This document shows, one piece after another, positions 1-64,000 of a stretch of DNA of 64,000 bases. Source of the stretch: an uncultured Actinomycetota bacterium (GTDB lineage Bacteria > Actinomycetota > UBA4738 > HRBIN12); NCBI GenBank assembly GCA_963839395.1, contig CAWIUW010000013.1, forward strand, positions 25,870 to 89,869, given 5' to 3'. The position numbers were made by a program, and so were the translations under genes. The notes beneath the pieces were generated by a model. The model worked only from the letters and a program-made list of their open reading frames with translations, had not been told where the DNA came from and did no database searches. Numbering within the stretch: the first letter of the stretch is position 1; the number at the start of each line of letters is the position of its first letter.

Positions 1-298
1 ACCGGCCGAGCCGTGGGGTGCGCATTCGTGTGGGAGTCGCACCTCGACCTCGCCCTCGCGGCGGGCGTGCCCGCCGAGACGGTCGAGGTGCTGCAACGGG
101 GATCCAGTGAACCTCGGCACACGCGAACGGATCCTCGTCTCATTCGTCGACGAGCTCTGTGGAACCGGCACGGTGTCCGAGGAGACATTCGAAGCTGCCC
201 GGGAGCTCCTCGGCGCGCGGGAGATCGTCGAGCTCGCATTGACGGTCGGCTACTACACGATGCTCGGGTATGTCATGGGTGCCTGCGACGCATGTTGA
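1..298 (+). pseudogene. Carboxymuconolactone decarboxylase (CMD/AhpD-like) family protein. It is 5'-truncated by the window edge and has an apparent +1 frameshift near 97-104 in a G run.
   Basis: Frame 1 reads ...GCAFVWESHLDLALAAGVPAETVEVLQRG. Frame 2 from 107 reads NLGTRERILVSFVDELCGTGTVSEETFEAARELLGAREIVELALTVGYYTMLGYVMGA. Together these make one CMD-like sequence. Removing one G in cggggat restores LQRDPVNLGTRER. Confidence 0.55.
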
Positions 299-363
299 GG
301 ACGTGGGAGGTCTCCCATCCCGAGGTGCTCGGGGTCCCGGCGATGAGGGATGCTCTGCACCCC

Positions 364-672
364 TCAGGCCTGAACGTCGACAGGATCCAGGACGATCACG
401 CCGATCGGCTCCTCCAAGAGGTCTTCGACCTGGCGCCGGTAGTCGACGTAGTGATCCGTCGCTCGGTGTGCTTCGAGCGCCTCCTGGCTCCGGTATCGCT
501 CGAACAGATGCAGCGTGCCACCCGCGTCGCGTTGCTCGTAGAGGTCGTACCGCTCGCACCCCGGTTCGGCCCTCGTCCGCTCGACCATCCACGTGAGCAG
601 CGAGCGGAGGTCGCCCGCTCGCCCGTCCCGAGGATGGAACGAAGCGAAGACGGAAACCGCGTTATCGGCCAT
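364..672 (-). CDS. Antibiotic-biosynthesis-monooxygenase (ABM) domain protein, 102 aa
   Basis: It is the C-terminal 102 aa of the 364..1593 minus ORF, MADNAVSVFASFHPRDG...HLFERYRSQEALEAHRATDHY. This is the typical ABM/Dabb ferredoxin-like fold. ATG is at 670-672. Confidence 0.7.
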   Translation of the reverse strand: MADNAVSVFASFHPRDGRAGDLRSLLTWMVERTRAEPGCERYDLYEQRDAGGTLHLFERYRSQEALEAHRATDHYVDYRRQVEDLLEEPIGVIVLDPVDVQA

Positions 673-867
673 GCTCACCTCGCGACGGCTCGGACGATCG
701 TCGGGACCGGGGCGCCGCCGGACCGCTTCCCGACGGGCGCAGTGTATCGACCGGCCGGACGCGCCGAGGGGAGTGCCTGAGCCATCGGGCGGATCCTCGT
801 CGTCGACCCGCTCCTCACCAGCGAGGGCTTCGGCATCGGCCCCGACTGGGCCGGGCCGGAGCACGAG

Positions 868-1716
868 GTGCTGATCCCCACGGGTTTCGAGATCGAGCAC
901 CTCCGGCCCCTGCTTCCGGAGGTCGCGGCTCTCCTCACGGCGCACGCCCCCGTCACGGAGGAGATGATCGCGCTGGCTCCGAAGCTCCGACTCGTGGCGA
1001 AACCGGGCGCCGGCGTGGACAACATCGATGTCGCCGCGGCCGCCCGGCGCGGCGTGACGGTGACGAACGTCAGCGGCGCAAGGGGCAGGGCGGTCGCCGA
1101 GCACGCGCTGTTCCTGCTGCTCCACCTCACGAAACGCGGGTGGCTGCGCGGCGATCCCGCGTGGCGCGACACACTCACAACCCAGCTCGGCGGGAAGACG
1201 CTCGGGATCGTGGGACTCGGCGATATCGGCGCTCACCTCGCTCGCTTCGGCCATGGTCTCGGGATGCACGTCGTCGCCAACACCCGGACTCCCGACCCCG
1301 ATCGAGCGCAGGACATCCCGGTGCGGTTCGTGGATCTCGGCACCCTCCTGGCTGAGGCCGACGTCGTCGTCCTCTGCGTGCCGCTGACCGATGCCACCCG
1401 AGGGATGATCGATCGGAAGGCGCTGAGGACGATGAAGGACGACGCGTACCTGATCAACGTGGCGCGCGGTCCGATCGTATCGACGGACGACCTGCTCGAG
1501 GTCGTGCGAACTGGCCATCTCGCCGGCGTGGGGCTGGACGTGACCGACCCGGAGCCGCTCCCCGAGGACCATGGACTCCGTCTCCTCCCCCACGTCTTGA
1601 TCTCACCCCACAACGCGGGACGGACGTTCGAGTCTCAGGCCGAGGCGTTGATGAGGATGCGCGAGAACGTACGGCTCGTGCTCTCGGGTGCCCCGGCGAT
1701 CGATCCGGTGGGCTGA
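868..1716 (+). CDS. D-isomer-specific 2-hydroxyacid dehydrogenase (NAD-binding). Conserved coding sequence extends upstream to about 784, where there is a possible ATC start after a GAGGGGAG SD.
   Basis: Contains GxGxxG (GIVGLGDIGAHLA), the catalytic R/E/H region and ...HVLISPHNAG. Upstream in frame is GRILVVDPLLTSEGFGIGPDWAGPEHE (N-terminal beta1), with no canonical start before GTG 868. Confidence 0.75.
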   Translation: MLIPTGFEIEHLRPLLPEVAALLTAHAPVTEEMIALAPKLRLVAKPGAGVDNIDVAAAARRGVTVTNVSGARGRAVAEHALFLLLHLTKRGWLRGDPAWRDTLTTQLGGKTLGIVGLGDIGAHLARFGHGLGMHVVANTRTPDPDRAQDIPVRFVDLGTLLAEADVVVLCVPLTDATRGMIDRKALRTMKDDAYLINVARGPIVSTDDLLEVVRTGHLAGVGLDVTDPEPLPEDHGLRLLPHVLISPHNAGRTFESQAEALMRMRENVRLVLSGAPAIDPVG

Positions 1717-1750
1717 TCGAGAGGGCGGGTCTTCATCCGGTCCCGGTCGA

Positions 1751-2770
1751 TCACGGCGGCGAGCCGTCGAGGCCGAGGAGCCGTGCCGCGTTCCCGCCCG
1801 CGATCATCGATCGTTCCTTCTCCTCCAGACCCTCGACCTGCGCGAGCAGCCCGAGAGGATCGGTCTCCCCCATGTCGAACGGGTAGTCGGTGCCGAGCAG
1901 CACGTGCTCGGGACCCCACCGGCGGACTAGCGTTCCGAGCATCTCGGCGTCGAACACCATCGTGTCGAAGTACAACTGTGCGAGGTAGGTGCTCGGCGGG
2001 CGGCTGATGTGCTCGCGGCAGTCCTCCCTCTCCTCATAGGCGTGATCGAATCGCGCCGGGTAGAACGGCAGATACCCCCCGCCGTGCATCACACAGACCT
2101 TCAGGTCGGGGAACCGCTCCATCACGCCGCCGAAGATCATGCGGGCGATGAACACCGTCGAGTCCATCGGCATGCCGACGGTGTTGATCAGGTAGTAGTC
2201 GGCGAGTCGCTCGCCGTGCGTGAAGCCGTTCGGATGGACGACGAGCAGGAGGTCATGCTCGACGACCTTCTCGAAGAACGGCACGAAGCGAGGGTCGTCG
2301 AAGTCGACACCGTTCACGTTCGTGCAGATCTCCAGACCGGCGAACCGGAGCTCGTCGACGATGCGCTCCAACTCGGCAAGCGCGAGATCCACGTCCTGCA
2401 GCGGCAGCGTGCCGAGGCCCACGAATCGATCGGGATGCGCCTGCACGATCTCGAACAGGCGGTCGTTCACCATGCCGGAGAGCTTCGCCCCGATAGCCGG
2501 CTCCGCCCAGTAGAAGTATTGGGGAGGGACGACCGAGATCGCTTGGAGATCGACCCCCATGCGGTCCATGTCGCGCAACCGCTGCTCCGGCTGCGTCAGG
2601 TTCGGCACGATCTCCGCGAAGTGCTTCTTGTTGTAGGCCTCGCTGACCGGTCCCGAGAAGCCGATGAACGGGTCCTTGTCCGGGGTGAACAGCGGAGCGG
2701 CGATCTCCTCGGCTTCGGGTGTCATGACGTGGGCATGGATGTCGATCACCACGCCGTCGTTGTCCGCCAT
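1751..2770 (-). CDS. Amidohydrolase-2 family protein (ACMSD/2-amino-3-carboxymuconate-semialdehyde decarboxylase-like metal-dependent hydrolase)
   Basis: 339 aa. VIDIHAHVMTPE... and HPNGFTHGERLADYYL...VCVMHGGGYLPFY...LLGTDYPFD motifs of the amidohydrolase_2 TIM barrel. Confidence 0.8.
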   Translation of the reverse strand: MADNDGVVIDIHAHVMTPEAEEIAAPLFTPDKDPFIGFSGPVSEAYNKKHFAEIVPNLTQPEQRLRDMDRMGVDLQAISVVPPQYFYWAEPAIGAKLSGMVNDRLFEIVQAHPDRFVGLGTLPLQDVDLALAELERIVDELRFAGLEICTNVNGVDFDDPRFVPFFEKVVEHDLLLVVHPNGFTHGERLADYYLINTVGMPMDSTVFIARMIFGGVMERFPDLKVCVMHGGGYLPFYPARFDHAYEEREDCREHISRPPSTYLAQLYFDTMVFDAEMLGTLVRRWGPEHVLLGTDYPFDMGETDPLGLLAQVEGLEEKERSMIAGGNAARLLGLDGSPP

Positions 2771-2852
2771 CCCCGCCCTCCGCGGTCAAAGGCGTCCAGA
2801 GGTGGGGACGCCGCCGATTTCAGACATTATATACAACTTGACGAGCGGCCGT

Positions 2853-4051
2853 CTAGGCTTCGACCGGGAAGTTCCCGTCCTTCGGACGGTGAAGGCCGAA
2901 GGCGACCTCCGGGTCGCCCGGACGGAACGTGCCTGTGACCTGCGCCCGCTCCCCGACCTCGCGCGTCCGAGCCGTCGTGGCCCGTCCGAGCTCGAGCTGG
3001 GCAGGCTCCCATGCCCGGAGCGCCGCCGGCACGGCGCCGTCCGCCGCCTCGATCGCCTCGGCGAGGGCGCGCGCGTCGGCGGCCGCCTTCGCCGTGCCGG
3101 CAGCGATGTGAGGCCGGAGCGCGAACGCGGCGTCGCCCACCAGGCAGATCCGCCCGCGCACCATCGCCGGGACCTCGAGGTCCACGATCACCTGGACGAA
3201 CGGTTCGGGAGTGGCGCGAACAAGCTCCGTGAAGGACGGTGGTAGATCAGCGGCTGTCGCGTGGAGCTCGTCGACGTGCTCGTCCCGAACCGCGCCGGCC
3301 GGGAGTGACAGGTCGTGCCGCGTTCCCGATCGATCGGTCAGGAGCGCCTCGAGGGGCGGTCCATCCCGCACGTTGCGATACCAGACCCAGTTCATCGACC
3401 GACCGGCGCCATCGGTGGCCGGGATCTCGTACGAGAGCACGTGCGTCCGTTCGCCGATGTGGTACGTGAGGACGTTACGGAGCTCGTCGTTCGCCCGACC
3501 GGGGAGCTCACGCTTCCGGAAGGGTGCCGCGCCATCCCACGTAGCCCGCGTAGGCGGGCCGGAGGTCGGGGAACAGCAGACTTCGGACGGTCGAGCGTAT
3601 CCCGTCGGCGCCCGCCAGCAGGTCGAACGACTCGGAATCGCCGTCCGCGAACCGAGCGATGACCTGGTCGTCCGCTTCGTCGAGACCGACAAGGTCCTTC
3701 CGCAGGTGGTAGCGATGGGGTTCGAAGAAGTCGACGAGCGCCGCGTACAACGTCGCATAGGAGGTGAACCGGTACACGATCGGCTCCTCGAGAAGCACAT
3801 CGCCCAGGCGCGTCAGGTATCGGAGCGTCCGAGCCGAGGAGCTCACGCGTCCGAGATCGAGCAGCCCGTGATCTTCGAAGTAGCGGGTCGTGACCGGGTG
3901 CAGCACGATCCCGGCGCCTCGTCCCTCGAGCGGTACGGGAGACTCGTTCGAAAACCTCTACTTCGCAGCCGACATCCCGCAGCTGGAGTGCCGTGATGAG
4001 CCCGCCGAGCGACCCCCCGACGACGGCGACGTGCGGCCTCGCGGGCGACAC
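2853..4051 (-). pseudogene. FAD-dependent aromatic-ring monooxygenase (salicylate/3-hydroxybenzoate hydroxylase-like), split over three reading frames by two apparent frameshifts near 3510 and 3910
   Basis: Frame A (3392..4051) has the N-terminal Rossmann motif HVAVVGGSLGGLITALQLRDVGCEVEVFER. Frame B (3508..3906) has LHPVTTRYFEDHGL...GADGIRSTVR. Frame C (2853..3800) has ...GRICLVGDAAFALRPHIAAGTAKAAADARALAEAI. Together about 399 aa, as expected for this family. Confidence 0.75.
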
Positions 4052-4055
4052 GGCG

Positions 4056-4436
4056 TCAGTGCTTCAGCTCGACGGTGACGAAGCGAAGGGTCGAATCGCC
4101 GACGTTCTCGAGGTCGTGCACGAGGGGGTCTTCGGGCGAGTTCTCCAGGTACTTCGTCTCCCCGAGGGCGTAGTCCCGGACGACCAGGGTGCCGTCCACG
4201 AATCGCTGGAGACCCCGGCCGGGTGCCACCACGGTCCAGAAGTACGTGGCATCGTGCACGTGGAAGGGACCGCGCTCGCCCGGCTCGAGATCGATCTCGA
4301 AGACGCGGACGTGATCGTTCTCGAACCACAGCGACGTGCCGATCTGGCGGTTCGCCGACGCTGCTTCCAACTCACCCGCGAAGTCCTCCACGCGGTAGGT
4401 CCCTCGCTCCTCGCCCTGCGCGCTCATCCCTCCCAT
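4056..4436 (-). CDS. Cupin domain protein (about 126 aa)
   Basis: The C-terminal 126 aa of ORF 4056..4781 (MGGMSAQGEERGTYRVEDF...HVHDATYFWTVV...) has cupin His motifs. ATG is at 4434-4436. Its stop lies 4 nt before the FAD monooxygenase start, suggesting an operon. Confidence 0.65.
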   Translation of the reverse strand: MGGMSAQGEERGTYRVEDFAGELEAASANRQIGTSLWFENDHVRVFEIDLEPGERGPFHVHDATYFWTVVAPGRGLQRFVDGTLVVRDYALGETKYLENSPEDPLVHDLENVGDSTLRFVTVELKH

Positions 4437-4500
4437 CGCCGCCTCCGCTCGAACCTCGTTCGTACATAAAATACAACCTGGATCCAGTCCGGGGAGGGAC

Positions 4501-5883
4501 GTGCGGGCAGACCTCGCGATCGTCGGCGGCACCGTCGTGACCGGCTCCGGCGTGAAGCGCGCCGACCTCATGATCCGCGGGGGCCGGATCGCGGACGTGA
4601 TGCCGGGGATCGGAGACGTCTGGGCGGAGGCCTCGATCGATGCCGGCGGCCTCCTCGTGATGCCGGGGATGGTCGACACGCACGTCCACCTGATGGATCC
4701 CGGGCCGACCGAGCGGGAGGACTTCCCCACCGGAACGGCGGCGGCGGCCGCGCGAGGCGTGACCACGATCGTCGAACACACCCACGCGCATCCCGTGCGT
4801 GATCGGGACGAGCTCGTCGAGAAGGCCGCCTACCTCCGAGGCCGGTCGAACGTCTCCTTCGGTCTCGCCGCCCACGTCTGGCCCGACCGGATCGATGCCC
4901 TCGATGAGGCGTGGGCTGCGGGGGTCGCCTTCTTCAAGGTGTTCACCTGCACGACGCACGGCGTGCCGGGCATCGAGGGCGAGGACCTGCGGCGAGCGTT
5001 CGCGCGAGTGGCCAGCTTCGGCGGCACGTGTCTGGTCCATGCCGAAGACGAGACACGCACCGAGGAGGCAGAACGATCGCTACGAGCCGCCGGGCGCACG
5101 GATCCGAACGTGCTCACCGAATGGCGATCCCGCGAGGCCGAGCTCGAGGCGGTCCGGGCCGTCGCGGAGCTGGCGGTGGAGACACGCGCCCGTCTCACGA
5201 TCGCCCACGTCTCCTCGCCCCCAGTGGCGGAGGCGATCGTCGCCGCGCGCCGCCGAGGAGCCGATCTCGCCGCCGAGGCGTGCCCCCAGTACCTGCTCCT
5301 GCAGGAGGACGAGGTCCTCGAGCACGGAGCGTTGCGGAAGTTCACCCCACCGGCTCGGAACCGATCGAGCGAGGACGCGGACGCGATGTGGCGGCTCCTG
5401 GCGGACGGCACACTCACCCACGTGGCGACCGACCACGCGCCCTCGACGATGGCCCAGAAGCTGAACGGGAACATCTGGGACGCACCCTTCGGCCTCCCGG
5501 GCCTCGACACGACGACCCGGCTGCTCCTCGACGCCGCGGCCACCGGACGGCTCTCCTGGTCCGACATCGTCCTGCGCTATGCCGAGGAGCCCGCCAGGCG
5601 ATACGGCCTGTGGCCGGCCAAGGGGCGCTTGGAGGAGGGCGCCGACGCGGACCTCGTCCTGGTCGACCCCACCGCGACCGTGCATATCCTCGACGAGGAC
5701 GTGATCTCCAAGGCTGGGTGGACGCCCTTCGCGGGTCGCACGACCACAGGCGATGTGGTGCGCGTCTTCCTCGGAGGCGAGGAGATCGCGCGCGACGGCA
5801 CGCCTCGCGACGAACGCACCGGCCGGTTCCTCCCCGGCCCCGGCGCGGCCGGCGGCCTCGACGAGGTGCTGCCGAACGACTGA
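4501..5883 (+). CDS. Cyclic amidohydrolase (dihydropyrimidinase/hydantoinase/allantoinase/dihydroorotase superfamily)
   Basis: 460 aa. N-terminal DLAIVGGTVV...GGRIADV, the metal ligands DTHVHL and the ...HVATDHAP motif are present. Confidence 0.8.
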   Translation: MRADLAIVGGTVVTGSGVKRADLMIRGGRIADVMPGIGDVWAEASIDAGGLLVMPGMVDTHVHLMDPGPTEREDFPTGTAAAAARGVTTIVEHTHAHPVRDRDELVEKAAYLRGRSNVSFGLAAHVWPDRIDALDEAWAAGVAFFKVFTCTTHGVPGIEGEDLRRAFARVASFGGTCLVHAEDETRTEEAERSLRAAGRTDPNVLTEWRSREAELEAVRAVAELAVETRARLTIAHVSSPPVAEAIVAARRRGADLAAEACPQYLLLQEDEVLEHGALRKFTPPARNRSSEDADAMWRLLADGTLTHVATDHAPSTMAQKLNGNIWDAPFGLPGLDTTTRLLLDAAATGRLSWSDIVLRYAEEPARRYGLWPAKGRLEEGADADLVLVDPTATVHILDEDVISKAGWTPFAGRTTTGDVVRVFLGGEEIARDGTPRDERTGRFLPGPGAAGGLDEVLPND

Positions 5884-5892
5884 AGACCGCGG

Positions 5893-6282
5893 TCAGGTCG
5901 ACGGCCGCGCCGCGACGAAGTCGACCTCGATCCGCCAGTCGGCGTGCGCCAGCCCGGCGACGAACATCAGGGTGGACGCCGGGCGGTGACCGCCCAGGAA
6001 CTCGTCCCGGACGGCGCGGGCGGTCGACAGGTCGTCGCGATCGACGAGCAGCATCGTGAGCTGCACGATGTCCGAGATCTCCATCCCGGCGCCGGCGAGC
6101 ACTCGCTCGATGTTCCGCCACGTCAGCCGCGACTGCTCCTCGATGTCCTCGCCGATCCGGCCGTCGGTGTCCACGCCCGTCTGCCCGGAGCCGAAGACGA
6201 ACCGCATCGGGCTCTCGACCTCGATGCCGTGCGAATAGCTGCCGAACGGGCCGGCAACCCCTGCCGGGTTGAACGCGCGCAT
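5893..6282 (-). CDS. ridA: RidA/YjgF/TdcF family reactive-intermediate deaminase
   Basis: 129 aa, PFGSYSHGIEV...FGSGQTG...RPASTLMFVAGLAHADWRIEVDFVA. Canonical RidA pattern. Confidence 0.8.
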   Translation of the reverse strand: MRAFNPAGVAGPFGSYSHGIEVESPMRFVFGSGQTGVDTDGRIGEDIEEQSRLTWRNIERVLAGAGMEISDIVQLTMLLVDRDDLSTARAVRDEFLGGHRPASTLMFVAGLAHADWRIEVDFVAARPST

Positions 6283-6367
6283 CTGTCTCCGTTCTCCTCG
6301 TCGCGACCGGCACCATAGCGTTCCGCTCCGCCTCCCGCCGCGGGCGGTCCGGCCCTAGCATGCGGAC

Positions 6368-7912
6368 GTGCGGATCCTCGTGTGGCACGGCTGGCTGCTG
6401 GAGGGCTCGGGATCCAACGTCGCCACCGCTCGCATCGTCGAGGTCTGGCGAGCCCAGGGCCACGACGTGCTCCTCCTCTGCCAGGAACGCCACCCGGAGC
6501 GCTACCCGTGGATCGACGCCCACGGCTCCGTCGACCGAGACGGGGTCTCGGAGCTGGCGCCGAACCCGAACGCCGCGAGCGCCCGCGGACGATGCGTCCT
6601 TCTCCGTCCCGACATCGGCCCGACGCTCCCGGTCTTCGTCGTCGACCACTACGAAGGGTTCGAGCGCGTCCGCCCCTTCGTCGAGCTCACCGGTGAGGAG
6701 CTCGATGCCTACCTGCGAGCGAATACCGAGGCGATGCGCGTGGCCGCGGCGTCCCACCAACCCGAGATCGCGTTCGTGGGCCACGGGATCCCGGGTGCGG
6801 CGATCGGAGGTCGCGCCCTCGGCCCCGGGCGATACGTCGCGAAGATCCACGGCAGCGACCTCGAGTACGCGATCCGGCCCCAGGAGCGCTACCGCGAGCT
6901 TGCGCGCGAAGGACTCGAAGCCGCTCGCGCGGTCGTCGGCCCGAGCCGCGAGGCCCTGGCGCGTTGCGCGGAGCTGGTGCCCGAGATGCGTGACCTGGCG
7001 CGTGTCGTCCCGCCGGGGGTCGACGTCTCGGCGTTCCGTCCACGCCCGCGCGCCGAGGCGCTGCGGGAGGTGGCCTCGCTCCTGGAAGAAGACCCGGACA
7101 CCGTCCGAGGGCGGCCGTCGTCCCTGGACGCAGAGGTGGAGCGGGCCCTCGACGCGAGGGACCGGGCGGCGATCGCAGCGCTGTTCGAGGCATACGACGA
7201 GGATGTTCCCGAGCCGGATGCGGCGGCTCGGCTCCGCGCGCTCGCCGAGAGGCACGAGCCGATCGTCGGGTACCTCGGCAAGCTGATCCCCCAGAAGGGA
7301 GTCGAGGTCCTCCTCGAAGCGCTGCCTGCCCTCCGACACGAGACGGTCGCGCTCGTGGTGGGGTTCGGATCGGATCGGGACTGGCTCGCGGGGCTGACGA
7401 TCGGGCTCCGGCGAGGCGATCGAGCCGCCCTCGAGTGGCTTCGGGACGTCGGCGGGCTCCCGGTGGATCCATCGGCGACTCCCCTCCCCACCGGGAACCA
7501 CCCGGACGTCACGTTCACCGGCCTGCTCGACCACCGGTACGCGCCTCGCGCACTGGCGTCCATGGACGTGCAGGTCGTGCCGTCGATCCTGCAAGAAGCG
7601 TTCGGGATGGTGGCGGCGGAGGGCGCCGCCTCAGGAGCGCTCCCGATGGTCGCCCGGCATTCCGGGCTCGCGGAGGTCGCGGCGGCGCTCGAGTCCGAGG
7701 TCGGTCGCCCCGAGCTGTTCTCCTTCGATCCGGGCGAGGGGGCCGTGCGACGGCTGGCCGCGGGCATCGACCGCCTGCTTTCGCTGCCGATCGACGAACG
7801 CGCAGAGCTGCGTCGAGCCGTGAGCTCGTTCGTCGCGAACCATTGGACGTGGGAACGGACGGCGGCCGGACTCCTCGCTGCGGCCGAACCGGCGTCGCGA
7901 GCGCGGACATGA
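6368..7912 (+). CDS. Glycosyltransferase family 4 (GT-B fold, 514 aa)
   Basis: MRILVWHGWLLEGSGSNVATA N-terminal GT4 motif and the C-terminal EAFGMVAAEGAASGALPMVARHSGLAEV (E-x7-E-like) motif. Confidence 0.8.
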   Translation: MRILVWHGWLLEGSGSNVATARIVEVWRAQGHDVLLLCQERHPERYPWIDAHGSVDRDGVSELAPNPNAASARGRCVLLRPDIGPTLPVFVVDHYEGFERVRPFVELTGEELDAYLRANTEAMRVAAASHQPEIAFVGHGIPGAAIGGRALGPGRYVAKIHGSDLEYAIRPQERYRELAREGLEAARAVVGPSREALARCAELVPEMRDLARVVPPGVDVSAFRPRPRAEALREVASLLEEDPDTVRGRPSSLDAEVERALDARDRAAIAALFEAYDEDVPEPDAAARLRALAERHEPIVGYLGKLIPQKGVEVLLEALPALRHETVALVVGFGSDRDWLAGLTIGLRRGDRAALEWLRDVGGLPVDPSATPLPTGNHPDVTFTGLLDHRYAPRALASMDVQVVPSILQEAFGMVAAEGAASGALPMVARHSGLAEVAAALESEVGRPELFSFDPGEGAVRRLAAGIDRLLSLPIDERAELRRAVSSFVANHWTWERTAAGLLAAAEPASRART

Positions 7913-7926
7913 GGTCCTCGGGTCGA

Positions 7927-8706
7927 TCATCCCTTCTTCCGCGCCTTCCATGCTTCCTCGATCGGCCAGCGCCGGGACCACTCCGCGGTGGCTAGGGGAT
8001 CGGCCGGTGTTTCCGCGTCCTCGGGTGCTCGGACCTCCACCAGGTCCTCGACCTCGAACCCCGCATCGCGGAGCAGACGGATCATGTCCCCATGCGTGAG
8101 CGCGAACTCGACAGCCCCGTCGGCGTCCGGCCAGTCGAACCGATGCATGCCGAAGTGATCGCGTTGCAGCTGCTCGGTCGCAGGGAGATCCTCGTCGGGA
8201 GACGTCAGCATCGACAGGTACGAACGACCGAGGAACACCAGCGCCCCTCCCGGACGGAGGATCCGCGCCGCCTCCGGGATCCATCGGTACGGGTCGCACC
8301 AGATGGCCGCTCCGTACTCGGAGACCGCCAGGTCGAAGATCCCGTCTCGGAGCGGGGCACGCTCGGCGTCGGCGTGGATCAACGGGAACCGGACGCCGAA
8401 CTCGGCCTGGAACTTCAGAGCGGTCGCGAGCTGTCGCCCCGAGTTGTCCAGACCGACCGCCCGGGCGCCGCGACGCGAGAGCCACGACGACACGTACCCC
8501 GTCCCGCAGCCGAGCTCGATGACGTCGAGACCCTCGACATCCGGGAGCAGTCCGAGCACGGACTCGGAGACGTTCCAGATCCCCCACGTGATGTCCTCGG
8601 CCGCCCACGCGACCCTGCCCCGCTCCACCCAGCTATCGGCATCCGCGTCCCACGAGACTCGATTGGCGAGCACATGATCGGGATCCGGCTTCTCGACGTC
8701 TCCCAT
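7927..8706 (-). CDS. Class I SAM-dependent methyltransferase
   Basis: VIELGCGTGYVSSWLSRRGARAVGLDNS (motif I) and ILRPGGALVF. Start is taken at internal ATG 8704-8706 (MGDVEKP...). The ORF track extends it to 8829. Confidence 0.7.
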   Translation of the reverse strand: MGDVEKPDPDHVLANRVSWDADADSWVERGRVAWAAEDITWGIWNVSESVLGLLPDVEGLDVIELGCGTGYVSSWLSRRGARAVGLDNSGRQLATALKFQAEFGVRFPLIHADAERAPLRDGIFDLAVSEYGAAIWCDPYRWIPEAARILRPGGALVFLGRSYLSMLTSPDEDLPATEQLQRDHFGMHRFDWPDADGAVEFALTHGDMIRLLRDAGFEVEDLVEVRAPEDAETPADPLATAEWSRRWPIEEAWKARKKG

Positions 8707-8815
8707 CGCCCGACACCATACGGCCGAGGTCGGAGGACGCGAACGGGCCTCCGGACCCAGCCGCTGTGCGCGTCGGCTGGCATTCGGGTATACCGGATGC
8801 GAGAGGAGGCTGGAC

Positions 8816-9047
8816 ATGGACGAGACCACGACACGTCGAGCTCACCGACGAAGACATCCGGACGGTGATGCCCGGCAGTGCCGCACCGAAGGCCGAGACC
8901 GATCCCGACACGAAGGACGGCGACGGCACGGACGGTGACACGACCGACAAGAAGGACGGTGATGCCGGCGACCAGGACGGCACCGACGGCAAGGACGCCG
9001 ACGGCACCGACTCCGGCGACATGGACGGGACCGACAGCACGTCGTGA
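8816..9047 (+). CDS. Small highly acidic D/G/T-repeat peptide (about 76 aa), with an apparent 1-nt frameshift just after its ATG. It is translationally coupled (GTGA) to the downstream oxygenase gene.
   Basis: A perfect SD GAGGAGG lies 6 nt before ATG 8816, but in the +1 frame relative to the high-GC3 ORF ...VELTDEDIRTVMPGSAAPKAETDPDTKDGDGTDGDTTDKKDGDAGDQDGTDGKDADGTDSGDMDGTDSTS*. The stop TGA 9045-9047 overlaps GTG 9044-9046 of the next gene. Confidence 0.5.
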
Positions 9048-10255
9048 GCCTTGACACGCTCGACCGGGTCCGTGCCGGGCGCGGGCCGCTCGAGCGCTGC
9101 ACCGGCGACCCTCGGTCGTTCCTCGCGAACGACTGGGGGAAGCGGGCGGCGGTCCGCCTCGGCGGACCGCCGCCGACGGCCTCTGCGCCCGCCGGCTTCG
9201 AGGACCTGCTCTCCCTCGACGACGTCGACAGGTTCCTCACGACGACAGCGCTCCGCACGCCGTTCTTCCGCCTCGTGAAAGCGGGCGAGCAGATCCCCGG
9301 ATCCAGCTACACGCGCTCGGGCCGCTCGGGGTCGAAAGACGTCTCGGGCATCGCCGATCCGGCCCGCGTGGCGGCGCTCTTCGAAGACGGGGCCACGATC
9401 GTGCTGCAGGGCCTGCATCGCTGGTCCGAGACGGTCGCGCGATTCTGTCGTGACCTCGAGCTCGAGCTCGGCCACCCGTGTCAGGTCAACGCGTACATCA
9501 CGCCACCGGGCGCGCAGGGATTGGATCTCCACGAGGACGCGCACGACGTCTTCGTCCTCCAGGCGTTCGGCCGCAAGCACTGGGAGGTGCACGCCGCTCC
9601 TCGCGAGGAGACCCGCGATCCGCTGCACGTCGAGGTCACATCGGGCGCGACGATCTACATGCCCGCGGGCACGCCGCACGCCGCCCGAGCGCAGGACATC
9701 TTGTCCGGCCACCTCACCGTCGGCGTCCACGTGACGCCATGGCGCGAGGTGCTGACCGGCGTCGTCGGGCGGGTGGCCGCGGAGATCGAGGAGCCCGTGG
9801 CCGCCGGATGGACCGAGGACGTCGAGGGGTTCGCCGACGACCTTCGGGGCCGGCTCGCGGCGCTCGCCTCGGCGCTCGGCGAAGTCGACGTCCTGACGGA
9901 GGCCGGCGAGCGCCGCGAGCGATTCCTCTCGAGCCGGGCGCAGCTGGCACGTGGGACGATCGCGGAGCGCGCGGCGCCGATCTCGGTGGACGATGCCACG
10001 GTCGTCGCCCGTCGCCCGGGCGCGGTCTGCGAGACGGCGACGCGGTCCGATCACCTCGTCGTGCTCCTGGGGGACAGGCGGCTCGAGATGCCGGCGTGGG
10101 TCGAGCCGGCGATGCGTCGGATCGCGGACCTGGACGAGCTCTCCGAGCTCACGGTCGGCGAGCTCGCGCCCGATCTTCTCGACCCGGCCGGCCGCGCGGT
10201 CCTGGTGCGCCGCCTGATCCGCGAGGGGTTGCTCACGATCCGTGGCGGTCCCTGA
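9044..10255 (+). CDS. Cupin-4/JmjC-type 2-oxoglutarate/Fe(II) oxygenase of the ribosomal-oxygenase (YcfD/RoxA-like) family
   Basis: 403 aa. QVNAYITPPGAQGLDLHEDAHDVFVLQAFGRKHWEVH ... ATIYMPAGTPHAARA closely resembles the YcfD HxD...H facial triad and fold. Confidence 0.7.
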   Translation: MSLDTLDRVRAGRGPLERCTGDPRSFLANDWGKRAAVRLGGPPPTASAPAGFEDLLSLDDVDRFLTTTALRTPFFRLVKAGEQIPGSSYTRSGRSGSKDVSGIADPARVAALFEDGATIVLQGLHRWSETVARFCRDLELELGHPCQVNAYITPPGAQGLDLHEDAHDVFVLQAFGRKHWEVHAAPREETRDPLHVEVTSGATIYMPAGTPHAARAQDILSGHLTVGVHVTPWREVLTGVVGRVAAEIEEPVAAGWTEDVEGFADDLRGRLAALASALGEVDVLTEAGERRERFLSSRAQLARGTIAERAAPISVDDATVVARRPGAVCETATRSDHLVVLLGDRRLEMPAWVEPAMRRIADLDELSELTVGELAPDLLDPAGRAVLVRRLIREGLLTIRGGP

Positions 10256-10260
10256 GCACC

Positions 10261-11154
10261 GTGCCCTCCGTCGGGGACCGTTGCTCGCTCCGGAGCCTGG
10301 CCGTCGAGGAACCCCTCGCCGGCACGGCCTCGACGATCCGCCATTGGCTGCTGATCGAGCATCCCGGCCCATGGGGGCGCGACGGGCTCCTCGACGCCCG
10401 GCTGCCGGCCGGGGTCGGGAGGGACCTCCGGACGCTCGAACGCAGAACCGGCGCGCGCGTCCTGCTGATCCGCAAGACGCGCAGGGCCGATGCGGTCCCC
10501 GATGGTCCGTTCATGTGTTTCGCCATCGATACGCGCGACGCGTGGATGGGCTTCCGGGAGTTCGGGCGGATCGAGGATGCGCCCGCCTTCGACCCCCGGG
10601 ACCGCGATGCCTACTTCGACCCGGAAGGTGAGCCACTTTTCGTGATCTGCACGCACGGCCGGCGCGACCCCTGCTGCGCGGAGCGTGGACGACCCCTCGC
10701 GGAAGCGGCCGCCGCCGTGGGTTGGGATACCACCTGGGAGAGCACGCACGTCGGCGGCGACCGCTTCGCCGGCAACCTCGTCGCGTTCCCCCACGGGTTG
10801 TATTTCGGCCGGGTCGAGCCCGGTGAGGTCGATGGCCTGATGCGGGCGTACGACGCGGGTCGGATCGAGCCGCTCCCCCGCTACCGGGGCCGCTCCTCCC
10901 ACCAGTTCCATGTCCAGGTGGCCGAACGATCGCTCCGGGAGCGGTTGGGGCTCGACGGCGTCGACGCCGTGACACCGCATCGGGCCGATCGTGACGGGGG
11001 TCGGGCCGAGGTCGAGTTCGCGACGGAACGTGGACCGCACCGGGTCAGGCTCGAGCGCGTGCTCGGGGCGCCGATGCGACTCACGTGTCACGCCTCGAAC
11101 GAGGAAGCTCCCCCTACCTGGCGAACGCTCGAGATCGAGCCGCTCGGCGACTGA
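10261..11154 (+). CDS. Sucrase/ferredoxin-like (Suc_Fer-like, thioredoxin-like [2Fe-2S]) family protein
   Basis: GTG start lies 6 nt after the oxygenase stop. IRHWLLIEHPGPWG ... FVICTHGRRDPCCAERGRPL ... THVGGDRFAGNLVAFPHGLYFGRV. Confidence 0.65.
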   Translation: MPSVGDRCSLRSLAVEEPLAGTASTIRHWLLIEHPGPWGRDGLLDARLPAGVGRDLRTLERRTGARVLLIRKTRRADAVPDGPFMCFAIDTRDAWMGFREFGRIEDAPAFDPRDRDAYFDPEGEPLFVICTHGRRDPCCAERGRPLAEAAAAVGWDTTWESTHVGGDRFAGNLVAFPHGLYFGRVEPGEVDGLMRAYDAGRIEPLPRYRGRSSHQFHVQVAERSLRERLGLDGVDAVTPHRADRDGGRAEVEFATERGPHRVRLERVLGAPMRLTCHASNEEAPPTWRTLEIEPLGD

Positions 11155-11158
11155 TCGG

Positions 11159-13102
11159 CTACACCACCTGCCAGCGGTCGATCGCGACGCCGTTCCCCGA
11201 GCTGGCGGCCCGGTGCGTGCCCAGCACGACGATCCGCGCGGTGTGCGATCCGTCGACCAGCCCAGCCGCCAGTGGGACGGTGGCGAACGCCTTGGTCGGG
11301 GCGTACAGATCCACGACACGTACGAGCGCACCGTCCACCCACACCTCGGCACGGCCCATCGCCGGACCACGGAGAGCGCGGAGCGAGGCCCCCGTGCCCT
11401 GGAAGCGCAGCCTCGCGAACGCGTCACGCGCGTCGCTGATCGCGAAGCTGCCGCCGCTCGCAGATGCGTTCGCGACGTTCGCCCAGGTCGCGGACGCCGA
11501 CGGGTTCCGGCGGGTCTCGCCGCCCCAACGCAGCGCATCGATGCCGACGCGCGTGCCGGACGCCGCGGGCCGCTTCGTCCCGAGCACCTCCACGGTGAGG
11601 GTGTGCGGACCGGCGCCGAGCTGCGCGAACGTACGTCGCACGCCGGTCACCGGGCGGCGCGCGTAGCCGTCGAACGTGTCCACAGGCGTTCCGTCGATCG
11701 AGATCCGGCCCCTGCCCATCCCGGGTCCCGAGACCGTGAACAGCGTCACCGTCCCACCGGAGAAGGCGTACGTCGCAGCGGCACCCGACCGTCGCTCCCA
11801 GCGGTAGGAGCCGCCGATCGCACCGGCGAGGGACACCTTGCCCCAGCCGAAGGCCGTGCCTGCGCCGTCCTGCTCGACGCTGACCACGGAGTCGAAGGTC
11901 GCAACGACCTCGATCGACGAGGTGACCGTCACCTCGCAGGCCGGAGCGATGCCTCCGCATCCGCCGCCCCAGCCGACGAAGGCCGACGCGGAATCCGCGT
12001 CGGCCGCGAGGTCCACCGTGGCGCCGACCGGGAACGACGCCGTGCACGTCGCTCCGCACTCGATCCCTGCCGGTGTCGACGAGACCGTCCCGTCCCCGGT
12101 CCCCTGCAGCTCGACGTTCACCGGATAGGTGAACACGGCGGAGACCGTCTTGGCGCCGAGGGCGGTCACGTCGCACGTCGGGGTGGAGCCAACCGCGGCG
12201 CACGCCCCCGTCCAGCGGAGGAACGAGGCGCCCGGATCGGGGGTGGCGGCGAGGGTGAGCACCGTGTCCGGGTTCGCGAGCCTGTTGCATGCGATGGCCG
12301 CGCCGCCGCACGCGATCCGGGCGCCGGTGATGACCCCGCCGGCGGCGGGCGTCACCGTGAGCGACGCGATCTTCCCGCGCAGGAGACCGGAGCCGTTGAA
12401 ACGATCGCGATCGACGTTGGTCGAGATCCCCGACACGCTTCCCGTCGAGGTCCATTGCCAGAACGTCCACCCGTGCCCGCCCCAGTTCGCGGCGGGAACG
12501 TTGGGCGATTGGACACCCCAATGCGCGATCCACAAGGGGTAGCCGTGGTCGGCGAACCACGTCGTGTCGCCGAGGTACGTCCGCCAGAAGTGCGGGCTCG
12601 CGTAGATCATCGCGCGCACGCCGGTCCGCGTGAACACGCGGGCGAGCCACGTCCGTACCCAGTCCGTCAGCTGCGGGACGGTGAGGCCGCCGTGCTCCTC
12701 GATGTCCAGGACCGGCAGCACGTCACCGGCCTCGATCTGGGCGACGTCCACGAAGTGATTCGCCTCGGCCCTCGCATCCCCTGCGGCGAGGCTGACCTTG
12801 GCACGGTGATACGCACCGACGACGAGCCCGCTTGCGGAACCTTCGGCCAGATACTCGGCGTACCTCGGATCGACGTAGTCGTGACCACGAGTCGCTCGCA
12901 TGATCGCGAACCGAGTCGGCGTCGATGCGACGGCCGCCCAGTCGACGTCGCCCTGCCACATCGAGACGTCGATCCCCGGCACCCTCGTCGGGGCGGCCAT
13001 CGCGCGAGGAGCCGGCACAACGATGAGGCTCGCCGCGACAGCGGCGAGCACACACGCGATCCCCACGAGTGCACGGCGTGCACCCACCCCCGTTGCCCGC
13101 AT
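11159..13102 (-). CDS. Secreted GH25 muramidase (lysozyme) with C-terminal Cys-containing beta-repeat domains
   Basis: Signal peptide MRATGVGARRALVGIACVLAAVAASLIVVPAPRAMA. GH25 catalytic motif GIDVSMWQGDVDWAAV ... MRATRG ... LDIE. This is followed by about 4 repeated about 80-aa modules with paired Cys (GACAAVGSTPTCDVT, CGATCTASF, GGGCGGIAPACEV). Confidence 0.75.
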   Translation of the reverse strand: MRATGVGARRALVGIACVLAAVAASLIVVPAPRAMAAPTRVPGIDVSMWQGDVDWAAVASTPTRFAIMRATRGHDYVDPRYAEYLAEGSASGLVVGAYHRAKVSLAAGDARAEANHFVDVAQIEAGDVLPVLDIEEHGGLTVPQLTDWVRTWLARVFTRTGVRAMIYASPHFWRTYLGDTTWFADHGYPLWIAHWGVQSPNVPAANWGGHGWTFWQWTSTGSVSGISTNVDRDRFNGSGLLRGKIASLTVTPAAGGVITGARIACGGAAIACNRLANPDTVLTLAATPDPGASFLRWTGACAAVGSTPTCDVTALGAKTVSAVFTYPVNVELQGTGDGTVSSTPAGIECGATCTASFPVGATVDLAADADSASAFVGWGGGCGGIAPACEVTVTSSIEVVATFDSVVSVEQDGAGTAFGWGKVSLAGAIGGSYRWERRSGAAATYAFSGGTVTLFTVSGPGMGRGRISIDGTPVDTFDGYARRPVTGVRRTFAQLGAGPHTLTVEVLGTKRPAASGTRVGIDALRWGGETRRNPSASATWANVANASASGGSFAISDARDAFARLRFQGTGASLRALRGPAMGRAEVWVDGALVRVVDLYAPTKAFATVPLAAGLVDGSHTARIVVLGTHRAASSGNGVAIDRWQVV

Positions 13103-13145
13103 CCGACCACCATACGGCCGGTGGCAACCGAGACGGCGCTAGTCT

Positions 13146-13361
13146 GTGCTGATGTTGGGCGAGGAAGACGCGGTGGTGCTCGAGGTGAAGCCGTTCGATC
13201 TCCACGGCGTGCGGTACTACGATCTCGCCGTCGGCTTCCCCGATCGCTCCGTCCAGCAGGCGAGGCTCGGCGCCGAGAGCGTGCCGGACGACCTCAAGAA
13301 GGGCGACCGGATCCTCGCGACACGGGTGGCGAACATGGTCATCTCGGTCCGCCACCCGTAG
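13146..13361 (+). CDS. Hypothetical small protein (71 aa)
   Basis: Very high GC3 in frame (MLMLGEEDAVVLEVKPFDLHGVRYYDLAVGFPDRSVQQARLGAE...). No recognised domain. Confidence 0.4.
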   Translation: MLMLGEEDAVVLEVKPFDLHGVRYYDLAVGFPDRSVQQARLGAESVPDDLKKGDRILATRVANMVISVRHP

Positions 13362-13367
13362 CGGCGA

Positions 13368-13811
13368 TCACCGCTTCAGCGTGAGTGCGGCGCCTGCCGC
13401 CACCAACAGCAGTCCGGCGGCCCTCGTGACCGTCATCGGGATGCGCGGTGAGCCCATCCACCCGAACGCGTCGATCGATGCGCCGGCCGCGAGCTGGCCG
13501 GCGATCAGCAGGGCGACGGTCGCGAACGTGCCGATCCGAGGAGGCGCGTACGCGATCGCCAGGACGATCAACGCACCGAAGAGGCCACCCAGCCACATCC
13601 ACCGCGGCTGATGGATCGACGCGACGATGGAGCCGCCGCGCCCGAACACCAGCGCGAGTGCGACGACGAGGATCGCGGCCAGCACGACACCGAACCCTGC
13701 GGCGCCGACGGTGCCCACCCGGCGACCGAGCGCTCCGGACACCGACGCTTGCGCGGCACCCGCGATGCCGGCCGCAAGGGAGAAGGCGATCGCGATCCGG
13801 GTGCCCGTCAC
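13368..13811 (-). CDS. DMT-superfamily small membrane transporter (DUF606/YdcZ-like)
   Basis: 147 aa. 4-5 TM helices, Gly/Ala-rich, typical of the DUF606 bacterial/archaeal transporter family. Confidence 0.6.
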   Translation of the reverse strand: MTGTRIAIAFSLAAGIAGAAQASVSGALGRRVGTVGAAGFGVVLAAILVVALALVFGRGGSIVASIHQPRWMWLGGLFGALIVLAIAYAPPRIGTFATVALLIAGQLAAGASIDAFGWMGSPRIPMTVTRAAGLLLVAAGAALTLKR

Positions 13812-13862
13812 GGCGGCGAGGCTACCGAACGCGCGCCTCTCCGCGCCCGATGCGCTCGTCCC

Positions 13863-14772
13863 CTAACGGGCTCTGCGTGACGTGGCCTTCCGGGCGGCCG
13901 TCGTCTTGCGCTTCCGGGTGCTCGCGGCCTTCTTGCGTGCCGGGGCCGTCTTGCGCTTGCGCGACGCCGCGGCCTTCTTCCCTGCGGCGACACGCTTCGG
14001 CGACTTCCGCGTGGTGGCCTTGCGAGCGGTCGTGCGCTTGCGGGTCGGCGGCCTTCTTGCGTGCCGGGGCCGTCTTGCGCTTCCGCGACGCCGCGGCCTT
14101 CTTCCCGGCGGCGACACGCTTGGGCGACTTCCGCGTGGTGGCCTTGCGAGCGGTCGTGCGCTTGCGGGCGGTAGTCCGCTTGCGGGTCGCGGCCTTCTTC
14201 CGTGCCGGGGCGGTCTTGCGCTTGCGCGACGCCGCGGCCTTCTTTCCTGCGGCGACACGCTTGGGCGACTTCCGCGTGGTGGCCTTGCGAGCGGTCGTGC
14301 GCTTCCGGGTGGTCGCGGCCTTCTTCCGGGCGGGGGCCGTCTTGCGCTTGCGCGACGCCGCGGCTTTCTTGCCTGCAGCCACGCGCTTCGTCGACTTCCG
14401 CGTGGTCTTCCTCCGCGTGGCCGGCCTCGTCGATGCCGTCTTCCTTGCAGCCGTTCGCTTCCTCGTCGCCGCCTTCGTGCTCGCGGCGGTCGCGGCCTTG
14501 CGCGCGACGGTCGATCGGCGCGTCCGCGTGGTTGCGGGGTCGGTGGCAGCCCCGTCCAGGGGCCCGCCCAACGGCATGGCCGTGGTTTCGGTCCTGGGCG
14601 CAGGACGGTCCCACGCGGGGGTTGCGGGCTGCCAGGACGGTTCGGGGGCGCTCGGCGCATCGAGCGCGCCGTCTTCGGTCTTCTTCATCTGCTCCGGATC
14701 TTGCGTCGACTCCTCAGTGTCGTTCCACTGCGGTCGATCCTGGTCCCAGGTGCGCTCGTCGGATGACGGCAT
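13863..14772 (-). pseudogene. Lys/Arg/Ala/Thr-rich tandem-repeat protein (histone-H1-like basic tail, acidic N-terminus), about 303 aa. It has a frame change inside the first repeat unit.
   Basis: N-terminus MPSSDERTWDQDRPQWNDTEESTQDPEQ... in frame 13822..14772. The repeats RKATTRKSPKRVAAGKKAAASRKRKTAPARKKAAT(T)RKRTTA (42 and 47 aa) continue to ...KKAASTRKRKTTAARKATSRRAR* in frame 13863..14660. The DNA repeat units are 124, 141 and 126 bp, so unit 1 is 2 bp short. Confidence 0.55.
13927..14450. repeat. Tandem direct repeat with 124/141/126-bp units, decaying beyond. It encodes the basic KAAASRKRKTAPARKKA repeats.
   Basis: GCCTTCTTGCGTGCCGGGGCCGTCTTGCGCTTGCGCGACGCCGCGGCCTTCTTCCC... recurs starting at 13927, 14051, 14192 and 14318. 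Confidence 0.85.
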
Positions 14773-14864
14773 GGAGAACCTCCTCTCCTCGAGGGTCTCC
14801 TGTCCCGTACCCCAACATCCTCGAAATGATGCGCTCGAAGCCGAACCAGGTCGTCAGAAGGGAT

Positions 14865-15918
14865 TCAGGCGTCGACCCTGGGCCACGGCCGGCCGGGAGA
14901 GACCATCGCGCTCCCGGTCGCCATCGCCACGCGCTTCCCGTCCGCGTCGTCCACGCGGCACGTCGTGACGGCGATCGTCCGTCCTCGCTGCTCCACGGTC
15001 GCGCGCGCGACGAGCTCCCGCGAATCCGGTGTCACGGGCCGGAGGAAGTTGACCTTCAGGTCGAGGGTGCCGAACGACGTCCCCGGCGGCAGCGTGGTCG
15101 TCACCGCCGTGTTGATCGCGGTGTCCGCGAACGCGGTCACCACGCCGCCGTAGAACGTGCCGAAGCCGGTGCAGAACCAGAGGGAAGCAGGCATCGCGAG
15201 CGTGACGCTGCCCTCCGCGACGTCGACGAAGCGGAGGCCGAGCAGCGAGCAGTTCGGTGCGGGAGGCCGCTCGCCTTTGTGCCCAGAGCTGCACGAGGTC
15301 CAGCCCGCTCGTCTCGTCCCAGACGGCCTGCGGGAGGACCTCTCCCTCCGCCGGACGCAGGTACGGATCGGGCGTGTCGAACGACTTCGACTCGACCGGC
15401 GGGAACTCCTCGGGTGGGTCGGGCGGATCGAACGGGAGCGGCTGCAGCACGCACCTCGACGTGGCGTGCGCGAGGAGGACACCTCGAGCATCCTCGACGC
15501 GAGCTTCCGACAGCCCCTGACGCCGTCCCGCGTGGATCACCGAGCCACGCGCGATCAAGCGCTCGCTCGCTGGCGACGCGGGTTCGAGGAAGTTGATGGA
15601 CAGGTCCGAGGACAGGAGTCCGATGCCCTTCGGAAGCGTGGTGAAGACCGCGCCGGCGAGCGCGGCGTCCGCGACGAAGCCGAGCGTCCCTCCCGCGAAC
15701 ACACCGGCGGCCGTCTGCCACCACGAGCTCGCGGGGATCGACCAGGTGGAGACACCGGTCCCGGCCTCGTCCACGACCAGACCGCTCAGGTGCGTGAGCG
15801 GCGGCGCCGGCAGCTTCTTCTCGATGAAGAGCCGAAGCTGATCGACGCCCGGCATCCCGAACAGCCCGGGCTGCTCGAGATACGCGAAGGACCCCCGGAC
15901 CGGCTCGTGGACGATCAC
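14865..15918 (-). pseudogene. Tandem double hot-dog PaaI-family thioesterase, with an apparent frameshift between the two hot-dog domains (about 15280)
   Basis: N-terminal domain in frame 14854..16044 (GVSTWSIPASSWWQTAAGVFAGGTLGFVADAALAGAV...). C-terminal domain in frame 14865..15491 (LLGLRFVDVAEGSVTLAMPASLWFCTGFGTFYGGVVTAFADTAI...). GTG start at 15916-15918 (VIVHEP...). Confidence 0.6.
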
Positions 15919-15946
15919 GAGGCGAGGATATCGGCCCTCCGGTCGT

Positions 15947-17200
15947 CTATCGTCCGCGCCTCGCGGGGCGCGGACGCGATCGTGGCTGCGGCCGGCGAAC
16001 GTCGCTGCGGGGCTTGGGCGCGTCGGCGCGCAGCCCCGCGTCACCGAACTCGGCGTGCAGTTTCAGGACCTTGGCGATCCTTCCGACGTCACGTGTCTTC
16101 TCCGGCGTCACGAACGTGATCCCCGTGCCGCTCCGGCCGGCGCGAGCCGTGCGGCCCACTCGGTGCAGGTAGTCCTTCTCGTCGGCTGGCGGGTCGAAGT
16201 TGATCACGTGGGTGATGTGTTCCAGGTCGAGCCCGCGCGCGGCGACGTCGGTCGCCACCAGCACGTCGTTGGCGCCCGCGGCGAATCGCCCGAGCGCGCG
16301 CTCCCGTGCCGACTGCGTCATCCCGCCGTGCAACGCACCTGCGTGGAAGCCCTCGGCCTTCAGGGTCCTCGCCAGCCGATCGACACCTCGCTTGGTTCGA
16401 ACGAACACCAGCGTCAGCCCGCGGTCGGCGGCGAGCTCGCGCACCAGGGCTCGAGACCGTCCGGCCTGGTCAACCGCGACGAATCGATGAAGCGCCTCGG
16501 TCACGAGCGGGCCGTCCTCGCCGGCCACCTCGTGGCGAACGGGGTTCTGGATGAAGCGCGCCGCGAGCCGGCCGACCTCGCCGTCGAGCGTCGCGGAGAA
16601 CAACATGGTCTGCCGCTCGGGTCGCAGCATCTGGAGGATGCGGGTGACGTCGGGCAGGAAGCCCATGTCGAGCATCCTGTCCGCTTCGTCCAGCACGCAG
16701 ATGCGCACCCGGTCGAGGCGGAGCATCTTGCGCTGCACGAGGTCGATCAAACGGCCGGGCGTGGCGATCACGATGTCGGCATGGCGGGCCCGCTTCGCTT
16801 GCGGTCCGAGCCCGACGCCACCGTAGACGGCGGCGATCCGCAGACGCTTCACGTCGGCGATCACGCGGAACTCCTCGGTGACCTGGCTCGCGAGCTCCCG
16901 GGTCGGCGTCAGGATGAGCGCATTCGGGCTCCCGCCGCCGGGCGTCAGCCGCTCGACGATGGGCACCGCGAACGCGAGGGTCTTCCCGGAGCCCGTGCGC
17001 GAGCGCGCGAGCACGTCTCGGCCCGCGAGCGCGTCCCGAAGGACGAGGGACTGGATCGGGAACGGTTCGCGGATCCCGCGCATCCGAAGGGCTTCCACGA
17101 CCGGGCGTGAGACGCCCAGCGCTTCGAAGGTCGGCGTTCGGGTCGGTTCGGAACGGGCGGGCACGACGGCATCGCGCCGTGCATCGACTACTTGTGACAT
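15947..17200 (-). CDS. DEAD-box ATP-dependent RNA helicase with a basic C-terminal tail
   Basis: Q-motif FPIQS. Motif I TGSGKT, PTRELA, DEAD (VLDEADRML), SAT, and HRVGRTARAG (motif VI). ATG at 17198-17200 with GAGAGGAAG SD. Confidence 0.85.
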   Translation of the reverse strand: MSQVVDARRDAVVPARSEPTRTPTFEALGVSRPVVEALRMRGIREPFPIQSLVLRDALAGRDVLARSRTGSGKTLAFAVPIVERLTPGGGSPNALILTPTRELASQVTEEFRVIADVKRLRIAAVYGGVGLGPQAKRARHADIVIATPGRLIDLVQRKMLRLDRVRICVLDEADRMLDMGFLPDVTRILQMLRPERQTMLFSATLDGEVGRLAARFIQNPVRHEVAGEDGPLVTEALHRFVAVDQAGRSRALVRELAADRGLTLVFVRTKRGVDRLARTLKAEGFHAGALHGGMTQSARERALGRFAAGANDVLVATDVAARGLDLEHITHVINFDPPADEKDYLHRVGRTARAGRSGTGITFVTPEKTRDVGRIAKVLKLHAEFGDAGLRADAPKPRSDVRRPQPRSRPRPARRGR

Positions 17201-17354
17201 GACTACTTCCTCTCGGAATGTGTGGGGACGATCGACTGCTCCGAGAAGAAGGAGGGGAGGCGACTTCACCACGTGGACGTCGACGCGAGTTCGCGTCGAC
17301 GCGTGACTGTCACAGTGTACGCGATATCTGAGCCCGTTCGAGTAGCGAGGCGGT

Positions 17355-20300
17355 TCAGCCGCTCCCGAGGCGCTCGAGCCGAGCACGGATGCGGGCCGCG
17401 GCGGGGACGTTCCCCTTCCGTTCGTAGCGGGCGAGCGCCTCGTCGAACGCCGCGCGCGCGTCGTCGTGGCGGCCGGCCGCCTCGAGGACCATCCCGCGCA
17501 CCTCGTACCCGTCCCCCTGCCACACCAGATAGTCGGTTCGGTCGACGATCTCGACCGCCTCATCCGCGAGCGTCAGCGCCTCCTCGAACTCGCCCCGATC
17601 GGCCAGCACCCGGGCTTTCGCCATGCGCCACACCGCCTGCGACGCGAAGTCGTCCTCTGCCGTCAGCGTGCGACTCGTCGCCGCGCACTCCTCGGCCTCG
17701 TCGAACCGAGCGAGATCGCAGAGCGTGAGCGCGAGCAGCCCGGTGACCGTGGAGTTGAACCCGGTCTCACCGATCTCGTCGAAGGCCTCGTGTGATACCC
17801 GGAAGAGGCGTTCCGCCTCCTCGAGCCGTCCCGCGAGACGCTCGGTCTCCGCGATCATCTGGATCCCCGAGACGTGCCGCATCGGTGTCCCGAGCTCCAC
17901 GAACGTCTGCGCGGAGCGGTCGGCCGAGGCCCGGGCTTCGTCGAAGCGACCCGCCATCCCGAGCAGACCGGCCCGTGTCCGGAGGTTCAGGGCCTCGCCG
18001 CTCAGGCTGTCCCCGACGATGTCGTCGGCGCGCTCCATCACGACGAAGGCCTCGTCCAGCGGCAGCGAGCCGAAGTAGGCGGCCGTGTTGATCTCCGCCG
18101 CGATCTCCTGACGCTGCCGCCGTGTGAGGGAAGGCCTCTCCATCAGCCGCGTGGCGATCGCGGCCGACTCCGCGGTCCGCCCCTCGAAGAAGGAGAACCG
18201 AGCGAGGAGGATCAGCGCCCGATCACGATCCTCCTCGTGCCCGACGGCCTCCAACTCCTCGAGCGCCGCCTCGACGTCGGCCCGTGCCCGACCGAGCGTG
18301 TAGGTAGGGTCGAGCTGGCCGATCGCGGGGGCGCGAACCAGCTCCGCGCGGAGCGCGAGGCGTCGATCCCCGATCTCCGTCGCCAGGGCGGCCGCCCGCG
18401 TGGCGGTGTCGAGCGACTCCTGGAAGGACAGATCCTCGTCGAATATCTCCGCGAGCAGCACCATCGCTCGGACCAGTTCGGTGCCGTCCAGCAGCTCGAG
18501 GCTCCGCTCGAGGAACGCCCTCGCCGCCTTGAAGTCGTCTCGCTCGTCCGCCCGCAGCCCGCAGCGGTACAGGTGATCACCCGCTCGGCGGGCGAGCGCC
18601 CTCGTCCGCTCATCCGCGGTGCCGAGCTCGGTGCGATACCGGTACGCCCGTTCCAGGTGGTAACCGAGGATCTCCTCGTATTCGGCGATCCGGTCGGCGG
18701 CGGCGCGCGCGAGCCACTCGGCGAACCGCTCGTGCAGGTCGGCGCGCTGCTCCTTCGGCATCGCCTGGTAGGCGGCGTCACGGATCAGCAGGTGGCGGAA
18801 CCGGAATGCATCTTCCCCCGCGAACTCGGCGCGATCGGGCCGGATCAGCTCCTTCCGCGCCAGCGCGAGCAAGCGCGAGCGGACGTTCGGCCTCGCCGAG
18901 TCCTGGCTGAGCGTGGTGACCGCGCCGGTGTGGAACACCTTGCCCTCGACCGCGCCACGTTCGATCACCGCGCGCTCCTCCGCGTCCAGGCGATCGAGCC
19001 GTGCCGCGAGCAGGAGATGGATCGTGGGTGGGACGGTCACGTTCGCGAGGTCCTCGACGGACCGCCATGAGCCCTCCTCGAATCGGAGGAGCCCGTCGTC
19101 GATCAGCATCGCGAGCATCTCCTCGACGAACAAGGGGTTCCCTTCGGCGGCATCGAGTATCCGGTCGCGCGCCGCTCGCGGGATGTCGGCTTCCCCGAGG
19201 AGGTTGTCGACCAACATCGACGCCTCGTCGCCGGGAAGCGGCTCGAGGAGGATCGAGGTGGCGTTCATCTTGCCGCCACCCCATCCGGACCGGATCTCGA
19301 GGAGCTCGGGCCGAGCGACGCAGACGAGAAGGACGGCCGCATCCCGCGTCCAGTCGGCGAGATGCTCGACGAGATCCAGCATCGTCGGCTCCGCCCAGTG
19401 GATGTCGTCGAAGACCACCACGACCGGTCGTTCGCGGGCGAGATGCTCGAGTACCTTCCGGACTGCCCAGAAGGCGTCCTCCGTGGCACCCGGGGGGGCC
19501 CAACCGAACAGGCCGCCCACGAGCGACGCGATGCGGTCGCCGTCCGCGGACTCGGCGAGCAGCGCTTCCAGCTTCGATCGTGCTGCAGCCGGCGGCTCGC
19601 CCTCGATGATGCCCGCGGCCTGATGGATCACCTCGGCGAGCGGGAAGAAGGTGATCCCCTCTCCGTAGGAGAGGCACCGTCCGCGGAGGACGGTGGCCGT
19701 CCCGACAGACCCCTCGAGGAACTCACTGACGAGCCTCGACTTCCCGACCCCCGCCGAGCCCAGGAGCGTGAACAGGTGCGACGTGCGCTCGGTGACCGCG
19801 CGCTCGAGGGCGCGCTCCAGCATCGCGAGCTCCTTGCCGCGACCCACCATCGGCGAGTCGAGGTGACGCACGTGCCCGGCGACGTCGGCCAGGACAGCCA
19901 CGAGGCGGTGCGCGGGAACCGGCTGCTCCTTGCCCTTCAGGTCGAGTGCGGCGACCGGCTCCACCTCGACCGCATCCTTCACCAGCCGAAAGGTCGTCTC
20001 GCCGAGGAAGATCTCGCCGGGCGAGGCTGCCTGCTCCAGCCGGGCGGCGACGTTCACCGCGTCCCCCGTGACCAGACGTTGGCCGGCCGACGGGTCGCCG
20101 GCCACCACCTCGCCCGTGTTCACCCCGATCCGAGCGGCGATCCCGACGCCGTGCTCACGTTGGAGCTCGAGGTTGAGCCCCTCCAGCGCCTCCCGCATCC
20201 CCGCGGCGGCGCGAACGGCCCGAACCGCGTCGTCCTCGTGCAGTCGGGGGATCCCGAAGACCGCCATCACGGCATCGCCGATGAACTTCTCGACGGTCCC

Positions 20301-20540
20301 GCCGTGGCGCTCGATCACGGCCGCCATCTCGTCGAAGTAGCGGCCCATCACGCGGCGGAGCGCTTCCGGATCGAGGCGTTCGCCGAGGGACGTGGATCCC
20401 GTGACGTCGGCGAAGACGATCGTGACGACCCTCCGGACGTCGCCGGGGGATCCATCGGTCTCGGCGAGCGGGGTCGCGCAGTTCTGGCAGAAGCGAGCCT
20501 TGTCGGCGTTCTCTTCTCCGCAGGAGGGGCAGCGCTTCAC
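17355..20540 (-). CDS. Multidomain signalling protein with zinc ribbon, class III adenylate/guanylate cyclase, AAA/STAND-type ATPase and TPR (1061 aa). This is the intact paralog.
   Basis: CPSCGEENADKARFCQNC. Cyclase VTIVFADVTGSTSLGERL...KFIGDAVMAVFG. P-loop LLGSAGVGKSRL. Long C-terminal TPR/helical repeats. Confidence 0.85.
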   Translation of the reverse strand: MKRCPSCGEENADKARFCQNCATPLAETDGSPGDVRRVVTIVFADVTGSTSLGERLDPEALRRVMGRYFDEMAAVIERHGGTVEKFIGDAVMAVFGIPRLHEDDAVRAVRAAAGMREALEGLNLELQREHGVGIAARIGVNTGEVVAGDPSAGQRLVTGDAVNVAARLEQAASPGEIFLGETTFRLVKDAVEVEPVAALDLKGKEQPVPAHRLVAVLADVAGHVRHLDSPMVGRGKELAMLERALERAVTERTSHLFTLLGSAGVGKSRLVSEFLEGSVGTATVLRGRCLSYGEGITFFPLAEVIHQAAGIIEGEPPAAARSKLEALLAESADGDRIASLVGGLFGWAPPGATEDAFWAVRKVLEHLARERPVVVVFDDIHWAEPTMLDLVEHLADWTRDAAVLLVCVARPELLEIRSGWGGGKMNATSILLEPLPGDEASMLVDNLLGEADIPRAARDRILDAAEGNPLFVEEMLAMLIDDGLLRFEEGSWRSVEDLANVTVPPTIHLLLAARLDRLDAEERAVIERGAVEGKVFHTGAVTTLSQDSARPNVRSRLLALARKELIRPDRAEFAGEDAFRFRHLLIRDAAYQAMPKEQRADLHERFAEWLARAAADRIAEYEEILGYHLERAYRYRTELGTADERTRALARRAGDHLYRCGLRADERDDFKAARAFLERSLELLDGTELVRAMVLLAEIFDEDLSFQESLDTATRAAALATEIGDRRLALRAELVRAPAIGQLDPTYTLGRARADVEAALEELEAVGHEEDRDRALILLARFSFFEGRTAESAAIATRLMERPSLTRRQRQEIAAEINTAAYFGSLPLDEAFVVMERADDIVGDSLSGEALNLRTRAGLLGMAGRFDEARASADRSAQTFVELGTPMRHVSGIQMIAETERLAGRLEEAERLFRVSHEAFDEIGETGFNSTVTGLLALTLCDLARFDEAEECAATSRTLTAEDDFASQAVWRMAKARVLADRGEFEEALTLADEAVEIVDRTDYLVWQGDGYEVRGMVLEAAGRHDDARAAFDEALARYERKGNVPAAARIRARLERLGSG

Positions 20541-20580
20541 GAGCGAATCCTAGAGGGTGCTCAGGATGCGCCGGGGCCGG

Positions 20581-20786
20581 TCAGGTGCGGATGTACGCAC
20601 CACGGGAGCCGAGCTCGAAGAAGGTGGTCCCCGACGGCACGTGGGGTGCCACGTCGTCGCCGAGGGACCTCTCTTCCGACTCCGACGGTGTGCCGGTGTT
20701 CTCGATCTCGGCTCCGCCGTCGGGCTCGAGGAACTCCTGGAGCGACGATGGATCGAGCGGGCGGATCCGATCCTTCACGATCGACA
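20581..20786 (-). CDS. Hypothetical small acidic protein (68 aa). Low confidence.
   Basis: MSIVKDRIRPLDPSSLQEFLEPDGGAEIENTGTPSESEE... A GAGG SD lies 6 nt upstream. No homology recognised. Confidence 0.3.
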
Positions 20787-20805
20787 TCGGTGCCTCGCTT
20801 TCGTT

Positions 20806-20843
20806 GTGGGAGGAGGGAGTCCACCGAGGTGGACCCCCTCCCG
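20806..20843 (-). terminator. GC-rich stem-loop (about 14-bp arms) downstream of the ABM gene. It is a putative intrinsic terminator lacking a U tract.
   Basis: GGGAGGAGGGAGTCCACC-GA-GGTGGACCCCCTCCC is an imperfect inverted repeat. Confidence 0.4.
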
Positions 20844-20892
20844 ACACGACCGCGCTCGTGCAGCGGCACGACGCGGCCTGAAGAACCGATCT

Positions 20893-21198
20893 CTAGACCT
20901 TCGCGGGCGTGCCCTCGAAGAAGGCCATGTCCCCGATCTGGGTCGAACGGAGCTCGACACGGTTCGCGATGTGCTCGCGCACCCATCGCTCTGCCACCGG
21001 AGCGGCGGCGTCTGCTTCCTTGCGGGTCTCCCAGAAGCTCAACCCCACGACCTTCCTCTCACCGAGGTCGGCGACGCCGAACCGGATGAAGCCTGGCTGC
21101 TCCTGGAACGTGCGCAGCATCCCCTCACGGGCGATGTCGGCGAGCTCCTGGAAGTTGCCGTCCTTGATCTCGTACGTTGCGATGCGAACGTGCTGCAT
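20893..21198 (-). CDS. ABM (antibiotic biosynthesis monooxygenase/Dabb) domain protein
   Basis: 101 aa. MQHVRIATYEIKDGNFQE...GFIRFGVADLGERKVVGLSFWETRKEADAAA. AAGGAG SD 7 nt upstream. Confidence 0.7.
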   Translation of the reverse strand: MQHVRIATYEIKDGNFQELADIAREGMLRTFQEQPGFIRFGVADLGERKVVGLSFWETRKEADAAAPVAERWVREHIANRVELRSTQIGDMAFFEGTPAKV

Positions 21199-21465
21199 AT
21201 GTGAGTTGCTCCTTCGATGGTTCGGTCGATGTGCGGGATGTTTCGGACCCGCGACCGTCAGACCAGCGTGAGCCCGATCGAGAGCGAGAACGCTCGGGGT
21301 ATCGAGCCTTCGCGGGGACCAGCGATGGGACGGGATGGTCGGAAGCGACCTCCGTGACTCCTGCTTCTCCCCTCACATGGATGGGGATCGCGTCGCATCG
21401 AGTGTACGTCTTCCCTCCGACGGCACGACCGGCGTGGTTCCGAGCTTCTGATAGGAATCGCGCCG

Positions 21466-22260
21466 ATGGAGGAAGTCTTCTCGAAGGACGGCACGACGAT
21501 CGCGTTCGACCGGTCGGGTGAAGGACCCGGGATCCTCCTCGTGGGTGGCGCGCTGAGCGATCGTTCGGCGGCGGCGGAACTGGCCGCGGAACTCGCTCCG
21601 CGCTTCACGGTGATCGCGTACGACCGCCGGGGGCGGGGCGACAGCGGGGACACTCAGCCGTACGCGGTCGACCGGGAGGTCGAAGACATCGAGGCATTGA
21701 TCGTCGCCGCAGGCGGGAACGCGTTCGTGTTCGGTCATTCCTCCGGCGCCGTCCTCGCCCTCGAAGCGGCTCACAGGTACCCCGACCGGATCTCGAGGCT
21801 CGCGTTGTACGAGCCGCCGTTCATCGTCGACGACGGCCGGCCACCGCTCCCCGCCGACTTCGTCACGCGGCTGGAGGAGCTGGTCTCATCGGGCCGCCGT
21901 GGTGACGCGGTCGAGTACTTCTTGGCGACGGGTCCGGGTGTCTCTCCCGAGGTCGTGTCCGGGATGCGAGGAGAGCCCTTCTGGTCGTCTTTCGAAGCGG
22001 TCGCGCACACACTCGGCTACGACGGCATCGTCATGGGAGATACGACAGCCGGCAGCCCCGTGCCGCTCCACCGATGGGCCTCGGTGGCGGTGCCCACGCT
22101 GATCATGGACGGCGGCGCCAGCCCCGAGTGGCAGCGGAACGCCGTCCGGGCGCTCTCGGGGGTTCTCCCGGAGGCGCGGCACATGACCTTGGAGGGTCAG
22201 GGCCACGGGGCTGACCCGAAGGTCCTCGCGCCCGCGCTGGTGGCGTTCTTCACCGACTGA
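21466..22260 (+). CDS. Alpha/beta-fold hydrolase
   Basis: 264 aa. Nucleophile elbow FGHSSGA. ILLVGGALSDRS...YDRRGRGDS is typical of the fold. Confidence 0.8.
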   Translation: MEEVFSKDGTTIAFDRSGEGPGILLVGGALSDRSAAAELAAELAPRFTVIAYDRRGRGDSGDTQPYAVDREVEDIEALIVAAGGNAFVFGHSSGAVLALEAAHRYPDRISRLALYEPPFIVDDGRPPLPADFVTRLEELVSSGRRGDAVEYFLATGPGVSPEVVSGMRGEPFWSSFEAVAHTLGYDGIVMGDTTAGSPVPLHRWASVAVPTLIMDGGASPEWQRNAVRALSGVLPEARHMTLEGQGHGADPKVLAPALVAFFTD

Positions 22261-22398
22261 GTCGAGTGAGACTCTTCGCGATGTCTGTAGGCCGCTCGTC
22301 TGACAGCCATACGCCCGGCAGAAATCGCTGTCGGCTCGTCGTACGATCTCGGACCGCGTTCGATCGAGGGAACTCGCGGCTCGAAGGACTGGTGGCAG

Positions 22399-23418
22399 AT
22401 GGATCCCCGGCGCAGAGTGCAAGTCGTCCTGGGTGAAGCGGAGCGGACCGACGGACTCCTTCGTTTCATCTTGGAAGGCGAAGGGTTCGACATCATCGGG
22501 CTCGCTTCGGATGACCACGAGCTCGCGCGAGTCCTTCGCGGCGCTCGACCTGATGTGGTCGTCCTGGACGGCGGCATCTCCGCTGCCGCTGCCGTGGAGG
22601 CCCGCGAGCGCGCCGAGGGAGCCTCTCTCGTCGTGGTCTGGCCGGATGGAGTGGCGGCGGTCATCGCTGAGGAACGCGTCGACCCTTCTTCTTCCATCTC
22701 GGACCTGGGCGAGGCGGTCCGACGAGCTGCCGGATCCGCCAAGGTCAGCCACACGATCATCCGCGTCCCTGACGTGCGGGCCGCGCACGTGCAAGAGGAG
22801 AGTCAAGCCGAGATCCCATACCCAGACATCCGGCAGGACCCACCTGTGCCTTCACGATCTCGAGGGCGCCGTGGTCAGCTCCTCGTCGCGGCCGCCACTT
22901 GGATGCTCGCCCTCACAGCCCTCACGACGATCGCGATCGCCGTGCCGAACGCACTGAAGCTCTCTTCCCGCCAAGGCGAACGCCCTTCGTCCGGCGTGTC
23001 CGTGAACCGCCCCGACGAGCGGACCACTACGCCTCAACGGCCCACAGACACGGGCAGGCGGCCGGCCTGCGACGCTCCCGCCACGCCTCAGGGCCGGACG
23101 AGTAGCTCCCGCGGGGCGACCTCCGAACCGGTTCGCGCGCAGGGGTGTCCCCCGGATGGCGCCCAGGGTGATGCGGGCAACAAGGGCGATCGAGGAGGTC
23201 GTCCCGACGACCCAGGGAACCAGGCGAACGGACAGGATCCACCCGGTCCGGTGTCGGGCCACGCTCAGGGAGGAACCAACGGATCGCAGGAGACCGATAG
23301 CGAGGAACGGGAACACGCGAGCGGCGGGAAGGCCGGGACCGGCGGGAGCGCCGGCAAGGGGCAGGAACAGAGCTCCGTCGGAAACGCCACCCGGACCGAT
23401 ACCGGCACCGCTGGGTGA
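22399..23418 (+). CDS. Membrane protein with an N-terminal receiver (REC)-like domain, a single TM helix and a long Gly/Pro/Thr-rich low-complexity C-terminal region
   Basis: VQVVLGEAE...FDIIGLASDDHELARVLRGARPDVVVLDG...ASLVVVW follows the beta1-alpha1-beta2-alpha2-beta3 pattern of receivers, with D retained in VVVLD. TM helix LLVAAATWMLALTALTTIAIAV. The tail is rich in G, P, T, R and D. Confidence 0.6.
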   Translation: MDPRRRVQVVLGEAERTDGLLRFILEGEGFDIIGLASDDHELARVLRGARPDVVVLDGGISAAAAVEARERAEGASLVVVWPDGVAAVIAEERVDPSSSISDLGEAVRRAAGSAKVSHTIIRVPDVRAAHVQEESQAEIPYPDIRQDPPVPSRSRGRRGQLLVAAATWMLALTALTTIAIAVPNALKLSSRQGERPSSGVSVNRPDERTTTPQRPTDTGRRPACDAPATPQGRTSSSRGATSEPVRAQGCPPDGAQGDAGNKGDRGGRPDDPGNQANGQDPPGPVSGHAQGGTNGSQETDSEEREHASGGKAGTGGSAGKGQEQSSVGNATRTDTGTAG

Positions 23419-23493
23419 CCGGCGGCAACGGGCGACGAGGTCGTCCGAACGACCTCATCCGGTCCAGGAGTTGCGCACATGGCGTAGACTGGG

Positions 23494-23694
23494 TTGGTGG
23501 AAGGTGAGCGGAACGTCTACAAGACCGAATCCGGAGTCATCTTCCGGGTCTCCGAGACGCAAGAAGGCCACATCTCCGTCGAAACCCTCGCGGATGCCGC
23601 TTGGGTCTCCGGAAGGATCGGGATGGTCGGTTTGCGCGTCCTCCCGACGACCACTCGCCTAACGGCTCGCCAGATACTCGCCCTTCCGATCTAG
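23494..23694 (+). CDS. Questionable small ORF (66 aa, TTG start)
   Basis: Moderate GC3 and several rare codons (gaa, ata, cta). No domain. Confidence 0.2.
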   Translation: MVEGERNVYKTESGVIFRVSETQEGHISVETLADAAWVSGRIGMVGLRVLPTTTRLTARQILALPI

Positions 23695-24025
23695 GGGCTT
23701 CGGTCCCCAACCCGAGCTCGTTCGGCCCTCCCTTCTTTCTCACGTTCGTCCTGTGTCCGGCTCCGCGCCGATAGCCGAAGGTCTCGACACCTCATCCCCC
23801 GTCGCGCCAGAACGTCCCCCGTGTGCCCGATGAAGTCATCGGCCGTCAGCCGACCAAGATTGCGACATTCGAGTGATAGCGCTGTCGCCCGCTGGGGGGC
23901 AAAGTGACCCTTCGTCCGGCCGACGCCGAGTGCCGGTCACCAGAGAGGACCAGGGATCGCCGTGATCGACGCCGGGAGCCAGGCCATCGAGGGGACCCAG
24001 ACAGCGCGGGAGGATCGCGATCGTC

Positions 24026-25636
24026 TTGGGTCTCGTCATGAGCGCCTTGCTCGCCCTCACGTTCCTCCCACCCTCACCGGTTCGGGCGGAGACGTTCGTC
24101 CCCGTCGTGGTACACGAGCGGAGGCCGACCACTGACTCCGCGGAAGCGTTGATCGAGGCTGTCGGCGGCAGCGTCACCAGGCCCCTCCCCTTGATCGGCG
24201 GGTTCGCCGCCGAAGTGCCGGACGATCGCCTGTCGCTGCTCGGCCCCGATGGTCCGATCGCGGGTCTGTACGTCGACGGTCCCATCCACATGGCTGCTGC
24301 GGGGACGACGGCGTATGACGACCTCGAGCCCAACCTCGCGTGGCGGAAGACGATCAGGCTCCCCCAGGTGCCGCTCGGCATCGACGGCAGCGGCGTGACG
24401 GTCGCGATGATCGACACCGGCGTCGCGCAGGTCGCGGACCTCGGTGATCGGGTCATCGCTCGGGTCGACTTCACACCCGGAGGCAACGGCGAGGACGCCT
24501 ATGGGCACGGGACGCACCTCGCGGGCGTGATCGCGGGAGACGGTACCGCCTCGGGTGGCAAGTGGCGGGGCGTCGCGCCGGGCGCGCAGCTCGTCTCCGT
24601 GAAGGTGGCAGGGCCCGATGGCGCGACCGACGTCTCCGTTGTGATCGCCGCGCTGCAATGGGTCGTCACCCACCGCGCGCAGTACGGGATCAAGGTGCTG
24701 AACCTCTCGTTCGGCACGGACAGCGTCCAACCGTACGCGGTCGACCCGTTGAACGCCGCGGTGGAGCGCGCGTGGGCGGCGGGCATCACCGTCGTGGTCT
24801 CGTCGGGGAACCGGGGACCGGGAACGATCAACAAGCCCGGCGACGACCCGTTCGTGATCACGGTGGGGGCGACCGACGGCAAGCAGACCGCCGACCGGAA
24901 GGACGACGAGGTCGCTCCCTTCTCGAGCAGCGGCATCACACAGGACGGCTTCGCGAAACCGGACCTCGTGGCACCAGGCACCACGATCGTGGCCACCCGT
25001 GACGCCGGAAGCACGATCGACGGGCTCCATCAGGACGCCGTCCTCGACGGCGACTACTTCAAGGGGACCGGCACATCCCAGGCGGGGGCGGTCGTCTCGG
25101 GCGTGGCCGCGCTCCTCTATCAGGCGAATCCGTCCCTCCGACCGAACACGGTCAAGAGCATCCTGTTGGGAAGCACCTTCCGAGCCTCGCAATACCGGAC
25201 GGGTGGCGGGGCGGGGCTCGTCGACGCGGCAGGCGCCGTGCAGAGCATCGGGAGCGGCGACTGGGCCAACGTCGGGTTGCTCCGGTCGCTCGGGGCGGGG
25301 TCACTCGAGGGCAGCCGAGGGCGGTTCCACGTGCACACCGATCTCAACCACGACGGCCAGCCCGATCTCGTCACGGGTGAGCAGGACGTCCTCGGCGCGC
25401 CGTGGGACTCGACCTCTTGGTCCTCGACCTCGTGGTCGTCGACGTCGTGGTCTTCCACGAGCTGGTCATCGCTGATCTCCGAGAACACGGGCTGGTCCAG
25501 CAACTCGTGGAGCTCGACGTCCTGGAGCGGCATGTTCTGGAGCTCGAACTCATGGAGCTCGAACTCATGGAGCTCGACGAGTTGGAGCTCGAACTCATGG
25601 AGCTCGACGAGCTGGAGCTCGGCGGCCTGGAGCTGA
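24026..25636 (+). CDS. Secreted subtilisin-like S8 serine protease with a C-terminal tandem (S/N)(T/S)SWSS hexapeptide-repeat tail (copy 1)
   Basis: Signal peptide MGLVMSALLALTFLPPSPVRA. Catalytic triad motifs VAMIDTGV (Asp), HGTHLAGVIAG (His), GTSQAGAVVSGVAAL (Ser). The last 77 aa are STSWSS repeats. Confidence 0.9.
   Translation: MGLVMSALLALTFLPPSPVRAETFVPVVVHERRPTTDSAEALIEAVGGSVTRPLPLIGGFAAEVPDDRLSLLGPDGPIAGLYVDGPIHMAAAGTTAYDDLEPNLAWRKTIRLPQVPLGIDGSGVTVAMIDTGVAQVADLGDRVIARVDFTPGGNGEDAYGHGTHLAGVIAGDGTASGGKWRGVAPGAQLVSVKVAGPDGATDVSVVIAALQWVVTHRAQYGIKVLNLSFGTDSVQPYAVDPLNAAVERAWAAGITVVVSSGNRGPGTINKPGDDPFVITVGATDGKQTADRKDDEVAPFSSSGITQDGFAKPDLVAPGTTIVATRDAGSTIDGLHQDAVLDGDYFKGTGTSQAGAVVSGVAALLYQANPSLRPNTVKSILLGSTFRASQYRTGGGAGLVDAAGAVQSIGSGDWANVGLLRSLGAGSLEGSRGRFHVHTDLNHDGQPDLVTGEQDVLGAPWDSTSWSSTSWSSTSWSSTSWSSLISENTGWSSNSWSSTSWSGMFWSSNSWSSNSWSSTSWSSNSWSSTSWSSAAWS
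25403..25633 (+). repeat. 18-bp tandem repeat array, about 12 units, encoding Trp-containing hexapeptides. It is interrupted by LISENTGW and SWSGMFWSS.
   Basis: tcgacctcgtggtcg-type units. The opposite strand reads ELELMELDE. Confidence 0.9.
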
Positions 25637-25647
25637 GGAGAGACGAC

Positions 25648-27846
25648 ATGAAGACACTTCCTCGATCGGTGAAGCTCCTGATCGCGGGAGCCACGCTCCT
25701 GGGCATCGGCTGCGTCGCGATCCGGGTCCCCGAGATCGCTCGCTGGGACGTGGAGGACGTCCTCGCCGTCATCGTCATCGCAGGACTCACGCTCGCCGCC
25801 GAGCGGTGCTCGATCCCACTTCGCCGCGGAACCGAAACCGTGAACTTCGCGCTCACGGACGGCGTGTGGGCCGGCGCGCTCCTTCTCGTCACACCGGGAG
25901 TGCTGACGGTGGCGGTGCTCGTGGGCGTGCTCGTCGGGCAGGCACTGAACCGCTGGAAGCCGTTCAAGATCGCCTACAACGTCTCGCAGTTCCTGATCGG
26001 CCTGACGCTCGCGGAGCTCACCCTCGCGTTCCTGAGCACGTGGGGCGCCGGTCCGACGGACCCTGCGCGCTGGGCCGCGGTCCTGATCGCGATGTTCGTC
26101 GCCTTCGCCGTCAACGCGAGCGCGATCATGCTCGTGGTGTCGATGGTCGAGGGCACTCGCTTCATCGACGTGTTCCGTCTCCCCCTCGCGTTGAACGTGA
26201 TGCACTGGCTCGGCAACGTGTTCCTCGGCATCCTCGGCGCATTGGTCTGGGCCGCCGAACCCGTTGCCCTGATCCTGATGATCGCGCCGGTCGCCCTCGC
26301 GTACGTCACCTACCGGCGTTGGGTGGAGGGCATCCGGGAACGCGATCAGATGCGCGACCTCTACGAGGCGGGAAGCACGCTCGTCGCCCCGCTGGCCGCG
26401 ACGCAGACCTTCGGCGACTTCCTCGGACTGCTCGAGAAGCTGCTCCCGGCCGATCGCGTGGAGCTCGTCGTCGTCGACGAGAACACCGTCGCGGTGCACA
26501 CCTCGACGGGGATCCGCCACCTCACGGTCGACGACGCGGGAGCGGATCCGCTCGACGCCTTCGTCGCGGTGCACAGCGGGATCGCTCCCCAGATCGCACT
26601 CGTCGGCGACGGGGAGGACGTCCGTGGGGTCCTCGCCGTGTACCGGAGTGAGGTCCTCACCGCGACGGAGCGTTCCCTCCTCGACGGGTTCGCGGCCCAG
26701 ATCGCAACCCGACTCCGGAACCACCGGATGTACGGGAAAACGCTCGAGCGCGCGCGGCTCTCCGAGATCGTCTCGCATACATCCGACGGCGTTTTCACGG
26801 TCGACCTCGAGGGACGGATCACGACGTGGAACCCGGCGATGCACACGCTGGTGGGCTACTCCGAGGACGACGCGATCGGCCGGCGGTGCGAGGAGCTCCT
26901 CGGCCTCGGGCTGCTCACGGTCCTCGCGGACGACGACGCAGGGAACGGCGCACTCGGCGGTACGACTGCCACGACGAAGGATGGGGCACTGAAGGAGCTT
27001 CGGCTCCGCACGAGCACGATCCGCGACGACGAGGGGGCGCCGCCCGCCCGGATCGTCGTGGTTCGCGACGTCGGCGAGGAGATGAAGGCGGAGCAGATCA
27101 AGCGCGACTTCGTGTCGATGGTCTCCCACGAGCTCCGCTCACCCCTGACGCCACTCCGCGGATTCCTCTCGAGCCTCGTCGAGGGCACCGTCGACGACGC
27201 TCCCGAGAAACGTCACGAGTACTACCGGATCATGCTGCGGCAGGCGCAGCGGTTGGAGCGAGTCGTGAACGACATGCTCGATGTCTCGCTGATCGAAGCC
27301 GGCGGGCTCGTGGTGGATCTCCAGCCGGTGTCGGTGGACCATGTGTTGAGCCGCGTGGTGAAGGAGTTCCGCGACCAGCACCCGGACCGCCCCGTCGTCC
27401 TCCGCGACCTCGATCGGACCGCGACCGTGTTCGCCGATCCCTTCCGCGTGGAGCAGGTGGTGCTGAACCTGCTGTCGAATGCCCACAAGTACACCCCCGC
27501 GGCGCTGCCCATCAGGGTGAGCACCATGACCTCGGAAGGGTCGGTCACCATCGCGGTGCGCGATCAAGGCGCAGGCATCGCGCCGGAGCATCGCGAGATG
27601 ATCTTCGACCGCTTCTACCGGGTGCAGGACGACCCGGCCTCGCGGCAACCTGGGACCGGCCTCGGCCTCTACATCGCGCGAACGCTCGTCGAGGCGATGT
27701 CCGGGCAGATCTGGGTGGACTCCGAGCTCGGCGCCGGCACGACCTTCTTGTTCAGCCTGCAGACCATCGACGTGGACCACCTCGCGGAGATCACGCTGGA
27801 CGAGCTCCCGCGGTCGGCCGAGGTGGCTCTCGTCCCCATGCCGTAG
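25648..27846 (+). CDS. Orphan sensor histidine kinase with a 7TM N-terminal domain, GAF-like, PAS, HisKA and HATPase_c (copy 1). It lies 12 bp downstream of the protease.
   Basis: ATG 25648 with GAGGAGAG SD. TM block MKTLPRSVKLLIAGATLLGIGCV...RCSIPLRRG... H-box VSHELRSPLTPLRGF. N/G1/G2 boxes LLSNAHKYT, GTGLGLYIARTLVEAMSGQIWVDSELGAGTTF. Confidence 0.85.
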   Translation: MKTLPRSVKLLIAGATLLGIGCVAIRVPEIARWDVEDVLAVIVIAGLTLAAERCSIPLRRGTETVNFALTDGVWAGALLLVTPGVLTVAVLVGVLVGQALNRWKPFKIAYNVSQFLIGLTLAELTLAFLSTWGAGPTDPARWAAVLIAMFVAFAVNASAIMLVVSMVEGTRFIDVFRLPLALNVMHWLGNVFLGILGALVWAAEPVALILMIAPVALAYVTYRRWVEGIRERDQMRDLYEAGSTLVAPLAATQTFGDFLGLLEKLLPADRVELVVVDENTVAVHTSTGIRHLTVDDAGADPLDAFVAVHSGIAPQIALVGDGEDVRGVLAVYRSEVLTATERSLLDGFAAQIATRLRNHRMYGKTLERARLSEIVSHTSDGVFTVDLEGRITTWNPAMHTLVGYSEDDAIGRRCEELLGLGLLTVLADDDAGNGALGGTTATTKDGALKELRLRTSTIRDDEGAPPARIVVVRDVGEEMKAEQIKRDFVSMVSHELRSPLTPLRGFLSSLVEGTVDDAPEKRHEYYRIMLRQAQRLERVVNDMLDVSLIEAGGLVVDLQPVSVDHVLSRVVKEFRDQHPDRPVVLRDLDRTATVFADPFRVEQVVLNLLSNAHKYTPAALPIRVSTMTSEGSVTIAVRDQGAGIAPEHREMIFDRFYRVQDDPASRQPGTGLGLYIARTLVEAMSGQIWVDSELGAGTTFLFSLQTIDVDHLAEITLDELPRSAEVALVPMP

Positions 27847-27849
27847 TCG

Positions 27850-28917
27850 CTAGGGAGCGGTCGGGACCGGAGCCGGGCGGAACGCAGCGAGGACGATCCG
27901 GAAGGTCGTTCCACGTCCCTCCTCACTCTCCACCGTGATGGAACCGCCGTGGGCCTCCACGATCGCCTTCGTGATCGACAGGCCGAGCCCGGTGCCGCCG
28001 TTGCTCCTCGCGCGATCGGTCTCGACGCGGGTGAAGCGGTCGAAGATCCGCGGGAGGTCCTCGGCGCGGATGCCTCGCCCCTGGTCCGTCACATCGATCA
28101 CGAGGCGCCCGTCGTCCGACCGACACTCGACACGGATCGTGTCCCCGTCGTCCGTCGCTTCGACCGCGTTCTCCAGTACCGCGTCGAGGGCGGTCTCCAG
28201 ACGCGCGCGATCGGCGCGGATCGTTCCGCGCGCCGTGATCTCCACCTTCCAATCGCGCGCGGCCGTCGGCTCCCACCGGCGCACCCATCCCTCGACGAAC
28301 GACTCCACCTGCACCGGACCCGTCGTCAGGAAGCCCGGATGTCCCGCCGTCGTCAGGACGAGCAGCCGTTCCGACAGGCTCGAAAGATGTCCGAGCTCGT
28401 CGAGGATCACCTCGGCGTCCTTCGAGACCTGTCCGTTGAGCCCCGAGTCGCGGATCAGCTCCGCGTGACCGCGCGCCACGGTGATCGGTGTCCGGAGCTC
28501 GTGCGATGCGTCGCGCACGAACTCGCGCTGCCCCATCAGGAGAAGGTGTTCCGATTCGGCCAGCCGCCCGGCCTCCTCGGTTGCGGTGCGCCGCCGTTCC
28601 GCGTGCCACACCATCGCGACGAACATCGCCGCCATCAGCGGGACCTCCGCGAGCTCATCGGGGCTCTCGTGGCCGCGCGCGATCGACCATGTGAGGGCGG
28701 CGCCGGTGACGGCCATCACGACGACCAACAGGACCATCGTCGTGCGGAGGCGCCACAGCCGGATCCCGTAGACGAGCGTGAGACTGACCCAGATGAAATG
28801 GAACGGGATCGTCTCCCAGTGGCTCAGCAACGCGATGACCACCAGGTTGGCCGCGGCGAACACGCCCCACGCGAGCTCGACCCAGCGCCTACGGAGCGTT
28901 GAACCGATATCCGACAT
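27850..28917 (-). CDS. Sensor histidine kinase (2 TM, HAMP-less, HisKA + HATPase_c), partner of the adjacent OmpR-type regulator
   Basis: ASHELRTPITVARGHAELI (H-box). GTGLGLSITKAIVEAHGGSITVESEEGRGTTF. Overlaps the regulator gene by 29 nt. Confidence 0.85.
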   Translation of the reverse strand: MSDIGSTLRRRWVELAWGVFAAANLVVIALLSHWETIPFHFIWVSLTLVYGIRLWRLRTTMVLLVVVMAVTGAALTWSIARGHESPDELAEVPLMAAMFVAMVWHAERRRTATEEAGRLAESEHLLLMGQREFVRDASHELRTPITVARGHAELIRDSGLNGQVSKDAEVILDELGHLSSLSERLLVLTTAGHPGFLTTGPVQVESFVEGWVRRWEPTAARDWKVEITARGTIRADRARLETALDAVLENAVEATDDGDTIRVECRSDDGRLVIDVTDQGRGIRAEDLPRIFDRFTRVETDRARSNGGTGLGLSITKAIVEAHGGSITVESEEGRGTTFRIVLAAFRPAPVPTAP

Positions 28918-29554
28918 TCCGCACCGTCTCGATCACGTCGCCGCCGAGCTTGGCTCGGAGGCGTCCCACGCAGACATCCACCACGTTGCTTCCCGGATCG
29001 AAGGAGTAGCCCCAGACGTCGGCGAGCAGTCGCTGGCGACTACGCACCTCCCCCTCCTGTCGCATCAGATGCTCGAGCAGGAGGAACTCCCGTTCGCTCA
29101 GGGTCACGTGTCGCCCGTTCACCTCGGCGATGCGCCGGGTGAGATCGAGGGTCAGGCCGCCTCCCCGGAGCAACTGATGACGGGGTCCGGTGCCGGGCTG
29201 CCGCACGCGCGCCCGCACGCGGGCGAGGAGCTCGGCGAGCGAGAAGGGCTTGGAGAGGTAGTCGGAGGCGCCGAACTCCAGGCACCGGACCTTCGTCTCG
29301 ACGTCGGAGAGCGCCGACAGCACCAATACGCGCTGTTCGGGTCTGCTCTCCATCAGGCCCTGGAGGACGGACATCCCGTCGAGGCGAGGCAGGAGCAGGT
29401 CGAGCACCACCAGCTCGTAGCTGCCCGTGCTCGCGAGCTCGAGTGCGCGGATCCCGTCCTGGGCACCGTCGACCTGGAACCCCTCCGCCGCGAGCGCTCG
29501 GGACACGAAGCTGACGATCCTCGGCTCGTCGTCGACCACCAGCACCCTGGTCAC
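28889..29554 (-). CDS. OmpR/PhoB-family response regulator (REC + winged-helix)
   Basis: VLVVDDEPRIVSF...YELVVLDLLLPRLDG...LVLSALSD...VGYRF. Confidence 0.9.
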   Translation of the reverse strand: MTRVLVVDDEPRIVSFVSRALAAEGFQVDGAQDGIRALELASTGSYELVVLDLLLPRLDGMSVLQGLMESRPEQRVLVLSALSDVETKVRCLEFGASDYLSKPFSLAELLARVRARVRQPGTGPRHQLLRGGGLTLDLTRRIAEVNGRHVTLSEREFLLLEHLMRQEGEVRSRQRLLADVWGYSFDPGSNVVDVCVGRLRAKLGGDVIETVRNVGYRFNAP

Positions 29555-29569
29555 GGAGCGGATGCTAGG

Positions 29570-29668
29570 CCTGACATGGCCGGCGCGATAGTCCTATGAC
29601 GGAACCGTCATCAGACGCGTTCGGCCACGTGACCGTGAGGTGACGGTTCCCTGACGACCCTGACATGG
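29570..29668. promoter_or_regulatory. Divergent promoter region with repeated motifs, candidate response-regulator operators
   Basis: Direct repeat CCTGACATGG at 29570-79 and 29659-68. Palindrome TGACGGAACCGTCA at 29597-29610. TGACGGTTCC at 29641-50. Confidence 0.4.
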
Positions 29669-29753
29669 ACCACCTGTGGTGGGTCCCACGCCATACAGTC
29701 GCTCGCGAGCCGGCCACCTGGTCGTGGCCCGCCGACCGAGAGGGGGAACCACC

Positions 29754-30173
29754 ATGGGTTCACGCCTGCAACGGCTGCTCGTCGTCCCCGCGGCCATCGC
29801 GATCGCGCTCGCCGTCGGGGGCTGCGGAGGAGGGAGCGGGATCGGGGTCACACTCGCCGACTTCTCGATCACGCCGGATGAGACGAGCGCCTCAGCGGGC
29901 GAGCTGACCTTCGACGTGACGAACGATGCCGAACAGACGCACGAGTTCGTGATCTTCAAGACCGACCTCGCGGCCGATGCGTTGCCCACGGACGACGAAG
30001 GCCTCGTGGACGAGTCGGGCGAGGGTGTCGAGCTCGTCGATGAGATCGAGGACATCGAGGCAGGCTCCACGCAGTCGCTCACCGTGACCCTGGACGCTGC
30101 CGATTACGTCTTCATCTGCAACCTGCCCGGCCACTACGCGCAAGGGATGCACACGAGCTTCACCGTGAGCTGA
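29754..30173 (+). CDS. Cupredoxin (type-1 blue copper, plastocyanin/azurin-like) lipoprotein
   Basis: Lipobox LAVGGC after the signal peptide. Cu ligands in ...CNLPGHYAQGMH (Cys, His, Met) plus an upstream His. GAGGGGGAA SD. Confidence 0.75.
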   Translation: MGSRLQRLLVVPAAIAIALAVGGCGGGSGIGVTLADFSITPDETSASAGELTFDVTNDAEQTHEFVIFKTDLAADALPTDDEGLVDESGEGVELVDEIEDIEAGSTQSLTVTLDAADYVFICNLPGHYAQGMHTSFTVS

Positions 30174-30213
30174 GCTCGACCAGCCCCGCTCTAAGCGCAG
30201 ACGGAGGACGAGG

Positions 30214-33200
30214 CTAGGACGAGAGCTCGGCGTCCCGGGCGGCCAGCATGTGGCGCGTGCGCAGGAGTTCCTCGACACCTTCGATCGGGAGCGGCCTGGA
30301 GAAGTAGTACCCCTGACCCAGCTCGCAATGGAGCTCCAGCAGCTTGTCGAGCTGATCGGCGCGCTCGATGCCCTCCGCCACCGGACGGAGGTTGAGGATC
30401 GCCGCGAGCTCGATGATGGCGGCCGTGAGCGCCGATTCCTCTCCCCCTTCGCTCACGCCGTCCACGAAGGACTTGTCCACCTTCAAGATGTCGACCGGGA
30501 AGCGGCGGATGTAGTTGAGGGATGAATAGCCGGTCCCGAAGTCGTCGACCGCGAGCATCACGCCGAGCTGCTTGAGCTGCGTGAGGCGCTCGTTGGACAG
30601 CGCCATGTCCTGCATCATCACGCTCTCGGTGATCTCGAGCACGAGACACTCCGGCGGCAGCCCCGTCTCGAGGAGGACCTTCGCGATCTCGCGAACGATC
30701 TCGGGACGCTGCAGCTGTCGGGCGGACAGGTTCACCGCCATGTGGAGTGGGGCCGCGTCCGGGACGGATCGCTGCAAGATGTCACCCTTGCGGCACGCCT
30801 CCCGGAGCACCCAGGCACCGATCTGGACGACGAGGCCCGTCTCCTCCGCGAGCGGGATGAAGTCGAGCGGCATGACCAGGCCACGGGTCGGATGATTCCA
30901 TCGAACGAGCGCTTCGAACCCCTCGATGTCACCCGACTCCAGTCGGATCACCGGCTGGTAGTGCAGGACGAACTCTTCGTTCTCCACCGCCCGCTGGAGG
31001 TCCGCCTTGAGCTCGAGCCGGCGAAGCGCGGTGTCGTGCATCTCGGGCTCGAAGATCTGGAATCGGTTCTTCCCCGCCTCTTTCGCGATGTACATGGCGA
31101 CGTCGGCGTTCCGGAGCAGCTCCTCCGCGCCCTCGGGCCCGGTCGTCCGGCCGACGCCGGAGGTCGCGATCCCGATGCTCGCGCGAACGAAGACCTCCTT
31201 CCCGTCCAGGAGGAACGGCCCGTCGAGCGCCTGCAGGATCCGGCCGGCGACCGCGGCGGCGCCCACGCTCTCGCCTCCGTCCTCGATCAGGATCGCGAAC
31301 TCGTCCCCTCCGAGACGGGCCGCGGTGTCGGGCGTCCGCAGGCAGGTCCGCAACCGCTCGCCCACCTCGCCGAGCAGGCGGTCGCCGGCCGCGTGGCCGA
31401 GCGAGTCGTTGATCGTCTTGAAGTCGTCGAGGTCCATGAACAGCACAGACACGGGGTCGGTCTCACGGGTGAGCCGCTCCAGGGCGTGCTCCACGCGGTC
31501 CCGGAACAGCGCGCGGTTGGCGAGCCCGGTGATCGAGTCGTGGAAGGCCTGGTGTGAGAGCTGCTCCTCGAAGGCCTTGCGCTCGGAGACGTCCCGGGAG
31601 TTGAGGACGATCCCCTTCACGTTGGGGTCGTGCATCAGGTCCGTGCGGAGCGTCTCGATGTGCAACCAGAAGTCGTCTCGGTGTCGCATCCGCGACTCGA
31701 TCAGCCCGGTGGACGTCCCCGCTTCCCGTCCGCTGAGGGTCAGGAACTGCAGGACCTGCGTCTTGTCGTCGGGATGGATCAGCCGCGTGAGCTTCGTGTT
31801 CTCGAGCTCCGACGGGTCGTAGCCGAACACACCCTCGACGGAGGGACTCACGTAGCGGACGGTCGAATCCGCATCGACGACCATGACGACGTCGGTCGAG
31901 TTCTGGACGAGGGAGCGGAACCGGGCCTCGGTCTGCTGGCGGAGCAGGTCCTCGGTCAGGGCGGCGCTGTCGAGCGCGAGGGCCACCTGGGAGGTGAGCG
32001 CCTCGAGGGTGTCCCGGTTGGCCCTCGGGAGCGCGGTGGGGCCTCCCACGACGAGGAGTCCTCGCAGCTCGTCCTTCATGAACAGCGGACCGCTCAACAG
32101 GAACGCGGACTCCTCCGGGAACCCGAGGGGTCCCGCGATCTCGGACTCCTCCACCACCACCTCGTAGGAGCGGTGGGTCTTCAGGCGGTCCCGCTTCCAT
32201 TGCGGCAGGATCGAGAGCGCGATCGTATCGCCCACGACGTTTTCCCGGCCGCCGGCGGCGGCCACCACGGCATAGTTCTCTGCTTCATCGCCCACCAGGA
32301 TCCGGATCACGGCGCTCTCGCCCGCGATCGACCGGGCCGCCTGCAGGGTCGCTGCGTAGATCCCCTCGCGGTTCGTCGCCGTCACGAGCGCCGTGCCGGC
32401 GCCGCGGAGCGCCCGTTCGCGGACGGCCGACTGCTCCTGCTTGCGGACCAGACCCGCGATCCGCACGACGACCAGGAGGAACAGCGCGGCCGACGCCCCG
32501 ATCAGAACCGGCAGGTCGCCCGCGACGTTCCGCAGGTGCTGGATCATCATCACGCTGGGCGCGAGGAGCGAGGCGAGCGCGAGCAGCCAGAGTCGGCCCC
32601 TCGACAGCCGTGGCTCGTTGTCCGGGGTCCGCTCGGACAGCGCCCGCATCGAGCCGTGGAGCGCGGCCGCCCCCCACAGGATGTAGAAGGTGGCCCACCC
32701 CGCCTCGAGGTATCCGGACTGGTCGTACACGATGCCCTGGACCGACAGATAGCTGTAGGCGAAGTCCGTGACGAACAGCGCGAGGGTCGCCCCCGCCATC
32801 AGGTAGAAGGCCGGGGCTCGCCGGCCCCCGCCGATCGCGAGGCGGACGACGACCGTCAGCAGGATCAGGTCCATGACCGGGTAGCCCATCGCCGTCAGCT
32901 TCTGGAGCAAGGTCACCTGCGGGTCGTGGGCGAGCGGCGACAACAGGAAGACCCACGAGATCGTGCCGACGCCGATCGCGACGATCAGCGAGTCGATCAC
33001 ACTTTCCCGGTCTCCTCCCGGCGTGCGGAGGCGGATCAACCAGAGGATGCCGGCGATCAGGCAGGGGTAGACCGAGAGGTAGAAGACGTCGCCGGCCGAC
33101 GGGAACGGGAGCTCGGTCCCGAAGAACCGGTCGTAGTTGTACGTGATGACGTCACCCGCGACGAAGAACGCCTGGCCGAGGGCGAACAGGTACCACGGCA

Positions 33201-33366
33201 GCCGCGTCTGTGGCTTCCACATCCGGACGGCGATCACGATCACGATCGGCGAGGAGATCGCGATGACGTTGAACAGCGGCCCGAGGCGAAGACCCGGCAC
33301 GAACAGGAACGCGGCCGTCACGACGACGCCGCCACAGATATAGAGCAACCACGCTCTCTGTCTCAC
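30214..33366 (-). CDS. Membrane-bound GGDEF-EAL protein: polytopic N-terminal sensor domain, GAF-like, PAS, GGDEF diguanylate cyclase, EAL phosphodiesterase
   Basis: GGDEF (RLGGDEFAIL) and EAL (EALVRW...) motifs. About 8 TM helices. Probable GTG start at 33364-33366 (MRQRAWLLYICGG). The 1483-aa ORF-track extension upstream is spurious. Confidence 0.85.
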   Translation of the reverse strand: MRQRAWLLYICGGVVVTAAFLFVPGLRLGPLFNVIAISSPIVIVIAVRMWKPQTRLPWYLFALGQAFFVAGDVITYNYDRFFGTELPFPSAGDVFYLSVYPCLIAGILWLIRLRTPGGDRESVIDSLIVAIGVGTISWVFLLSPLAHDPQVTLLQKLTAMGYPVMDLILLTVVVRLAIGGGRRAPAFYLMAGATLALFVTDFAYSYLSVQGIVYDQSGYLEAGWATFYILWGAAALHGSMRALSERTPDNEPRLSRGRLWLLALASLLAPSVMMIQHLRNVAGDLPVLIGASAALFLLVVVRIAGLVRKQEQSAVRERALRGAGTALVTATNREGIYAATLQAARSIAGESAVIRILVGDEAENYAVVAAAGGRENVVGDTIALSILPQWKRDRLKTHRSYEVVVEESEIAGPLGFPEESAFLLSGPLFMKDELRGLLVVGGPTALPRANRDTLEALTSQVALALDSAALTEDLLRQQTEARFRSLVQNSTDVVMVVDADSTVRYVSPSVEGVFGYDPSELENTKLTRLIHPDDKTQVLQFLTLSGREAGTSTGLIESRMRHRDDFWLHIETLRTDLMHDPNVKGIVLNSRDVSERKAFEEQLSHQAFHDSITGLANRALFRDRVEHALERLTRETDPVSVLFMDLDDFKTINDSLGHAAGDRLLGEVGERLRTCLRTPDTAARLGGDEFAILIEDGGESVGAAAVAGRILQALDGPFLLDGKEVFVRASIGIATSGVGRTTGPEGAEELLRNADVAMYIAKEAGKNRFQIFEPEMHDTALRRLELKADLQRAVENEEFVLHYQPVIRLESGDIEGFEALVRWNHPTRGLVMPLDFIPLAEETGLVVQIGAWVLREACRKGDILQRSVPDAAPLHMAVNLSARQLQRPEIVREIAKVLLETGLPPECLVLEITESVMMQDMALSNERLTQLKQLGVMLAVDDFGTGYSSLNYIRRFPVDILKVDKSFVDGVSEGGEESALTAAIIELAAILNLRPVAEGIERADQLDKLLELHCELGQGYYFSRPLPIEGVEELLRTRHMLAARDAELSS

Positions 33367-33449
33367 AGGTTCGATATCGGTTCGGGGAGAAGCCGACCTT
33401 AGGAGGCGTCGTCCCTGCTCAGGCCCCTTAGATGGAGCTGTGAGGGAGC

Positions 33450-34787
33450 TCACAGGGGAGCCGGGGCGCGGCTGGGGACCGATGGCCCTTCGACCGGGGG
33501 CAGGATCCCTTCGGGGTCCTCCCGCGAGGCGTCGGCGAGGGCACCCGTTCGCTCGATGTCCCGCATGCCGGGGAGGAACAGGAACGAAAGCGTCACGATG
33601 GCACCCAGGATCCCCGCGCCCACCAGCGTGTTCCGGGGTCCGAAGATCCCGGCGACGGGGCCCGTCAGCGCGAAGGACAGCGGCACGAGACCCGTCGAGA
33701 TGAACCAGTCGAAGCTGGACACCCGGCCGAGGAGCCTCGCGGGCACCAGCCGACCCTTCGTGGTCGCCCAGACGATGGTGCCGGCGCCTTCCAGGGCGTT
33801 GAAGACGAAGCTCGCCACCATCAGCTGCCAGGGGAACGACGCGAGCCCGTAGCCGGCGATGGCGACCGTCGACAGGGTCCAGACCACGTACATGAACGTG
33901 ATGTGCTTGCGAGGCATCTCCCGGTTCCCCATGACGACCGCGGCGAACATCGCCCCGACGCCTCCGAGGGCGAGGATGAACCCGAGGTCCCGGGCCGATC
34001 CGTGCATGTGGTTCTTCACGATGAACGGAAGCAGGACTTCGGACGGTCCCCAGAAGATCAGATACGCGAGGGTCGCTGCCAGGAACGTGCCCCAGAGCCA
34101 CACCCTCGATCTCACGAACCGGAACCCTTCGCGGATGTCTTTGAACGCGCCCCTCCGCTCCTCGTGAGGACGTTCGATCTCGTGCGACCGCATCAGGGCG
34201 ACGCACACGATCGAGAGGACGAACGTGAACGCGTCGATCAGGAACGCCGGTCCCGGATGACCGCTCCACATGGCGATGAGCCACCCGCCGATCGCGGGGC
34301 CGATCATGCGGGCCGCGGCCGGGCGGATGAACTGGTCCAGTGAGTTGGCCTGGTTCAGGTCGGCACCCGGGACGAGCTGCGGGACGATCGCGTCGAAGGC
34401 CGGCCCGAAGAACGCGGTGCCGGCGCCGAAGGTCGCCGCGACGATCAGGATGTGCCAGAGCTCGAGGTTCCCGGTGATGGACAAGGCTCCGAGGATCCCG
34501 ACGCTCACCGCGCGCAGCGCGTCGGCAGCGATCATCACGCGCCGCCGGTCGAACCGGTCGCTGACGACGCCACCCACCAACAGGAAGACGATCTGCGGCA
34601 CGGTCATCGCGACGCCCACGATCGAGAGCGCCGTGGGCGCGTTCGACAGCTCGTAGACCTGCCACGCCAGGGTCACGAGGAAGATGCCGTCGCCGATCAA
34701 CGACGCGGTCATCCCGGTCCAGAGCAATCGGAAGTCGCGGTGTCGGAGGGGGCGGAGGATCCGGACGCGCTCGACCAGACCCCTCAT
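33450..34787 (-). CDS. MFS transporter (EntS/efflux-like, 12 TM)
   Basis: MRGLVERVRILRPLRHRDFRLLWTGMTASLIGDG... is a typical MFS_1 N-terminus. ATG 34785-34787 lies 2 nt after the TPR gene stop. Confidence 0.8.
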   Translation of the reverse strand: MRGLVERVRILRPLRHRDFRLLWTGMTASLIGDGIFLVTLAWQVYELSNAPTALSIVGVAMTVPQIVFLLVGGVVSDRFDRRRVMIAADALRAVSVGILGALSITGNLELWHILIVAATFGAGTAFFGPAFDAIVPQLVPGADLNQANSLDQFIRPAAARMIGPAIGGWLIAMWSGHPGPAFLIDAFTFVLSIVCVALMRSHEIERPHEERRGAFKDIREGFRFVRSRVWLWGTFLAATLAYLIFWGPSEVLLPFIVKNHMHGSARDLGFILALGGVGAMFAAVVMGNREMPRKHITFMYVVWTLSTVAIAGYGLASFPWQLMVASFVFNALEGAGTIVWATTKGRLVPARLLGRVSSFDWFISTGLVPLSFALTGPVAGIFGPRNTLVGAGILGAIVTLSFLFLPGMRDIERTGALADASREDPEGILPPVEGPSVPSRAPAPL

Positions 34788-34789
34788 GG

Positions 34790-35485
34790 TCACGCCGTCT
34801 GGGAAGCCACCCGGAGGGTGGATCGGAGGAGGTCTCGGGCCGCGATCGCTTCCCGCGTTCCCGCGAGGGCGGGTCGTTCGGCGAGGCACTCCTCCAGGTC
34901 GTCGAGGCCCATACGGACGACGCCTCGGAGACGCTCGACGCCCCCGTTGACCGCCTGGTGGATCCCGCGCTGGTACTCGAGGAACGCGCGACCGCGGTCG
35001 CCCTCGCACATCAGTGCGAGGGCGAGGTCGAACCGAACGGCCGTCCACCGTCCGTCGAGCTCGAGGGCGCGACGGAGGGTCGCGACGGCCTCCGGGTAGC
35101 TGCCGAGCCGGAGCTGGCACCACCCGATCAGCTCGAGGAGATCGATCTCCTTCTCGGCGCGAGGGGTGCCCTCGTCGATGACCGCTCGCGCGAGCCGGTT
35201 GGCCTCTTCGATGTCACCCATCCGCCGGTAGACGTTCGAGAGACCCTCCTTCGCCCAGAGCGCGGTGGGGTCCAGTTCGAGCGCGCGCGCGTAGGCGTCG
35301 CGCGCACCGGCGAGGCCGTCGGCGCCGAGGTTCTCGAGCGCCCATCCGCGCGCCGTGTGGACGGCGGGCTCGTTCGGGTGCTCGGCGACCTGCCGATCGA
35401 GCTCTTCGAGCGCCGCCTCGTATCGGCCGGCCTCGGAGAGCTCCTCCACGCGGCCCAACCCTTCGGCGACAGGACCTTTCGTCAT
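34790..35485 (-). CDS. TPR-repeat protein (231 aa)
   Basis: Repeated AxxxYxxALELDP / WAKEGL / AxxAxxRALELD helical-repeat signatures. Confidence 0.7.
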   Translation of the reverse strand: MTKGPVAEGLGRVEELSEAGRYEAALEELDRQVAEHPNEPAVHTARGWALENLGADGLAGARDAYARALELDPTALWAKEGLSNVYRRMGDIEEANRLARAVIDEGTPRAEKEIDLLELIGWCQLRLGSYPEAVATLRRALELDGRWTAVRFDLALALMCEGDRGRAFLEYQRGIHQAVNGGVERLRGVVRMGLDDLEECLAERPALAGTREAIAARDLLRSTLRVASQTA

Positions 35486-36894
35486 CCCGTGTTCCCTCCC
35501 GCTCGGGCGGCTCGTTCCCGGAGGAGCTCGCGATGTCCGTCATGTTGAAGTTCGAAGCGTTCGTTGATCTCGCCGAGGACCTCGCACAGCCGCTCGATCT
35601 GCTCGTCACCGTTCGCCGCGGTGATCTGGATCCGGAACCCGACCTCGTCCATGGGCACGAGCGGGTAGGCGGCCATCGTCACGTAGAGCCCGCTGTCGAA
35701 GAGGTAGCGACCGACCACATCGATGTCCTCGTGGTCGGCCAGGGGAACCTCGATCAGCGGGTAGCCGGATCGATTGGGCGTGTAGATGTCGAGCTCGTGG
35801 AGCCGGTCGAGGACCCGGCGGGTCTTCCGGTACATCTGGAGGCGGTTGAGATCGCCGCGTCGCTCGTTCACGTCGAGTCCCGCGATCGTCGTCGCGAGGG
35901 ACGCGATCGGCGAAGGCCCCGAGTAGAGGTAGGGAGGCGCCGCGACCTTCAACACGTCCTTGAGCCGCGTCGGCAGGGTGAGGAACGCGAGCAGCGACGA
36001 GTACGCCTTGGAGAAGCCGGCGACGAAGATCACGTTCTCGTAGGTCTCGCCCTGGTGGCGGACGACGCCGTTGCCGCGCTTGCCCCACGGACTGAGCTCG
36101 TCGGTCGCTCGCTCGCCGACGACCCCGAACCCGTGGGCGTCGTCGACGTAGAGGAGCGCGTCGTATTCGCGCGCCAGACGGGCGAACGCGTGCAGATCCG
36201 GCGCATTGCCGAGCATCGAGTTGACGCCGTCGAGCGCGATCACGCGAGGCGTGATCGCGCTCGACCGCAGCAGCTCCTCGAGATGGCCGGGGTCGTCGTG
36301 GCGGAAGCGTTGGACGGTCGCGCCGTGGCCGCGCGCGATCATCGCGCCGTCGTAGATCGTCTTGTGTGCCCGTCCGTCGAGGAACACCGTGCCCGCGCCC
36401 GCGAGGACCGGGATGACGGACATGTGGATGTGTGTGATCGTCGGGAACAGCAGGGTGTCCTCTCCCCCGACGAGCTCCGTCACCTTGTGCTCGATCTCCT
36501 CGTACAGCACCGGGCTCCCGAGGAGCCGCGACCACGACGGGTGGGTGCCCCACGCGTCGAGGTACGCCGGGACCGCATCGACGATCTCGCGGTCGAGGTC
36601 GAAGCCGAGGTAGTTGCACGACGCGAAGTCGAAGAGCCACCGGTCGCCGATCCGGATCCGCCGGCCGTCCTGCTCGTCGATCACGGCGTCGAGCATCGGG
36701 TGGGAGTTCTTCAGCCGAGCGAGGTCCGCGACGGTCTCCATCCAGCGATCGAGCCATCCGTCGCTCTGGCGCCGGAGCGGTTGCGGTCCGATCGGACCGG
36801 TCACGACCGTGTCGGTCGCCCGCCGGCGCGGGTCATCGGACCTCGCGCGAGCGAACCAGGGTGGACGGGAGGCGCGTTCAGCAAGCGGCGACAT
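35482..36894 (-). CDS. PLP-dependent alpha-oxoamine synthase family enzyme (BioF/KBL/SPT/CqsA-like class II aminotransferase)
   Basis: FASCNYLGFD, DDAHGFGVVG, PLP-lysine motif GFSKAYSS. ATG 36892-36894. The ORF-track N-terminal extension to 37311 is Arg-rich and spurious. Confidence 0.8.
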   Translation of the reverse strand: MSPLAERASRPPWFARARSDDPRRRATDTVVTGPIGPQPLRRQSDGWLDRWMETVADLARLKNSHPMLDAVIDEQDGRRIRIGDRWLFDFASCNYLGFDLDREIVDAVPAYLDAWGTHPSWSRLLGSPVLYEEIEHKVTELVGGEDTLLFPTITHIHMSVIPVLAGAGTVFLDGRAHKTIYDGAMIARGHGATVQRFRHDDPGHLEELLRSSAITPRVIALDGVNSMLGNAPDLHAFARLAREYDALLYVDDAHGFGVVGERATDELSPWGKRGNGVVRHQGETYENVIFVAGFSKAYSSLLAFLTLPTRLKDVLKVAAPPYLYSGPSPIASLATTIAGLDVNERRGDLNRLQMYRKTRRVLDRLHELDIYTPNRSGYPLIEVPLADHEDIDVVGRYLFDSGLYVTMAAYPLVPMDEVGFRIQITAANGDEQIERLCEVLGEINERFELQHDGHRELLRERAARAGGNTG

Positions 36895-37055
36895 GAGACC
36901 CGTATCGGCCGAATGGGTGAGGGGCTTAACACCTACAAGGGGGTATCTCCCGCGCCGGACCGAGCACGGACGCAGCACGGACGCGCCCCTCTTCGTGAGG
37001 GGCAACGCAGAACCCCCGCACGTGTGGCCCATATGGGGGACACCGGGCTCGCGAT

Positions 37056-39200
37056 TCAGGCGTCGACGGGGAGGCTGCCGGCCAAGGTCGTGCCCCCGCC
37101 CGGGGTCGATCGAACCTCCATCGAACCGTCGAGCGCCGAGAGCCGGTCGGCGATCCCCTGCAGCCCGGTGCCGTGGGAGGACGTGGCCGCGTCGAAGCCC
37201 ACGCCGTCGTCGGTTACCTCGAAGCGAAGACGCCCGTCGCCGTCGGTCAATCGCACGGTGGCTCGTGAGGCCGAGGCGTACTTCGCGACGTTCTGCAGCG
37301 CCTCCAGGCACGAGAAGTACACGGCCGCCTCGGCTTCGCGCGCGTACCGCCCGACGCCCTCGGCCTCGATCGTGACCGGCACCGCCGACTTCCGGGCCTG
37401 CGATCCGAGCGCCGCGGCGAGCCCCTGGTCGGCGAGGAGCGGCGGGTAGATCCCGCGCGCGAGGTCCCGGAGCTCCTCGAGCGCCTCGGTCGCGTCTCCC
37501 TGGAGCTGCCCGGCGATCGACTTCGCCTGTCCGGGGTCGCGCTCGACCAACCGCTCGAGGAGCCCGAGCTTCACGGTGAGCGCCACGAGCTGCTGTTGCG
37601 CGCCGTCGTGCAGGTTCCGTTCGAGCTTCCGTCGCTCCTCGTCCTGCGCGGTGACGAGTCGCTGGCGAGACGTGCGGAGCTGCTCGATCGTGTCCAGGAG
37701 GTCCTCGGTGAGCGCCGCGTTCCGCATCACGAGTCCGGCCTGCGCCGCGAGGTCCTGGACCAGCTTCTCCTCGGTCGCCGAGAGCGACTCCCCCGCCCGC
37801 TTCTCGATCGAGAGCGCGCCCAGCAGCTCGTCGCGATGACGGACCGGCTCGAAGAAGGTGGAGCTCGTCGCGACGCGTTCCTCCGACGACGACACCGCCC
37901 GCGATGGCGGTGCCACTGCCTCATCGGGCCACGTCGCTTCGGGCCGGAGCTCATCAGAGACGCGCACCCACACGTCGGCCCGCGCCGCCCCGGTGCCCTC
38001 CCCGAGCGCTCGCGCCATCCTCGGGAGCAGCTCTTCGTTCGCGTACGTCTGCCCGACCCGCTCGGAGAACTCCGACAGCACCTCGTACGGTGTGGCGCGC
38101 TTCCCGTAGACGAGGCGGTCGGCGAGGCGTTGCGCCCGCCGCCGGGCCGGCTGGAACGCGAGGGCAACGACGGCCGCGGCGGCGGCCGAGAGCACGGGGC
38201 TCGCCTGACTCCCCACGAGCGCGCCCACCCCGACGACGATCGCCACGTAGACCACCGTGATGAACACGGCGAGCGCCCCGAAGAGCACCGCCTTGTTGAT
38301 CACGACGTCGATGTCGAACAGCCGGTACCGCAGGATCGACACCCCGATCGCGAGCGGGATCAGCACGAACGACGGGACCACGATGGTCTGGAGCAGCGTG
38401 AGCCAGCCCGGTTGGTCCTCTGCTCCCCAGGAGTACGGGATCGAGGCGATCATCGCTCCGGCATAGAGCAACGCGACGAAGACCGCGGCGGTGAGCAGCC
38501 ACCGCAGCTGGAGCCGCTCGACCCCGCTCGACCGCCGGAAACGAAGGATCAGCGCGACCAACGACCCGATCACCCCGATGGGGATCACGAGGATCAGGGC
38601 CTGCGCGGCGTTCAGGAACGGACCGAGGGCCTCGATCCCCAGCGGGTTCGGCTCCGTCGGAGCGATCGACTCCGACATCGGAGCCGGATCGAGCAAGATC
38701 GAGAGGTAGATCACCACGAGCGCGACCCCGAGCGACCACGCGAACCATCGCCACCGCGGCGACGGCAGATGCCCGTCCGGGAACAGCAGGAGGAGGAACG
38801 TGACGGGCAGCACCACGATCGGGACCCAGCTCGGCGAATCGAACGCGATCAGCACGAGGCCGGTGTCTGGGTCGCCCGAGTAGAGCAGGTACTCCCCGAG
38901 CGAGGTGAGGATCGCCGTCAGCCCGAAGAACGTCCCCATCCCGAGCATCAGCCATCCGATCGAGTTCTCCGGGCGGCGGACCGCCAGCACGTACCCGATC
39001 ACCGGGAACATCGCGAACGAGAGGACGAAGCTGATGTCCCCGAGCGGGTTGCCGGCACCGGGAGGACGGATGGAAGCGGCGAGGAACGTGAACACGAGCC
39101 CGATCGCGAAGCCGAGCGCCGTGACGCCGGCCAGGACACGTGCGAGCAGCAGGTGCCTGCCGCGCTCGACGTCGGCGGGAGGAGTCCGTTCCTGCAGCAC
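37056..39200 (-). CDS. Orphan sensor histidine kinase of the HisKA_3 (NarX/DesK-like) class with a 9-10 TM N-terminal domain
   Basis: H-box ERRKLERNLHDGAQQQLVAL. HATPase_c GTGLQGIADRLSALDGSMEVRS. Long polytopic N-terminus. GTG start proposed at 39198-39200. Confidence 0.8.
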   Translation of the reverse strand: MLQERTPPADVERGRHLLLARVLAGVTALGFAIGLVFTFLAASIRPPGAGNPLGDISFVLSFAMFPVIGYVLAVRRPENSIGWLMLGMGTFFGLTAILTSLGEYLLYSGDPDTGLVLIAFDSPSWVPIVVLPVTFLLLLFPDGHLPSPRWRWFAWSLGVALVVIYLSILLDPAPMSESIAPTEPNPLGIEALGPFLNAAQALILVIPIGVIGSLVALILRFRRSSGVERLQLRWLLTAAVFVALLYAGAMIASIPYSWGAEDQPGWLTLLQTIVVPSFVLIPLAIGVSILRYRLFDIDVVINKAVLFGALAVFITVVYVAIVVGVGALVGSQASPVLSAAAAAVVALAFQPARRRAQRLADRLVYGKRATPYEVLSEFSERVGQTYANEELLPRMARALGEGTGAARADVWVRVSDELRPEATWPDEAVAPPSRAVSSSEERVATSSTFFEPVRHRDELLGALSIEKRAGESLSATEEKLVQDLAAQAGLVMRNAALTEDLLDTIEQLRTSRQRLVTAQDEERRKLERNLHDGAQQQLVALTVKLGLLERLVERDPGQAKSIAGQLQGDATEALEELRDLARGIYPPLLADQGLAAALGSQARKSAVPVTIEAEGVGRYAREAEAAVYFSCLEALQNVAKYASASRATVRLTDGDGRLRFEVTDDGVGFDAATSSHGTGLQGIADRLSALDGSMEVRSTPGGGTTLAGSLPVDA

Positions 39201-39306
39201 GGGTGGATGTTCGCACGGTCGTCGGTCCGCACCCAAGGGCGCCGACCTGCGGATCTGCTGGGAGGCAGGCCCCTCGCTCGGCCCAGGTGCCACCACCACG
39301 CGTCGA

Positions 39307-40596
39307 TCAGGGTTCGACGGTTCCCGAAGCCTCCTCCCCGGTGTCGAGCCGGACGTCACCACCGTCGGCTGCCTCCGACCCGAGACGCTTCCACCCCTCG
39401 CGCTCCAACAGCAGCGAGACGGCGGTCCCGAGCACGAGTGCCCAGAAGAACGGACCCAATCCGAGCAGCCTGAGATCCGAGAGCGCGATCGCGAACGCGA
39501 ACAGCGGCCCCAGGATCAGCGGCCCGCTCGTGATCTCCCGGAGCGCGCTCACGAGGGCGGGGATCAGCGCCAGCCCTGCCATCGCGAGGAGCAAGACCGG
39601 GGGGACGAGGACCGCCAGATCCGCGGCCGTGCCCGCGAACAGCGCGATCAGCGCGCCCGTCGCGACCGGGAGGAAGACGGCGCGGTAGCGGAGCGATCGG
39701 TCGCCGGCCCCCGGTCCCGCGGCGAGCAACAACGGCGGCAACGCCAGCGACATGGCGATCGGGCCGAAGAACGAGCCCGCGACCGTGCCGATCCCGCTCA
39801 CGATGTTGATGAGTCGCTCGGGCGGTCGGAATCCCTGGCTCCGGAGGTAGATGACCGAGGGGACGTTCGATTGCACCGTGAGCAGGGCGACCAGCACCGG
39901 TGTGGCGGTGACGATCGCGGTCCAGGAGAACCCGGGTCGCACGACCTCGAGGCTCGGAAACTCGAGGGAAGAGGGCACGGCTCCGAGTTGCCCGGTCACG
40001 GCCGCCACCAGGAGTCCGGCGACGAACGAAGGGAGGATCGCCGGAAGTCGTGACCCGAGGAACCGCTGACTCAACAGATAGACCACGAGCGCCGAACCGA
40101 CCATCAACGGCACCTCTGCGGGGATCGCCACACCGCCCACCGACGTGCTGATCGACGAGAACATGTCGACGACGAACGGCATCACGGCCCCGGCGATCAG
40201 ACCGTGGACGATGGGCGCGGGGATCCAGGTCGCGACCGATCCCGTGAGGCCGAAGACGGCCGCCAGGAGCACCAGCGCCCCGGCCACGAGGGATGCTCCG
40301 GCGAGATCCGCGAACGCGATCTGGTCGCCCAGCGAGACGAAGAAGATGATCGCGAAGATGTTCCCGGTGAGGATGAGCGGCTGGCGGTACCGGATCGAGA
40401 GCACCAGGGTCGGGATCATCGGGAGTCCGTAGACGACGGCGATCCACCCGCTGGACTGCTCCTCGGAGAGCGCCAGCCCGCCGGGCCCCGCCGCGGTGAG
40501 GATGATCCCGAGGACCGCGAAGAACACGATCGCGATGGGGATCGAGGCGATCAAGGCAGGCAGCGTGCGCCGGAGCTCCCCCGAGGTGCGCATCAT
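39307..40596 (-). CDS. BenE-family benzoate/H+ symporter-like membrane transporter
   Basis: Start MMRTSGELRRTLPALIASIPIAIVFFAVLG... at 40594-40596. About 12 TM. The BenE family pattern is present throughout. Confidence 0.7.
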   Translation of the reverse strand: MMRTSGELRRTLPALIASIPIAIVFFAVLGIILTAAGPGGLALSEEQSSGWIAVVYGLPMIPTLVLSIRYRQPLILTGNIFAIIFFVSLGDQIAFADLAGASLVAGALVLLAAVFGLTGSVATWIPAPIVHGLIAGAVMPFVVDMFSSISTSVGGVAIPAEVPLMVGSALVVYLLSQRFLGSRLPAILPSFVAGLLVAAVTGQLGAVPSSLEFPSLEVVRPGFSWTAIVTATPVLVALLTVQSNVPSVIYLRSQGFRPPERLINIVSGIGTVAGSFFGPIAMSLALPPLLLAAGPGAGDRSLRYRAVFLPVATGALIALFAGTAADLAVLVPPVLLLAMAGLALIPALVSALREITSGPLILGPLFAFAIALSDLRLLGLGPFFWALVLGTAVSLLLEREGWKRLGSEAADGGDVRLDTGEEASGTVEP

Positions 40597-40603
40597 CGGT
40601 CCC

Positions 40604-42184
40604 TCAGTTGGCGGGCCTGATCGGCCTGCCGAGATAGACCCACACGGCATCGGTGTCCGCGTCCACGCCGACCGCCAGCACCTCGGCGCCGACCGGGAAC
40701 TCCTGCACGTCGCGGCTGGACGCGTCCACGCGGTAGATGGAGCCGTCGCGATCTCCGATCCAGATGGCATCGCGACCCGCCGCGATGTCGGTGGCATCGT
40801 TGCCGACGCGGGCCGAGCCCCTCACCGAACCGGACACGGTATCGACCTGGGTGACGATCCCGACCTGCGCATCGAGGATCCAGAGCTCGTCGCCGCGGCC
40901 GACCATCTGGTCGATGCTCCCGGCGATCTCGATCCGTTCCCCCGTCGGCTGCAGGGTCTCCCGGTCGACACGGTTCACCACTCCCTCGAGGATGTCTGCC
41001 ACCCACAGGCCGTTCTTTGTGCCGACCATCGGCCCGATCGAGAGGTTCGTCTCCGTCTGGTCACGAGCTCCGGTCGCCGGGTCCATGCGGACGAGCGTCC
41101 CGTCGCTATCGCCGACCCAGAGCAGTCTGTCGACCGCGAGTGAATATGTCGCGATCCCGGCCGCGGACGGCAGGACGAGGAACGGCCGCGGCTCATCGGT
41201 CCCCGGGTGCACGCGATAGAGGGTGCGGTCGGTGAGAACCCACACGGCATCGAGGCCGGCTTCAACGGACTGCGACGTGCCGACGCCGACCTCGATCCTG
41301 TCAGATCGCAGATCTCCGTCGATCGGATCGATGTGAAGGAGTTTGGGTGGTCTCATCAACCACACGCCGCCCTCACCGACGGCCAACGGGTGATCGATGA
41401 ATCTGAGGTCGTCGGAGAAGCGGCTCTGATCCCCTCCGATGAACACGGTCTTCCCGACCCGCCCGGTCTCGGGGTCGATGCTCGCCACCGTGTTCCTGAG
41501 GACATCGCTGCCGACGGCAGGCTGCTCGGCCCCACCTCCCCACACCACCCACGCCCCCACGATCAGCGCGAGGACGCCGGCCGCGATGCCCACGAGCAAC
41601 GCCCAGCGTCGTCCACCCGCCGGGAAGATCTCCCGTCGGCGCTCGGCCGCCACCTCCTCTTCGAGAGGTGGCGCCACTTCACGGCCGTCGACTCCGGTCA
41701 CGCCGAAGAGCCGGAACTCGCCGTCGAGCCCCTTGAGCTGATGGACGCCGTGCTCGGCGAACGTGATGCCTGCGCCGGGAACGATCTCTCGCACGGAGGC
41801 AGGAACCAGGACCTCCCCCGCACCTGCGACCGACATCACCCGAGCCGCGGTGTTCACGACGAGGCCGCCGGGCTTCCGGCCGACCGTCTCCAGCTCGCCG
41901 AAGCTGACGCCGGCCCTGATCTCGATCCCGAGCCCGCGGACGGCCTCGGTGGCCTCGACGGCACACCGGATCGCGTCGGCGGGGCGTTCGAACGCCACGA
42001 AGAACCCGTCGCCGGCGGTGTCGATCTCACGGCCACCGAAGCGACTGATCAGACGGCGAAGGAGCCGGTGATGCCGGGCCACGAGCTCGCCCCACCGGGT
42101 GTTGCCCATCTCGGCGGCGATCGCCGTGGAGCCGACGATGTCGGTGAACAGAACGGCGCCGAGGCCGCCGGTGCGCCGCTGCAT
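40604..42184 (-). CDS. Membrane-anchored class III adenylate/guanylate cyclase with an extracytoplasmic beta-propeller-like C-terminal domain
   Basis: Cyclase AVLFTDIVGSTAIAAEMG...GDGFFVAFERPADAIRCA. One TM (WALLVGIAAGVLALIVGAWVVW). The C-terminal region has repeated D/G/W/V beta-strand motifs. The stop is 7 nt before the BenE start. Confidence 0.8.
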   Translation of the reverse strand: MQRRTGGLGAVLFTDIVGSTAIAAEMGNTRWGELVARHHRLLRRLISRFGGREIDTAGDGFFVAFERPADAIRCAVEATEAVRGLGIEIRAGVSFGELETVGRKPGGLVVNTAARVMSVAGAGEVLVPASVREIVPGAGITFAEHGVHQLKGLDGEFRLFGVTGVDGREVAPPLEEEVAAERRREIFPAGGRRWALLVGIAAGVLALIVGAWVVWGGGAEQPAVGSDVLRNTVASIDPETGRVGKTVFIGGDQSRFSDDLRFIDHPLAVGEGGVWLMRPPKLLHIDPIDGDLRSDRIEVGVGTSQSVEAGLDAVWVLTDRTLYRVHPGTDEPRPFLVLPSAAGIATYSLAVDRLLWVGDSDGTLVRMDPATGARDQTETNLSIGPMVGTKNGLWVADILEGVVNRVDRETLQPTGERIEIAGSIDQMVGRGDELWILDAQVGIVTQVDTVSGSVRGSARVGNDATDIAAGRDAIWIGDRDGSIYRVDASSRDVQEFPVGAEVLAVGVDADTDAVWVYLGRPIRPAN

Positions 42185-42249
42185 GGGCGGAGTCTAGGGT
42201 CGCCTCGGTCCCGGGTCGAGCCAAGGGGAGTTCGGCCGGCCGCGCAGGT

Positions 42250-43023
42250 TCAGGAGTGGATCGAGCGTGTCCTGCGGCAGGTCGGGTACCGAGAGCATCC
42301 GAGGAACCGCGCTCCGTCGGTCGTGCGGGTCCGAGGGATCATGTGTCCCCCGCAGCCGCATCGTTCCGACGGGAGCGTGTCAACCCACGTGTTGGCATCC
42401 GCCGCGGCCGCGGCGAGCACGATGACGTCACTCGAACGGAGGATCGGCGGCTGCCCCAGCATCCAATGCTTCACCGCACGTGGGCCACCCACGAAGACGT
42501 CAACCGGCCGTTCCTCTACGGTCCATTCGTCGGCAAGGATCGCGAGCAGTCCCCGCACCTCCACCGATCTGCCGATCGCCCTGGACAGCAACCTCGCGGT
42601 CCGGACTGCTTCCTCGGACGCCTTCGGCAGGAAGTCCGTCCGTTGGCCGTGGTGAGTGACCGAGCCCGAGGTCACGACGATCTCGCCTGAGAGGTATCTG
42701 GTGTTGATCGTGAAGACCCCGCTCGGCCCGATCACGAGATGGTCGATGTGGGCGCCTCGCGCGCCGACCGGGACGTCGTGGAACGCGAACCAGCCGTCGG
42801 GCAGGCGCCCCAGCCACCAGCCGGTGATGCGTTCGCCGCTCGCTTCCCTGCGCCACGCGCGCTTGTCGGTGTGGATCCCCAAGAGCCGTGCGAAGCGGCT
42901 CCCAACGGGCTGGGCAGCCCTGAGCTCATGAGGCTGTTCGGTGACCGACGTGCCGGGTCGGCGCCCAACCGGCGTCTCGCCCGGCCCGACGCTCGGCATC
43001 CGTTCGTTGGGATCGACAGCCAT
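42250..43023 (-). CDS. NERD (nuclease-related) domain protein fused to a topoisomerase-type C4 zinc ribbon
   Basis: NERD core ...GWFAFHDVPVGARGAHIDHLVIGPSGVFTINTRY.... C-terminal CGCGGHMIPRTRTTDGARFLGCSRYPTC. Confidence 0.65.
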   Translation of the reverse strand: MAVDPNERMPSVGPGETPVGRRPGTSVTEQPHELRAAQPVGSRFARLLGIHTDKRAWRREASGERITGWWLGRLPDGWFAFHDVPVGARGAHIDHLVIGPSGVFTINTRYLSGEIVVTSGSVTHHGQRTDFLPKASEEAVRTARLLSRAIGRSVEVRGLLAILADEWTVEERPVDVFVGGPRAVKHWMLGQPPILRSSDVIVLAAAAADANTWVDTLPSERCGCGGHMIPRTRTTDGARFLGCSRYPTCRRTRSIHS

Positions 43024-43160
43024 AGAGGGATGCTCGGCACGTCGAGCGATTTCCTGAGCTGGCGCTCATCGATGTTGCTCGCACCAGGCGTCTGTCTCCC
43101 GGAAGTCGAGTAGCTATTCGATGACCCCGCGGTCCCCCGGGTTCGCCCACGGTCCCCCCA

Positions 43161-45011
43161 ATGCCCCACATCTGCTGTGGGACTGCCGACACCGGCACAT
43201 TCCCTCCTCCGCGCGATACCGCTCAACCGGTTCGGCCCTCAAAGTTGGCCCTTCGTCCAGGGCCGGCACCGGTCGGTCGCGACAGGGAGGGGACACCGCT
43301 GCTCGAGATCTCGGTCAGGAGGTCGGCGGTCGATGCTGCCCCGAGGAGCTTCATCGCCGTCGCGAGCCTCATCCTCTGCGCGGTGATCGCCGCCACCCTC
43401 GTCCAAGCGCCCTCGACCGACTCCCGGCCCGACATATCGGTTCTGATCCACGAAGCGGATCCGGCTTCGCGCCTCGCAGAGGATCTCGTCCACGCTATAG
43501 GCGGCAACGTCACTCGACCGCTCCCCCTGATAGGCGGGTTCGCTGCGTCCGTGCCGGACGATCGCCTCTCGATGCTGGCCGCCGACGACGCGATCATCGA
43601 GCTCTCCGTCGACGGCCGCATCCAGATGGCCTCGTCCGGCACGGACGCATACGACGCACTCGACCCCAACCTCGCCTGGCGGAAGGCGATCCGCCTGGGC
43701 CAGCTGCCGGCCGGGATCGATGGCAGCGGCGTAACCGTCGCGATGATCGATACCGGCGTGGCACACCATGAGGATCTCGGCGACCGGGTGGTCGCGCGGG
43801 TCGACTTCACGCCGGGCGGAGCCGGGGACGACCAGTTCGGACACGGCACCCATCTCGCGGGCGTGATCGCCGGCGACGGGACAGCCTCTTCGGGCAAATG
43901 GCGTGGGGTCGCCCCCGCGGCACAGCTCGTTTCCGTGAAGGTCGCCGGCGCGGATGGCTCCACCGACGTGTCCGTCGTGATCGCGGCACTCCAATGGGTT
44001 GTTTCACACCGGGATCAGTTCCACATCCGCGTGCTGAACCTCTCGTTCGGAACCGACTCGATCCAGCCGTACGCGCTCGACCCACTCGACGCGGCCGTCG
44101 AGCGCGCATGGGCCGCCGGCATCACGGTGATCGTCTCGGCCGGGAACCGCGGCCCCGGGCTCGGGACGATCGCCAAGCCGGGCGACGATCCCTACGTCAT
44201 CACGGTCGGCGCAGCGGATCTGAACCAAACCCCAGAGCGGTGGGACGACGAGGTGGCTCCGTTCTCGAGCCGAGGTCCCACCCAAGACGGCTTCGAGAAA
44301 CCGGACCTCGTCGCACCCGGGACGACGATCGTCGCCACGCGCGACGTAGGCAGCGCGGTCGACCAACTCCACCCCGAGGCCATCATGGACGACCGATACT
44401 TCAAGGGCACGGGGACCTCGCAGAGCGGCGCGATCGCATCGGGCGTGGCCGCGCTGATGTACGAGGCCAACCCGCACCTGTCGCCGAATCGCGTGAAGGG
44501 GATCCTCACCGGCACGGCCTTCAAGACGGCGGCCTACCGCGTCGGGGGCGGCGACGGCCTCATCGACGCCACCGGTGCCGTGCTTGCAGCCACGAGCGAT
44601 GTCGCCAACCCGAACGCCGGGTTGATCAGATCGACCGGGCTGGGGACGCTCGAAGGCAGCCGAGGTCGCTTCCACGTGGAAACCGATCTCGATGGGGACG
44701 GGCAGCCGGACCTGGTCGAGGGCGAGACGGATGTCCTCGGCGACCCGTGGGACTCGAACTCGTGGTCCTCGACCTCGTGGTCGTCGAACTCCTGGAGCTC
44801 CACCTCATGGTCGTCCTTGATCGGGGAGAACGACGGCTGGTCGAGCACATCGTGGAGCTCGACATCGTGGAGCGGGATGAGCTGGAGTTCGACCTCATGG
44901 AGTTCGAACAGCTGGAGCTCCACCTCGTGGAGCTCCACCAGTTGGAGTTCGACCTCATGGAGTTCGACCAGTTGGAGCTCGAACAGTTGGAGCTCGGTCG
45001 CCTGGAGCTGA
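43161..45011 (+). CDS. Secreted subtilisin-like S8 serine protease with a C-terminal (S/N)(T/S)SWSS repeat tail (copy 2). Its 5' end is uncertain, with a probable frameshift near 43335.
   Basis: About 80% identical in protein to copy 1, with the same triad motifs. ATG 43333 has a perfect AGGAGG SD 9 nt upstream, but it is +1 to the main frame. Adding one nt after MLPR gives the signal peptide MLPRRSFIAVASLILCAVIAATLVQA. Confidence 0.8.
   Translation: MPHICCGTADTGTFPPPRDTAQPVRPSKLALRPGPAPVGRDREGTPLLEISVRRSAVDAAPRSFIAVASLILCAVIAATLVQAPSTDSRPDISVLIHEADPASRLAEDLVHAIGGNVTRPLPLIGGFAASVPDDRLSMLAADDAIIELSVDGRIQMASSGTDAYDALDPNLAWRKAIRLGQLPAGIDGSGVTVAMIDTGVAHHEDLGDRVVARVDFTPGGAGDDQFGHGTHLAGVIAGDGTASSGKWRGVAPAAQLVSVKVAGADGSTDVSVVIAALQWVVSHRDQFHIRVLNLSFGTDSIQPYALDPLDAAVERAWAAGITVIVSAGNRGPGLGTIAKPGDDPYVITVGAADLNQTPERWDDEVAPFSSRGPTQDGFEKPDLVAPGTTIVATRDVGSAVDQLHPEAIMDDRYFKGTGTSQSGAIASGVAALMYEANPHLSPNRVKGILTGTAFKTAAYRVGGGDGLIDATGAVLAATSDVANPNAGLIRSTGLGTLEGSRGRFHVETDLDGDGQPDLVEGETDVLGDPWDSNSWSSTSWSSNSWSSTSWSSLIGENDGWSSTSWSSTSWSGMSWSSTSWSSNSWSSTSWSSTSWSSTSWSSTSWSSNSWSSVAWS
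44748..45008 (+). repeat. 18-bp tandem repeat array, about 14 units, encoding the SWSS hexapeptide tail of protease copy 2
   Basis: Same unit and same internal interruptions (LIGENDGW, SWSGMSWSS) as copy 1. Confidence 0.9.
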
Positions 45012-45024
45012 ATGGGTAGATGAC

Positions 45025-47226
45025 ATGACCACACTTCCCCGCTCCGTGAAGCTCCTGATCGCGACCGCCACCCTGCTCGGCGTCGCCTGCGTGGCGATCC
45101 GCGTCCCCGAGATCGCCCGCTGGCAGCTCGAAGACGCGCTCGCCGTCATCGTGATCGCCACGCTCACGATCGTCGCCGAGCGATGCTCGATCCCCTTGCG
45201 CCGCGGCTCCGAGACGGTCAACTTCGCGCTCACCGACGGCGTATGGGCCGGAGCCCTGCTTCTCGTCTCGCCGTCGATCCTGACGGTTGCGGTCCTCCTC
45301 GGCGTGGGGGTCGGTCAGGCACTGAACCGATGGAAGGTCTACAAGATCACCTACAACGTCTCCCAGTTCCTGATCGGGATCACGCTCGCGGAGATCGCGT
45401 TCTCGATCCTCGGTGCATGGGGACAGGGGCCGACCGATCCGGTGCTGTGGGCTGCGGTGCTCGCCGCGATGTACATCACGTTCGCCGTGAACACCACCGC
45501 GATCATGCTCGTGGTGTCGATGGTGGAGGGCACGCGGTTCCTCGATCTGTTCCGGCTTCCCCTGTCGATGAACGTGGTGCATTGGGTCGGGAACATGGCG
45601 CTCGGCATCCTCGGCGCGATCTTGTGGACCGCCGAGCCCGTCGCGCTGGTCTTGATGATCGCCCCGGTGGGGCTCACGTTCACGACGTACCGCCGGTGGA
45701 TCCAGAGCATCCGCGAACGAGACCAGATGCGTGATCTGTACGAAGCGGGCCGCGCCCTGTCCGGTCCGCTCGCCTCCACCGAGGACTTCGGCGGGTTCCT
45801 AAGCCTGCTCGAGAAGCTCCTGGCGGCCGACCGCGTGGAGCTCGTGGTCGTGGAAGGGAGCAGCGTCGCGGTCCACGCCTCTGCGGGCGTGCGCTACCTC
45901 ACGGTGGACGAGGCGGAGACCGCTCCCCTCGAGGCGTTCGTCGCCGTGCACTCGGGCGTCGCGCCACAGATCGCGCTCGTGGGCGACGAGGGCGACGTGC
46001 GGGGCGTGCTCGCCGTCTATCGGCCGCAGGTGCTCACCGCGCCCGAGCGTCTCCTCCTCGATGGGCTCGCGAACCAGATCGCGGCCCGGCTCCAGGACCA
46101 CCGGCTGTTCGGCAAGACGCTGGAGCGCGCGCGCCTGTCGGAGATCGTGTCGCACACATCCGATGGCGTGTTCACGGTCGACACCCTCGGGCGGATCGCC
46201 ACCTGGAACCCGGCGATGCAGGCCCTCACGGGGTACACCGAGGTCGAGGCACTTGGACGGCCGTGCCACGACCTCCTTGGGCTCGCTCGGGACACGGTCT
46301 TCTCCGACGGTGCCGCCGGAGACGGCGAGGCGAGAGACACGGAGATCCGGACGTGCGACGGGACGAAGAAGGACGTGCGCCTGCGGACGAGCGTGATCCG
46401 CGACGACGAGGAGGCGCCGCCCGCGCGGATCGTCGTCGTTCGCGACGCGAGCGAGGAGACCCGCGCCGAGCAGATCAAGCGCGACTTCGTCTCGATGGTG
46501 TCGCACGAGCTGCGGACGCCATTGACGCCGCTGAAAGGGTTCTTGATGAGTCTCGTCGAAGGCACGGTCGAGGACTCTCCCGAGCGGCGAGAGGAGTACT
46601 ACCGGATCATGCTCCGCCAGGCGCAGCGCCTGGAACGGACCGTGAGCGACATGCTCGACGTGTCGACGATCGAGGCCGGCGGTCTGGTCATCGATCTCCA
46701 ACCGGTGCCTCTGGACCACGTGCTGGGACGCCTGGTGAAAGAGTTCCAGGAGCAGCACCCCGGGCGTCGCGTCGCCGTTGGCGAGATCGGGCGGCCGGCG
46801 ATCGTCCTCGCCGACCCGTTCCGGGTGGAGCAGGTCGTGTTGAACCTGCTCTCGAACGCGGACAAGTACACGGCTCCGGGGCTACCGATCACGGTCGGCG
46901 CCATCACGAACGGCCGCCACGTCACGATCTCCGTTTGGGACAAGGGAGAGGGCATCGCGCCGGAGCACATCGATCGGATCTTCGACCGCTTCTACCGGGT
47001 GAAGGACGAGTCCGGCTCGCGGCAGCCGGGGACGGGGCTCGGCCTCTACATCGTTCGAACGCTGGTCGAGGCGATGTCGGGGAGCATCTGGGTCGAGTCC
47101 GAGGTCGGCGTCGGCACGACGTTCTCGTTCAGCCTCCCGATCATCGAAGTCGCCCAGCTCGGAGAGGCGATCGGGGTCGATCTCGCCGCCCCAGAGTTGG
47201 TCGAGCCGCGACTGGTCAGGCGCTGA
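45025..47226 (+). CDS. Orphan 7TM-GAF-PAS histidine kinase (copy 2), 13 bp downstream of protease copy 2
   Basis: MTTLPRSVKLLIATATLLGVACVAIRVPEIARW... About 80% identical in protein to the 25648..27846 kinase across its whole length. Confidence 0.85.
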   Translation: MTTLPRSVKLLIATATLLGVACVAIRVPEIARWQLEDALAVIVIATLTIVAERCSIPLRRGSETVNFALTDGVWAGALLLVSPSILTVAVLLGVGVGQALNRWKVYKITYNVSQFLIGITLAEIAFSILGAWGQGPTDPVLWAAVLAAMYITFAVNTTAIMLVVSMVEGTRFLDLFRLPLSMNVVHWVGNMALGILGAILWTAEPVALVLMIAPVGLTFTTYRRWIQSIRERDQMRDLYEAGRALSGPLASTEDFGGFLSLLEKLLAADRVELVVVEGSSVAVHASAGVRYLTVDEAETAPLEAFVAVHSGVAPQIALVGDEGDVRGVLAVYRPQVLTAPERLLLDGLANQIAARLQDHRLFGKTLERARLSEIVSHTSDGVFTVDTLGRIATWNPAMQALTGYTEVEALGRPCHDLLGLARDTVFSDGAAGDGEARDTEIRTCDGTKKDVRLRTSVIRDDEEAPPARIVVVRDASEETRAEQIKRDFVSMVSHELRTPLTPLKGFLMSLVEGTVEDSPERREEYYRIMLRQAQRLERTVSDMLDVSTIEAGGLVIDLQPVPLDHVLGRLVKEFQEQHPGRRVAVGEIGRPAIVLADPFRVEQVVLNLLSNADKYTAPGLPITVGAITNGRHVTISVWDKGEGIAPEHIDRIFDRFYRVKDESGSRQPGTGLGLYIVRTLVEAMSGSIWVESEVGVGTTFSFSLPIIEVAQLGEAIGVDLAAPELVEPRLVRR

Positions 47227-47338
47227 GCAGCTCCTCGCTCGTTCGATCGACCATCCGCATCCTCTCTCGAGGACGGTCAACGATAGCCTCGCGGGCACCC
47301 GGCCGGAAGCTGAGACCGACCGGCGGGAGATCGGATGA

Positions 47339-47809
47339 TCAGCGAGCGCGATCGGGTGGATCGTCCAGCCCGTAGAGCCGGCGACCGGCAGCAGACATGC
47401 GGGCGGCCTCAGCGGGACTGATCAACCGCAACGGATCGTTCGACGCTTGCTTGCGTTTGCGGCGAAGAAGGCCGCGTCCCTTGGCTTCGGGCTCCGGTGC
47501 CGGAGGCCTCGGAACCGACGAGTGTCGCGCGTAGGCGGGCCTCACCATCAGCGCCTTGGTGCCATCTGCGCCGACCGCGTGCTCCTGTGCGCCAGATTCC
47601 ACGGGCCCCGACAGGCCGGTGTGGGATGGGAGTGTCTCATCGGCCGGTGGCGTGTACGGCGTGGTGCCAGTTCGAGCAGCCACGAGCCATCGTTCCTCGA
47701 GGTCCCGGCGATGGAACTCGGCCGCGAACCGATCCGCGCCCCACTTGATCGCCCGCTGCTGCGCGTATCGCAGCAGGGCAGTCTCGACGAGCTCCTCCTC
47801 GGTCTGCAC
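47339..47809 (-). CDS. Hypothetical protein (156 aa, GTG start)
   Basis: High GC3 in frame. MQTEEELVETALLRYAQQRAIKWGADRFAAEF.... No domain recognised. Confidence 0.35.
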   Translation of the reverse strand: MQTEEELVETALLRYAQQRAIKWGADRFAAEFHRRDLEERWLVAARTGTTPYTPPADETLPSHTGLSGPVESGAQEHAVGADGTKALMVRPAYARHSSVPRPPAPEPEAKGRGLLRRKRKQASNDPLRLISPAEAARMSAAGRRLYGLDDPPDRAR

Positions 47810-48066
47810 GGGCTATGTATCGGCATCCCGACATCCAGAACTTCAGTTCGTAGCCCTCACCGACGGGAGGAACGGAGGACGGGTGAGACAGCGGAGGGCC
47901 GCCGACCAGCGGATCCTCGCGGTTTCGGACCAGAGAAGGGGCGGGTCTCACGCCCCTGCAGTAGGCGCCCTGTGGGGGTTGCACCGGTCATCCGAAGCTC
48001 CGAGGATTGCGAAGGTAGTTCCGATCGATGCCGAACCCCCGAGGAGGCATCACGCGCACGCGCACG

Positions 48067-48573
48067 ATGGTTATCGCAGGCACGGGAGCTGCCGCCGTCG
48101 TCTACCTGTTCGAGCCGCACGGGGGAAAGGCGAGGCGCGAGCGCATCCGTGCCTCGATCCGGCCGCTCACGCGTACGCGAACCGTCCCGGTGGAACCGAT
48201 GTCTGCACCAACGCCCGAGGCGTCCCGCGAGGAGCCGATCGCCGAGCCGGCCCGGGCGCCGTTCAGGGACGAGCCCATGCCCGTGGCGAGCCCGAGCGCC
48301 GGCGTAGACGACGCCACGATCATCCGCGGCGTCAGGACGAAGCTCCAGGAACGGCGCGACCTCAGGACCGACGATCTCGTGGTGGACGTGGTCAACGGCG
48401 TGGCGTACCTCTCGGGCGACCTGCATGACCGACAGACGTTCGGCGAGGTCGTCGACCTTGCCGCGGAGGTCCCCGGCGTCCGCCGGGTGCAGAGCCTGCT
48501 GCACCTCCCGAAAAGCGAGACGATCTCAAGGAAGATCTCCGGTCAGCGAGCCGACGAGGATCGCCGAACGTGA
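48067..48573 (+). CDS. BON-domain protein with N-terminal TM anchor (OsmY-like)
   Basis: TM MVIAGTGAAAVVYLF. BON DLVVDVVNGVAYLSGDLHDRQTFGEVVDLAAEVPGVRRVQSLL. The ORF track starts at 48028. Confidence 0.6.
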   Translation: MVIAGTGAAAVVYLFEPHGGKARRERIRASIRPLTRTRTVPVEPMSAPTPEASREEPIAEPARAPFRDEPMPVASPSAGVDDATIIRGVRTKLQERRDLRTDDLVVDVVNGVAYLSGDLHDRQTFGEVVDLAAEVPGVRRVQSLLHLPKSETISRKISGQRADEDRRT

Positions 48574-48588
48574 AGCGTCTCCGAGCGG

Positions 48589-48864
48589 TCAGGATCCGCT
48601 CGGGTGGTGGATCGGCTCCTCGTGCTCGATCAACGCGCTGATCACAGAGCCCTCCTCCGCCAAGCCCGCATGTCCGGAGGTCTGGGCGATCACCGTGAGC
48701 AGGGCGCCGAGCGCCGCCTGGGCGTTGGGAGCGTCGATCCTGGCGATGAAGCGAGGATCCCCGCTCTCGGGATCGCGCGCCGCCTCCACCTCGTCGACGA
48801 TCGCGTAGGTGTTCGCGAGCACCGGGATCTCGTGCAGGGCTTCGTCATCGACATCCGCCCGCAT
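48589..48864 (-). CDS. Hypothetical small protein (about 91 aa)
   Basis: GC3 is 100% from about 48840 downward (ALHEIPVLANTYAIVDEVEAARDPESGDPRFIARIDAPNAQAALGALLTV...). No confident family. Confidence 0.4.
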   Translation of the reverse strand: MRADVDDEALHEIPVLANTYAIVDEVEAARDPESGDPRFIARIDAPNAQAALGALLTVIAQTSGHAGLAEEGSVISALIEHEEPIHHPSGS

Positions 48865-48937
48865 GCGAAGGTCAAGCCGATACCACATCGATCTGCGCAC
48901 CGTAGCGCGGCGCGGCGATCCCGTACAGCTGGACGGC

Positions 48938-49432
48938 TCATCCCTCCTCGAGCTCGTCGCGGAGCGCCGAGAGCCATTCGATCGCGATCCGGTCCTGCGG
49001 GCGGTCGGCGGCGCGCTTCATGCGGATCAGGTCGTCGAGAGAGGCCACTCGGACGACGAGCCCGTCGAGGTCCTCGTCGGTGGCCGACGCATCGAGGTCG
49101 GCGAACCCATCGGTCCCGGCCGGCGTGCCCAAGCAGTCCACCGGACCCGCATCGGTCATGAACGTGAAGTGATCACCCGCCTCGAGCGTTCGGCCGTCGA
49201 GGAGGAACGGAACGTCGAGGGAGACTCCACGGAGACGGGCATGGAGGCCCCGGAGAGCTGCGGCGAGACGCTCGAGGTTCCCGCGATCGCGGGCATGGCA
49301 GATGTCGACGTCGCCCGTCATCATCGGCGAGCCGCGGAGCGCCGCCGCGTAGCCGCCTATCAGCACGAACCGTACGCCGTGCTCGACGAGCGCCCGGAGC
49401 CCGGCGATGGGGTCGAAGGCAGGCTCGCTCAA
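48938..49432 (-). CDS. Minimal nucleotidyltransferase-fold protein (toxin-like, MenT/AbiEii-type NTase), about 165 aa
   Basis: NTase motif VLIGGYAAALRGSPMMTGDVDI (GG...G..T.D.D). C-terminal ...DDLIRMKRAADRPQDRIAIEWL. The TTG start at 49430-49432 overlaps the TGA of the upstream HTH gene (TTGA coupling). Confidence 0.6.
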   Translation of the reverse strand: MSEPAFDPIAGLRALVEHGVRFVLIGGYAAALRGSPMMTGDVDICHARDRGNLERLAAALRGLHARLRGVSLDVPFLLDGRTLEAGDHFTFMTDAGPVDCLGTPAGTDGFADLDASATDEDLDGLVVRVASLDDLIRMKRAADRPQDRIAIEWLSALRDELEEG

Positions 49433-49746
49433 GGGCGGACCTCGCGACGGCGGACGCTCCGGGTGCGGTTCCATTCTCTGGCGGTGAGCCGCCCGCGCTC
49501 GACCGGTGTGAGGCGCAGCCGCTCCCGGATCAGCGTCCGGTCCACGCCGTGGCCCGGTCGCTCCACCAGCGCGAGGGCCAGGCCACACGGCCGGAGCAAG
49601 ACGTCGAGCGTGTCGAGCCGTGGGGACACGTGATCGCGCTCGATCCGTGATACGGCCGGCTGGGGCACGCCCGCCGCGCGCGCGAGCTCGCGCTGCGTGA
49701 GCCCTGCCCTCCGCCGAGCCTCGCGCAAGACGGTCCCGGCTCTCAT
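49429..49746 (-). CDS. XRE-family helix-turn-helix transcriptional regulator (antitoxin-like)
   Basis: LREARRRAGLTQRELARAAGVPQPAVSRIERDHVSPRLDTLDVLL. Confidence 0.75.
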   Translation of the reverse strand: MRAGTVLREARRRAGLTQRELARAAGVPQPAVSRIERDHVSPRLDTLDVLLRPCGLALALVERPGHGVDRTLIRERLRLTPVERGRLTAREWNRTRSVRRREVRP

Positions 49747-49747
49747 G

Positions 49748-49779
49748 CTGCTATGATAACAGATTCGTTATCAGCAGAC
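49748..49779. promoter_or_regulatory. AT-rich palindromic operator TGATAAC-N6-GTTATCA (extended GCTGCTATGATAACAGATTCGTTATCAGCAGA), immediately 5' of the HTH gene start and inside the divergent promoter shared with the UvrD-like gene
   Basis: Perfect 7-bp arms at 49754-49760 and 49767-49773 in a background that is otherwise above 70% GC. It begins 8 nt upstream of the ATG at 49744-49746. Confidence 0.6.
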
Positions 49780-49820
49780 GCTCGCGCAGAAGCCCGGAGG
49801 CACGATGCTAGGGTCCGCTC

Positions 49821-51754
49821 GTGCGCGACCTGGACGGCATCCTCGCCGGGCTGAACGATCCCCAGCGCGAAGCCGCCCTCGCGCTTCGCGGCCCGGTCGC
49901 GATCCTGGCGGGTGCCGGCACCGGCAAGACCACCACGATCACGCATCGCATCGCCTGCCAGGTCCGGAGCGGCTCGTTCAAGACATCGCAGATCCTCGCG
50001 GTCACGTTCACGGAGAAGGCCGCCGGGGAGCTCAAGCGGCGGCTCGCGGCGCTCGGCGTCGACGGCGTCGAGGCGCGCACGTTCCACTCGGCCGCGCTCT
50101 CACAGCTGTCGCGGCTCTGGCAGACGCATACCGGCGAGCCCCTCCCCCAGGTGCTCGATCACAAGGCGCCGCTGATCGCCTCGCTCGCGAACGCGCTGCC
50201 CCCGCCCCACAAGTTCCTCCCCCGCCGCGAGCTCGCCGGCGAGATCGAGTGGGCGAAGAACCGGATGATCCCGCCGGACCGGTACCTCGCCGACCTCGAG
50301 CCCAACCATCACGAGCCGCCGATCCCACCGGAGCTGATGCTGCGGATCTACGAGGGGTACGAGCGGCGCAAGCGCACGATGGGGCGCCTCGACTTCGAAG
50401 ACATGCTGGGTCTCGCTCTGCGGCTCTTCGACGAGCACCCCGAGGCTGCGGAGATCGTCCGCGCTCGCTTCCACGCCTTCACCGTCGACGAGTACCAGGA
50501 CGTGAACCCGCTCCAGGCGGGGCTGCTCGACCGATGGCTCGGCCCGCGCGACGACCTCTGCGTCGTGGGCGACGACTACCAGACGATCTACGCGTTCACC
50601 GGCGCGTCGCCCGAGCACCTGCTCGGCTTCACGCGGCGGTTCCCGAACGCGACGGTCGTGCGCCTCGAGGAGAACTACCGCTCCACGCCGGAGATCCTCG
50701 ACTTCGCGAACCGCTTGGCTCCACATCTCGGTGGGTTCCGGAAGACGCTCCGGGCGACCACGGCCTCGGGAGCGCCGCCGGTCGCGCGCGCCGCACGCGA
50801 CGAGGGCGGCGAAGTCGCGTCCGTCGTCGGGGCCGTCCGGGGACTCCACGACGAGGAGGCCGTGCCGTTCGAGGAGATCGCCGTGCTCTACCGGATCAAC
50901 GCTCGATCGGAGCCCTTCGAGGAGGCGTTCGCTTCCGCCGGCATCCCGTACCAGGTGCGCGATGGGGCGTTCCTGCGACGGCCCGGGCCACGCTCGGTCC
51001 TGCAGCGGCTGAAGCGGTTGGGCCACGACGACTCGCTCGTGCACGCGGTCACGGCGATCACCGCGGAGTTCGGGTACGACCCTGGATCGTCCCCGGACTC
51101 GGACGAAGAGGTGACGCGCCAGTCCGACCTCGCGCGGATGCGCTCGCTCGCGGCGGAGTTCGAGCGGGCGCATCCGGACGGCGACGCCGCGGCGTTCCTC
51201 GCGGAGTTGACGAACCGGTTCTCGACGGAGCACAGCGGCCGCGGCGTGAACCTGCTCACGTACCACCGCGCGAAGGGTCTCGAGTTCGACGCCGTGTTCC
51301 TCCCACGGCTGATCGACGGTGAGCTCCCGTTCCGGTCGGGCCGCGCGAAGGCCGACCCGCAGGAGGAACGCCGGCTGCTCTACGTCGGGATCACCCGCGC
51401 CCGCCGCTTCCTCTTCCTGACGTGGGCGGTCGAAGGGCGGTCGCGGCCGAGCCCGTTCCTCGAAGAGATGGGGGTCTCAGCCTCGCGGCCGTCGGGACGA
51501 GGGTCGCCCCGACCGGTGTCCGTCTCATCGGCAGGTGGCGGCGCGCTGTTCGACCGGCTGAAGGAGTGGCGACGGAAGCGAGCACAGACGGATGACGTGC
51601 CCGCCTACGTCGTGTTCCACGACCGGACGCTCGCCGAGATCGCCGACCGGAAGCCGGGAGACCGGGCAGACCTGGCCGTCGATCTCCGGCGTCGGACCGG
51701 CCAAGCTCGAGCGGTACGCCGACGAGATCCTGGAGATCGTCGGCCGGACGTGAC
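49821..51754 (+). CDS. UvrD/Rep-family DNA helicase with C-terminal HRDC domain (UvrD2-like). The HRDC is interrupted by an apparent frameshift near 51660.
   Basis: GPVAILAGAGTGKTTTITHRIA (Walker A), VDEYQDVN, YRST motifs. After ...VPAYVVFHDRTLAEIADRKP the HRDC continues in the +2 frame as ...ISGVGPAKLERYADEILEIVGRT* and ends at 51752-51754. Confidence 0.75.
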
Positions 51755-51777
51755 CGGGACGTGGAAGCGTCCTTGCC

Positions 51778-54752
51778 TCATCGCGACTCGCCGAGCCCAG
51801 CGAGCCGATCACGCACCCGCTGAGCCAGAACGAGGTGCCCCTTCCGTTCGTATCGATCGAGTGCCTGCCGGAGTGCCGCGGCTGCCTCGTCGGGCTTCCC
51901 TGCGAGGAGGAGCACCTCGGCGAGGTCGGCGTTCGCATCGCCTTGCCCGATGAGCGAGTCCGTTCCTTCGCCGATCGCGACCGCCTCACGGGCGAGCCGC
52001 TCCGCCTCGGCATGCTCGCCTCGGCGAGCAAGAACCCTGGCCCTGACCTGCCGCCACACCATCTCCTTCAGAACGTCGTCCCTCGAGCCGAGCTCCGCCG
52101 AGCGGCCGGCCCAGTGGTCGGCCTCGTCCAGCCGGTCGAGGGCGTAGTACGCCCGCGCGAGGTTCCCGGCCGCGGGCGCCAGGAAGTCTCGGTTCGCCCA
52201 TCTCCTCGTGCAGCCGGAACCCCTCTGCTCCCTGCTCGGCTGCCGCGGTGGGATCACCGGCCCAGAGCTCGAGGTCGACGGACTCGAAGGCGAGGAGGTT
52301 CGCGAGCAGGGTTCCCCCGCCCCGCTCGGACTGGTCCGCACGCGCCTCGGCGAGGATCGGCGCGGGCCTCGTCGAGACGACCGAGCATCGCCACCGTCAT
52401 GGCGCGGTAGGCACGGAGGAACTGGTCCCGCGCCGCACGCGGTTCGTTCTCGTCGAGCCACTCGAGAAGATCCGGACGCGGGGGTCGACCCGAAGTAGCG
52501 ATACGCGGCGAGGGACCCGATGCCCCCGGCCGGCAGGCCGGCCTGCCGAGCGTGCGCGAAGGCCCGTTCGGTGGCTTCCAGCGCCGCGTCCATCTGTGCG
52601 CGTACCCCCGCCACCTCGGCGAGCCCCGAGTAGGCGATGTAGAGGGCCAGATGGTCGCCGGCGGCCTCGAGCTCGGGTAAGGCCCCCTGGATGGATGCGG
52701 CAAGCTCCTCCGTCGCTCCCTCTGGCTGGAGGTTGAGACGGGACACACCCGCCATGATCCTCCCGGAGATCTCGACGACACGATCGCCCGTCGCAGCAGC
52801 CCGCTCGGCGAGAAGATCCGCTCGCCGGAGCGCTTCGTCGGTCCTGCCTGTCCAGAACAGGACCTCCCCGAGCTCCGTCTCGAGGGCGAGGTCGATCTCG
52901 TCCGGAGGCACGAGTGTCGCTGCGCGCTCGAGCAGGCTCACGGCGGCGCCGTAGTCCTGCCGGCGGGCCGCACGCTGCCCGCCTGCAACCAGGCGCCGCC
53001 GCGCCGCGGCGGCGAGGGTGCCGTCGTCGGCTGTCCCGAGCTCGGAGCGGTAGCGGCAGGCCTGTTCGAGGTGGTAGCCGAGGAGCTCGTCCAGTTCCAC
53101 GAGCTCGGTCCCGTGCTCCTCCAGCCAGGATGCGAAGCGCTCGTGGAGGTCCGCCCTGGTCGCTTTCGGGAGCGCGTCGTGGGCGGCGTCGCGGATGAGG
53201 ATGTGGCGGAAGCGGAAGCCGTCCTCGCCCGGGAACAGCGGCTTCTCCGGCCTGATCAGCTCCTTACGAACGAGCGCGGTCAGGCGCGACGTCACCTGAG
53301 TCTCCTCGGGTGAGAGCGCCTGGACGGCACCTCGGTGGAAGATCTCACCCTCGATCGCGCCCCGCTCGAGCACGCTCCGCTCGGCCGTCGGGAGCTGGTC
53401 GATACGCGCCGCGAGCAGCGCCTGCAGCGTGGGCGGCACGACCACCTGGCCGTCCGTTTCGCGGGCCACGGCGAGCATCTCCTCGATGAAGAGGGGGTTG
53501 CCGCCCGAGGCGCGAGCGATCGTGTCGCGCAGCTCGCCGGTCGATCCGCTCCGGGATGAGCTCGTCGACGTCTCCGTCGCCCAGGGGTTCGAGCCGAAGC
53601 GCCACCGGCCAGGCAGGGCGGCGCTCCGTGAGCTCCGGCCGCGCGATGCAGAAGAGCAGGATCGCTGCCCCCGAGGACAGGAGCTCGACGTGCTCGATCA
53701 GGTCGAGGAACACCTCCTCGCCCCACTGGATGTCGTCGAAGACGACCACGAGCGGCCGTTCCGCAGCGGCGTGCTCCAGCGTCTTGCGGAACGCCCACGC
53801 GATCTCTTCGGCGGATGTCGCCGCCTCCCTCTCGCCGAGCAGCGAGCCGACCGCCTCAGCGGCGGCACCTTCCGGAGGCTGCACGTGGAGCTTCTTCAGC
53901 ACCTCGACGACCGGCCAATAGGTGATCCCCTCGCCGTATGGGGGGCAGCGGCCGCGCAGGACCGTCGCCTCGATCGACGCAAGCAGCTCCGCGGCGAGCC
54001 GAGACTTGCCGACGCCTGCATCCCCCGCGACCGTGATCAGCTCGCAGCGTTCCTCGGCCCGCACGCGCTCCCATGCCTGCTGAAGCGATCGTGAGCTCGC
54101 GCTCGCGGCCTACGAAACGTTCCCCTCGCGGGCGCTCCGGCACGTCGTGCACGCGCAGCAGCCGGTAGGCGAGAACCGGCTCCGACTTGCCCTTCAGCTC
54201 GAGAGGCTCGAGCGGCTCGACGTCGGCTGCGTTGCGAACGAGCGCGAGCGTCGGTTGGCCGATCAGCACGTCTCCGGGTGGGGCCGCCTGCTCCAGCCGA
54301 GCGGCGACGTTGACGGCATCCCCGGTCGCGAGCCGCTCCTCCGTCCCCGTCACCACCTCCCCGGTCATGACGCCGATCCGTCCCTCGAGCCCGAGCTCGG
54401 GAAGCGCGTCCCGCATCTCCGCCGCCGCCCGTACCGCCCGCAGCGCGTCGTCCTCGTGCAACGCGGGCACGCCGAACACGGCCATCACCGCATCACCGAT
54501 GAACTTCTCGACGCTGCCGCCATGCCTCTCGACGATCGCCTTCATCCGGTCGAAGTAGCGCGCGAGCACCGCACGGAGGCGCTCCGGGTCGAGCGCCTCT
54601 CCTAGCGCGGTCGAACCGGTCAGGTCGCAGAAGAGGACGGTGACCGTCTTCCGCTGTTCGCGAGGGAGCGCCGCGCCGGAGGCCGCGCCGCATCGGGGGC
54701 AGAACGTGAACGCAGACTTCGACTCGTAGCCGCAGTTCACGCATGCCGGCAC
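51778..54752 (-). pseudogene. Zinc-ribbon/class III cyclase/AAA-STAND/TPR protein, paralog 2, fragmented into three frames
   Basis: 53856..54752 (MPACVNCGYESKSAFTFCPRC + cyclase VTVLFCDLTGSTALGE...). 53345..54064 (AAA: ITVAGDAGVGKSRL...VVFDDIQWGEE). 51778..53478 (TPR region). Confidence 0.75.
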
Positions 54753-54761
54753 GCGAGAAGT

Positions 54762-57700
54762 CTAGGTGCCGTCACTTCGGACGTCGTCGATCAACGCTCG
54801 CGCCGACGCCGTCCCGGGCTCGTGCCCCTTGCGCTCGTACGCCGCCAACGCGGCGCGGGCCGCGTCCGCCGCTTCCTCGGGCAGGCCGGCCGCGCGTGCG
54901 ACCTCCGCGAGCGTCATCAGGGTAGTCCCCGTGGAACCAGGGGCTCTGCGCCTCGGCGTAGAGGTCGACGGCCTCTCGTGCGAGCCGGCGCGCCTCTTCG
55001 TGCTCGCCTCGGGACGACCGGACCAGCGCCTGGGCGGAGCGCGCGCTCGCCTGCGTGGCCAGGTCGTCGTCGGCGCCCATGGTGCGCGCGATCGTCGCGA
55101 ACTCCTCCGCCTCGTCGAACCGACCCAGACGACAGAGCGCGACGGCGAGGTATGCCGCGGAGGTCGACCCGTGTCCCTCGTCGCCGAGGCGCCGATGGAT
55201 CTCGTATTCCTTGCGGAACGATCGCTCAGCCGCCTCCGGGTCACCCGCCATCTGCTCGATCTCGCCGCCGAACTCGTAGCACGCCGATGACCCACAGACT
55301 CCGAACCGAATCGCTCAGCGAGCGCCTCGGACTCACGGATCCGTTCACGGGCTCGATCGAAGTCACCGGTCATGGCGTCGAAGACACGCTTCCGTGCATC
55401 AGGGCGACGTGGCCGATGAGTCCGTCGCGCCCGAACTCGGTCACCACCGCATCGAGCGACGGCCTCCCTTCGGCGGGCGACGTCGACCCGAGCAGCTCGG
55501 TCGCCAACTTCATGGTCATCGCGTCCATCAGGAGCGACCGATCTCCGGTGCGGCGCGCGTGCTCCACGGCGTGGATCGCCGCCTCCCTCGCCGCGTCGAA
55601 ACGGCACGGCATCCATTCCACCTGCGCGAGCCCCAACCACACGACGCGAGCGCCTCGTCGTCGCCGCCCGGCTCGAGCTCGGCTCTCGCCGCGGCCACCT
55701 CCGCTCGGAGGTCGTCGGTGGTGAAGCCGATCGGGTCGATCATCATCTGCACGAGGCCCCGTTCGATCCTGGCCATCCACTCGATCGATCGCTGTCCGCT
55801 CGCAGCGGCCGCCGCCACGGCCTCGTCGAGCGCGAGCGAACGCCACGCGTGGGTCGAGGCCGCGCAGGCTCGCCCGCCCGACGTCGTACAGGGCGCGGGG
55901 TCGATCCGGATGACCCTCGGGGAGGAGGTCGGCCGCGTGCCGGAACAGCGTCGCGGCCGCCCGGTCGTCGCTCCGATCCGACGCTCGGCGGGCGCTCGCC
56001 GCGTAGTGCCTGGCGGCTCGAAGCCCCAGCTCCCGACCCGCCTCATCCAGCGGGCCGAGCTCCGAGCAGGAGCAGGTGTGCCTGCTCCAGGTGGTAGGCG
56101 AGGATCTCCTCGAACTCCTCGACTCGGGCCTCCCCGACGCCCTCGAGCCAGTCGGCGTACCGCTCGTGCAGCTCGGCACGGAGCGCCTTGGGCGCGGCCT
56201 CGTAGGCGGCGTCGCGGATCAGCTGGTGGCGGAACCGGAACGCGTCCTCGCCCGCGAGCATCGAGCGGTCCGGCCGGATCAGGTCGCGCCGGACGAGGCT
56301 CATCAGGGTCGGCCGCACCTCCCCGCCGTCGACGTCCAGCAACGCCGCGACCGCGCCCACGTGGAACTGCTTGCCGCACACCGCCGCCCGCTGGATCGCC
56401 GCCCGTTCGTCGCCGGTGAGCTGATCGAGCCGCGCGGCCAGCAGCGCCTGGATCGTCGGAGGCACCCGGAGGTCGGACAGCGCACCCGTCGCCACCCATC
56501 GGTCGCCGTCGCGAGCGAGCAGTCCGTCGTCGATCAGCATCGAGAGCATCTCCTCGACGAACAGCGGCGTGCCCTCGGCCGCGGCGAGGATCCGATCGCG
56601 CGCCTCCTCCGGGAGCGCGGCGCGACCGAGCAGGTTCCCGATCAGGTCGCCGCACTGATCGTCGGAGAGCGGCTCGAGCGAGATCGTCGTGGCGTTGAAC
56701 TTGCCGCCGGCCCCAGCCCGCCCGCTCGTCCAGCAGCTCGGGCCGCGCGAGGCAGAGCACCAGGATCGGCGCCTCGCGCGCCCAGTCCGTGATGTGCTCG
56801 ATCAGGTCCAGGAACGTGGGCTCGCCCCAGTGGATGTCGTCGAACACCACGGCGAGCGGCGCGGTCTGCGCGACCGCCTCCAGGAACGACCGGACCGCCC
56901 AGAACGTCTCCTCGACCGAGCTGTCGCGATCGGCCGCGGCGAACAGCTGCGCGAGCGTCGAGCACGCCGGGCCGTCCGTCCCGATGCACCGCGCAGATCT
57001 TCCGCTCGATCTCCTCGGGCGCGTCGAAGTCCTCCAGGCCGGCCGCCTCCTTCACGACCTCGCCCACCGGGAAGAACGTGATCCCCTCGCCGTACGGGAG
57101 GCACCGGCCTCGAAGGACGGTCGCCTCTTCGAGCGAACCGAGGAACTCCTCGACCAGCCGGGATTTGCCGACCCCGGGGGTACCGAGGATCGTGAACAGC
57201 TGACACGAGCGATCGGCGATCGCGGCCTCGAACGTCTGCCGGAGCCGGGAGAGCTCCCGCTCCCGACCGACCATCGGCGAGTCCAGGCGACGAGCGAGCC
57301 CGGCGACCCCGGCCGTCACCTCGACCAGACGGAACGCGGCGAGCGGCTCCGACTTGCCCTTGACCTCGAGCGGCGAGACCGGCTCGGCGACCACGGCGTC
57401 CCGGACGAGGCGAAGGGTCTCCTCGCCGATCAGGACGGTTCCCGGCTCCGCCGCCTGTTCCAGCCGGGCGGCGACGTTCACGGCGTCGCCGGTGACGAGC
57501 GTGTCGGCTTGTTCCCCCGCCACCACCTCGCCGGTGTTCACGCCGATCCGGGCGGCGAGCGAGACGCCGTGGTCGCGTTCCAACTCCTTGTTCAGCGTCG
57601 TGAGCGCGTCTCGCATCTCCGCCGCGGCGCGAACCGCCCGAAGGGCATCGTCCTCGTGGATCGCCGGGACCCCGAACACCGCCATCACCGCGTCGCCGAT

Positions 57701-57952
57701 GAACTTCTCCACGGTCCCCCCGTGGCGCTCCAGCGCCGCGCGCATCTCGGCGAAGTAGCGCGACATCACCCGGCGGAGCGATTCGGGGTCGAGGCGCTCG
57801 CCCATCGCGGTCGAGCCCGTGACATCGCAGAAGACCACCGTCACGGTCTTGCGGACCTCCTGGCGGCCGGGCGGAGCCAGCGGCGCCGAGCACGCCGGGC
57901 AGAACGCGAAATCGTCCGGGGACTCCCGCCCACAGTTCGCGCAGGTCAGCAC
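54762..57952 (-). pseudogene. Zinc-ribbon/class III cyclase/AAA-STAND/TPR protein, paralog 3, fragmented over at least 5 frame segments
   Basis: 56642..57952 (MLTCANCGRESPDDFAFCPAC, cyclase, P-loop ILGTPGVGKSRL). 55528..56850 (MVFDDIHWGEPTFLDLIEH...). 56043..56549, 55370..56179 and 54762..55640 (TPR). Confidence 0.7.
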
Positions 57953-58074
57953 TGCTGGAGCCTATGACACGGGCTTCCCGAGGACGAGGCGCCCCACCAC
58001 GGAGACGCCCGACTGCTACCTTCCGCGCTCCGTCCCGCACACTTGAGGGGATCGCTCACGAAGGAGGAGAGGAC

Positions 58075-58425
58075 ATGCCAGGTATCGAGAGCAGGACTTT
58101 CAACAAGCCGGACGAGACGAAGTCGATGGACAAGACGACGATCGAACTGGTCGGGCTCGCGGGCGGCCGGATCCAGCGGACGACGTTCGAGCCTGGATGG
58201 CGGTGGTCCGAGTGCATCGGGCCGGCGGTCGGCTCGGATCGCTGTCAGGTCGAGCACATCGGGTATGCGGCTGCGGGTCGGCTGCAGATCGAGCACGACG
58301 ATGGGAGCACGACCGAGATCCAGGCCGGTGACGTCTTCCGGGTCGCGCCGGGACACGATGGGTGGGTCGTCGGCGACGAGCCGGTCGTCTGGATCGAGTT
58401 CCAGGGAGCGGCCCACCTGACGTGA
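58075..58425 (+). CDS. Cupin domain protein (116 aa)
   Basis: ATG 58075 with GAAGGAGGAGAGG SD. ...VEHIGYAAAGRLQIEHDDGSTTEIQAGDVFRVAPGHDGWVVGDEPVVWIEF. Confidence 0.65.
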   Translation: MPGIESRTFNKPDETKSMDKTTIELVGLAGGRIQRTTFEPGWRWSECIGPAVGSDRCQVEHIGYAAAGRLQIEHDDGSTTEIQAGDVFRVAPGHDGWVVGDEPVVWIEFQGAAHLT

Positions 58426-58446
58426 AGCGGAAGCGAGGAGCTCTCC

Positions 58447-58797
58447 TCAGGCGGACGTCTTGTCGAGATGCTGGAGGAGCTGGTGCGCCGCGAGCTCGAC
58501 CTCCTTGTGACGCCACTCGGCGGCGCGGTACTGACACGCGATCAGCCCGCTGCGATGGAGACGCCGGAAGTCGCCGTAGACGAACGCGTGCCGCGACTTC
58601 GTCTCATCGGTCGCGCCCTCGGTCAGGCCGAGGAACCACTCGGCGTAGTCATCCCATGAGTGCGACTCGAGGTAGGCGTTCTCATCGTCCGCCCCCGGCT
58701 GCACCTCGCCCCACTCGCTGTCCAGGACGTACTGGTGGGCATCGATGAGCTTCCTGGCTCGGGCGACGGCGGCCCGGTTCACGATGTAGGAGGCCAT
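58447..58797 (-). CDS. Hypothetical protein (116 aa)
   Basis: MASYIVNRAAVARARKLIDAHQYVLDSEWGEVQPGADDENAYLESHSWDDYAEWFLGL.... High GC3, no family recognised. Confidence 0.45.
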   Translation of the reverse strand: MASYIVNRAAVARARKLIDAHQYVLDSEWGEVQPGADDENAYLESHSWDDYAEWFLGLTEGATDETKSRHAFVYGDFRRLHRSGLIACQYRAAEWRHKEVELAAHQLLQHLDKTSA

Positions 58798-58810
58798 AGC
58801 TCCTTCTTGG

Positions 58811-59209
58811 TCACGACTTCGGCTGTCGCCCGGCGGGTTGGAACAGCTCCACGACGTTGTCGGACGGGTCTTCGAGGAGGATCTGCTTGCCGCCCGGACC
58901 TTCGATGATGTCGTTCCGGAACCTCGCGCCCACGTCGCGGAGACGAGCGACCTCGGTGTCGATGTCGTCGACGACGAAATGGATCCGGTTCCATCCACCC
59001 GGTCCGGGCTTCGTGCCATCGGGCATCGGACGTCCCGCCGAGCTGGTCGGTCCCGCGAGCAGCAGGCGGAGATGGCCGCGCCGCACATCCGCGAACGCGG
59101 GCGACGCGTTGGTCAGGAGCTCGAAGCCGAGAAGGTCCGTGTAGAACGCGATCGCCTCATCGACGTCATCGACCATGTAGCGAACGTTGACCGTCTCTTC
59201 ATCCGGCAT
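58811..59209 (-). CDS. VOC-family (glyoxalase/bleomycin-resistance/dioxygenase) protein
   Basis: 132 aa. VRYMVDDVDEAIAFYTDLLGFEL...RIHFVVDDIDTEVARLRDVGARF. Confidence 0.75.
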   Translation of the reverse strand: MPDEETVNVRYMVDDVDEAIAFYTDLLGFELLTNASPAFADVRRGHLRLLLAGPTSSAGRPMPDGTKPGPGGWNRIHFVVDDIDTEVARLRDVGARFRNDIIEGPGGKQILLEDPSDNVVELFQPAGRQPKS

Positions 59210-59315
59210 GTGAGGACCTCCTCACCCGTGTTCGGTCCGCGCAACGAGACTACCGAACGGGCATCTGGAGCGATGGCATGAGATCGGAGCGGGAGCCCGA
59301 CCTGACCGACTGACG

Positions 59316-60101
<786 letters not shown>

Positions 60102-60132
60102 CGCGCGGTGAGCCTACGCCCGCAGGAGCTCA

Positions 60133-60658
60133 GAGTGGAAGTGACAACTGTCGGCGTCGCGCCAGGGCGCGGGGGGTGCAGTCGACCAGGAGGAATCGAA
60201 CGAAGTGCTGGTTGCTGAGCGCCATCGGTCCCCTCGCGCGGCGCACCGCCTCGATCGCCTCCTCGGGCGTGTAGCCGAGCTCCACGAGCGCGCGTCCGAC
60301 GAGGAGCCCGGAGCGGTTCACGCCGCTCAGACAGTTCACCGCGACGTGCTTGCCCCTCACTGACGAGCGAGGCGATCCTCTCGCCCGCCCTGTGGATCAT
60401 CTCCGCATCGGCGATGAACGGGACGTCATCGAGCGGAAGGAAGCTGTACCGAGGATCGGGGTCCCCCTCCCACCGATCTCGTCCGCCCACGTCGATCAGG
60501 ACATCGAACATCGACAACATCTCGGCTGGCGAATGCGCGGCGCTCGCCTGGGTGAGCCCCCGGATCACCTCCGTGTACGGCTCGACCGGGTAGTCGTACT
60601 GGACGACGTCCTCCGCCTTCATACCTGCATCGTCGGACTCGAGGACGCCGTCCGTCAA
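60133..60658 (-). pseudogene. Dual-specificity/tyrosine protein phosphatase (CX5R), with an apparent frameshift near 60360
   Basis: N-terminal part in frame 60098..60658. The catalytic VAVNCLSGVNRSGLLVGRALVELGYTPEEAIEAV is in frame 60130..60360. Confidence 0.55.
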
Positions 60659-60735
60659 CGGTCTTCCCGTTCACCCGCGTTCGAAGATCACGTCGCCCTC
60701 TGGACACGGGCGTGTCGCGGATTAGGCTCTGCGTC

Positions 60736-60906
60736 ATGGAAGAGATGAAGTGGAAGGTCGAGGTTCACGGCGACCGCGTCGTCCTGATGCTTCCGCATCC
60801 GGAAGGCGGTCAGGACACGACGTACGCCTTCGACACGAGCGCGGATGACGCTCGCGAGCTGGCGGAGTCGATCAGCGCCGCGGCCGACGAGGCGAGCGCC
60901 ACCTGA
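60736..60906 (+). CDS. Hypothetical small protein (56 aa)
   Basis: MEEMKWKVEVHGDRVVLMLPHPEGGQDTTYAFDTSADDARELAESISAAADEASAT. High GC3. Confidence 0.4.
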   Translation: MEEMKWKVEVHGDRVVLMLPHPEGGQDTTYAFDTSADDARELAESISAAADEASAT

Positions 60907-61007
60907 TCACACGGGAGAGCTGAGGGCCTGCCCCTACTCCCAGCCCCGGTCTCCACGTTGGGCACCATGCGCTGCGATGAGGGAGTGTCAAAGCGGGCTC
61001 AGACGGT

Positions 61008-61613
61008 TCACCGCGACGTGCCTCCGCTCACCCGGTCGAGGAACGCCCGCGAGCGCTCCGCCACCAACGCGGTCGCCTCCGCGTCGTACGACGGGAGGGA
61101 GCTGTCGGTGAACAGGTGTCGGTCGCCCGGGTAGACGAACAGCTCGGAGAGCGCGGGTCCCACCGTCTCGACCAGCTCCCGTGCGGCATCGAGGTCGCCC
61201 CCTTGCCCGAAGAACGGGTCCTCTTCCATTCCGTGGATCTGCACGGGGACCCCTTCCGGCCACGGTCCGAAGGCCCACTCGCCGGTGATCGGCATGCAGG
61301 CCTCGTAGAGCAGCGCTCCGCGCGCACCCGGTCGCGTCTGCGCGAGTCGCTGCGCTTCGCCCACCCCGAAGGAGAAGCCCGCGTACACAAGGCCATCGGA
61401 CAGGTCGGCGACGGCCTTCTCGGCACGCTCCCGGAGCACGTCGTCCCCGATCGTGTTCGCGAGGGCCATGCCGTCGTCGATGCTCTCCGGCCGTGCGCCG
61501 TCGAACAGGTCGGGCGTGTGCACGGTGTGCCCGCCGGCACGGAGCTCCTCGGCGAACGCGCCGACCCCATCGGTCAGTCCTTGCACGTGATGGAACAGAA
61601 CGACCTCTGCCAC
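61008..61613 (-). CDS. Dienelactone hydrolase family protein
   Basis: 201 aa. VVLFHHVQGLTDGVGAFAEELRAGGHTVHTPDLF...GFSFG (nucleophile elbow)...H. Confidence 0.75.
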   Translation of the reverse strand: MAEVVLFHHVQGLTDGVGAFAEELRAGGHTVHTPDLFDGARPESIDDGMALANTIGDDVLRERAEKAVADLSDGLVYAGFSFGVGEAQRLAQTRPGARGALLYEACMPITGEWAFGPWPEGVPVQIHGMEEDPFFGQGGDLDAARELVETVGPALSELFVYPGDRHLFTDSSLPSYDAEATALVAERSRAFLDRVSGGTSR

Positions 61614-61676
61614 GGCTAGACTCCTCTCATCGGACGACTTCCATCGACTGAACCAGAATCCTAGAATATTCCAGAC

Positions 61677-62264
61677 ATGTCAAACGATGAGCGGAAGGTC
61701 CCCGACTACGACCTCGAGGAGATGGTCGTGGTCACCGCGCACGACCAGCTGCGAGCGCTGGCCGACCCCTTGCGTGCCACCCTCCTCGAGCTGGTCCTCG
61801 AGCGTGCCGCCACGATCACCGAGATGGCGCGGGCGGTCGACCGTCCCAAGAGTTCCATCGCCTACCACGTGAACCTGCTCGTGGATGCCGGTCTCCTCCG
61901 CGTGGTGCGCACGCGGCGAGTGCGAGCGATCGAGGAGCGATTCTACGGACGGGTCGCCCGGACGTTCTACATCGGCGTGCTCAACCGTCCCGAGGACAAG
62001 CAGGTCGCGGCGGCCATCAATGGGCTCGCGCAGGCAGCCGCCGAGTCCGGACCGGCCCACGTAGCCGATGAGCTGCGGTGCACGCTCTCGCACGCCCGCA
62101 TCCCGATCGAGGACGTACGCAGCTTCTGGGCACAGGTCCAGGAGATCGCGCGCACGTTCGCCAAGATCCCCAGGGCGGGCGACCAGGTCTACGGCTTCGT
62201 CGCCGGCCTGTATCCCACCGACGCGCCCACGCTCCCCGACCCCGAGCCAGACGCGACCGACTGA
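61677..62264 (+). CDS. ArsR/SmtB-type winged-helix transcriptional regulator with C-terminal extension
   Basis: LADPLRATLLELVLERAATITEMARAVDRPKSSIAYHVNLLVDAGLL. Confidence 0.65.
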   Translation: MSNDERKVPDYDLEEMVVVTAHDQLRALADPLRATLLELVLERAATITEMARAVDRPKSSIAYHVNLLVDAGLLRVVRTRRVRAIEERFYGRVARTFYIGVLNRPEDKQVAAAINGLAQAAAESGPAHVADELRCTLSHARIPIEDVRSFWAQVQEIARTFAKIPRAGDQVYGFVAGLYPTDAPTLPDPEPDATD

Positions 62265-62299
62265 CGTCGGACGGCAGCATGACCGCTCGTCGTCGATGT

Positions 62300-64000
62300 T
62301 CAGTCGAGCAGAGCGTCCACCGCGCCGAGCGTGTCGGTCAGTCGCTCCGCCAGCGTCGTCGCGAGCCATCGGTGCAGCGCCGCGGCGAGCTCCGGCTCCT
62401 CGGACTCGAGGCGCTCGATCGACTCGCGGCTGATGCGAAGGACCACGGAAGGGGCCTCGGCCACGACGTCTGCGGTGCGCTGGATGCCCGTGTAGAGCGT
62501 GATCTCACCCACGACGACGCCGGGCCGGAGCGTCCGCAGCCGGAGCCGGCTGCCCTCGGGCGTCGTGGTCTCCACGGCCAGGCGCCCGGACTCGAGCACG
62601 TAGATGTCGCCCGGCGGGTCGTCCTGGTGCAGCAGGACCGTGCCCTCGGGCACCGAGACGCGCTCGAGGTGGGCCTCGAGGCCAGGTGGCAGACCGTCGG
62701 GACCGCGCGCGGAGGGATGCTCCGCCACGGCCTCGGCCAGGCCGGGGGCGGAGAGCAGTGCGTCCTCGCACCGCTGCAGCCCCCGGTCCAGGTCGGGCTC
62801 GAAGGAGACGAGCCCATCGCTCTCGACCACGCCTCCGCGCGCGAGCTGGGCGCGAACCGGATCGGACGCGGCCGTGAAGATCACCTCGGATCCGGAAGAC
62901 TCCGCCAGGCGCATGCACCTTCACGAACGACACGACCGCCGAGGAATCCACGCCCGTCACGCGCCGGAGATCGATCACCAGGAACCGCGGCGGCGTGGCC
63001 TCTTCCACTCGCTGTGCGGATCCGCTCCAGCAGGCGGTTGGTCGATCCGAAGAACACGAACCCGCTCACCCGCAGGATCTGGACGCGCTCGGAGAGCCCG
63101 CGCAGCTCGGCGCGCTCGGTCGGCCGGTCGATCGACGTTGCGAGCGATAGGTCTCGCCGAAGGCGACCTCGCGCACCAGCTCGATCCGGCCGTAGCTGAT
63201 CGCGAACAACACGACCGCGAGCACCAGGCCGATCACGACACCGGTCAGGAACCCCCAGACGATGATCCCCAGCAGGATCACCACCACCACGGCGTATTCG
63301 CGCGGGGGCAGCGACCGCCGCTTGTCCCAGACCCACTCGACGATGAAGGCGAGCCCGAGGAACACCAGCACGCCCCCGACGATCATCTTCGGGATCAGCG
63401 CGACGACCGAGCCGCCCAACACGACGGCGGCCAGCGGGACGAGCGCCGCGACGAGCCCGGCCGCGCGCGCGTCCACGCGCATGTGCGCCGCGAGTGCCGT
63501 GAGGCTGAGCGCGTGATAGCCGGGGATCCCACCGAGCGCCCCCGACACGAGGTTCAGGACCCCGGCCCCGCGCATCTCCTGGTTCGTGTCGAGGTCTCGG
63601 TCCAAGACGAGCTCGGTGCCGCTGATGTTGAACAGGATCGCGAACGTGGCCACGAACACGGCGGTCGCGATCCCGGCCCACGATGCGAGCACGGAGGGCC
63701 AGTCGGCGCCGCCGAGCGCCCTGAACGCCCACGGCTGCCACGGCTGCGCCGTCTCGGACGGTGAGAACAGCAGCCACCCCCCCTCGCGGACCTCCTCGAT
63801 CGAGGAGCCGGTGGCGACCATCCCCGCCACGAACACCACGAGCCCGATCACGATCACCGCCGGGATCACGAGCGGCCGCTTCACGACCCGCACCGCGACG
63901 AGCAGGAGTACGCCGAACGCGAGGGCCGAAAGCCAGTGGGCGAGGTGGTATTGGCGGATCAGCGCGGGGACACAGTTGCACCACCGCCCTGCGCGGTAGC
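62300..64000 (-). pseudogene. SulP-family anion transporter fused to STAS and cyclic-nucleotide-binding (cNMP) domains. Its N-terminus lies beyond the window end and it is fragmented by at least 3 apparent frameshifts.
   Basis: SulP TM region in frame 63066..63893. STAS pieces ...RVQILRVSGFVFFGSTNRLLERI (62881 frame) and PPRFLVIDLRRVTGVDSSAVVSFVKV (62505 frame). cNMP-binding domain in 62300..62914 (GDIYVLESGRLAVE...GVVVGEITLYTG). Confidence 0.65.

What the first reader, a model, noticed from the sequence alone, without database searches (positions are those of the whole stretch)
25403..25633. S8 proteases ending in tandem Trp-containing hexapeptide repeats, (S/N)(T/S)SWSS x 12-14
Both subtilisin paralogs end in an uninterrupted array of hexapeptides with Trp at every sixth position, flanked by Ser/Thr. 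There is no following TM helix or known sorting motif. Copy 1 is at 25403-25633 and copy 2 at 44748-45008. The arrays are encoded by near-perfect 18-bp DNA repeats, yet the interruptions LIS/GEN-T/DGW and SWSGM-F/S-WSS are conserved between copies. That implies selection on the tail rather than simple slippage. I do not recognise this as a described cell-wall-binding, sorting or propeptide module. It could be a new wall-anchoring or glycosylated S/T-rich Trp-ladder module. It could also be a tethered ligand or substrate related to the co-encoded kinase.
Basis: seen in the sequence. Interest (0 to 1): 0.75.

Follow-up and report, generated by a model that had tools for sequence, protein, structure and literature searches.

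The report
Tryptophan-every-fifth-residue tail on secreted proteases
Two secreted subtilisin-type proteases end in a conserved, undescribed tail with a tryptophan at every fifth residue; the tail marks a large protease family of uncultured soil Actinomycetota, and in this branch the protease gene is always followed by a gene for a novel membrane sensor.

Summary
It is a pentapeptide, x-x-x-W-x, typically S-[T/N]-S-W-S, encoded by 15-bp units that match only 71-77%. It is not a hexapeptide on near-perfect 18-bp repeats.

Copy 1 has 15 in-phase pentads and copy 2 has 17. Units encoding the same peptide share about 72% of their bases. dN/dS in the tail (about 0.1-0.2) equals that of the catalytic domain, so selection acts on the peptide.

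All 120 close homologues, 30 genome loci and 118 members of a sister clade carry such a tail. The close homologues share one layout: 3-4 units, then a fixed core (SLI[SA]EN-x-GW, two units, G[MT]xW), then 3-8 units.

Nothing matched the tail in Pfam, NCBIfam, PDB sequences or the paper library. Two AlphaFold runs gave no fold (pLDDT 20-35). Among bacterial proteins the tail is almost exclusive to S8 proteases.

In this clade (30/30 loci, 2/2 in the window) the next gene encodes an unannotated polytopic sensor domain, fused to a histidine kinase or to GGDEF-EAL. In the sister clade only 2 of 6 do.

Function is unproven. The best guess is a disordered, multivalent Trp "sticker" tail for surface retention or self-association, like the NANOG tryptophan repeat.

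The parts
24026..25636 (+). S8 protease, copy 1 (536 aa from TTG 24026). It has a signal-peptide-like N-terminus, an I9-like propeptide and a catalytic domain, then the junction module and the W-pentad tail.
   Evidence: ORF. Pfam Peptidase_S8 E 1.3e-45. D130/H164/S351/N262 are invariant in 87 aligned homologues. The closest solved chains are 9UES_B and 3AFG_A, both deposited as 'Subtilisin-like serine protease' (E about 2e-51).
25298..25402 (+). Junction module GSLEGSRG...DLNHDGQPDLV...GEQDVLGA. It precedes the pentads in this clade and in the sister clade.
   Evidence: G1, R7, G8, G27, D30 and G33 are invariant in the 54-sequence alignment A3. It gives a weak FG-GAP-like match over the DxNxDG loop, below the Pfam cutoff. 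AlphaFold pLDDT is 61-69 here, against 25-34 in the tail.
25403..25633 (+). W-pentad tail, copy 1: 15 in-phase pentads x-x-x-W-x, 77 aa, ending ...SSAAWS and then the stop codon.
25466..25540 (+). Fixed core of the tail, copy 1: SSLIS-ENTGW-SSNSW-SSTSW-SGMFW. It includes one pentad without Trp and one G-M-aromatic-W pentad.
   Evidence: Unit table. The same core is found in 119 of 120 homologues and is recognisable in distant loci as xLTxVxPGW / YVFExxGW ... SG[TM]xW.
25648..27846 (+). Sensor histidine kinase 1 (732 aa). It has a polytopic N-terminal sensor domain (about residues 1-230, 7-8 hydrophobic segments), a GAF-like region, PAS, HisKA and HATPase_c. Its ATG lies 11 nt after the protease stop, and a GGAG sits 7 nt upstream of the ATG.
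   Evidence: Pfam, hydropathy scan, sequence. The sensor domain has no Pfam or NCBIfam family.
43161..45011 (+). S8 protease, copy 2. The ORF runs from ATG 43161, but the true start is probably later, near the position where homologue P0092 starts. Its catalytic body is 76% identical to copy 1.
44748..45008 (+). W-pentad tail, copy 2: 17 in-phase pentads, 87 aa, ending ...SSVAWS and then the stop codon. It is 86% identical to tail 1.
44811..44885 (+). Fixed core of the tail, copy 2: SSLIG-ENDGW-SSTSW-SSTSW-SGMSW.
45025..47226 (+). Sensor histidine kinase 2 (733 aa). It has the same architecture as kinase 1 and is 73% identical to it. Its ATG lies 13 nt after the protease stop.

Best explanation
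The tail is a translated, selectively maintained C-terminal module. It is the hallmark of a large clade of secreted, catalytically intact AprX-like S8 proteases in uncultured Actinomycetota. It consists of 13-18 in-phase pentads here, and up to 37 elsewhere. In each pentad only the Trp is fixed, and the spacers are small uncharged residues (Ser, Thr, Asn, Gly, Ala).

Most likely mechanism (inferred): the tail is an intrinsically disordered, multivalent 'Trp sticker / polar spacer' segment. By aromatic stacking it makes the exported protease self-associate and/or stick to the cell envelope, so the enzyme stays at the surface instead of diffusing away. The number of Trp units would set the strength of binding, as in the NANOG tryptophan repeat.

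In the window's clade the protease is co-transcribed with, and works together with, a polytopic membrane sensor that signals through a histidine kinase or through c-di-GMP enzymes. The tail would hold the enzyme next to that sensor.

Shown: existence, period, protein-level selection, family-wide conservation, near-exclusive association with S8 proteases, and gene order with the sensor.
Inferred: disorder, stickiness, surface retention, and cooperation with the sensor.
For: - Period 5 with exact register over 77-87 residues.
- Synonymous scrambling of the units, and tail dN/dS of 0.1-0.2, equal to the catalytic domain.
- A tail is present in 120/120 close homologues, in all complete genome loci and in 118/118 members of a sister clade.
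- Copy number varies only in the end blocks, which fits a valency-type module.
- The composition is 51% Ser, 19% Trp, 16% Thr+Asn and no Lys/Arg. This is the grammar of the NANOG WR domain: 10 pentapeptides with W at a fixed position, hydroxyl/amide-rich and uncharged. There, dimerisation scales with the number of Trp and proceeds by aromatic stacking into a prion-like assembly (PMC5446312, PMC9106587).
- AlphaFold2 gives pLDDT 20-35 for the tail, both in the full-length protein with 87 sequences and alone with 54 diverse sequences, while the neighbouring parts score higher.
- No Pentapeptide or other domain HMM matches, even at E<=10.
- The triad D/H/S and the oxyanion Asn are invariant, so these are working enzymes.
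- The sensor gene lies immediately downstream on the same strand in 30/30 loci and 2/2 in the window, with output swapped to GGDEF-EAL in L027, L028 and L033.
Against: - A purely disordered sticker tail should not need position-specific features. Yet the core SLI[SA]EN-x-GW, two units, G[MT]xW is fixed in 119/120 homologues and recognisable down to about 50% protease identity. Sister clades keep an analogous special pentad with an aromatic residue before W (D-x-[YF]-W). This hints at a defined structure or a specific partner.
- A generic adhesion module should occur on other exo-enzymes. Among the bacterial hits that could be assigned a domain, nearly all are S8 proteases: 70 of the 150 best hits carry the S8 catalytic domain by phmmer, and 2 more by Pfam.
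- Failure of AlphaFold on a novel repeat does not prove disorder.
- Nothing was tested experimentally.
Confidence: 0.33

Rival explanations
1. The tail is a folded repeat domain, such as a beta-solenoid related in geometry to pentapeptide-repeat (Rfr) proteins. It would have 4 pentads per coil and Trp residues stacked in ladders, forming an aromatic surface that binds a polysaccharide (peptidoglycan, wall glycopolymer, chitin or cellulose). This would anchor or target the protease.
For: - Position-specific conserved units occur within the array.
- In this clade the Trp-less pentad and the G-M-aromatic-W pentad are exactly 4 pentads (20 residues) apart, which is one Rfr coil.
- Sister-clade units T-S-W-S-G mimic the A-N-L-S-G consensus of pentapeptide repeats (consensus from established knowledge; units). 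JGI labelled one member (P0370) as a pentapeptide-repeat protein.
- Trp with Ser/Thr/Asn/Asp is typical of sugar-binding surfaces (established knowledge).
Against: - No Pfam Pentapeptide match at E<=10 for six tails of several types.
- Two AlphaFold2 runs give no solenoid and pLDDT 20-35.
- The position two residues before Trp, which faces inward in Rfr proteins, tolerates Arg, Lys and Gln in relatives (GRSWS, GKTWG, GQSWS).
- In the sister clade the spacing of the special units is not a fixed multiple of 4.
- The module is not found on other secreted enzymes.
Confidence: 0.2
2. The tail is a C-terminal pro-sequence or built-in substrate of the protease itself. The regularly spaced Trp-small-residue sites would be cut by the S8 domain, in cis or in trans. 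The tail would then be trimmed stepwise or removed during maturation, timing activation or release of the enzyme. Autocatalytically removed C-terminal pro-sequences are known in other subtilases, for example aqualysin I (from my own knowledge, not checked here).
For: - The tail is almost exclusive to S8 proteases.
- In another S8 subfamily (P0152, P0236) the same kind of W-pentad array lies between the N-terminal region and the catalytic domain. From the sequence that N-terminal region looks like an I9 propeptide, in which case the array would lie where autoprocessing takes place. Pfam did not call I9 there.
- All 120 close homologues end exactly one residue after the last Trp, that is, at a unit boundary.
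- Subtilisins generally prefer large hydrophobic or aromatic P1 residues (established knowledge).
Against: - No cleavage evidence is available.
- A disposable pro-sequence would not be expected to evolve as slowly as the catalytic domain, nor to keep a fixed internal core.
- By my own hand alignment with subtilisin BPN' (untested), the residue at the bottom of the S1 pocket (Gly166 in BPN') appears to be Asn in 'TINKPGDDP'. That may disfavour Trp at P1.
Confidence: 0.2
3. The tail is a tandem array of pentapeptide signals (such as SSTSW or STSWS), or a tethered ligand, released or presented by the protease and sensed by the co-transcribed polytopic sensor. This would be a protease-borne pheromone or envelope signal. 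It would work like Phr pentapeptides cut by subtilisin-type proteases, like Agr/Com peptides sensed by polytopic kinases, or like yeast alpha-factor repeats cut by the S8 protease Kex2 (all from my own knowledge, not checked here).
For: - Protease-sensor gene order is invariant in this clade (30/30 loci plus the window). It is kept while the output domain is swapped between kinase and GGDEF-EAL.
- The same sensor domain is adjacent in 2 of 6 sister-clade members.
- The sensor is membrane-embedded with very short loops, like peptide-sensing kinases.
- Unit sequences are homogenised within a protein but differ between lineages.
Against: - Four of six sister-clade tail-bearing proteases have no such sensor nearby.
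- The two paralogous systems in this one genome have nearly the same tail (86% identical, same unit types), while the catalytic bodies are 76% and the kinases 73% identical. This is the opposite of what private signalling channels predict.
- The tail has a fixed non-repeat core.
- In the partial Mantel test, tail divergence tracks the cytoplasmic juxtamembrane segment as well as the membrane domain (0.43 against 0.39), so there is no specific co-evolution signal.
Confidence: 0.1
4. The tail is unstable low-complexity sequence made by replication slippage, without function.
For: The number of units differs among close relatives in steps of 5 residues (13-18 pentads).
Against: - Units are only 71-77% alike at the DNA level, with Ser codons of both families.
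- dN/dS is 0.1-0.2.
- The tail is kept in every homologue down to 43% protease identity.
- The fixed core and the fixed terminal unit are conserved.
Confidence: 0.01

Closest known systems
NANOG tryptophan repeat (WR) domain (vertebrate transcription factor)
   Same: - It consists of tandem pentapeptides with Trp at the same position in each unit (10 units).
- The spacers are rich in hydroxyl and amide residues and carry no charge.
- It lies in a low-complexity region.
- Its function, homodimerisation and prion-like assembly, scales with the number of Trp and works by aromatic stacking (PMC5446312, PMC9106587).
   Different: - It is eukaryotic, nuclear and internal to the protein, and is not attached to an enzyme.
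- No homology is implied. No hit in the profile search was identified as NANOG, though only some hits were examined.
- The bacterial tail is extracytoplasmic and longer, has a fixed non-repeat core, and ends the protein.
- Self-association of the bacterial tail is untested.
Pentapeptide-repeat proteins (Pfam Pentapeptide families; Rfr right-handed quadrilateral beta-helix)
   Same: - Both have a strict 5-residue period over many tandem units.
- The central residue is hydrophobic and flanked by small polar residues.
- Sister-clade units TSWSG resemble the ANLSG consensus.
   Different: - The centre is Trp rather than Leu or Phe.
- There is no HMM match.
- AlphaFold predicts no beta-helix.
- Bulky charged residues are tolerated at the position that should face inward.
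Non-covalent wall-binding repeat modules of Gram-positive surface enzymes (choline-binding repeats, GW modules, WxL, LysM, SLH)
   Same: These are C-terminal, repetitive, aromatic-containing modules on secreted hydrolases. Their copy number varies and tunes avidity (established knowledge).
   Different: - Those modules are 20-80-residue folded units found on many enzyme types.
- This is a 5-residue unit with no domain match, found almost only on S8 proteases.
- Binding to the wall is untested.
Extracytoplasmic protease genes coupled to two-component systems (MprAB-PepD in Mycobacterium, CssRS-HtrA/HtrB in Bacillus)
   Same: A secreted or membrane-associated serine protease gene lies next to, and functionally tied to, an envelope sensor kinase (established knowledge, not checked here).
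   Different: - Those proteases are HtrA-type (S1C), not S8.
- Their sensors have ordinary periplasmic loops.
- They have no Trp-repeat tail.
- Here the sensor domain is an unannotated polytopic domain that also occurs with GGDEF-EAL output.
Peptide-pheromone systems with polytopic receptors (Agr, ComQXPA, Phr/subtilisin processing, yeast alpha-factor/Kex2)
   Same: - A subtilisin-family protease is involved.
- The candidate signals are short Trp-containing peptides.
- Repeats are tandem, as in the alpha-factor precursor.
- A membrane-embedded multi-pass receptor is encoded next door.
   Different: - The repeats are fused to the protease rather than carried on a small precursor.
- The paralogous systems share the same tail.
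- Many tail-bearing proteases have no sensor.
- There is no evidence that peptides are released.

Membership tests
Peptidase S8 (subtilase), Pfam PF00082 | HMM match above the gathering score | tested here: met
   156.3 and 166.4 bits against a cutoff of 21.8.
Peptidase S8 (subtilase), Pfam PF00082 | Asp-His-Ser triad and oxyanion Asn present | tested here: met
   D130, H164, S351 and N262 are invariant in 87 aligned sequences.
Type VII secretion mycosin (NCBIfam TIGR03921) | Score above the curated cutoff | tested here: not met
   126 bits against a cutoff of 278.75.
Type VII secretion mycosin (NCBIfam TIGR03921) | C-terminal transmembrane anchor | tested here: not met
   The protein ends ...AWS one residue after the last Trp, and no hydrophobic segment follows. 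That mycosins have such an anchor is from my own knowledge.
Pentapeptide-repeat family (Pfam Pentapeptide families) | Tandem 5-residue period | tested here: met
   TRF period of 15 bp and exact register of 15 and 17 Trp.
Pentapeptide-repeat family (Pfam Pentapeptide families) | Sequence match to the A(D/N)LXX profile | tested here: not met
   No Pentapeptide hit at E<=1 for the window tails, nor at E<=10 for six other tail types.
Pentapeptide-repeat family (Pfam Pentapeptide families) | Right-handed quadrilateral beta-helix fold | tested here: inconclusive
   AlphaFold2 predicts no regular structure, with pLDDT 20-35. A failed prediction does not exclude the fold.
NANOG-type tryptophan repeat (functional class, not a homologous family) | At least 10 tandem pentapeptides with Trp at a fixed position | tested here: met
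   15 and 17 pentads. Definition taken from PMC5446312.
NANOG-type tryptophan repeat (functional class, not a homologous family) | Uncharged spacers rich in hydroxyl and amide residues | tested here: met
   Ser+Thr+Asn make up 67-68%, there is no Lys or Arg, and Asp and Glu are about 1-2% each.
NANOG-type tryptophan repeat (functional class, not a homologous family) | Trp-dependent self-association | not testable with these tools
   This needs analytical ultracentrifugation or pull-down assays of the tail peptide and Trp-to-Ala variants.
Known Gram-positive sorting or wall-binding modules (LPXTG, choline-binding, GW/SH3b, WxL, LysM, SLH) | Domain or motif match, or a C-terminal TM helix with a charged tail | tested here: not met
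   Pfam and NCBIfam return only Peptidase_S8 (plus a sub-threshold FG-GAP-like loop) for the full proteins, and nothing for the tails.
Peptide-pheromone / polytopic sensor kinase system (Agr- or Com-like) | Polytopic sensor kinase encoded next to the peptide source | tested here: met
   The sensor gene is immediately downstream in 30/30 loci and 2/2 in the window, with 7-8 hydrophobic segments in residues 1-230.
Peptide-pheromone / polytopic sensor kinase system (Agr- or Com-like) | Small dedicated precursor peptide | tested here: not met
   The repeats form the C-terminus of a 536-616-residue enzyme.
Peptide-pheromone / polytopic sensor kinase system (Agr- or Com-like) | Signal and receptor diversify together (pherotypes) | tested here: inconclusive
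   - Partial Mantel, tail against membrane domain given the catalytic domain: 0.39 (p 0.002). The cytoplasmic control segment gives 0.43.
- The paralogues in one genome share the same tail.
Peptide-pheromone / polytopic sensor kinase system (Agr- or Com-like) | Peptide source always accompanied by its receptor | tested here: not met
   Four of six sister-clade tail-bearing proteases lack the sensor within 5-6 kb.

The most novel reading that the evidence does not exclude
The Trp-pentad tail and the unannotated polytopic sensor domain are the two halves of a new actinobacterial extracytoplasmic signalling device. The protease carries a tandem array of pentapeptide ligands, or a tethered multivalent ligand. 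Proteolytic trimming or exposure of this array is read by the co-transcribed membrane sensor, which outputs through a histidine kinase or c-di-GMP enzymes.
Probability: 0.12. Interest if true: 0.9.

Novelty: new variant of a known kind. Interest (0 to 1): 0.62.

Why it matters
The tail is a protein module that no library recognised, although it is common. Two family searches found 2,926 relatives of this protease (E<=1e-20) and 7,890 relatives of a sister-clade member (E<=1e-30). All 238 that were listed and inspected carry the tail.

Naming and modelling it would improve annotation of a whole class of secreted proteases in soil Actinomycetota, which are known only from metagenomes.

The tail is a bacterial, extracellular counterpart of the NANOG tryptophan repeat. 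It offers a natural series (8 to 37 units, many spacer chemistries) for studying how periodic aromatic residues drive association.

The invariant pairing of the protease with an unannotated polytopic sensor domain, whose output is swapped between a histidine kinase and GGDEF-EAL, defines a testable new protease-sensor module. That module may control envelope or nutrient signalling.

Tried and rejected
- Word-indexed homology search with the tail alone returned only two fragments, presumably because low-complexity words are not indexed. The full-scan profile search was used instead.
- Pfam and NCBIfam scans of the tails gave nothing, even at E<=10 for six tail types.
- A profile search of PDB sequences gave nothing at E<=10.
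- Paper searches for six tail strings gave 0 papers, and for tryptophan-rich/subtilisin/pentapeptide gave nothing relevant.
- AlphaFold2 gave no confident structure for the tail, either on the full-length protein (87 sequences) or on the junction plus tail (54 diverse sequences). No fold search was run, because a low-confidence model gives meaningless matches.
- Partial Mantel test for tail-sensor co-evolution: the correlation was positive but equally strong for a cytoplasmic control segment, so it is uninformative.
- Cluster look-up to learn the organisms of other tail-bearing proteases returned no names.
- Alternative reading frame: the E-L-x-L frame across the tail also has high third-position GC, and in copy 1 it is open into the kinase gene (814-aa ORF). 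I rejected it for two reasons. In copy 2 the corresponding ORF ends at a stop codon at 45019, before the kinase ATG, and is out of frame with the kinase. And both kinases start at a conserved M-[KT]-T-L-P-R-S-V-K just after the protease stop.
- Non-protease hits of the tail profile were set aside. Those that Pfam could place have eukaryotic-type domains (adhesion GPCR, animal haem peroxidase). Short fragments made of VVWCG or EVKWS repeats were judged unrelated repeats.
Full report
**Observation**

The ORF at 24026..25636 (536 aa) and the ORF at 43161..45011 match Pfam Peptidase_S8 at E 1e-45 and 1e-48. Each runs without interruption into a Ser/Trp-rich tail at exactly the stated coordinates. 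A six-frame scan of the window for Trp at fixed spacing finds only 25403-25630 (15 Trp) and 44748-45005 (17 Trp).

- Tandem Repeats Finder gives a period of 15 bp with 71-77% matches, apart from one short 3-copy stretch at 90%.
- The unit table shows pentads x-x-x-W-x, mostly S-[T/N]-S-W-S.
- So the repeat is a pentapeptide, not a hexapeptide. The DNA unit is 15 bp, not 18 bp, and it is far from perfect.
- The Trp-less stretch SSLIS-ENTGW is 10 residues long, so the register is never broken.

The tail is 51% Ser, 19% Trp, 10% Thr and 6% Asn, with no Lys or Arg. The other 458 residues of copy 1 contain 5 Trp. Chance is not an issue.

**Is it translated and selected?**

- Units that encode the same peptide share on average only 72% of their bases. 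Only 3 of 21 such pairs in copy 1, and 1 of 39 in copy 2, are identical in DNA. Ser is written with both the TCN and AGY codon families.
- Between the window and its orthologues, and between the two paralogues, the tail has dS 0.4-1.0 and dN 0.06-0.18. The catalytic body shows the same ratio.
- The alternative E-L-x-L frame also has high third-position GC and is open into the kinase gene in copy 1. In copy 2 the corresponding ORF ends at a stop codon before the kinase start and is out of frame with the kinase.
- The tail is therefore a protein feature under purifying selection, not fresh slippage.

**Distribution**

A full-length search found 2,926 relatives at E<=1e-20. All 120 listed (70-95% identical, Actinomycetota metagenome bins, called 'AprX' by JGI) carry the tail and end one residue after the last Trp.

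Of these, 119 parse as:
- G-x-x-W-x,
- then 3-4 units,
- then a fixed core (S-L-I-[SA]-E, N-x-G-W-S, two units, G-[MT]-x-W-[SN]),
- then 3-8 units,
- ending S-[VT]-[AT]-W-S.

The total is 13-18 pentads. Copy number varies, but only in the end blocks.

In species-representative genomes, 34 loci encode relatives, all from uncultured Actinomycetota. There the unit changes by lineage: SATSW, SAVSW, GRSWS, GNEWS, GKTWG, ANSWD, NVGWD. The Trp period, a Trp-less hydrophobic-acidic break and the S-G-[TM]-x-W unit persist down to about 50% protease identity.

A profile of the two window tails, scored against 1.84 billion representative proteins, gave only 183 hits at E<=1e-3. Among the best 150:
- 70 contain a catalytic domain homologous to the window's.
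- Two more, P0152 and P0236, are S8 proteases of another subfamily. Their W-pentads lie N-terminal of the catalytic domain, after what looks from the sequence like the I9 propeptide.
- The rest are short fragments with the same junction motifs, unrelated repeats such as VVWCG, or proteins with eukaryotic-type domains (adhesion GPCR, haem peroxidase).
- Only about three prokaryote-like proteins lack an S8 domain: P0129, P0230 and P0240.

A second family search, from the sister-clade member P0159, found 7,890 relatives at E<=1e-30. All 118 newly listed ones have 13-31 W-pentads (GTSWS, GASWS, GQSWS and others). These follow the same junction, G-S-L-E-x-[SA]-R-G ... G-E-x-D-[IV]-[FL]-G.

The tail is thus the hallmark of a very large, unannotated clade of secreted S8 proteases.

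**Is it a known module?**

- Pfam and NCBIfam report only Peptidase_S8 and a sub-threshold FG-GAP-like Ca-loop in the junction.
- Six other tail types gave no Pentapeptide or other repeat family, even at E<=10.
- The mycosin model scores 126 against a cutoff of 279.
- No PDB chain matches the tail. The catalytic domain is closest to the subtilisin-like serine protease chains 9UES_B and 3AFG_A.
- No paper in the library contains such sequences.
- AlphaFold2 gave pLDDT 20-35 for the tail twice: in the full-length protein with 87 sequences, and for junction plus tail with 54 diverse sequences. In the second run the junction scored 61-69.

**Surroundings**

Eleven and 13 nt after the two protease stops start two 73%-identical genes. 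Copy 1 has a GGAG 7 nt upstream of the ATG. Each encodes a protein with:
- about 7-8 hydrophobic segments and very short loops in residues 1-230,
- then a GAF-like region, PAS, HisKA and HATPase_c.

The polytopic part has no Pfam or NCBIfam family.

An HMM of this part finds it immediately downstream, on the same strand, in all 30 genome loci that have a complete tail-bearing protease and downstream DNA. It is also found in both window copies and in L041.

In L027, L028 and L033 the same domain is fused to GAF/PAS-GGDEF-EAL instead of a kinase (BLASTP E 1e-9 for L027 and 8e-8 for L033; HMM hits for all three). Keeping the gene pair while the output domain is swapped is strong evidence that the protease and this sensor domain work together.

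In the sister clade the picture is mixed:
- L040 has the sensor 3 nt downstream of the protease (E 2e-15).
- L038 has it just upstream.
- L035, L036, L037 and L039 have no sensor within 5-6 kb.

So the tail does not need the sensor.

**Mechanism**

What is shown: a secreted, catalytically intact enzyme (triad and oxyanion Asn invariant) carries an uncharged, Trp-periodic, selectively maintained tail. The tail is almost exclusive to S8 proteases. In this clade the enzyme is co-transcribed with a membrane sensor.

What I infer as most likely (confidence about 0.33): the tail is a disordered multivalent sticker array that keeps the enzyme at the cell surface. It would do so by Trp stacking with itself, with envelope material, or with the sensor.

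The closest described thing with this sequence grammar is the NANOG tryptophan repeat. It has 10 pentapeptides with Trp at a fixed position and hydroxyl/amide-rich, uncharged spacers. Its dimerisation strength scales with the number of Trp, and it forms a prion-like assembly (PMC5446312, PMC9106587). This is a resemblance in how it may work, not in ancestry.

The main weakness of this reading is the fixed internal core, together with analogous special pentads (D-x-[YF]-W) in sister clades. Both suggest a defined structure or a specific partner.

Rival explanations:
- Folded Trp-ladder solenoid that binds a glycan (0.2).
- C-terminal pro-sequence or cis-substrate array (0.2). This is favoured by the exclusivity to S8 and by the arrays placed N-terminal of the catalytic domain in P0152 and P0236.
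- Protease-borne tandem ligand for the sensor (0.1). This is favoured by the gene order. It is weakened by tail-bearing proteases without a sensor, by the near-identical tails of the two paralogous systems in one genome, and by a co-evolution test that was no stronger for the membrane domain than for a cytoplasmic control.
- Simple slippage is refuted.

**Verdict**

The claim of selection is confirmed, and so is the claim that the module is undescribed, within the libraries searched. Function remains open.

I rate it a new variant of a known kind: a repeat extension on a secreted hydrolase, with NANOG-like Trp-repeat grammar. It has a minority chance of being part of a new protease-sensor signalling device.

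Noticed in passing
window 23962-24030: Close homologues of protease copy 1 (for example P0003, 95% identical) start at a GTG that corresponds to 23962 and encode a basic n-region (..PKRRR..) before the hydrophobic signal segment. In the window this GTG is out of frame with the main ORF, apparently through a 2-nt difference in a run of C near 23995. The ORF can then only start at TTG 24026 and lacks the charged n-region. This is either a real frameshift or an assembly error.
   Followed up: partly
window 25381-25647 and L001 5703-9761: Across the tail, a second frame (E-L-x-L repeats) also has high third-position GC. In copy 1 it is open into the kinase gene, giving an 814-aa ORF that overlaps the tail. 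This is likely to mislead gene callers into giving the kinase a false N-terminal extension.
   Followed up: partly
window 22399-23418 (+): The ORF upstream of protease copy 1 looks like a degenerate receiver domain (..DVVVLDGG..), followed by a hydrophobic segment and a long Gly/Pro/Arg-rich region. It has no Pfam or NCBIfam family. Homologues lie upstream of the protease in L001 (80% identity) and L006 (44%), but not upstream of copy 2.
   Followed up: partly
window 13822-14772 (-), repeats at 13903-14406: There are large tandem DNA repeats (periods 124, 141 and 265 bp; 90-94% matches). They lie within a minus-strand ORF that encodes Lys/Arg/Ala/Thr-rich repeats (..RKRTTARKATTRKSPKRVAAGKKAAASRKRKTAPARKKAA..), reminiscent of histone-like basic tails of actinobacterial DNA-binding proteins.
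   Followed up: no
window 27850-29593 (-): A separate, convergently oriented two-component pair lies directly after kinase 1: a HisKA/HATPase kinase and an OmpR-type response regulator. No response regulator is encoded next to either protease-linked kinase.
   Followed up: no
L014 3990-5786, L024 about 4079-5671, L030 about 4850-6558: In three related loci a second S8 protease gene lies in tandem, directly upstream of the sensor-linked one. Those of L014 and L030 were seen to carry a W-pentad tail. L024's upstream copy was detected only as an S8 match, and its tail was not confirmed.
   Followed up: partly
P0152 residues 118-198; P0236 residues about 100-170: A different S8 subfamily carries W-pentad arrays (ATQWD, STGWS) N-terminal of the catalytic domain, after what looks like the propeptide, instead of at the C-terminus.
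   Followed up: partly
window 40604-43023 (-): Upstream of protease copy 2 lie two genes on the opposite strand: an adenylate/guanylate cyclase-domain protein with a weak, sub-threshold DUF6923 match, and a NERD-domain protein with a sub-threshold topoisomerase-type zinc-ribbon match. The duplication that gave the two protease-kinase pairs therefore covers only those two genes.
   Followed up: no

Follow-up and report, generated by a model that had tools for sequence, protein, structure and literature searches.

A conserved and duplicated cassette of a tryptophan-tailed subtilisin-type protease and a membrane sensor in Actinomycetota

The 64,000-nucleotide stretch of DNA from an uncultured Actinomycetota bacterium analyzed here (the window) carries two cassettes, both on the forward strand, in which a gene for a subtilisin-type (S8) protease is directly followed by a gene for a membrane-bound sensor histidine kinase. 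Both had been predicted from the DNA, and ORF, Pfam, and DNA comparisons confirmed them; a search for additional copies revealed no third one within the window. In copy 1, the protease ORF (24026-25636, true start uncertain) and the kinase gene (25648-27846) are separated by 11 nt from protease stop to kinase ATG (25637-25647; GGAGAGACGAC), including a Shine-Dalgarno-like GGAGAG that resembles a ribosome-binding sequence; the mechanical ORF of this kinase begins at 25402 instead of at the ATG at 25648. In copy 2, the gap between the protease (43161-45011, start probably internal, with similarity to copy 1 beginning at 43494) and the kinase (45025-47226) is 13 nt. DNA similarity between the copies runs continuously across both genes and their junction (24158-27784 versus 43494-47161; 75.2% over 3,674 columns), and the protease and kinase trees are congruent, supporting the proposed duplication of the pair as a unit. 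The paralogs are, however, less alike than the estimated 80%, protein identity being 73% in both pairs (390/533 and 520/714). Given the congruent trees, a dS between the copies of 0.7 to 1.0, and dN/dS values of 0.19 and 0.28 for the two gene pairs, the window copies are an old duplication of the entire pair.

The Peptidase_S8 domain is recognized by Pfam with E values of 1e-45 and 1e-48 in the two proteases, at 24386-25198 in copy 1 (1.3e-45, residues 121 to 391) and at 43722-44531 in copy 2. The triad and the oxyanion Asn (D130, H161, S351, and N262) are invariant in 125/125 homologs, and with these residues intact the protease looks catalytically competent. In the AlphaFold2 model of copy 1, the catalytic domain reaches a pLDDT above 90, and the best structural matches are Tk-SP, savinase, and BPN'. 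It is preceded by an N-terminal propeptide (24095-24274) with an I9-like beta-alpha-beta fold, of which residues 24 to 83 are modeled as E-H-E-E-H-E (pLDDT 75 to 95), with the Tk-SP pro-form (3AFG) as the top PDB match. Tk-SP from Thermococcus kodakaraensis (PDB 3AFG, 9UES) is also the closest solved structure for propeptide and catalytic domain together (Foldseek E 3e-30, 31 to 39% identity). Among NCBIfam models, the mycosin model TIGR03921 was the top match for both proteases. Mycosins, which function in type VII secretion, are likewise actinobacterial, membrane-associated S8 enzymes, but the window proteases end in a Trp-pentad tail and not in a TM anchor at the C terminus. The score of 126 bits is far below the cut-off of 278.75 bits, and the window has no ESX/T7SS genes.

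Export of the protease is inferred. In copy 1, the region of the export signal (23962-24088) probably contains a 1-nt frame problem: a GTG at 23962 opens 'VIDAGSQAIEG...', matching the N terminus of an ortholog (P0122), 'MIDTGSQAIEL...RTTVVLGLVLSALLAL', in a frame that differs from that of 24026, 'LGLVMSALLALTFLPPSPVRA/ETF'. A hydrophobic h-region with VRA-E after it is compatible with a signal peptide, by inference from the sequence. The disturbance of this export signal by the frame problem counts against a mechanism in which the protease acts as an input partner of the sensor (see below).

Downstream of the catalytic domain lies a small pre-tail extension (25295-25399 in copy 1) with the motif LEGSRGxxHV..DxxxDG..GExDVLG, in which E, S, R, G, H, V, D, G, G, E, D, and G are invariant among 17 diverse tails. 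It shows a weak FG-GAP-like match in Pfam and packs on the catalytic domain in the AlphaFold2 model (pLDDT 86 to 93). The extreme C terminus is formed by the Trp-pentad tail, which has 15 Trp in copy 1 (25400-25633, ending ...AAWS-stop) and 17 in copy 2 (44745-45008, ending ...VAWS-stop), and stops one residue past the last Trp. The period of five is strict, and indels are solely multiples of five residues. AlphaFold2 predicted no fold for the tail, residues 466 to 536 of copy 1 having a pLDDT below 50 while the remainder of the protease is confident, and no Pfam family covers it. Identical pentads differ by synonymous codons at 44 to 47% of positions (44% in copy 1), including TCN/AGY serine switches, and this divergence indicates that the tail is under selection at the protein level. 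The underlying 15-bp repeat breaks short-read assemblies (as in locus L127) and misleads gene callers.

In many family members the same pentad is repeated up to 36 times, and its identity varies fast across lineages (GMSWD, GAHWG, GVRWT, GNAWM, ANSWS), conservation family-wide being limited to the Trp. In the window clade, position-specific features are kept across species, namely, an SLISENxG decad, an SWSG(M/T)x unit, and invariant Ser/Gly positions. On the Wimley-White scale, interfacial partitioning is favorable in 96% of 261 tails, with a median of -1.0 kcal/mol per pentad. The net charge of the tails ranges from -37 to +15, however, and a few pentads (e.g., SETDW) are unfavorable for membrane partitioning, so that membrane anchoring on purely physicochemical grounds cannot account for all members.

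Pentapeptide repeat proteins (PF00805/PF13576; Rfr-fold beta-helix) share the five-residue period of the tail, and pentads such as A-S-W-T-G fit their consensus [STAV][DN][LF][STR][G] except for the central Trp. A few family members have faint precomputed Pentapeptide matches, and the only PDB sequence match of the tail is a pentapeptide repeat protein with a nonsignificant E of 0.82. In contrast, the Pentapeptide models of Pfam do not match the window tails, AlphaFold2 gives no beta-helix for the tail (pLDDT < 50), and some pentads carry Arg at the inward-facing position. The C-terminal region of Tk-SP is a beta-jelly-roll domain, not a Trp repeat, and we know of no sensor partner of this enzyme. 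The Trp-rich C-terminal domain W_rich_C (PF07483), described for Synechocystis proteins and found with some subtilases (PMC2605481), resembles the tail in being a tryptophan-rich C-terminal region on subtilisin-like proteases, but it is not described as a period-5 repeat, and PF07483 matched these proteins in none of our Pfam scans.

The second gene of each cassette starts with an integral membrane domain (25648-26322 in copy 1, 45025-45699 in copy 2). Initially described as 7TM, this domain has eight hydrophobic segments by hydropathy, connected on the outside by very short loops of only a few residues, which offer scarcely any space for a conventional sensing domain. It is a distant relative of MASE9: PF20972 is matched by 7/12 relatives of the window kinase (best E 9.5e-8), while the window kinases themselves do not score at E <= 1. 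Five residues of the membrane domain (W33, E52, R102, K107, and N111) are conserved in 88 to 100% of 26 aligned kinase-type and GGDEF-type partners, only K107 and N111 being strictly invariant. For MASE9, ligand binding within the membrane has been proposed, the architectures described are HD-GYP and GGDEF-EAL but not histidine kinases, no stimulus is known, and a partner protease is not mentioned (Galperin and Chou, bioRxiv 10.1101/2021.11.05.467447). Like MASE9 proteins, the sensors of this family have an N-terminal integral membrane sensor domain of eight predicted TM segments and minimal loops that is promiscuously combined with different outputs; the window members differ in lacking a PF20972 score at E <= 1 and in being histidine kinases.

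The membrane domain is followed by a cytoplasmic GAF-like domain (26353-26733 in copy 1). The prediction of a GAF domain cannot be upheld by the Pfam threshold in the window proteins themselves (GAF_3, E 1.5e-4 to 6.6e-4), but the domain is clear in the aligned region of GGDEF-type homologs, with E values down to 3e-12. Both window kinases then contain Pfam PAS, HisKA, and HATPase_c domains. In copy 1 these are a PAS domain at 26755-27072 (2.5e-11) and a kinase core at 27100-27762 (HisKA 1.2e-17, HATPase_c 1.9e-28) shortly before the gene end at 27846; in copy 2, PAS, HisKA, and HATPase are found at 46132-46446, 46477-46680, and 46813-47142, respectively. The H, N, G1, and G2 box residues are invariant in 32/32 orthologs, and with these boxes intact the kinase looks active.

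The claim that neither kinase has an adjacent response regulator requires some qualification. An OmpR-type regulator (28889-29554, reverse strand), the sole receiver domain in the window, lies convergent with kinase 1 and approximately 1 kb beyond it, yet it adjoins a kinase of its own (27850-28917), and none but the closest relatives (L003, L008) retain it as a neighbor. The conserved unit itself includes no response regulator, either in the surveyed loci or in the window. As noted earlier, signaling genes are present in the 15.3-kb region that separates the copies: its 11 genes include this kinase-regulator pair as well as genes for an adenylate cyclase, a HisKA_3 kinase, and a GGDEF-EAL protein.

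The original prediction took the pair for a functional module rather than a chance adjacency, a view that would have been refuted by homologous kinases lacking an associated S8 protease. The association held. Using the sensor N terminus alone as a query, we surveyed 38 loci from species-representative genomes, of which 36 were informative in having any upstream sequence; an S8 protease or its tail was directly upstream in all 36, even where sensor identity had fallen to 37%. Conversely, when the survey began with the tail, the sensor module was directly downstream on the same strand in 61/63 informative metagenome loci. The two exceptions (L093 and L102) imply that the tail can exist without the sensor. 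When Ilumatobacter-type proteases were looked up, the next gene encoded a GGDEF-EAL protein in 6/6 cases, and the sensor HMM recognizes these partners at 1e-31 to 1e-45. Most surveyed loci come from related uncultured Actinomycetota, and shared ancestry inflates the counts. The flanking genes vary across loci while the pair remains, the pairing survives divergence to 23 to 37% sensor identity as well as exchange of the output domain, and at least two joint duplications have occurred, one in the window and one that is seen as a couple of unlinked pairs within a single Ilumatobacter genome. The chance explanation is thus strongly disfavored, and we consider it highly probable that protease and sensor form a dedicated functional module. 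The example given in the original prediction, in which proteolysis would make or take away a signal, is one of several conceivable variants of such a module. A published description of this pairing was not found.

In most loci, across lineages, the stop-to-start gap is 0 to 15 nt, and in many it is 1 to 4 nt or the genes overlap. Because promoter and terminator scans were uninformative, cotranscription is implied by this spacing alone and remains an inference.

What varies among the sensors is the output, which may be PAS plus a kinase core, GGDEF-EAL, GGDEF alone, or none; what is constant is the input module of eight TM segments (MASE9-like) and GAF, together with the protease. This places the protease on the input side of the sensor. 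We propose that each cassette is a two-gene operon forming a single signaling unit. Its first gene encodes a protease, by inference exported, that is composed of signal sequence, propeptide, S8 domain, small structured extension, and flexible Trp tail, and its second gene encodes a MASE9-like 8-TM and cytoplasmic GAF sensor with, in the window lineage, a PAS-HisKA-HATPase output. The Trp-studded tail might tether the protease to the outer interface of the membrane, beside or directly on the sensor's own membrane domain, and sensor activity would depend on whether protease or tail is docked, occupied, or cleaved. The sensor would then phosphorylate an unlinked response regulator or, in other lineages, alter c-di-GMP instead. 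We assign a probability of roughly 0.55 to this specific mechanism, with the protease as extracytoplasmic input partner; the action of tail or protease on the sensor is inferred, as are the direction of signal flow and tail-membrane or tail-sensor contact, the latter having no direct evidence. By eye, the charges of tail and sensor outer loops show no obvious complementarity. A precedent for a partner protein giving input to a MASE domain is E. coli DgcE, whose MASE1 domain is reported to be fed by the dedicated partner RdcA/RdcB rather than by a small ligand (PMC6510439). The differences are the other MASE family and phylum, the absence of a Trp repeat, and a partner that is a cytoplasmic GTPase system, where that of the window sensor is a protease of inferred export.

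Alternatively, the cassette might make its own signal, the tail being a polyprotein of Trp pentapeptides that is cut into units by the protease or another enzyme; the neighboring sensor would recognize the released peptides, as autoinducers or tethered ligands, through its membrane domain. Such a scheme has familiar elements: Bacillus Phr pentapeptides are released by subtilisin/Epr/Vpr, the tandem alpha-factor repeats of yeast are cut by the S8 protease Kex2, and AgrC/ComD are polytopic peptide-sensing kinases. The cassette shares with these systems an S8 protease, five-residue or tandem-repeat units, and a polytopic kinase with little extracellular domain. The tail is predicted to be disordered and therefore accessible, it consists of exact five-residue units and ends on a unit boundary, its up to 36 identical pentads shift identity quickly among lineages, like pherotypes, the protease triad is intact throughout, and the sensor, exposing little surface, may bind ligands within the membrane. 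On the other hand, spacers or recognition sites between pentads are absent, no cleavage specificity of the protease is known, there is no evidence for cutting of the window tail, and the precursor would have to be part of the protease polypeptide. Agr, Com, and Phr components have no sequence relationship to the cassette. Moreover, Trp as the only residue conserved family-wide is poor ground for ligand specificity, and the position-specific features of the window-clade tails favor a positional, docked, or structural role over interchangeable cleavage units. We regard a self-made peptide signal as possible but unlikely.

Still less probable, in our view, is that the tail merely retains the protease on the envelope (membrane or wall) while the sensor, without touching it, detects peptides or amino acids freed from external proteins, thereby coupling foraging to gene expression or c-di-GMP. 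The resemblance to the broad-specificity subtilisins Tk-SP, savinase, and BPN', the favorable interfacial partitioning of the tail, and the oligopeptide ABC transporter ATPases beside the sensor-less protease of L102 would fit such a role. However, hydrophilic peptides are unlikely to be received by a domain that is embedded in the membrane and whose loops are only a few residues long, and neither the use of one tail-bearing S8 subfamily as the partner in nearly all loci nor the spacing reminiscent of translational coupling would be explained.

We have greater doubts about an output role, in which the kinase would sense envelope or secretion stress and the protease would be a coexpressed quality control effector. 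Genetic linkage between proteases and two-component systems is well known, for instance from MprAB-PepD in Mycobacterium and CssRS-HtrA/HtrB in Bacillus, where protease and sensor kinase genes are likewise coupled in the envelope context of Gram-positive bacteria or actinobacteria, and the best NCBIfam matches of the kinase core are of the PhoR/WalK/PnpS type, every one below its cut-off. In those loci, however, a response regulator is included and the protease is an HtrA-type S1C chaperone-protease that is a regulated target, whereas the unit described here has no regulator, places an S8 subtilase with a propeptide upstream of the sensor, and has interchangeable outputs, which would make no sense if the protease were the transcriptional target of a specific kinase pathway. 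Finally, the absence of any functional link, with adjacency reflecting inherited synteny or an assembly artifact of a repeat-rich region, might draw on the shared ancestry of the loci and on the trouble that the 15-bp repeat causes in assembly and gene calling, but fits the data so poorly, given variable flanks, persistence at 23 to 37% sensor identity and through output exchange, and repeated joint duplication, that we consider it very improbable.

In summary, the pairing of a Trp-tailed protease with a MASE9-like sensor persists in many Actinomycetota, including those in which c-di-GMP enzymes take the place of the kinase part, and the protease most probably provides the sensor with its input. 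The interchangeability of the output (kinase, GGDEF-EAL, GGDEF, or none) links the protease specifically to the input module.

We firmly conclude that each of the two cassettes in the window is a two-gene signaling unit, in which a subtilase whose export is inferred is dedicated to a membrane-embedded sensor module. In copy 1, the S8 protease ORF (24026-25636) is followed by the kinase gene (kinase 1, 25648-27846), the ATG of which lies 11 nt past the protease stop (spacer GGAGAGACGAC); in copy 2, the protease ends at 45011 and, after 13 nt, the kinase gene follows at 45025-47226. Pfam recognizes Peptidase_S8 in both proteases and PAS, HisKA, and HATPase_c in both kinases. The copies share 73% protein identity, the same figure for protease and kinase, and 75.2% DNA identity that is unbroken over both genes and their junction; there is no third copy elsewhere in the window. 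The original prediction of a duplicated cassette was thus correct overall, apart from the paralog identity, which it had put at about 80%. Its claim that no response regulator adjoins the kinases holds only in part: the sole regulator in the window, of the OmpR type, does lie 1 kb beyond kinase 1, but it is paired with its own convergent kinase, and the criterion of a classical two-component operon is not met. Consensus scans for promoters and terminators gave nothing beyond shuffled expectation and are uninformative for a high-GC organism (the window has a G+C content of about 69%), and an Rfam scan of the whole window found no family.

The pairing is conserved far outside the window, the nearest database relatives of which are metagenome-assembled genomes of uncultured Actinomycetota. 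On the kinase side, one genome per bacterial or archaeal species was scanned with an alignment of the N-terminal part of the sensor, used alone because generic kinases had to be excluded. All 38 confirmed loci came from uncultured Actinomycetota. A homologous S8 protease, or its tail, lay directly upstream on the same strand in every one of the 36 with any upstream sequence, the other two beginning inside the kinase. Kinase homologs without an associated S8 protease would have refuted the original prediction, which therefore survives at all informative genome loci. The upstream protease is kept down to a sensor identity of 37%, and in nearly all of these loci 0 to 15 nt separate the protease stop from the kinase start. 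Within 6 kb of the 38 loci, no other gene family was common to more than about 10, and a receiver domain was absent at 36; a response regulator near the pair was seen only in the two closest relatives, which are syntenic with the window. Two long contigs carry the same pair among quite different neighbors.

A second search started from the other end of the cassette. An alignment restricted to the pre-tail motif and the tail, the C-terminal Trp repeat of the protease, was used to scan metagenome contigs, yielding 80 loci. Of these, 63 were informative in that they had a real protease and no less than 390 nt of sequence beyond it, and 61 of the 63 had a match to the profile of the sensor N terminus directly downstream of the tail. 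Of the two exceptions, L093 has a threonyl-tRNA synthetase gene downstream, and in L102 the sensor-less, tail-bearing protease adjoins convergent OppD/OppF-type oligopeptide ABC ATPases (848-3167, minus strand). A single locus, L085, has a gene inserted between protease and sensor, a GNAT acetyltransferase-like ORF (3658-4569) in a gap of 895 nt.

At distant loci, the partner keeps its membrane and GAF domains, with GGDEF-EAL, GGDEF alone, or nothing recognizable replacing PAS and the kinase core. A third search, seeded with an Ilumatobacter protease, found over a hundred further tail-bearing subtilases. In all six cases looked up on long contigs, including two unlinked paralogs in one 4.1-Mb Ilumatobacter genome, the next gene on the same strand encodes a GGDEF-EAL protein that matches the sensor profile at 1e-31 to 1e-45. 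Residues W33, E52, R102, K107, and N111 (kinase 1 numbering) are common to the kinases and the GGDEF-EAL partners; each is 88 to 100% conserved among 26 aligned partners, strict invariance being limited to K107 and N111. Given that protease and input module are constant and the outputs vary, the conserved unit is the protease plus the sensor input module, with an exchangeable output, and this exchangeability is the strongest argument for placing the protease on the input side. In the subgroup with 'ANSWS' tails (L106, L108, L111, and L119), the partner is about 470 aa long, consists of the membrane domain and a GAF-like region without a recognizable output domain, and has a start codon that overlaps or abuts the protease stop.

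The pair was duplicated as a unit, as had been proposed, and before the species concerned diverged. This follows from the neighbor-joining trees of kinases and proteases, which have the same topology, together with the DNA similarity that continues across the junction. In both trees copy 1 groups with L003-L008, L016, and L018 and copy 2 with L009, L011, L013, L015, and L017, whereas L019-L021 branch ahead of the split. Both copy types occur in at least one other metagenome-assembled genome (L004 and L010); in the second pair there (L010; MFD00072.bin.1.11, contig 2), the tail is cut short (…SWSPPRGRH) and the kinase frame is broken, reflecting either decay of this copy or an error in the long-read assembly. 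The dS between the copies in the window is 0.7 to 1.0; dN/dS is 0.19 in the protease and 0.28 in the kinase, so that both genes are under purifying selection in each copy. Where related genomes have only one pair, its flanks mix genes found around copy 1 with genes found around copy 2 of the window, which suggests rearrangement, by recombination or deletion, between the two direct-repeat copies. For example, in L005, L006, and L008 (compared with window positions 39383-42229 and 20746-21432), a pair of the copy-1 type has as its neighbors the BenE, cyclase, and NERD genes found beside copy 2 in the window.

By sequence and predicted structure, the protease looks like an active subtilase. The two window proteins score 156.3 and 166.4 bits against PF00082 (cut-off, 21.8), and both contain DTG (D130), HGTH (H161), N262, and GTS (S351). 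These supply the catalytic residues, in Asp-His-Ser order, and the oxyanion Asn, none of which varies across 125 aligned homologs. AlphaFold2, run with this 125-sequence alignment, gave a mean pLDDT of 80.9, exceeding 90 across the catalytic domain, and was confident to about residue 465 for the propeptide, the catalytic domain, and an extension of about 50 residues preceding the tail (LEGSRG..HV..DxxxDG..GExDVLG). This model supersedes one built from only 33 close homologs (at least 70% identity), in which mean pLDDT was 40 even in the catalytic domain. Foldseek returned TM-scores of 0.85 to 0.89 (normalized to the target) against subtilisins, confirming the fold; the closest solved structure was the pro-form of Tk-SP, with classical subtilisins next. 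The N termini of homologs show a charged segment followed by a hydrophobic one, as is typical of export signals, and on this sequence evidence the protease is inferred to be exported. The 5' end of the copy-1 gene contains a frame break (23962-24030): a GTG at 23962, out of frame with the main ORF, encodes a peptide matching the N termini of orthologs, and the main ORF itself can start no earlier than a TTG at 24026. Either the assembly is wrong by 1 nt here, or the frameshift is genuine and the protein is left with a poor signal peptide.

Neither of two known systems built around S8 proteases accounted for the enzyme. The best NCBIfam model is mycosin (TIGR03921), but the score of 126 bits falls short of the equivalog cut-off of 278.75, and neither the 30 scanned window ORFs nor loci L001, L002, and L121-L126 contain EccB/C/D/E or Esx families, so that an identity as mycosin, and with it type VII secretion, was rejected on both score and gene context. 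Similarity to the anti-phage proteins IetS/IteS is at the level of the S8 domain only (62 to 70 bits to 749-aa PADLOC models; 48 to 55 bits in NCBIfam against a cut-off of 900), and no IetA partner ATPase adjoins. For peptide quorum sensing of the Agr/Com type, which is defined by a released and processed peptide signal, the evidence is limited to the lack, in all scans, of sequence similarity to AgrB, AgrD, or ComX components.

The N-terminal 225 residues of the sensor contain eight hydrophobic segments, not the seven originally predicted, connected by loops of few residues. A positively charged N terminus and a basic stretch past the last segment would place the GAF-PAS-kinase part in the cytoplasm. 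This arrangement meets the layout of MASE9-like domains, with eight predicted TM segments and short loops, located N-terminally to varied outputs. The defining description of MASE9 gives it eight TM segments and, probably, an intramembrane hairpin, and reports it joined to several output domains; its stimulus is not known, and ligand binding inside the membrane was proposed (Galperin and Chou, bioRxiv 10.1101/2021.11.05.467447). The corresponding Pfam family (PF20972) matched 7 of 12 aligned relatives (best, 9.5e-8). It did not match the N-terminal module of copy 1 at E <= 1 or either full-length window kinase at E <= 0.01; L111 reached 18.6 bits against 24.3, and a precomputed match in L002 is marked 'weak.' In the output part, HisKA and HATPase_c exceed the Pfam threshold in the window kinases, the kinase core is intact in all 32 kinase orthologs, and the His of SHELR, the N-box, DxGxG, and GxGLGL are invariant among them. 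The DHp helices of the two window kinases look nearly identical by eye, and the two are therefore expected to share a response regulator.

No other MASE9-like module occurs in the window, including in the GGDEF-EAL gene between the copies. This is a 1483-codon ORF (30214-34665, minus strand) that ends in GAF-PAS-GGDEF-EAL, has no Pfam match in its first ~760 residues, and overlaps an MFS transporter ORF (33450-35123, minus strand) by about 1.2 kb in another frame; probably its true start is internal, or there is a frame error. Signaling genes are unusually dense in the window. Adenylate/guanylate cyclase genes lie at 17355-20549, at 56642-57961 with 51778-53697, and at 40604-42184 (all on the minus strand); two of the cyclases have an N-terminal zinc ribbon, AAA_16, and TPR and show partial DNA similarity to each other. 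A cNMP-binding protein is encoded at 62300-62920. The gene at 11159-13138 (minus strand) specifies a GH25 muramidase that may be a cell-wall hydrolase; parts of it resemble InlB B-repeats and CE2_N.

The tail of the protease is a regular repeat. From a 'PWD' motif to the stop, Trp occupies each fifth position (15 in copy 1 and 17 in copy 2), the register being kept by one conserved decad, SLISENxG. Tail lengths of orthologs differ in steps of five residues, and nearly all members end one residue past the last Trp. The wider family keeps nothing but the Trp and its spacing; tails contain 5 to 37 Trp, and their pentads include STSWS, ANSWS, GASWT, GVRWT, GMSWD, GAHWG, GNAWM, and ARAWA. Identical pentads in the window use different codons at 44 to 47% of positions, and some of the differences are switches from one serine codon family to the other; the repeat is therefore kept at the protein level and does not result from recent slippage. 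When the tail alone was run with phmmer against 1.84 billion representative proteins, 229 matched at E <= 1e-3. Among the best 150 of these, 70 have an S8 domain, with the repeat at the extreme C terminus in 60 of the 70, and the rest are mostly short fragments. Two matches, P0243 and P0264, are unrelated and apparently eukaryotic, an adhesion-GPCR-like protein with (VWNGQ)n ahead of its GPS motif and an animal haem peroxidase being the carriers, so subtilases are not the only proteins with the motif.

No Pfam family covers the tail. Its resemblance to the pentapeptide-repeat consensus, with faint precomputed Pentapeptide matches in a few distant members, raised the option of a beta-helix (PF00805 and relatives). 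The window tails lack a Pentapeptide match in Pfam, and the 125-sequence AlphaFold2 model leaves the tail without an assigned fold or regular strands (pLDDT below 50). Bearing in mind that a failed prediction is weak negative evidence, these two results argue against a beta-helix, as do Arg residues at the inward-facing positions of some pentads. The Wimley-White interfacial scale predicts favorable partitioning into the membrane interface for 96% of 261 tails. Their net charge ranges from -37 to +15, without any pattern of complementarity, by eye, to the charge of the sensor loops.

How the two proteins work together is less certain. We favor, at about even odds, a mechanism in which the protease is the input partner of the sensor, in the absence of evidence for contact, cleavage, or the direction of signaling. 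The flexible, Trp-studded tail would hold the enzyme on the sensor or next to it, at the outer membrane interface, the sensor itself having almost no exposed surface; the sensor would then read the state of the protease or its tail and translate this into phosphorylation here or into c-di-GMP turnover elsewhere. In a more adventurous variant, the tail itself is the ligand. It could be tethered, its docking altered by proteolysis in a manner reminiscent of a protease-activated receptor, or be chopped into Trp pentapeptides that are released as lineage-specific autoinducers. While the disorder of the tail, the exact unit boundaries, and the homogeneous, lineage-specific pentads fit such a role, the position-specific conservation of the tail in the clade of the window does not, and we consider it unlikely. 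Sensing of reaction products, with the tail as a passive anchor, fits less well than the protease as input partner. The same is true of an envelope-stress effector model, which leaves the missing regulator and the exchangeable outputs unexplained.

The module has probably gone unnoticed because the repeat breaks assemblies and misleads gene callers. The 15-bp repeat of the tail is open in another frame (ELELMELDELEL...), in the window at 25381-25647 and 44881-45024 and also in P0001, P0013, and others, and gene callers consequently extend the kinase 17 to 70 residues upstream into the protease gene. Such overextended kinases have database lengths of 749 to 803 aa versus a true 732 aa. In addition, an antisense shadow ORF across the repeat clusters as a false 'family' in 25 loci. 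In Ilumatobacter nonamiensis (L127; GCA_000350145.1, BAOL01000214.1), the contig ends inside the Trp-pentad repeat, leaving the downstream gene unreadable; short-read assemblies broken at the repeat probably hide the pairing in many draft genomes.

In conclusion, the module is assembled from parts of familiar kinds (S8 protease, MASE-type sensor, orphan kinase), but neither the dedicated pairing nor the period-5 Trp tail appears to have been described before, and searches of a paper library found no account of either. The tail is a selected element on many actinobacterial subtilases. Since one input pair feeds a histidine kinase in one lineage and c-di-GMP in others, the module is a natural example of modular rewiring, and its presence in the cultured genus Ilumatobacter makes experiments feasible. 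The stimuli of membrane-embedded MASE-type sensor domains are largely unknown, and a strictly co-inherited extracellular partner for one such family makes the question of what it senses experimentally addressable. If the tail did prove to be the ligand, a MASE-type membrane sensor domain would for the first time have a defined stimulus. This would also be a new class of peptide signaling in Actinomycetota, in which one polypeptide combines enzyme and pro-signal, the next gene downstream encodes the receptor, and the output is a phosphorelay or c-di-GMP.

Follow-up and report, generated by a model that had tools for sequence, protein, structure and literature searches.

A putative autoregulated MenT-like toxin-antitoxin module with an XRE-plus-tail partner protein in an uncultured Actinomycetota bacterium

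A translationally coupled pair of small genes

The window, by which we mean the whole stretch of 64,000 nt of DNA that was analysed, carries on its minus strand a gene for a helix-turn-helix (HTH) protein of the XRE family, followed directly by a gene for a minimal nucleotidyltransferase (NTase) (Table 1). All elements described in a first-pass annotation of this DNA were found, and its reading of a 105-aa XRE HTH gene with an NTase of about 165 aa behind it agrees with the two genes seen here, of 105 and 164 aa. The TTG start of the NTase gene overlaps the TGA stop of the HTH gene, as that annotation had noticed, and a Shine-Dalgarno-like motif for the second gene is embedded in the 3' end of the first. 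The NTase is represented in a public protein collection by P0001 (164 aa, 100% identity, 100% coverage). The GC content of the window is 69.4%, and thus not above 70% as had been claimed. No paralogue of either gene was present within the 64-kb window, and a search for a compositional anomaly that could signal horizontal transfer showed none. A 103-aa ORF downstream (48900..48589) was examined as a possible third member of the module and discarded, since it adjoins the pair only in related loci L003 and L004, is placed elsewhere in L001 and is missing from the remaining loci. It has no Pfam match.

Table 1. Positions in the window of the two genes and of the elements assigned to them.
Feature	Position	Strand	Remarks
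XRE-family HTH gene (putative antitoxin and autorepressor)	49746..49429	-	105 aa; ATG at 49746, TGA 49431-49429
HTH DNA-binding domain, aa 4-58	49573..49737	-	Pfam alignment range; recognition helix includes Q29-P30-A31
Conserved tail motif RPGHGVDRTLIRERLRLTPVERGR, aa 62-85 (putative NTase-binding, neutralising element)	49492..49563	-	family conservation
Minimal nucleotidyltransferase gene (putative MenT1-like toxin)	49432..48938	-	164 aa; TTG 49432-49430, stop 48940-48938
TTGA overlap of NTase TTG start and HTH TGA stop	49429..49432	-	read from sequence; translational coupling
GAGG Shine-Dalgarno-like motif for NTase gene	49440..49443	-	within HTH gene 3' end; 7 nt upstream of TTG
NTase motifs I/II, G26-G27...G34-S35...T39-x-D41-x-D43	49304..49357	-	metal and nucleotide binding; Thr is the MenT1 phospho-acceptor equivalent
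C-terminal catalytic helix motif, K139-R-A-A-D-R144-P-Q-D147	48992..49018	-	equivalent to MenT1 K137...R146-P-Q-D149
Operator, perfect inverted repeat TGATAAC-N6-GTTATCA (core GATAAC-N6-GTTATC)	49754..49773	.	read directly; arms 49754-49760 and 49767-49773
Putative extended -10 element TGTTATCAT (TGn and TATCAT)	49753..49761	-	inside gene-proximal operator half-site; 6 nt (AGCAGC) to ATG

The NTase is a remote homologue of MenT1

The GG...G..TxDxD motif that the first-pass annotation had pointed out reads LIGG(26-27)...G34...T39-G-D41-V-D43 in the window protein. Its residues are highly conserved in a family of 65 NTases: G26 is found in all 65, G34 in 64, T39 in 58 (with Ser in two more), D41 in 59 and D43 in 61. 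A second block near the C-terminus is kept to a similar degree (K139 and R144 in 59/65 each, D147 in 63/65). Phospho-acceptors are known from the MenT toxins, examples being T39 of MenT1 and S78 of MenT3. A Thr or Ser acceptor two residues before the DxD is, according to the MenT authors, characteristic of the DUF1814 superfamily (PMC11375011). The MenT1 residues T39, D41, D43 and K137 (PMC10435456) have their equivalents here in T39, D41 and D43, which align residue for residue, and in K139, and these four positions are conserved in 89-94% of the family. The invariant D147 aligns with MenT1 D149, and the column of the essential MenT1 residue D152 (position 150) is variable (A19, E10, D9) in the sequence alignment, the register of which might shift by one helical turn in a structural superposition.

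Database comparisons pointed to the same protein. A phmmer search with the window NTase matched MenT1 over the full length (E=0.008), the family profile retrieved MenT1 from the PDB with E=2.2e-5, and hhalign paired the family with MenT1 at 95.4% (E=1.9e-8, 134 columns). The AF2 model of the window NTase (pLDDT 95.7) had as its top Foldseek match the MenT1 chain 8an5_B (E=1e-6, TM 0.67, 155 columns, 27% identity). By sequence, the NTase is a remote homologue of the Mycobacterium tuberculosis toxin MenT1, which is its closest characterised relative, and the MenT resemblance noticed earlier is borne out.

An assignment to DUF1814, for which an HMM search had been suggested, was not obtained. The window NTase gave no match to Pfam AbiEii/DUF1814 (PF08843) at E<=1, where a MenT1 fragment scored 35.7 bits against a cut-off of 22.5, and AbiEii matches at E<0.01 were seen in only 8/65 family members. 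The nearest Pfam models are those of two sets of uncharacterised NTases, DUF6036 (PF19502; 17.9 bits against a gathering score of 23.6, N-terminal 30 residues only) and DUF2204 (PF09970; 19.8 bits against 20.3, N-terminal motif only), and the window protein falls below both thresholds. Among its relatives, 44/65 match DUF6036 (best 1.5e-10) and 38/65 match DUF2204 at E<0.01, and precomputed annotations on these relatives list PF19502 or PF09970. As judged from these scores, the family straddles the boundary of the DUF6036 model. It is large, comprising 1,711 clusters at 50% identity (E<=1e-10) or 5,764 at E<=1e-3. The NTase is a 'hypothetical protein' in RefSeq, and our literature searches retrieved neither papers on DUF6036 or DUF2204 function nor experimental work on the family. 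Scans of the NTase against NCBIfam and PADLOC returned no match, indicating that it is neither a named housekeeping NTase, an identity that would have spoken against a toxin-antitoxin reading, nor a catalogued defence protein.

Fold alone does not identify the NTase as a toxin, because TM1012, ANT(2'')-Ia and LnuA score near MenT1: with the NTase domain of a fusion homologue as Foldseek query, TM1012 was level with MenT1, and ANT(2'')-Ia and LnuA were close behind. These proteins are of similar size and fold (E=1e-5 to 3e-4, TM 0.5-0.6) and have the N-terminal GG...DxD in common with the NTase, which could accordingly be an antibiotic- or metabolite-modifying enzyme under the control of an adjacent XRE repressor. 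Weak matches to Pfam Aminoglyc_resit (PF10706) in 11/65 relatives (best E=2e-6) are consistent with such a role, as is the linkage of an Xre-MNT pair of Streptococcus suis to streptomycin resistance (PMC8406773). The window NTase itself, however, matches neither Aminoglyc_resit nor an Lnu model, and matches of the KNTase/NTP_transf_2 type were found neither for it nor among the top families of the 65 relatives. Identity to the three proteins is 13-20% and the sequence match is confined to the N-terminal 40 residues, whereas the match to MenT1 runs over the full length and includes the K...RPxD helix, a motif common at the sequence level to MenT1 only. A Thr of the phospho-acceptor type precedes the DxD in 58/65 members. 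Furthermore, ANT(2'')-Ia, LnuA and TM1012 have no conserved partner protein, overlap or fusion, and resistance enzymes do not as a rule show translational coupling to their regulator, fusion with it, or an accompanying conserved peptide from it that does not bind DNA. We consider a small-molecule NTase quite improbable.

The HTH protein carries a conserved C-terminal tail

The HTH protein matched Pfam HTH_3 (E=7e-14) and HTH_31 (E=5e-12) and a Y4mF/HipB-like model of NCBIfam, and the nearest solved relatives of its DNA-binding domain are the antitoxins HigA (6af3, E=2e-7), HipB and HicB. It is very basic, and the NTase is acidic (pI 4.6, compared with 4.8 for MenT1). The first-pass annotation had compared the pair to systems with an AbiEi- or MenA-like partner. 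This part of the comparison does not hold: Pfam and NCBIfam gave no AbiEi-type match, there is no winged HTH of the COG5340 kind, MenA1 was not detected, and the protein consists of an HTH of the XRE/Cro-C1 type with a new tail.

The tail motif follows the pattern GxGVDRTLIR..LRLTP..R and is conserved across partners of 40-90% identity. It is kept in HTH-less partners (loci L088, L091 and L095) and in a partner of 50 aa (L102), a tail-only form seen in Acidobacteria. Comparison of a tail profile with the PDB and Pfam gave nothing meaningful; antibody light chains came out best, and the MenA1 chain of 8AN5 was not among the matches. In an AF2 model of a natural fusion protein (pTM 0.88), the tail forms two confidently modelled helices, and HTH, tail and NTase are packed as one confident unit. 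This placement suggests that the tail contacts the NTase. As the motif is retained in HTH-less partners and in single-chain HTH-tail-NTase fusions, conservation identifies the C-terminal tail, and not the HTH, as the constant element of the partner.

A family-wide operator co-varies with the recognition helix

The perfect TGATAAC-N6-GTTATCA palindrome upstream of the HTH gene was present with both 7-nt arms as first described, and the distance between the dyad and the HTH ATG is 7 nt instead of the 8 nt given earlier. GATARC-N6-GYTATC has a single copy in the window of 64 kb, compared with an expected number of 0.07 even if one mismatch is tolerated. Sites of the type GATANN-N6-NNTATC were found in 58/76 unique promoters of homologous modules, were symmetric in 43 and comprised six half-site types, and perfect 6-N6-6 dyads were seen in 35/75 promoters, where the remaining sequence of these loci gives an expectation of 0.055 per 85 nt. 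The single copy in the window and the enrichment in homologous promoters place the palindrome beyond chance.

Base 5 of the half-site co-varies with residue 31 of the HTH protein, such that Ala is found with GATAAC, Thr with GATAGC, Met with GATATG and Val with GATATC. Residue 31 showed the highest mutual information with half-site identity (1.24 bits, not reached in any of 10000 shuffles), and the relationship held for 33 representatives of <70% identity. The same rule is followed by a copy of the module on a plasmid of Mycolicibacterium rufum. Together with the position of the family-wide dyad over the -10 element, this co-variation is strong sequence evidence that the dyad is the operator of the HTH protein and that the module is autoregulated, as had been suggested for the palindrome.

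Within promoters that have the site, a TANNNT element is formed in 47/58 and a TG at -15/-14 in 36/58, and the spacing from the extended -10 to the start codon is 6-7 nt in 36 of 50. Such a short distance indicates that the mRNA is probably leaderless. An SD-like motif was found ahead of the HTH start in 4/61 loci, compared with 19/61 ahead of the NTase start. A strict scan of 48400-50000 for sigma-70 promoters and terminators returned neither, the promoter being missed for lack of a -35 match, and the promoter proposed here relies instead on the conserved extended -10. An RNA hairpin was also considered for the palindrome and was rejected, as the dyad sits ahead of the point where transcription probably begins, co-variation links its symmetry to an amino acid residue, and any stem that it formed would be AT-rich, 7 bp long and weak.

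The gene pair is a conserved and movable module

Related loci were collected in a search seeded with a six-sequence alignment subset. A homologous HTH gene was found directly upstream of the NTase gene and on the same strand in 81/85 of these loci, down to 43% NTase identity. The remaining four have HTH-less partners, the tail motif being clear in three of them and only loosely matched in the fourth. An NTGA overlap is present in 49 related loci, about 17 more overlap out of frame, and most of the others are separated by gaps of 0-16 nt. We also identified about 25 natural single-chain HTH-tail-NTase fusions, one of them seen in three independent assemblies; existing annotations describe these fusions only as transcriptional regulators.

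Both XRE regulators and short palindromes occur very frequently, and the strict scan had found no sigma-70 consensus, so that an ordinary XRE regulator might by chance lie beside an unrelated NTase, with the palindrome being a fortuitous AT-rich sequence or a mere promoter element. Yet the pairing persists in distant relatives and fusions exist, the symmetry of the dyad is kept through six half-site variants that co-vary with the recognition helix, and a -10 element alone needs no symmetric upstream half-site. Chance adjacency is effectively refuted by the conserved pairing, the fusions and the dyad co-variation.

The two-gene cassette is common in soil bacteria. Flanking genes differ among loci of 62-91% identity, and the insertion point differs even within the same neighbourhood, as seen on comparing the window with L005. 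The M. rufum plasmid that bears a copy is mobilizable, and the copy, with the protein pair WP_043416234.1 / WP_052429202.1, adjoins an IS110 element. Taken together, comparison of the loci indicates that the gene pair is a conserved, movable, translationally coupled and self-contained module found in variable contexts.

Several observations count against a toxin-antitoxin reading, two of them from the comparison of loci. Firstly, the active site is intact in 24 of the 25 single-chain fusions, in which toxin and antidote would always remain joined. Secondly, the HTH gene and half of the operator are deleted in L008, and the NTase ORF there is intact. Both are in line with a non-toxic regulator-enzyme pair, in which the NTase would assist the XRE repressor of an autoregulated switch, be it as a co-regulator, as a sensor or by modifying an effector. 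It may, for example, modulate DNA binding by nucleotidylation of a ligand or of the repressor's tail, or by responding to nucleotide pools. Catalytically dead fusions (the L105 paralogue and P0128) persist, as expected if the NTase fold also had a purely regulatory role, and the annotation of the fusions as transcriptional regulators and the single confident unit seen in the fusion model agree with this alternative. However, with no other copy of the operator in the 64-kb window, the module itself is the only evident target of such a regulator, and the 50-aa tail-only partner has no DNA-binding function to regulate. The variable, plasmid-borne and IS-adjacent context, and the tight overlap with an antitoxin-like HTH, which is the architecture of type II toxin-antitoxin systems, also argue against it, and the sole significant full-length sequence relative of the NTase is a proven toxin. 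We regard a regulator-enzyme pair as possible, if doubtful.

A proposed mechanism for the module

MenT toxins lengthen tRNAs at their 3' ends, which blocks translation, and have been studied as growth regulators of M. tuberculosis. We favour, with a probability of roughly 60%, the explanation that the locus encodes an autoregulated MenT-like toxin-antitoxin module whose antitoxin, an XRE HTH plus tail, is new; the module would most likely form a novel branch within a known toxin-antitoxin family. The downstream gene would encode a minimal NTase, predicted to be catalytically competent, and by analogy with MenT1 we infer that it adds nucleotides to tRNA 3' ends and thereby blocks translation. 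The antitoxin would be bipartite, with a dimer of the N-terminal XRE HTH binding the GATAAC-N6-GTTATC operator. Since this overlaps the extended -10 of what may be a leaderless-mRNA promoter, HTH binding would repress the operon. The two helices of the C-terminal tail would bind and neutralise the NTase, which could occur by sequestration and possibly also by induced auto-phosphorylation of T39, in the way in which MenA1 acts on MenT1. The TTGA overlap would couple NTase synthesis to that of the antitoxin.

A bolder and unlikely extension of this mechanism is that the tail serves a very large clade of MenT-like minimal NTases as a portable inhibitor peptide that has so far escaped recognition, used in free form with 50 aa, attached to an XRE repressor or fused in cis. 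In the fusions the toxin's own tail would then keep it in check until proteolysis, a phage protein, DNA release or a similar trigger set it free. If this were true, the fusions would be sensors that unite toxin and antitoxin in one chain in the manner of CapRel, with an NTase as their basis, and if the tail forced auto-phosphorylation of T39, the MenA1 mechanism would extend to thousands of uncharacterised proteins outside DUF1814.

Comparison with known systems

The general layout is that of type II-style toxin-antitoxin systems: two small co-directional genes with a short overlap, the antitoxin gene first, and a patchy, movable distribution that is independent of the flanks. The antitoxins HigA, HipB and HicB, closest in the HTH domain, follow the logic proposed here of a dimeric XRE protein on a palindrome over its own promoter. 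They differ in that the cognate toxin of the module would be an NTase and not an RNase or kinase, and the putative toxin-binding element is a new C-terminal motif.

MenA1/MenT1 of M. tuberculosis (Rv0078B/Rv0078A; PDB 8AN4, 8AN5, 8RR5) is similar in having a minimal single-domain NTase (164 aa here, 196 aa in the 8AN4 chain), and both NTases are acidic and have T39, D41, D43, the catalytic Lys and the R-P-Q-D segment. In each system the partner is encoded upstream of the NTase. Unlike the window NTase, to which it is about 27% identical, MenT1 matches Pfam AbiEii; it also has a 4-residue insertion between the Lys and RPQD, and its D152 column is unconserved in our family. MenA1 is a protein of about 68 aa with no DNA-binding domain (PMC10435456, PMC11375011), and the tail-only partners (50-100 aa, likewise without a DNA-binding domain) resemble it in size and layout. 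In contrast, the partner in the window is an XRE HTH of 105 aa in all, with a tail that has no detectable similarity to any PDB chain, including MenA1. MenAT1 was reported not to autoregulate its transcription (PMC11375011), which differs from the conserved operator over the -10 element seen here. Some MenT homologues, such as MenT2, show no toxicity (PMC10435456).

AbiEi/AbiEii of Streptococcus agalactiae and the COG5340-DUF1814 systems MenAT2 and MenAT4 (type IV/VII) likewise have a DNA-binding antitoxin encoded upstream of a toxin with the Pol-beta NTase fold and are autoregulated, roles that are putative for our pair. AbiEi is also bipartite, with an N-terminal DNA-binding part and a C-terminal neutralising part, as proposed here, and NTase motifs I/II and the C-terminal Lys motif are common to both systems. 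However, AbiEii and MenT3/4 differ from the window NTase in their larger size, their two lobes and their match to PF08843, and AbiEi combines a winged HTH of the COG5340 kind with an extensive C-terminal domain, compared with a 105-aa XRE protein with a tail of 45 aa here. In a further difference from AbiE, PADLOC gave no match, a scan of viral contigs and tblastn against phages detected no relatives, and no link of the module to phage defence was thus seen.

Xre-MNT pairs, a TAfinder category, also place an XRE antitoxin upstream of an NTase-fold 'toxin'. For the pair Xress-MNTss of S. suis, EMSA and reporter assays showed that the Xre protein, or the complex, represses the palindrome-containing promoter, and MNTss, which is kanamycin-NTase-like, was toxic only when exported to the E. 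coli periplasm (PMC8406773). MNTss belongs to another NTase family, and neither the tail motif nor a MenT-like C-terminal helix has been reported for that system.

The module adds a large, experimentally unstudied family just outside the DUF1814 model. To our knowledge, the known MenT toxins are each paired with an antitoxin of another kind, and the partner described here would be a fifth, modular kind, consisting of a short tail motif that can in addition be joined to an XRE repressor or fused to the enzyme. With a single residue of the recognition helix following a single base of the operator through dozens of lineages, the module provides an unusually clean natural 'recognition code' for an XRE repressor, and for this reason specificity-swap experiments should be straightforward. 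The plasmid copy in M. rufum, a cultured species, opens the system to experiments in a mycobacterial background.

Gene organization and genomic setting

Both genes of the module lie on the minus strand (see the table), and reading of the sequence bore out several features of the first-pass annotation. The upstream gene encodes a 105-aa XRE-type HTH protein (Pfam HTH_3, 7e-14; HTH_31, 5e-12), the TTG start of the nucleotidyltransferase (NTase) gene overlaps the HTH TGA, and the NTase carries the fold motif as GG...G..TGDVD. Two figures were corrected: the palindrome lies 7 nt, not 8 nt, from the HTH start, and the GC content computed for the window is 69.4%, not above 70%. A 164-aa protein identical to the NTase exists in a public collection. 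No compositional anomaly of the module relative to the window was seen, and the surroundings are ordinary chromosome, with genes for a PAS histidine kinase, a BON-domain protein, a UvrD/HRDC helicase and a TPR protein. Across the whole window (1-64000), searches for tRNA genes and for Rfam families at gathering threshold gave no hit.

Features of the HTH-NTase module and its immediate surroundings
Feature	Position	Strand	Detail
HTH gene	ATG at 49746 to TGA 49431-49429	minus	105 aa
NTase gene	TTG at 49432 to stop 48940-48938	minus	164 aa
HTH stop/NTase start junction		minus	shared TTGA, from sequence
GAGG motif	7 nt upstream of NTase TTG	minus	from sequence
Dyad TGATAAC-N6-GTTATCA	49754-49773		7 nt from HTH ATG
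Putative extended -10 element	49761-49753	minus	TGTTATCAT, from sequence
Divergent intergenic region	49747-49820		74 bp
UvrD/HRDC helicase gene	49821-51953	plus
ORF	48589-48900	minus	103 aa
ORF	47339-47809	minus	156 aa

The stretch separating the module from the histidine-kinase gene contains two ORFs, of 103 and 156 aa, and neither had a Pfam match. Homologues 67-75% identical to the 103-aa ORF occur at three related loci (L001, L003 and L004), so this ORF probably represents a genuine gene; its linkage to the module is not consistent.

Conservation and variable setting of the gene pair

We compared 17 loci from uncultured Actinomycetota genomes (NTase identity 62-91%) and 80 metagenomic loci (43-89%). 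In 81 of the 85 loci with enough upstream sequence, the gene directly preceding the NTase, in the same orientation, encodes an HTH homologue. Start and stop overlapped as NTGA in 49 loci and out of frame in about 17 more, while the rest mostly had gaps of 0-16 nt. Genes flanking the module were not conserved: the UvrD-like helicase neighbor was seen again at only one locus (L008), and at L005 the module is placed between a BON-domain gene and a histidine-kinase gene, unlike in the window, where the helicase and the 103-aa ORF are its neighbors. The HTH-NTase pair is a conserved, self-contained module.

Cultured carriers were Mycolicibacterium rufum, on a mobilizable 264-kb plasmid (NZ_CP092428.2, 129550-130355) with an IS110 transposase close by, and Miltoncostaea oceani, on a megaplasmid (NZ_CP064357.1, 537131-538003) with a gene for an RHS-repeat protein close by. 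The annotation of both pairs goes no further than 'helix-turn-helix transcriptional regulator' and 'hypothetical protein'. The annotated start of the M. oceani NTase is apparently too far downstream, as translation from an in-frame ATG right behind the HTH stop would yield a full-length product. Four close relatives (L002, L003, L018 and L019) have CTGA at the junction, at the position of the NTase start codon, and not NTGA with a canonical start; this points to a CTG start or to termination-reinitiation that needs no standard start codon. The HTH gene of L003 is frameshifted, possibly through a long-read assembly error. A 23-aa fragment with 96% identity to the NTase C-terminus (L001:5839-5907), about 1.3 kb downstream of an intact module, is apparently the remnant of a second copy.

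Probable operator and proposed promoter architecture

The palindrome had been proposed as the operator of the HTH protein. The core dyad is found only once in the 64-kb window, where 0.07 occurrences would be expected, and 58 of 76 unique promoters have a GATANN-N6-NNTATC-type site immediately before the HTH start. At 43 of these 58 the variable positions are symmetric, giving six dyad types (AC, GC, TG, TC, GT and CC). Perfect 6-N6-6 dyads were found in 35 of 75 promoters, compared to an expectation of 0.055 in each 85-nt window from other parts of these loci.

The half-site co-varies with residue 31 of the HTH protein, the last position in the recognition-helix segment Q29-P30-X31: GATAAC is paired to Ala, GATAGC to Thr, GATATG to Met, and GATATC mostly to Val. 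Of 19 HTH positions tested, residue 31 had the highest mutual information with the half-site, 1.24 bits against an entropy of 1.95 bits, a value reached by none of 10,000 shuffles, both with all 56 pairs and with 33 representatives below 70% identity. Shared ancestry inflates these statistics, yet the pairs recur across lineages at only 45-60% HTH identity. The M. rufum plasmid copy, which has QPAIAR with ATAAC-N6-GTTAT, is consistent with the residue-31 rule. This co-variation is the strongest evidence for direct operator recognition by the predicted repressor and, together with the recurrence of the site, supports the assignment of the palindrome as its operator, overlapping the predicted HTH promoter.

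In 47 of the 58 promoters, the gene-proximal half-site and the next two bases form a TANNNT -10 hexamer, and TG at -15/-14 in 36 of the 58 makes an extended -10 element. A strict sigma-70 scan returned no consensus promoter for the module, because a -35 match is absent. The conserved hexamer, a distance of 6-7 nt from its end to the HTH start codon in 36 of 50 cases, and the rarity of SD-like motifs before that start (4 of 61 loci) point to a leaderless operon mRNA whose -10 element would be hidden when the operator is occupied. The intergenic region is common to the divergent helicase gene, and repressor binding could incidentally alter the helicase promoter in this genome; any such effect would be lineage-specific, since the neighbor differs at other loci.

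Relationship of the nucleotidyltransferase to MenT1

The window NTase matched no NCBIfam or PADLOC model, and gave only sub-threshold N-terminal Pfam matches, to DUF2204 (19.8 bits, cut-off 20.3) and DUF6036 (17.9, cut-off 23.6). Clustered at 50% identity, its family is large, with 5,764 clusters reaching E<=1e-3 and 1,711 reaching E<=1e-10. Pfam matches among 65 diverse members were to DUF6036 (44), DUF2204 (38), Aminoglyc_resit (11) and AbiEii (8). The searched literature contained nothing on DUF6036, one mention of DUF2204 in an unrelated paper, and no description of the NTase family or of the tail motif of its partner.

Among proteins of solved structure, only MenT1 of M. tuberculosis was related in sequence over the full length; it was detected by phmmer (E=0.008), by the family profile (E=2.2e-5, positions 11-155) and by hhalign (probability 95.4%, E=1.9e-8, 134 columns). 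MenT1 (8an5_B) was also the first Foldseek match (E=1e-6, TM 0.67, 27% identity) of the AlphaFold2 model of the NTase (pLDDT 95.7, pTM 0.90), followed by TM1012, ANT(2'')-Ia and LnuA. Fold ranking alone is not decisive, because TM1012 and MenT1 were about level for a fusion homologue. The NTase fold is common to small-molecule NTases, and a regulated enzyme acting on a small molecule is an improbable but live alternative to a toxin.

The MenT1 active-site residues T39, D41, D43 and K137 (PMC10435456) align to T39, D41, D43 and K139 of the window NTase, and are kept in 58-61 of the 65 members; D99, R144 and D147 are also near-invariant. The counterpart of the invariant D147 in the alignment is MenT1 D149, which contacts ribose in published simulations, and the essential MenT1 D152 falls in a variable column. 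Because of this variable column, and because the window NTase misses the Pfam AbiEii threshold that MenT1 passes, we treat the family as a likely sister of MenT1 and not as a member of DUF1814. The first-pass annotation had suggested a module of the MenA/MenT or AbiEi/AbiEii kind, to be checked by an HMM search against DUF1814; the relatedness to MenT1 stands, while that search did not place the NTase in AbiEii.

The C-terminal tail of the HTH partner

The HTH domain is closest to those of antitoxins (HigA 6af3, 2e-7; HipB; HicB; an NCBIfam Y4mF/HipB-type model). Past residue 60 follows a conserved RPGxGVDRTLIRxxLRLTPxxR motif and then a variable basic end. The constant companion of the NTase is this tail and not the HTH: in the four loci without an HTH match the upstream gene still encodes it, clearly in L088, L091 and L095 (...FGIDLTLTLxNLRLTPEER...) and more loosely in L096. 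In an Acidobacteria lineage (L102:3349-3501, Ga0209468_1000014) the partner has only 50 aa and is nothing but the tail motif, MEQKTAAKPGTGIDRTQIQQLLQVSPAERVRMLVVESRNVAALLSRIRRR; the stop of its gene overlaps the NTase start as TGATG. This small gene was missed by one of two gene callers. The tail had no relative in Pfam or the PDB, and the MenA1 chain of 8AN5 was also unmatched.

About 20 of the 150 top-ranking representatives of the family are single-chain HTH-tail-NTase fusions, and a dedicated search yielded about 25 such proteins, one of which was recovered from three independent assemblies. An AlphaFold2 model of a fusion was confident throughout (pLDDT 94.2, pTM 0.88) and formed the tail as two helices (71-77 and 82-99) and not as a floppy linker; from this model we infer that the tail contacts the NTase.

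Proposed mechanism and comparison with known systems

We propose that an HTH dimer on the extended -10 element would repress the leaderless operon, that TTGA coupling would tie NTase output to that of the antitoxin, and that the tail would bind and neutralize the NTase. MenT1 adds cytidine to tRNA (PMC10435456), and by analogy the NTase, once freed by loss or titration of the partner, would add nucleotides to the 3' ends of RNA. As a second layer, the tail might induce auto-phosphorylation of T39. This is plausible, purely by analogy, because T39 is conserved and because the MenT authors report that Ser/Thr at this position is strictly conserved across the DUF1814 superfamily and that auto-phosphorylation can be induced by as little as one MenA1 helix (PMC11375011).

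The layout follows generic type II logic and is in line with MenAT/AbiE systems, in which the gene for a DNA-binding or peptide antitoxin lies upstream of that for an NTase toxin with the Pol-beta fold. Three systems differ from it: in MenAT1 the 68-aa antitoxin lacks a DNA-binding domain and reportedly there is no autoregulation; AbiEi/AbiEii combines a winged-HTH antitoxin of COG5340 with a larger toxin of PF08843; and the Xre-MNT pair of S. suis has a KNTase-like MNT, with weak evidence of toxicity. A module of this kind is not surprising; it is of interest to toxin-antitoxin and MenT specialists, and is experimentally tractable.

Fused and degenerate copies

An orthologous locus (L008:3300-4520, CAVYBY010000009.1) adjoins the same UvrD-like helicase as in the window, with an additional 185-aa ORF in between. 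Its HTH gene has lost the first ~25 codons and the tail, and the gene-proximal (right) operator half-site is gone; what remains of the gene is continuous, in frame, with an NTase ORF that is intact and keeps every catalytic residue. The NTase may here be silenced through promoter loss. Survival of this ORF is among the observations that favor a non-toxic switch of regulator and enzyme. The full catalytic set is retained in 24 of 25 fusions, implying that the enzyme can tolerate a permanent link to the partner, and catalytically dead fusions (P0128 and L105:4792-5502) persist. No defense-island, phage or PADLOC association of the family was found. Owing to these observations and the shared fold, both alternatives to the toxin-antitoxin reading are kept, the non-toxic switch as unlikely and the small-molecule enzyme as still less probable.

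The dead fusion at L105 (ena ERZ25039492 contig_14995) is a 236-aa paralogue encoded about 800 bp downstream of an active HTH and NTase pair. Its DxD motif has become 'VEV' and the catalytic Lys a Thr, and it may be a domesticated, purely regulatory derivative.
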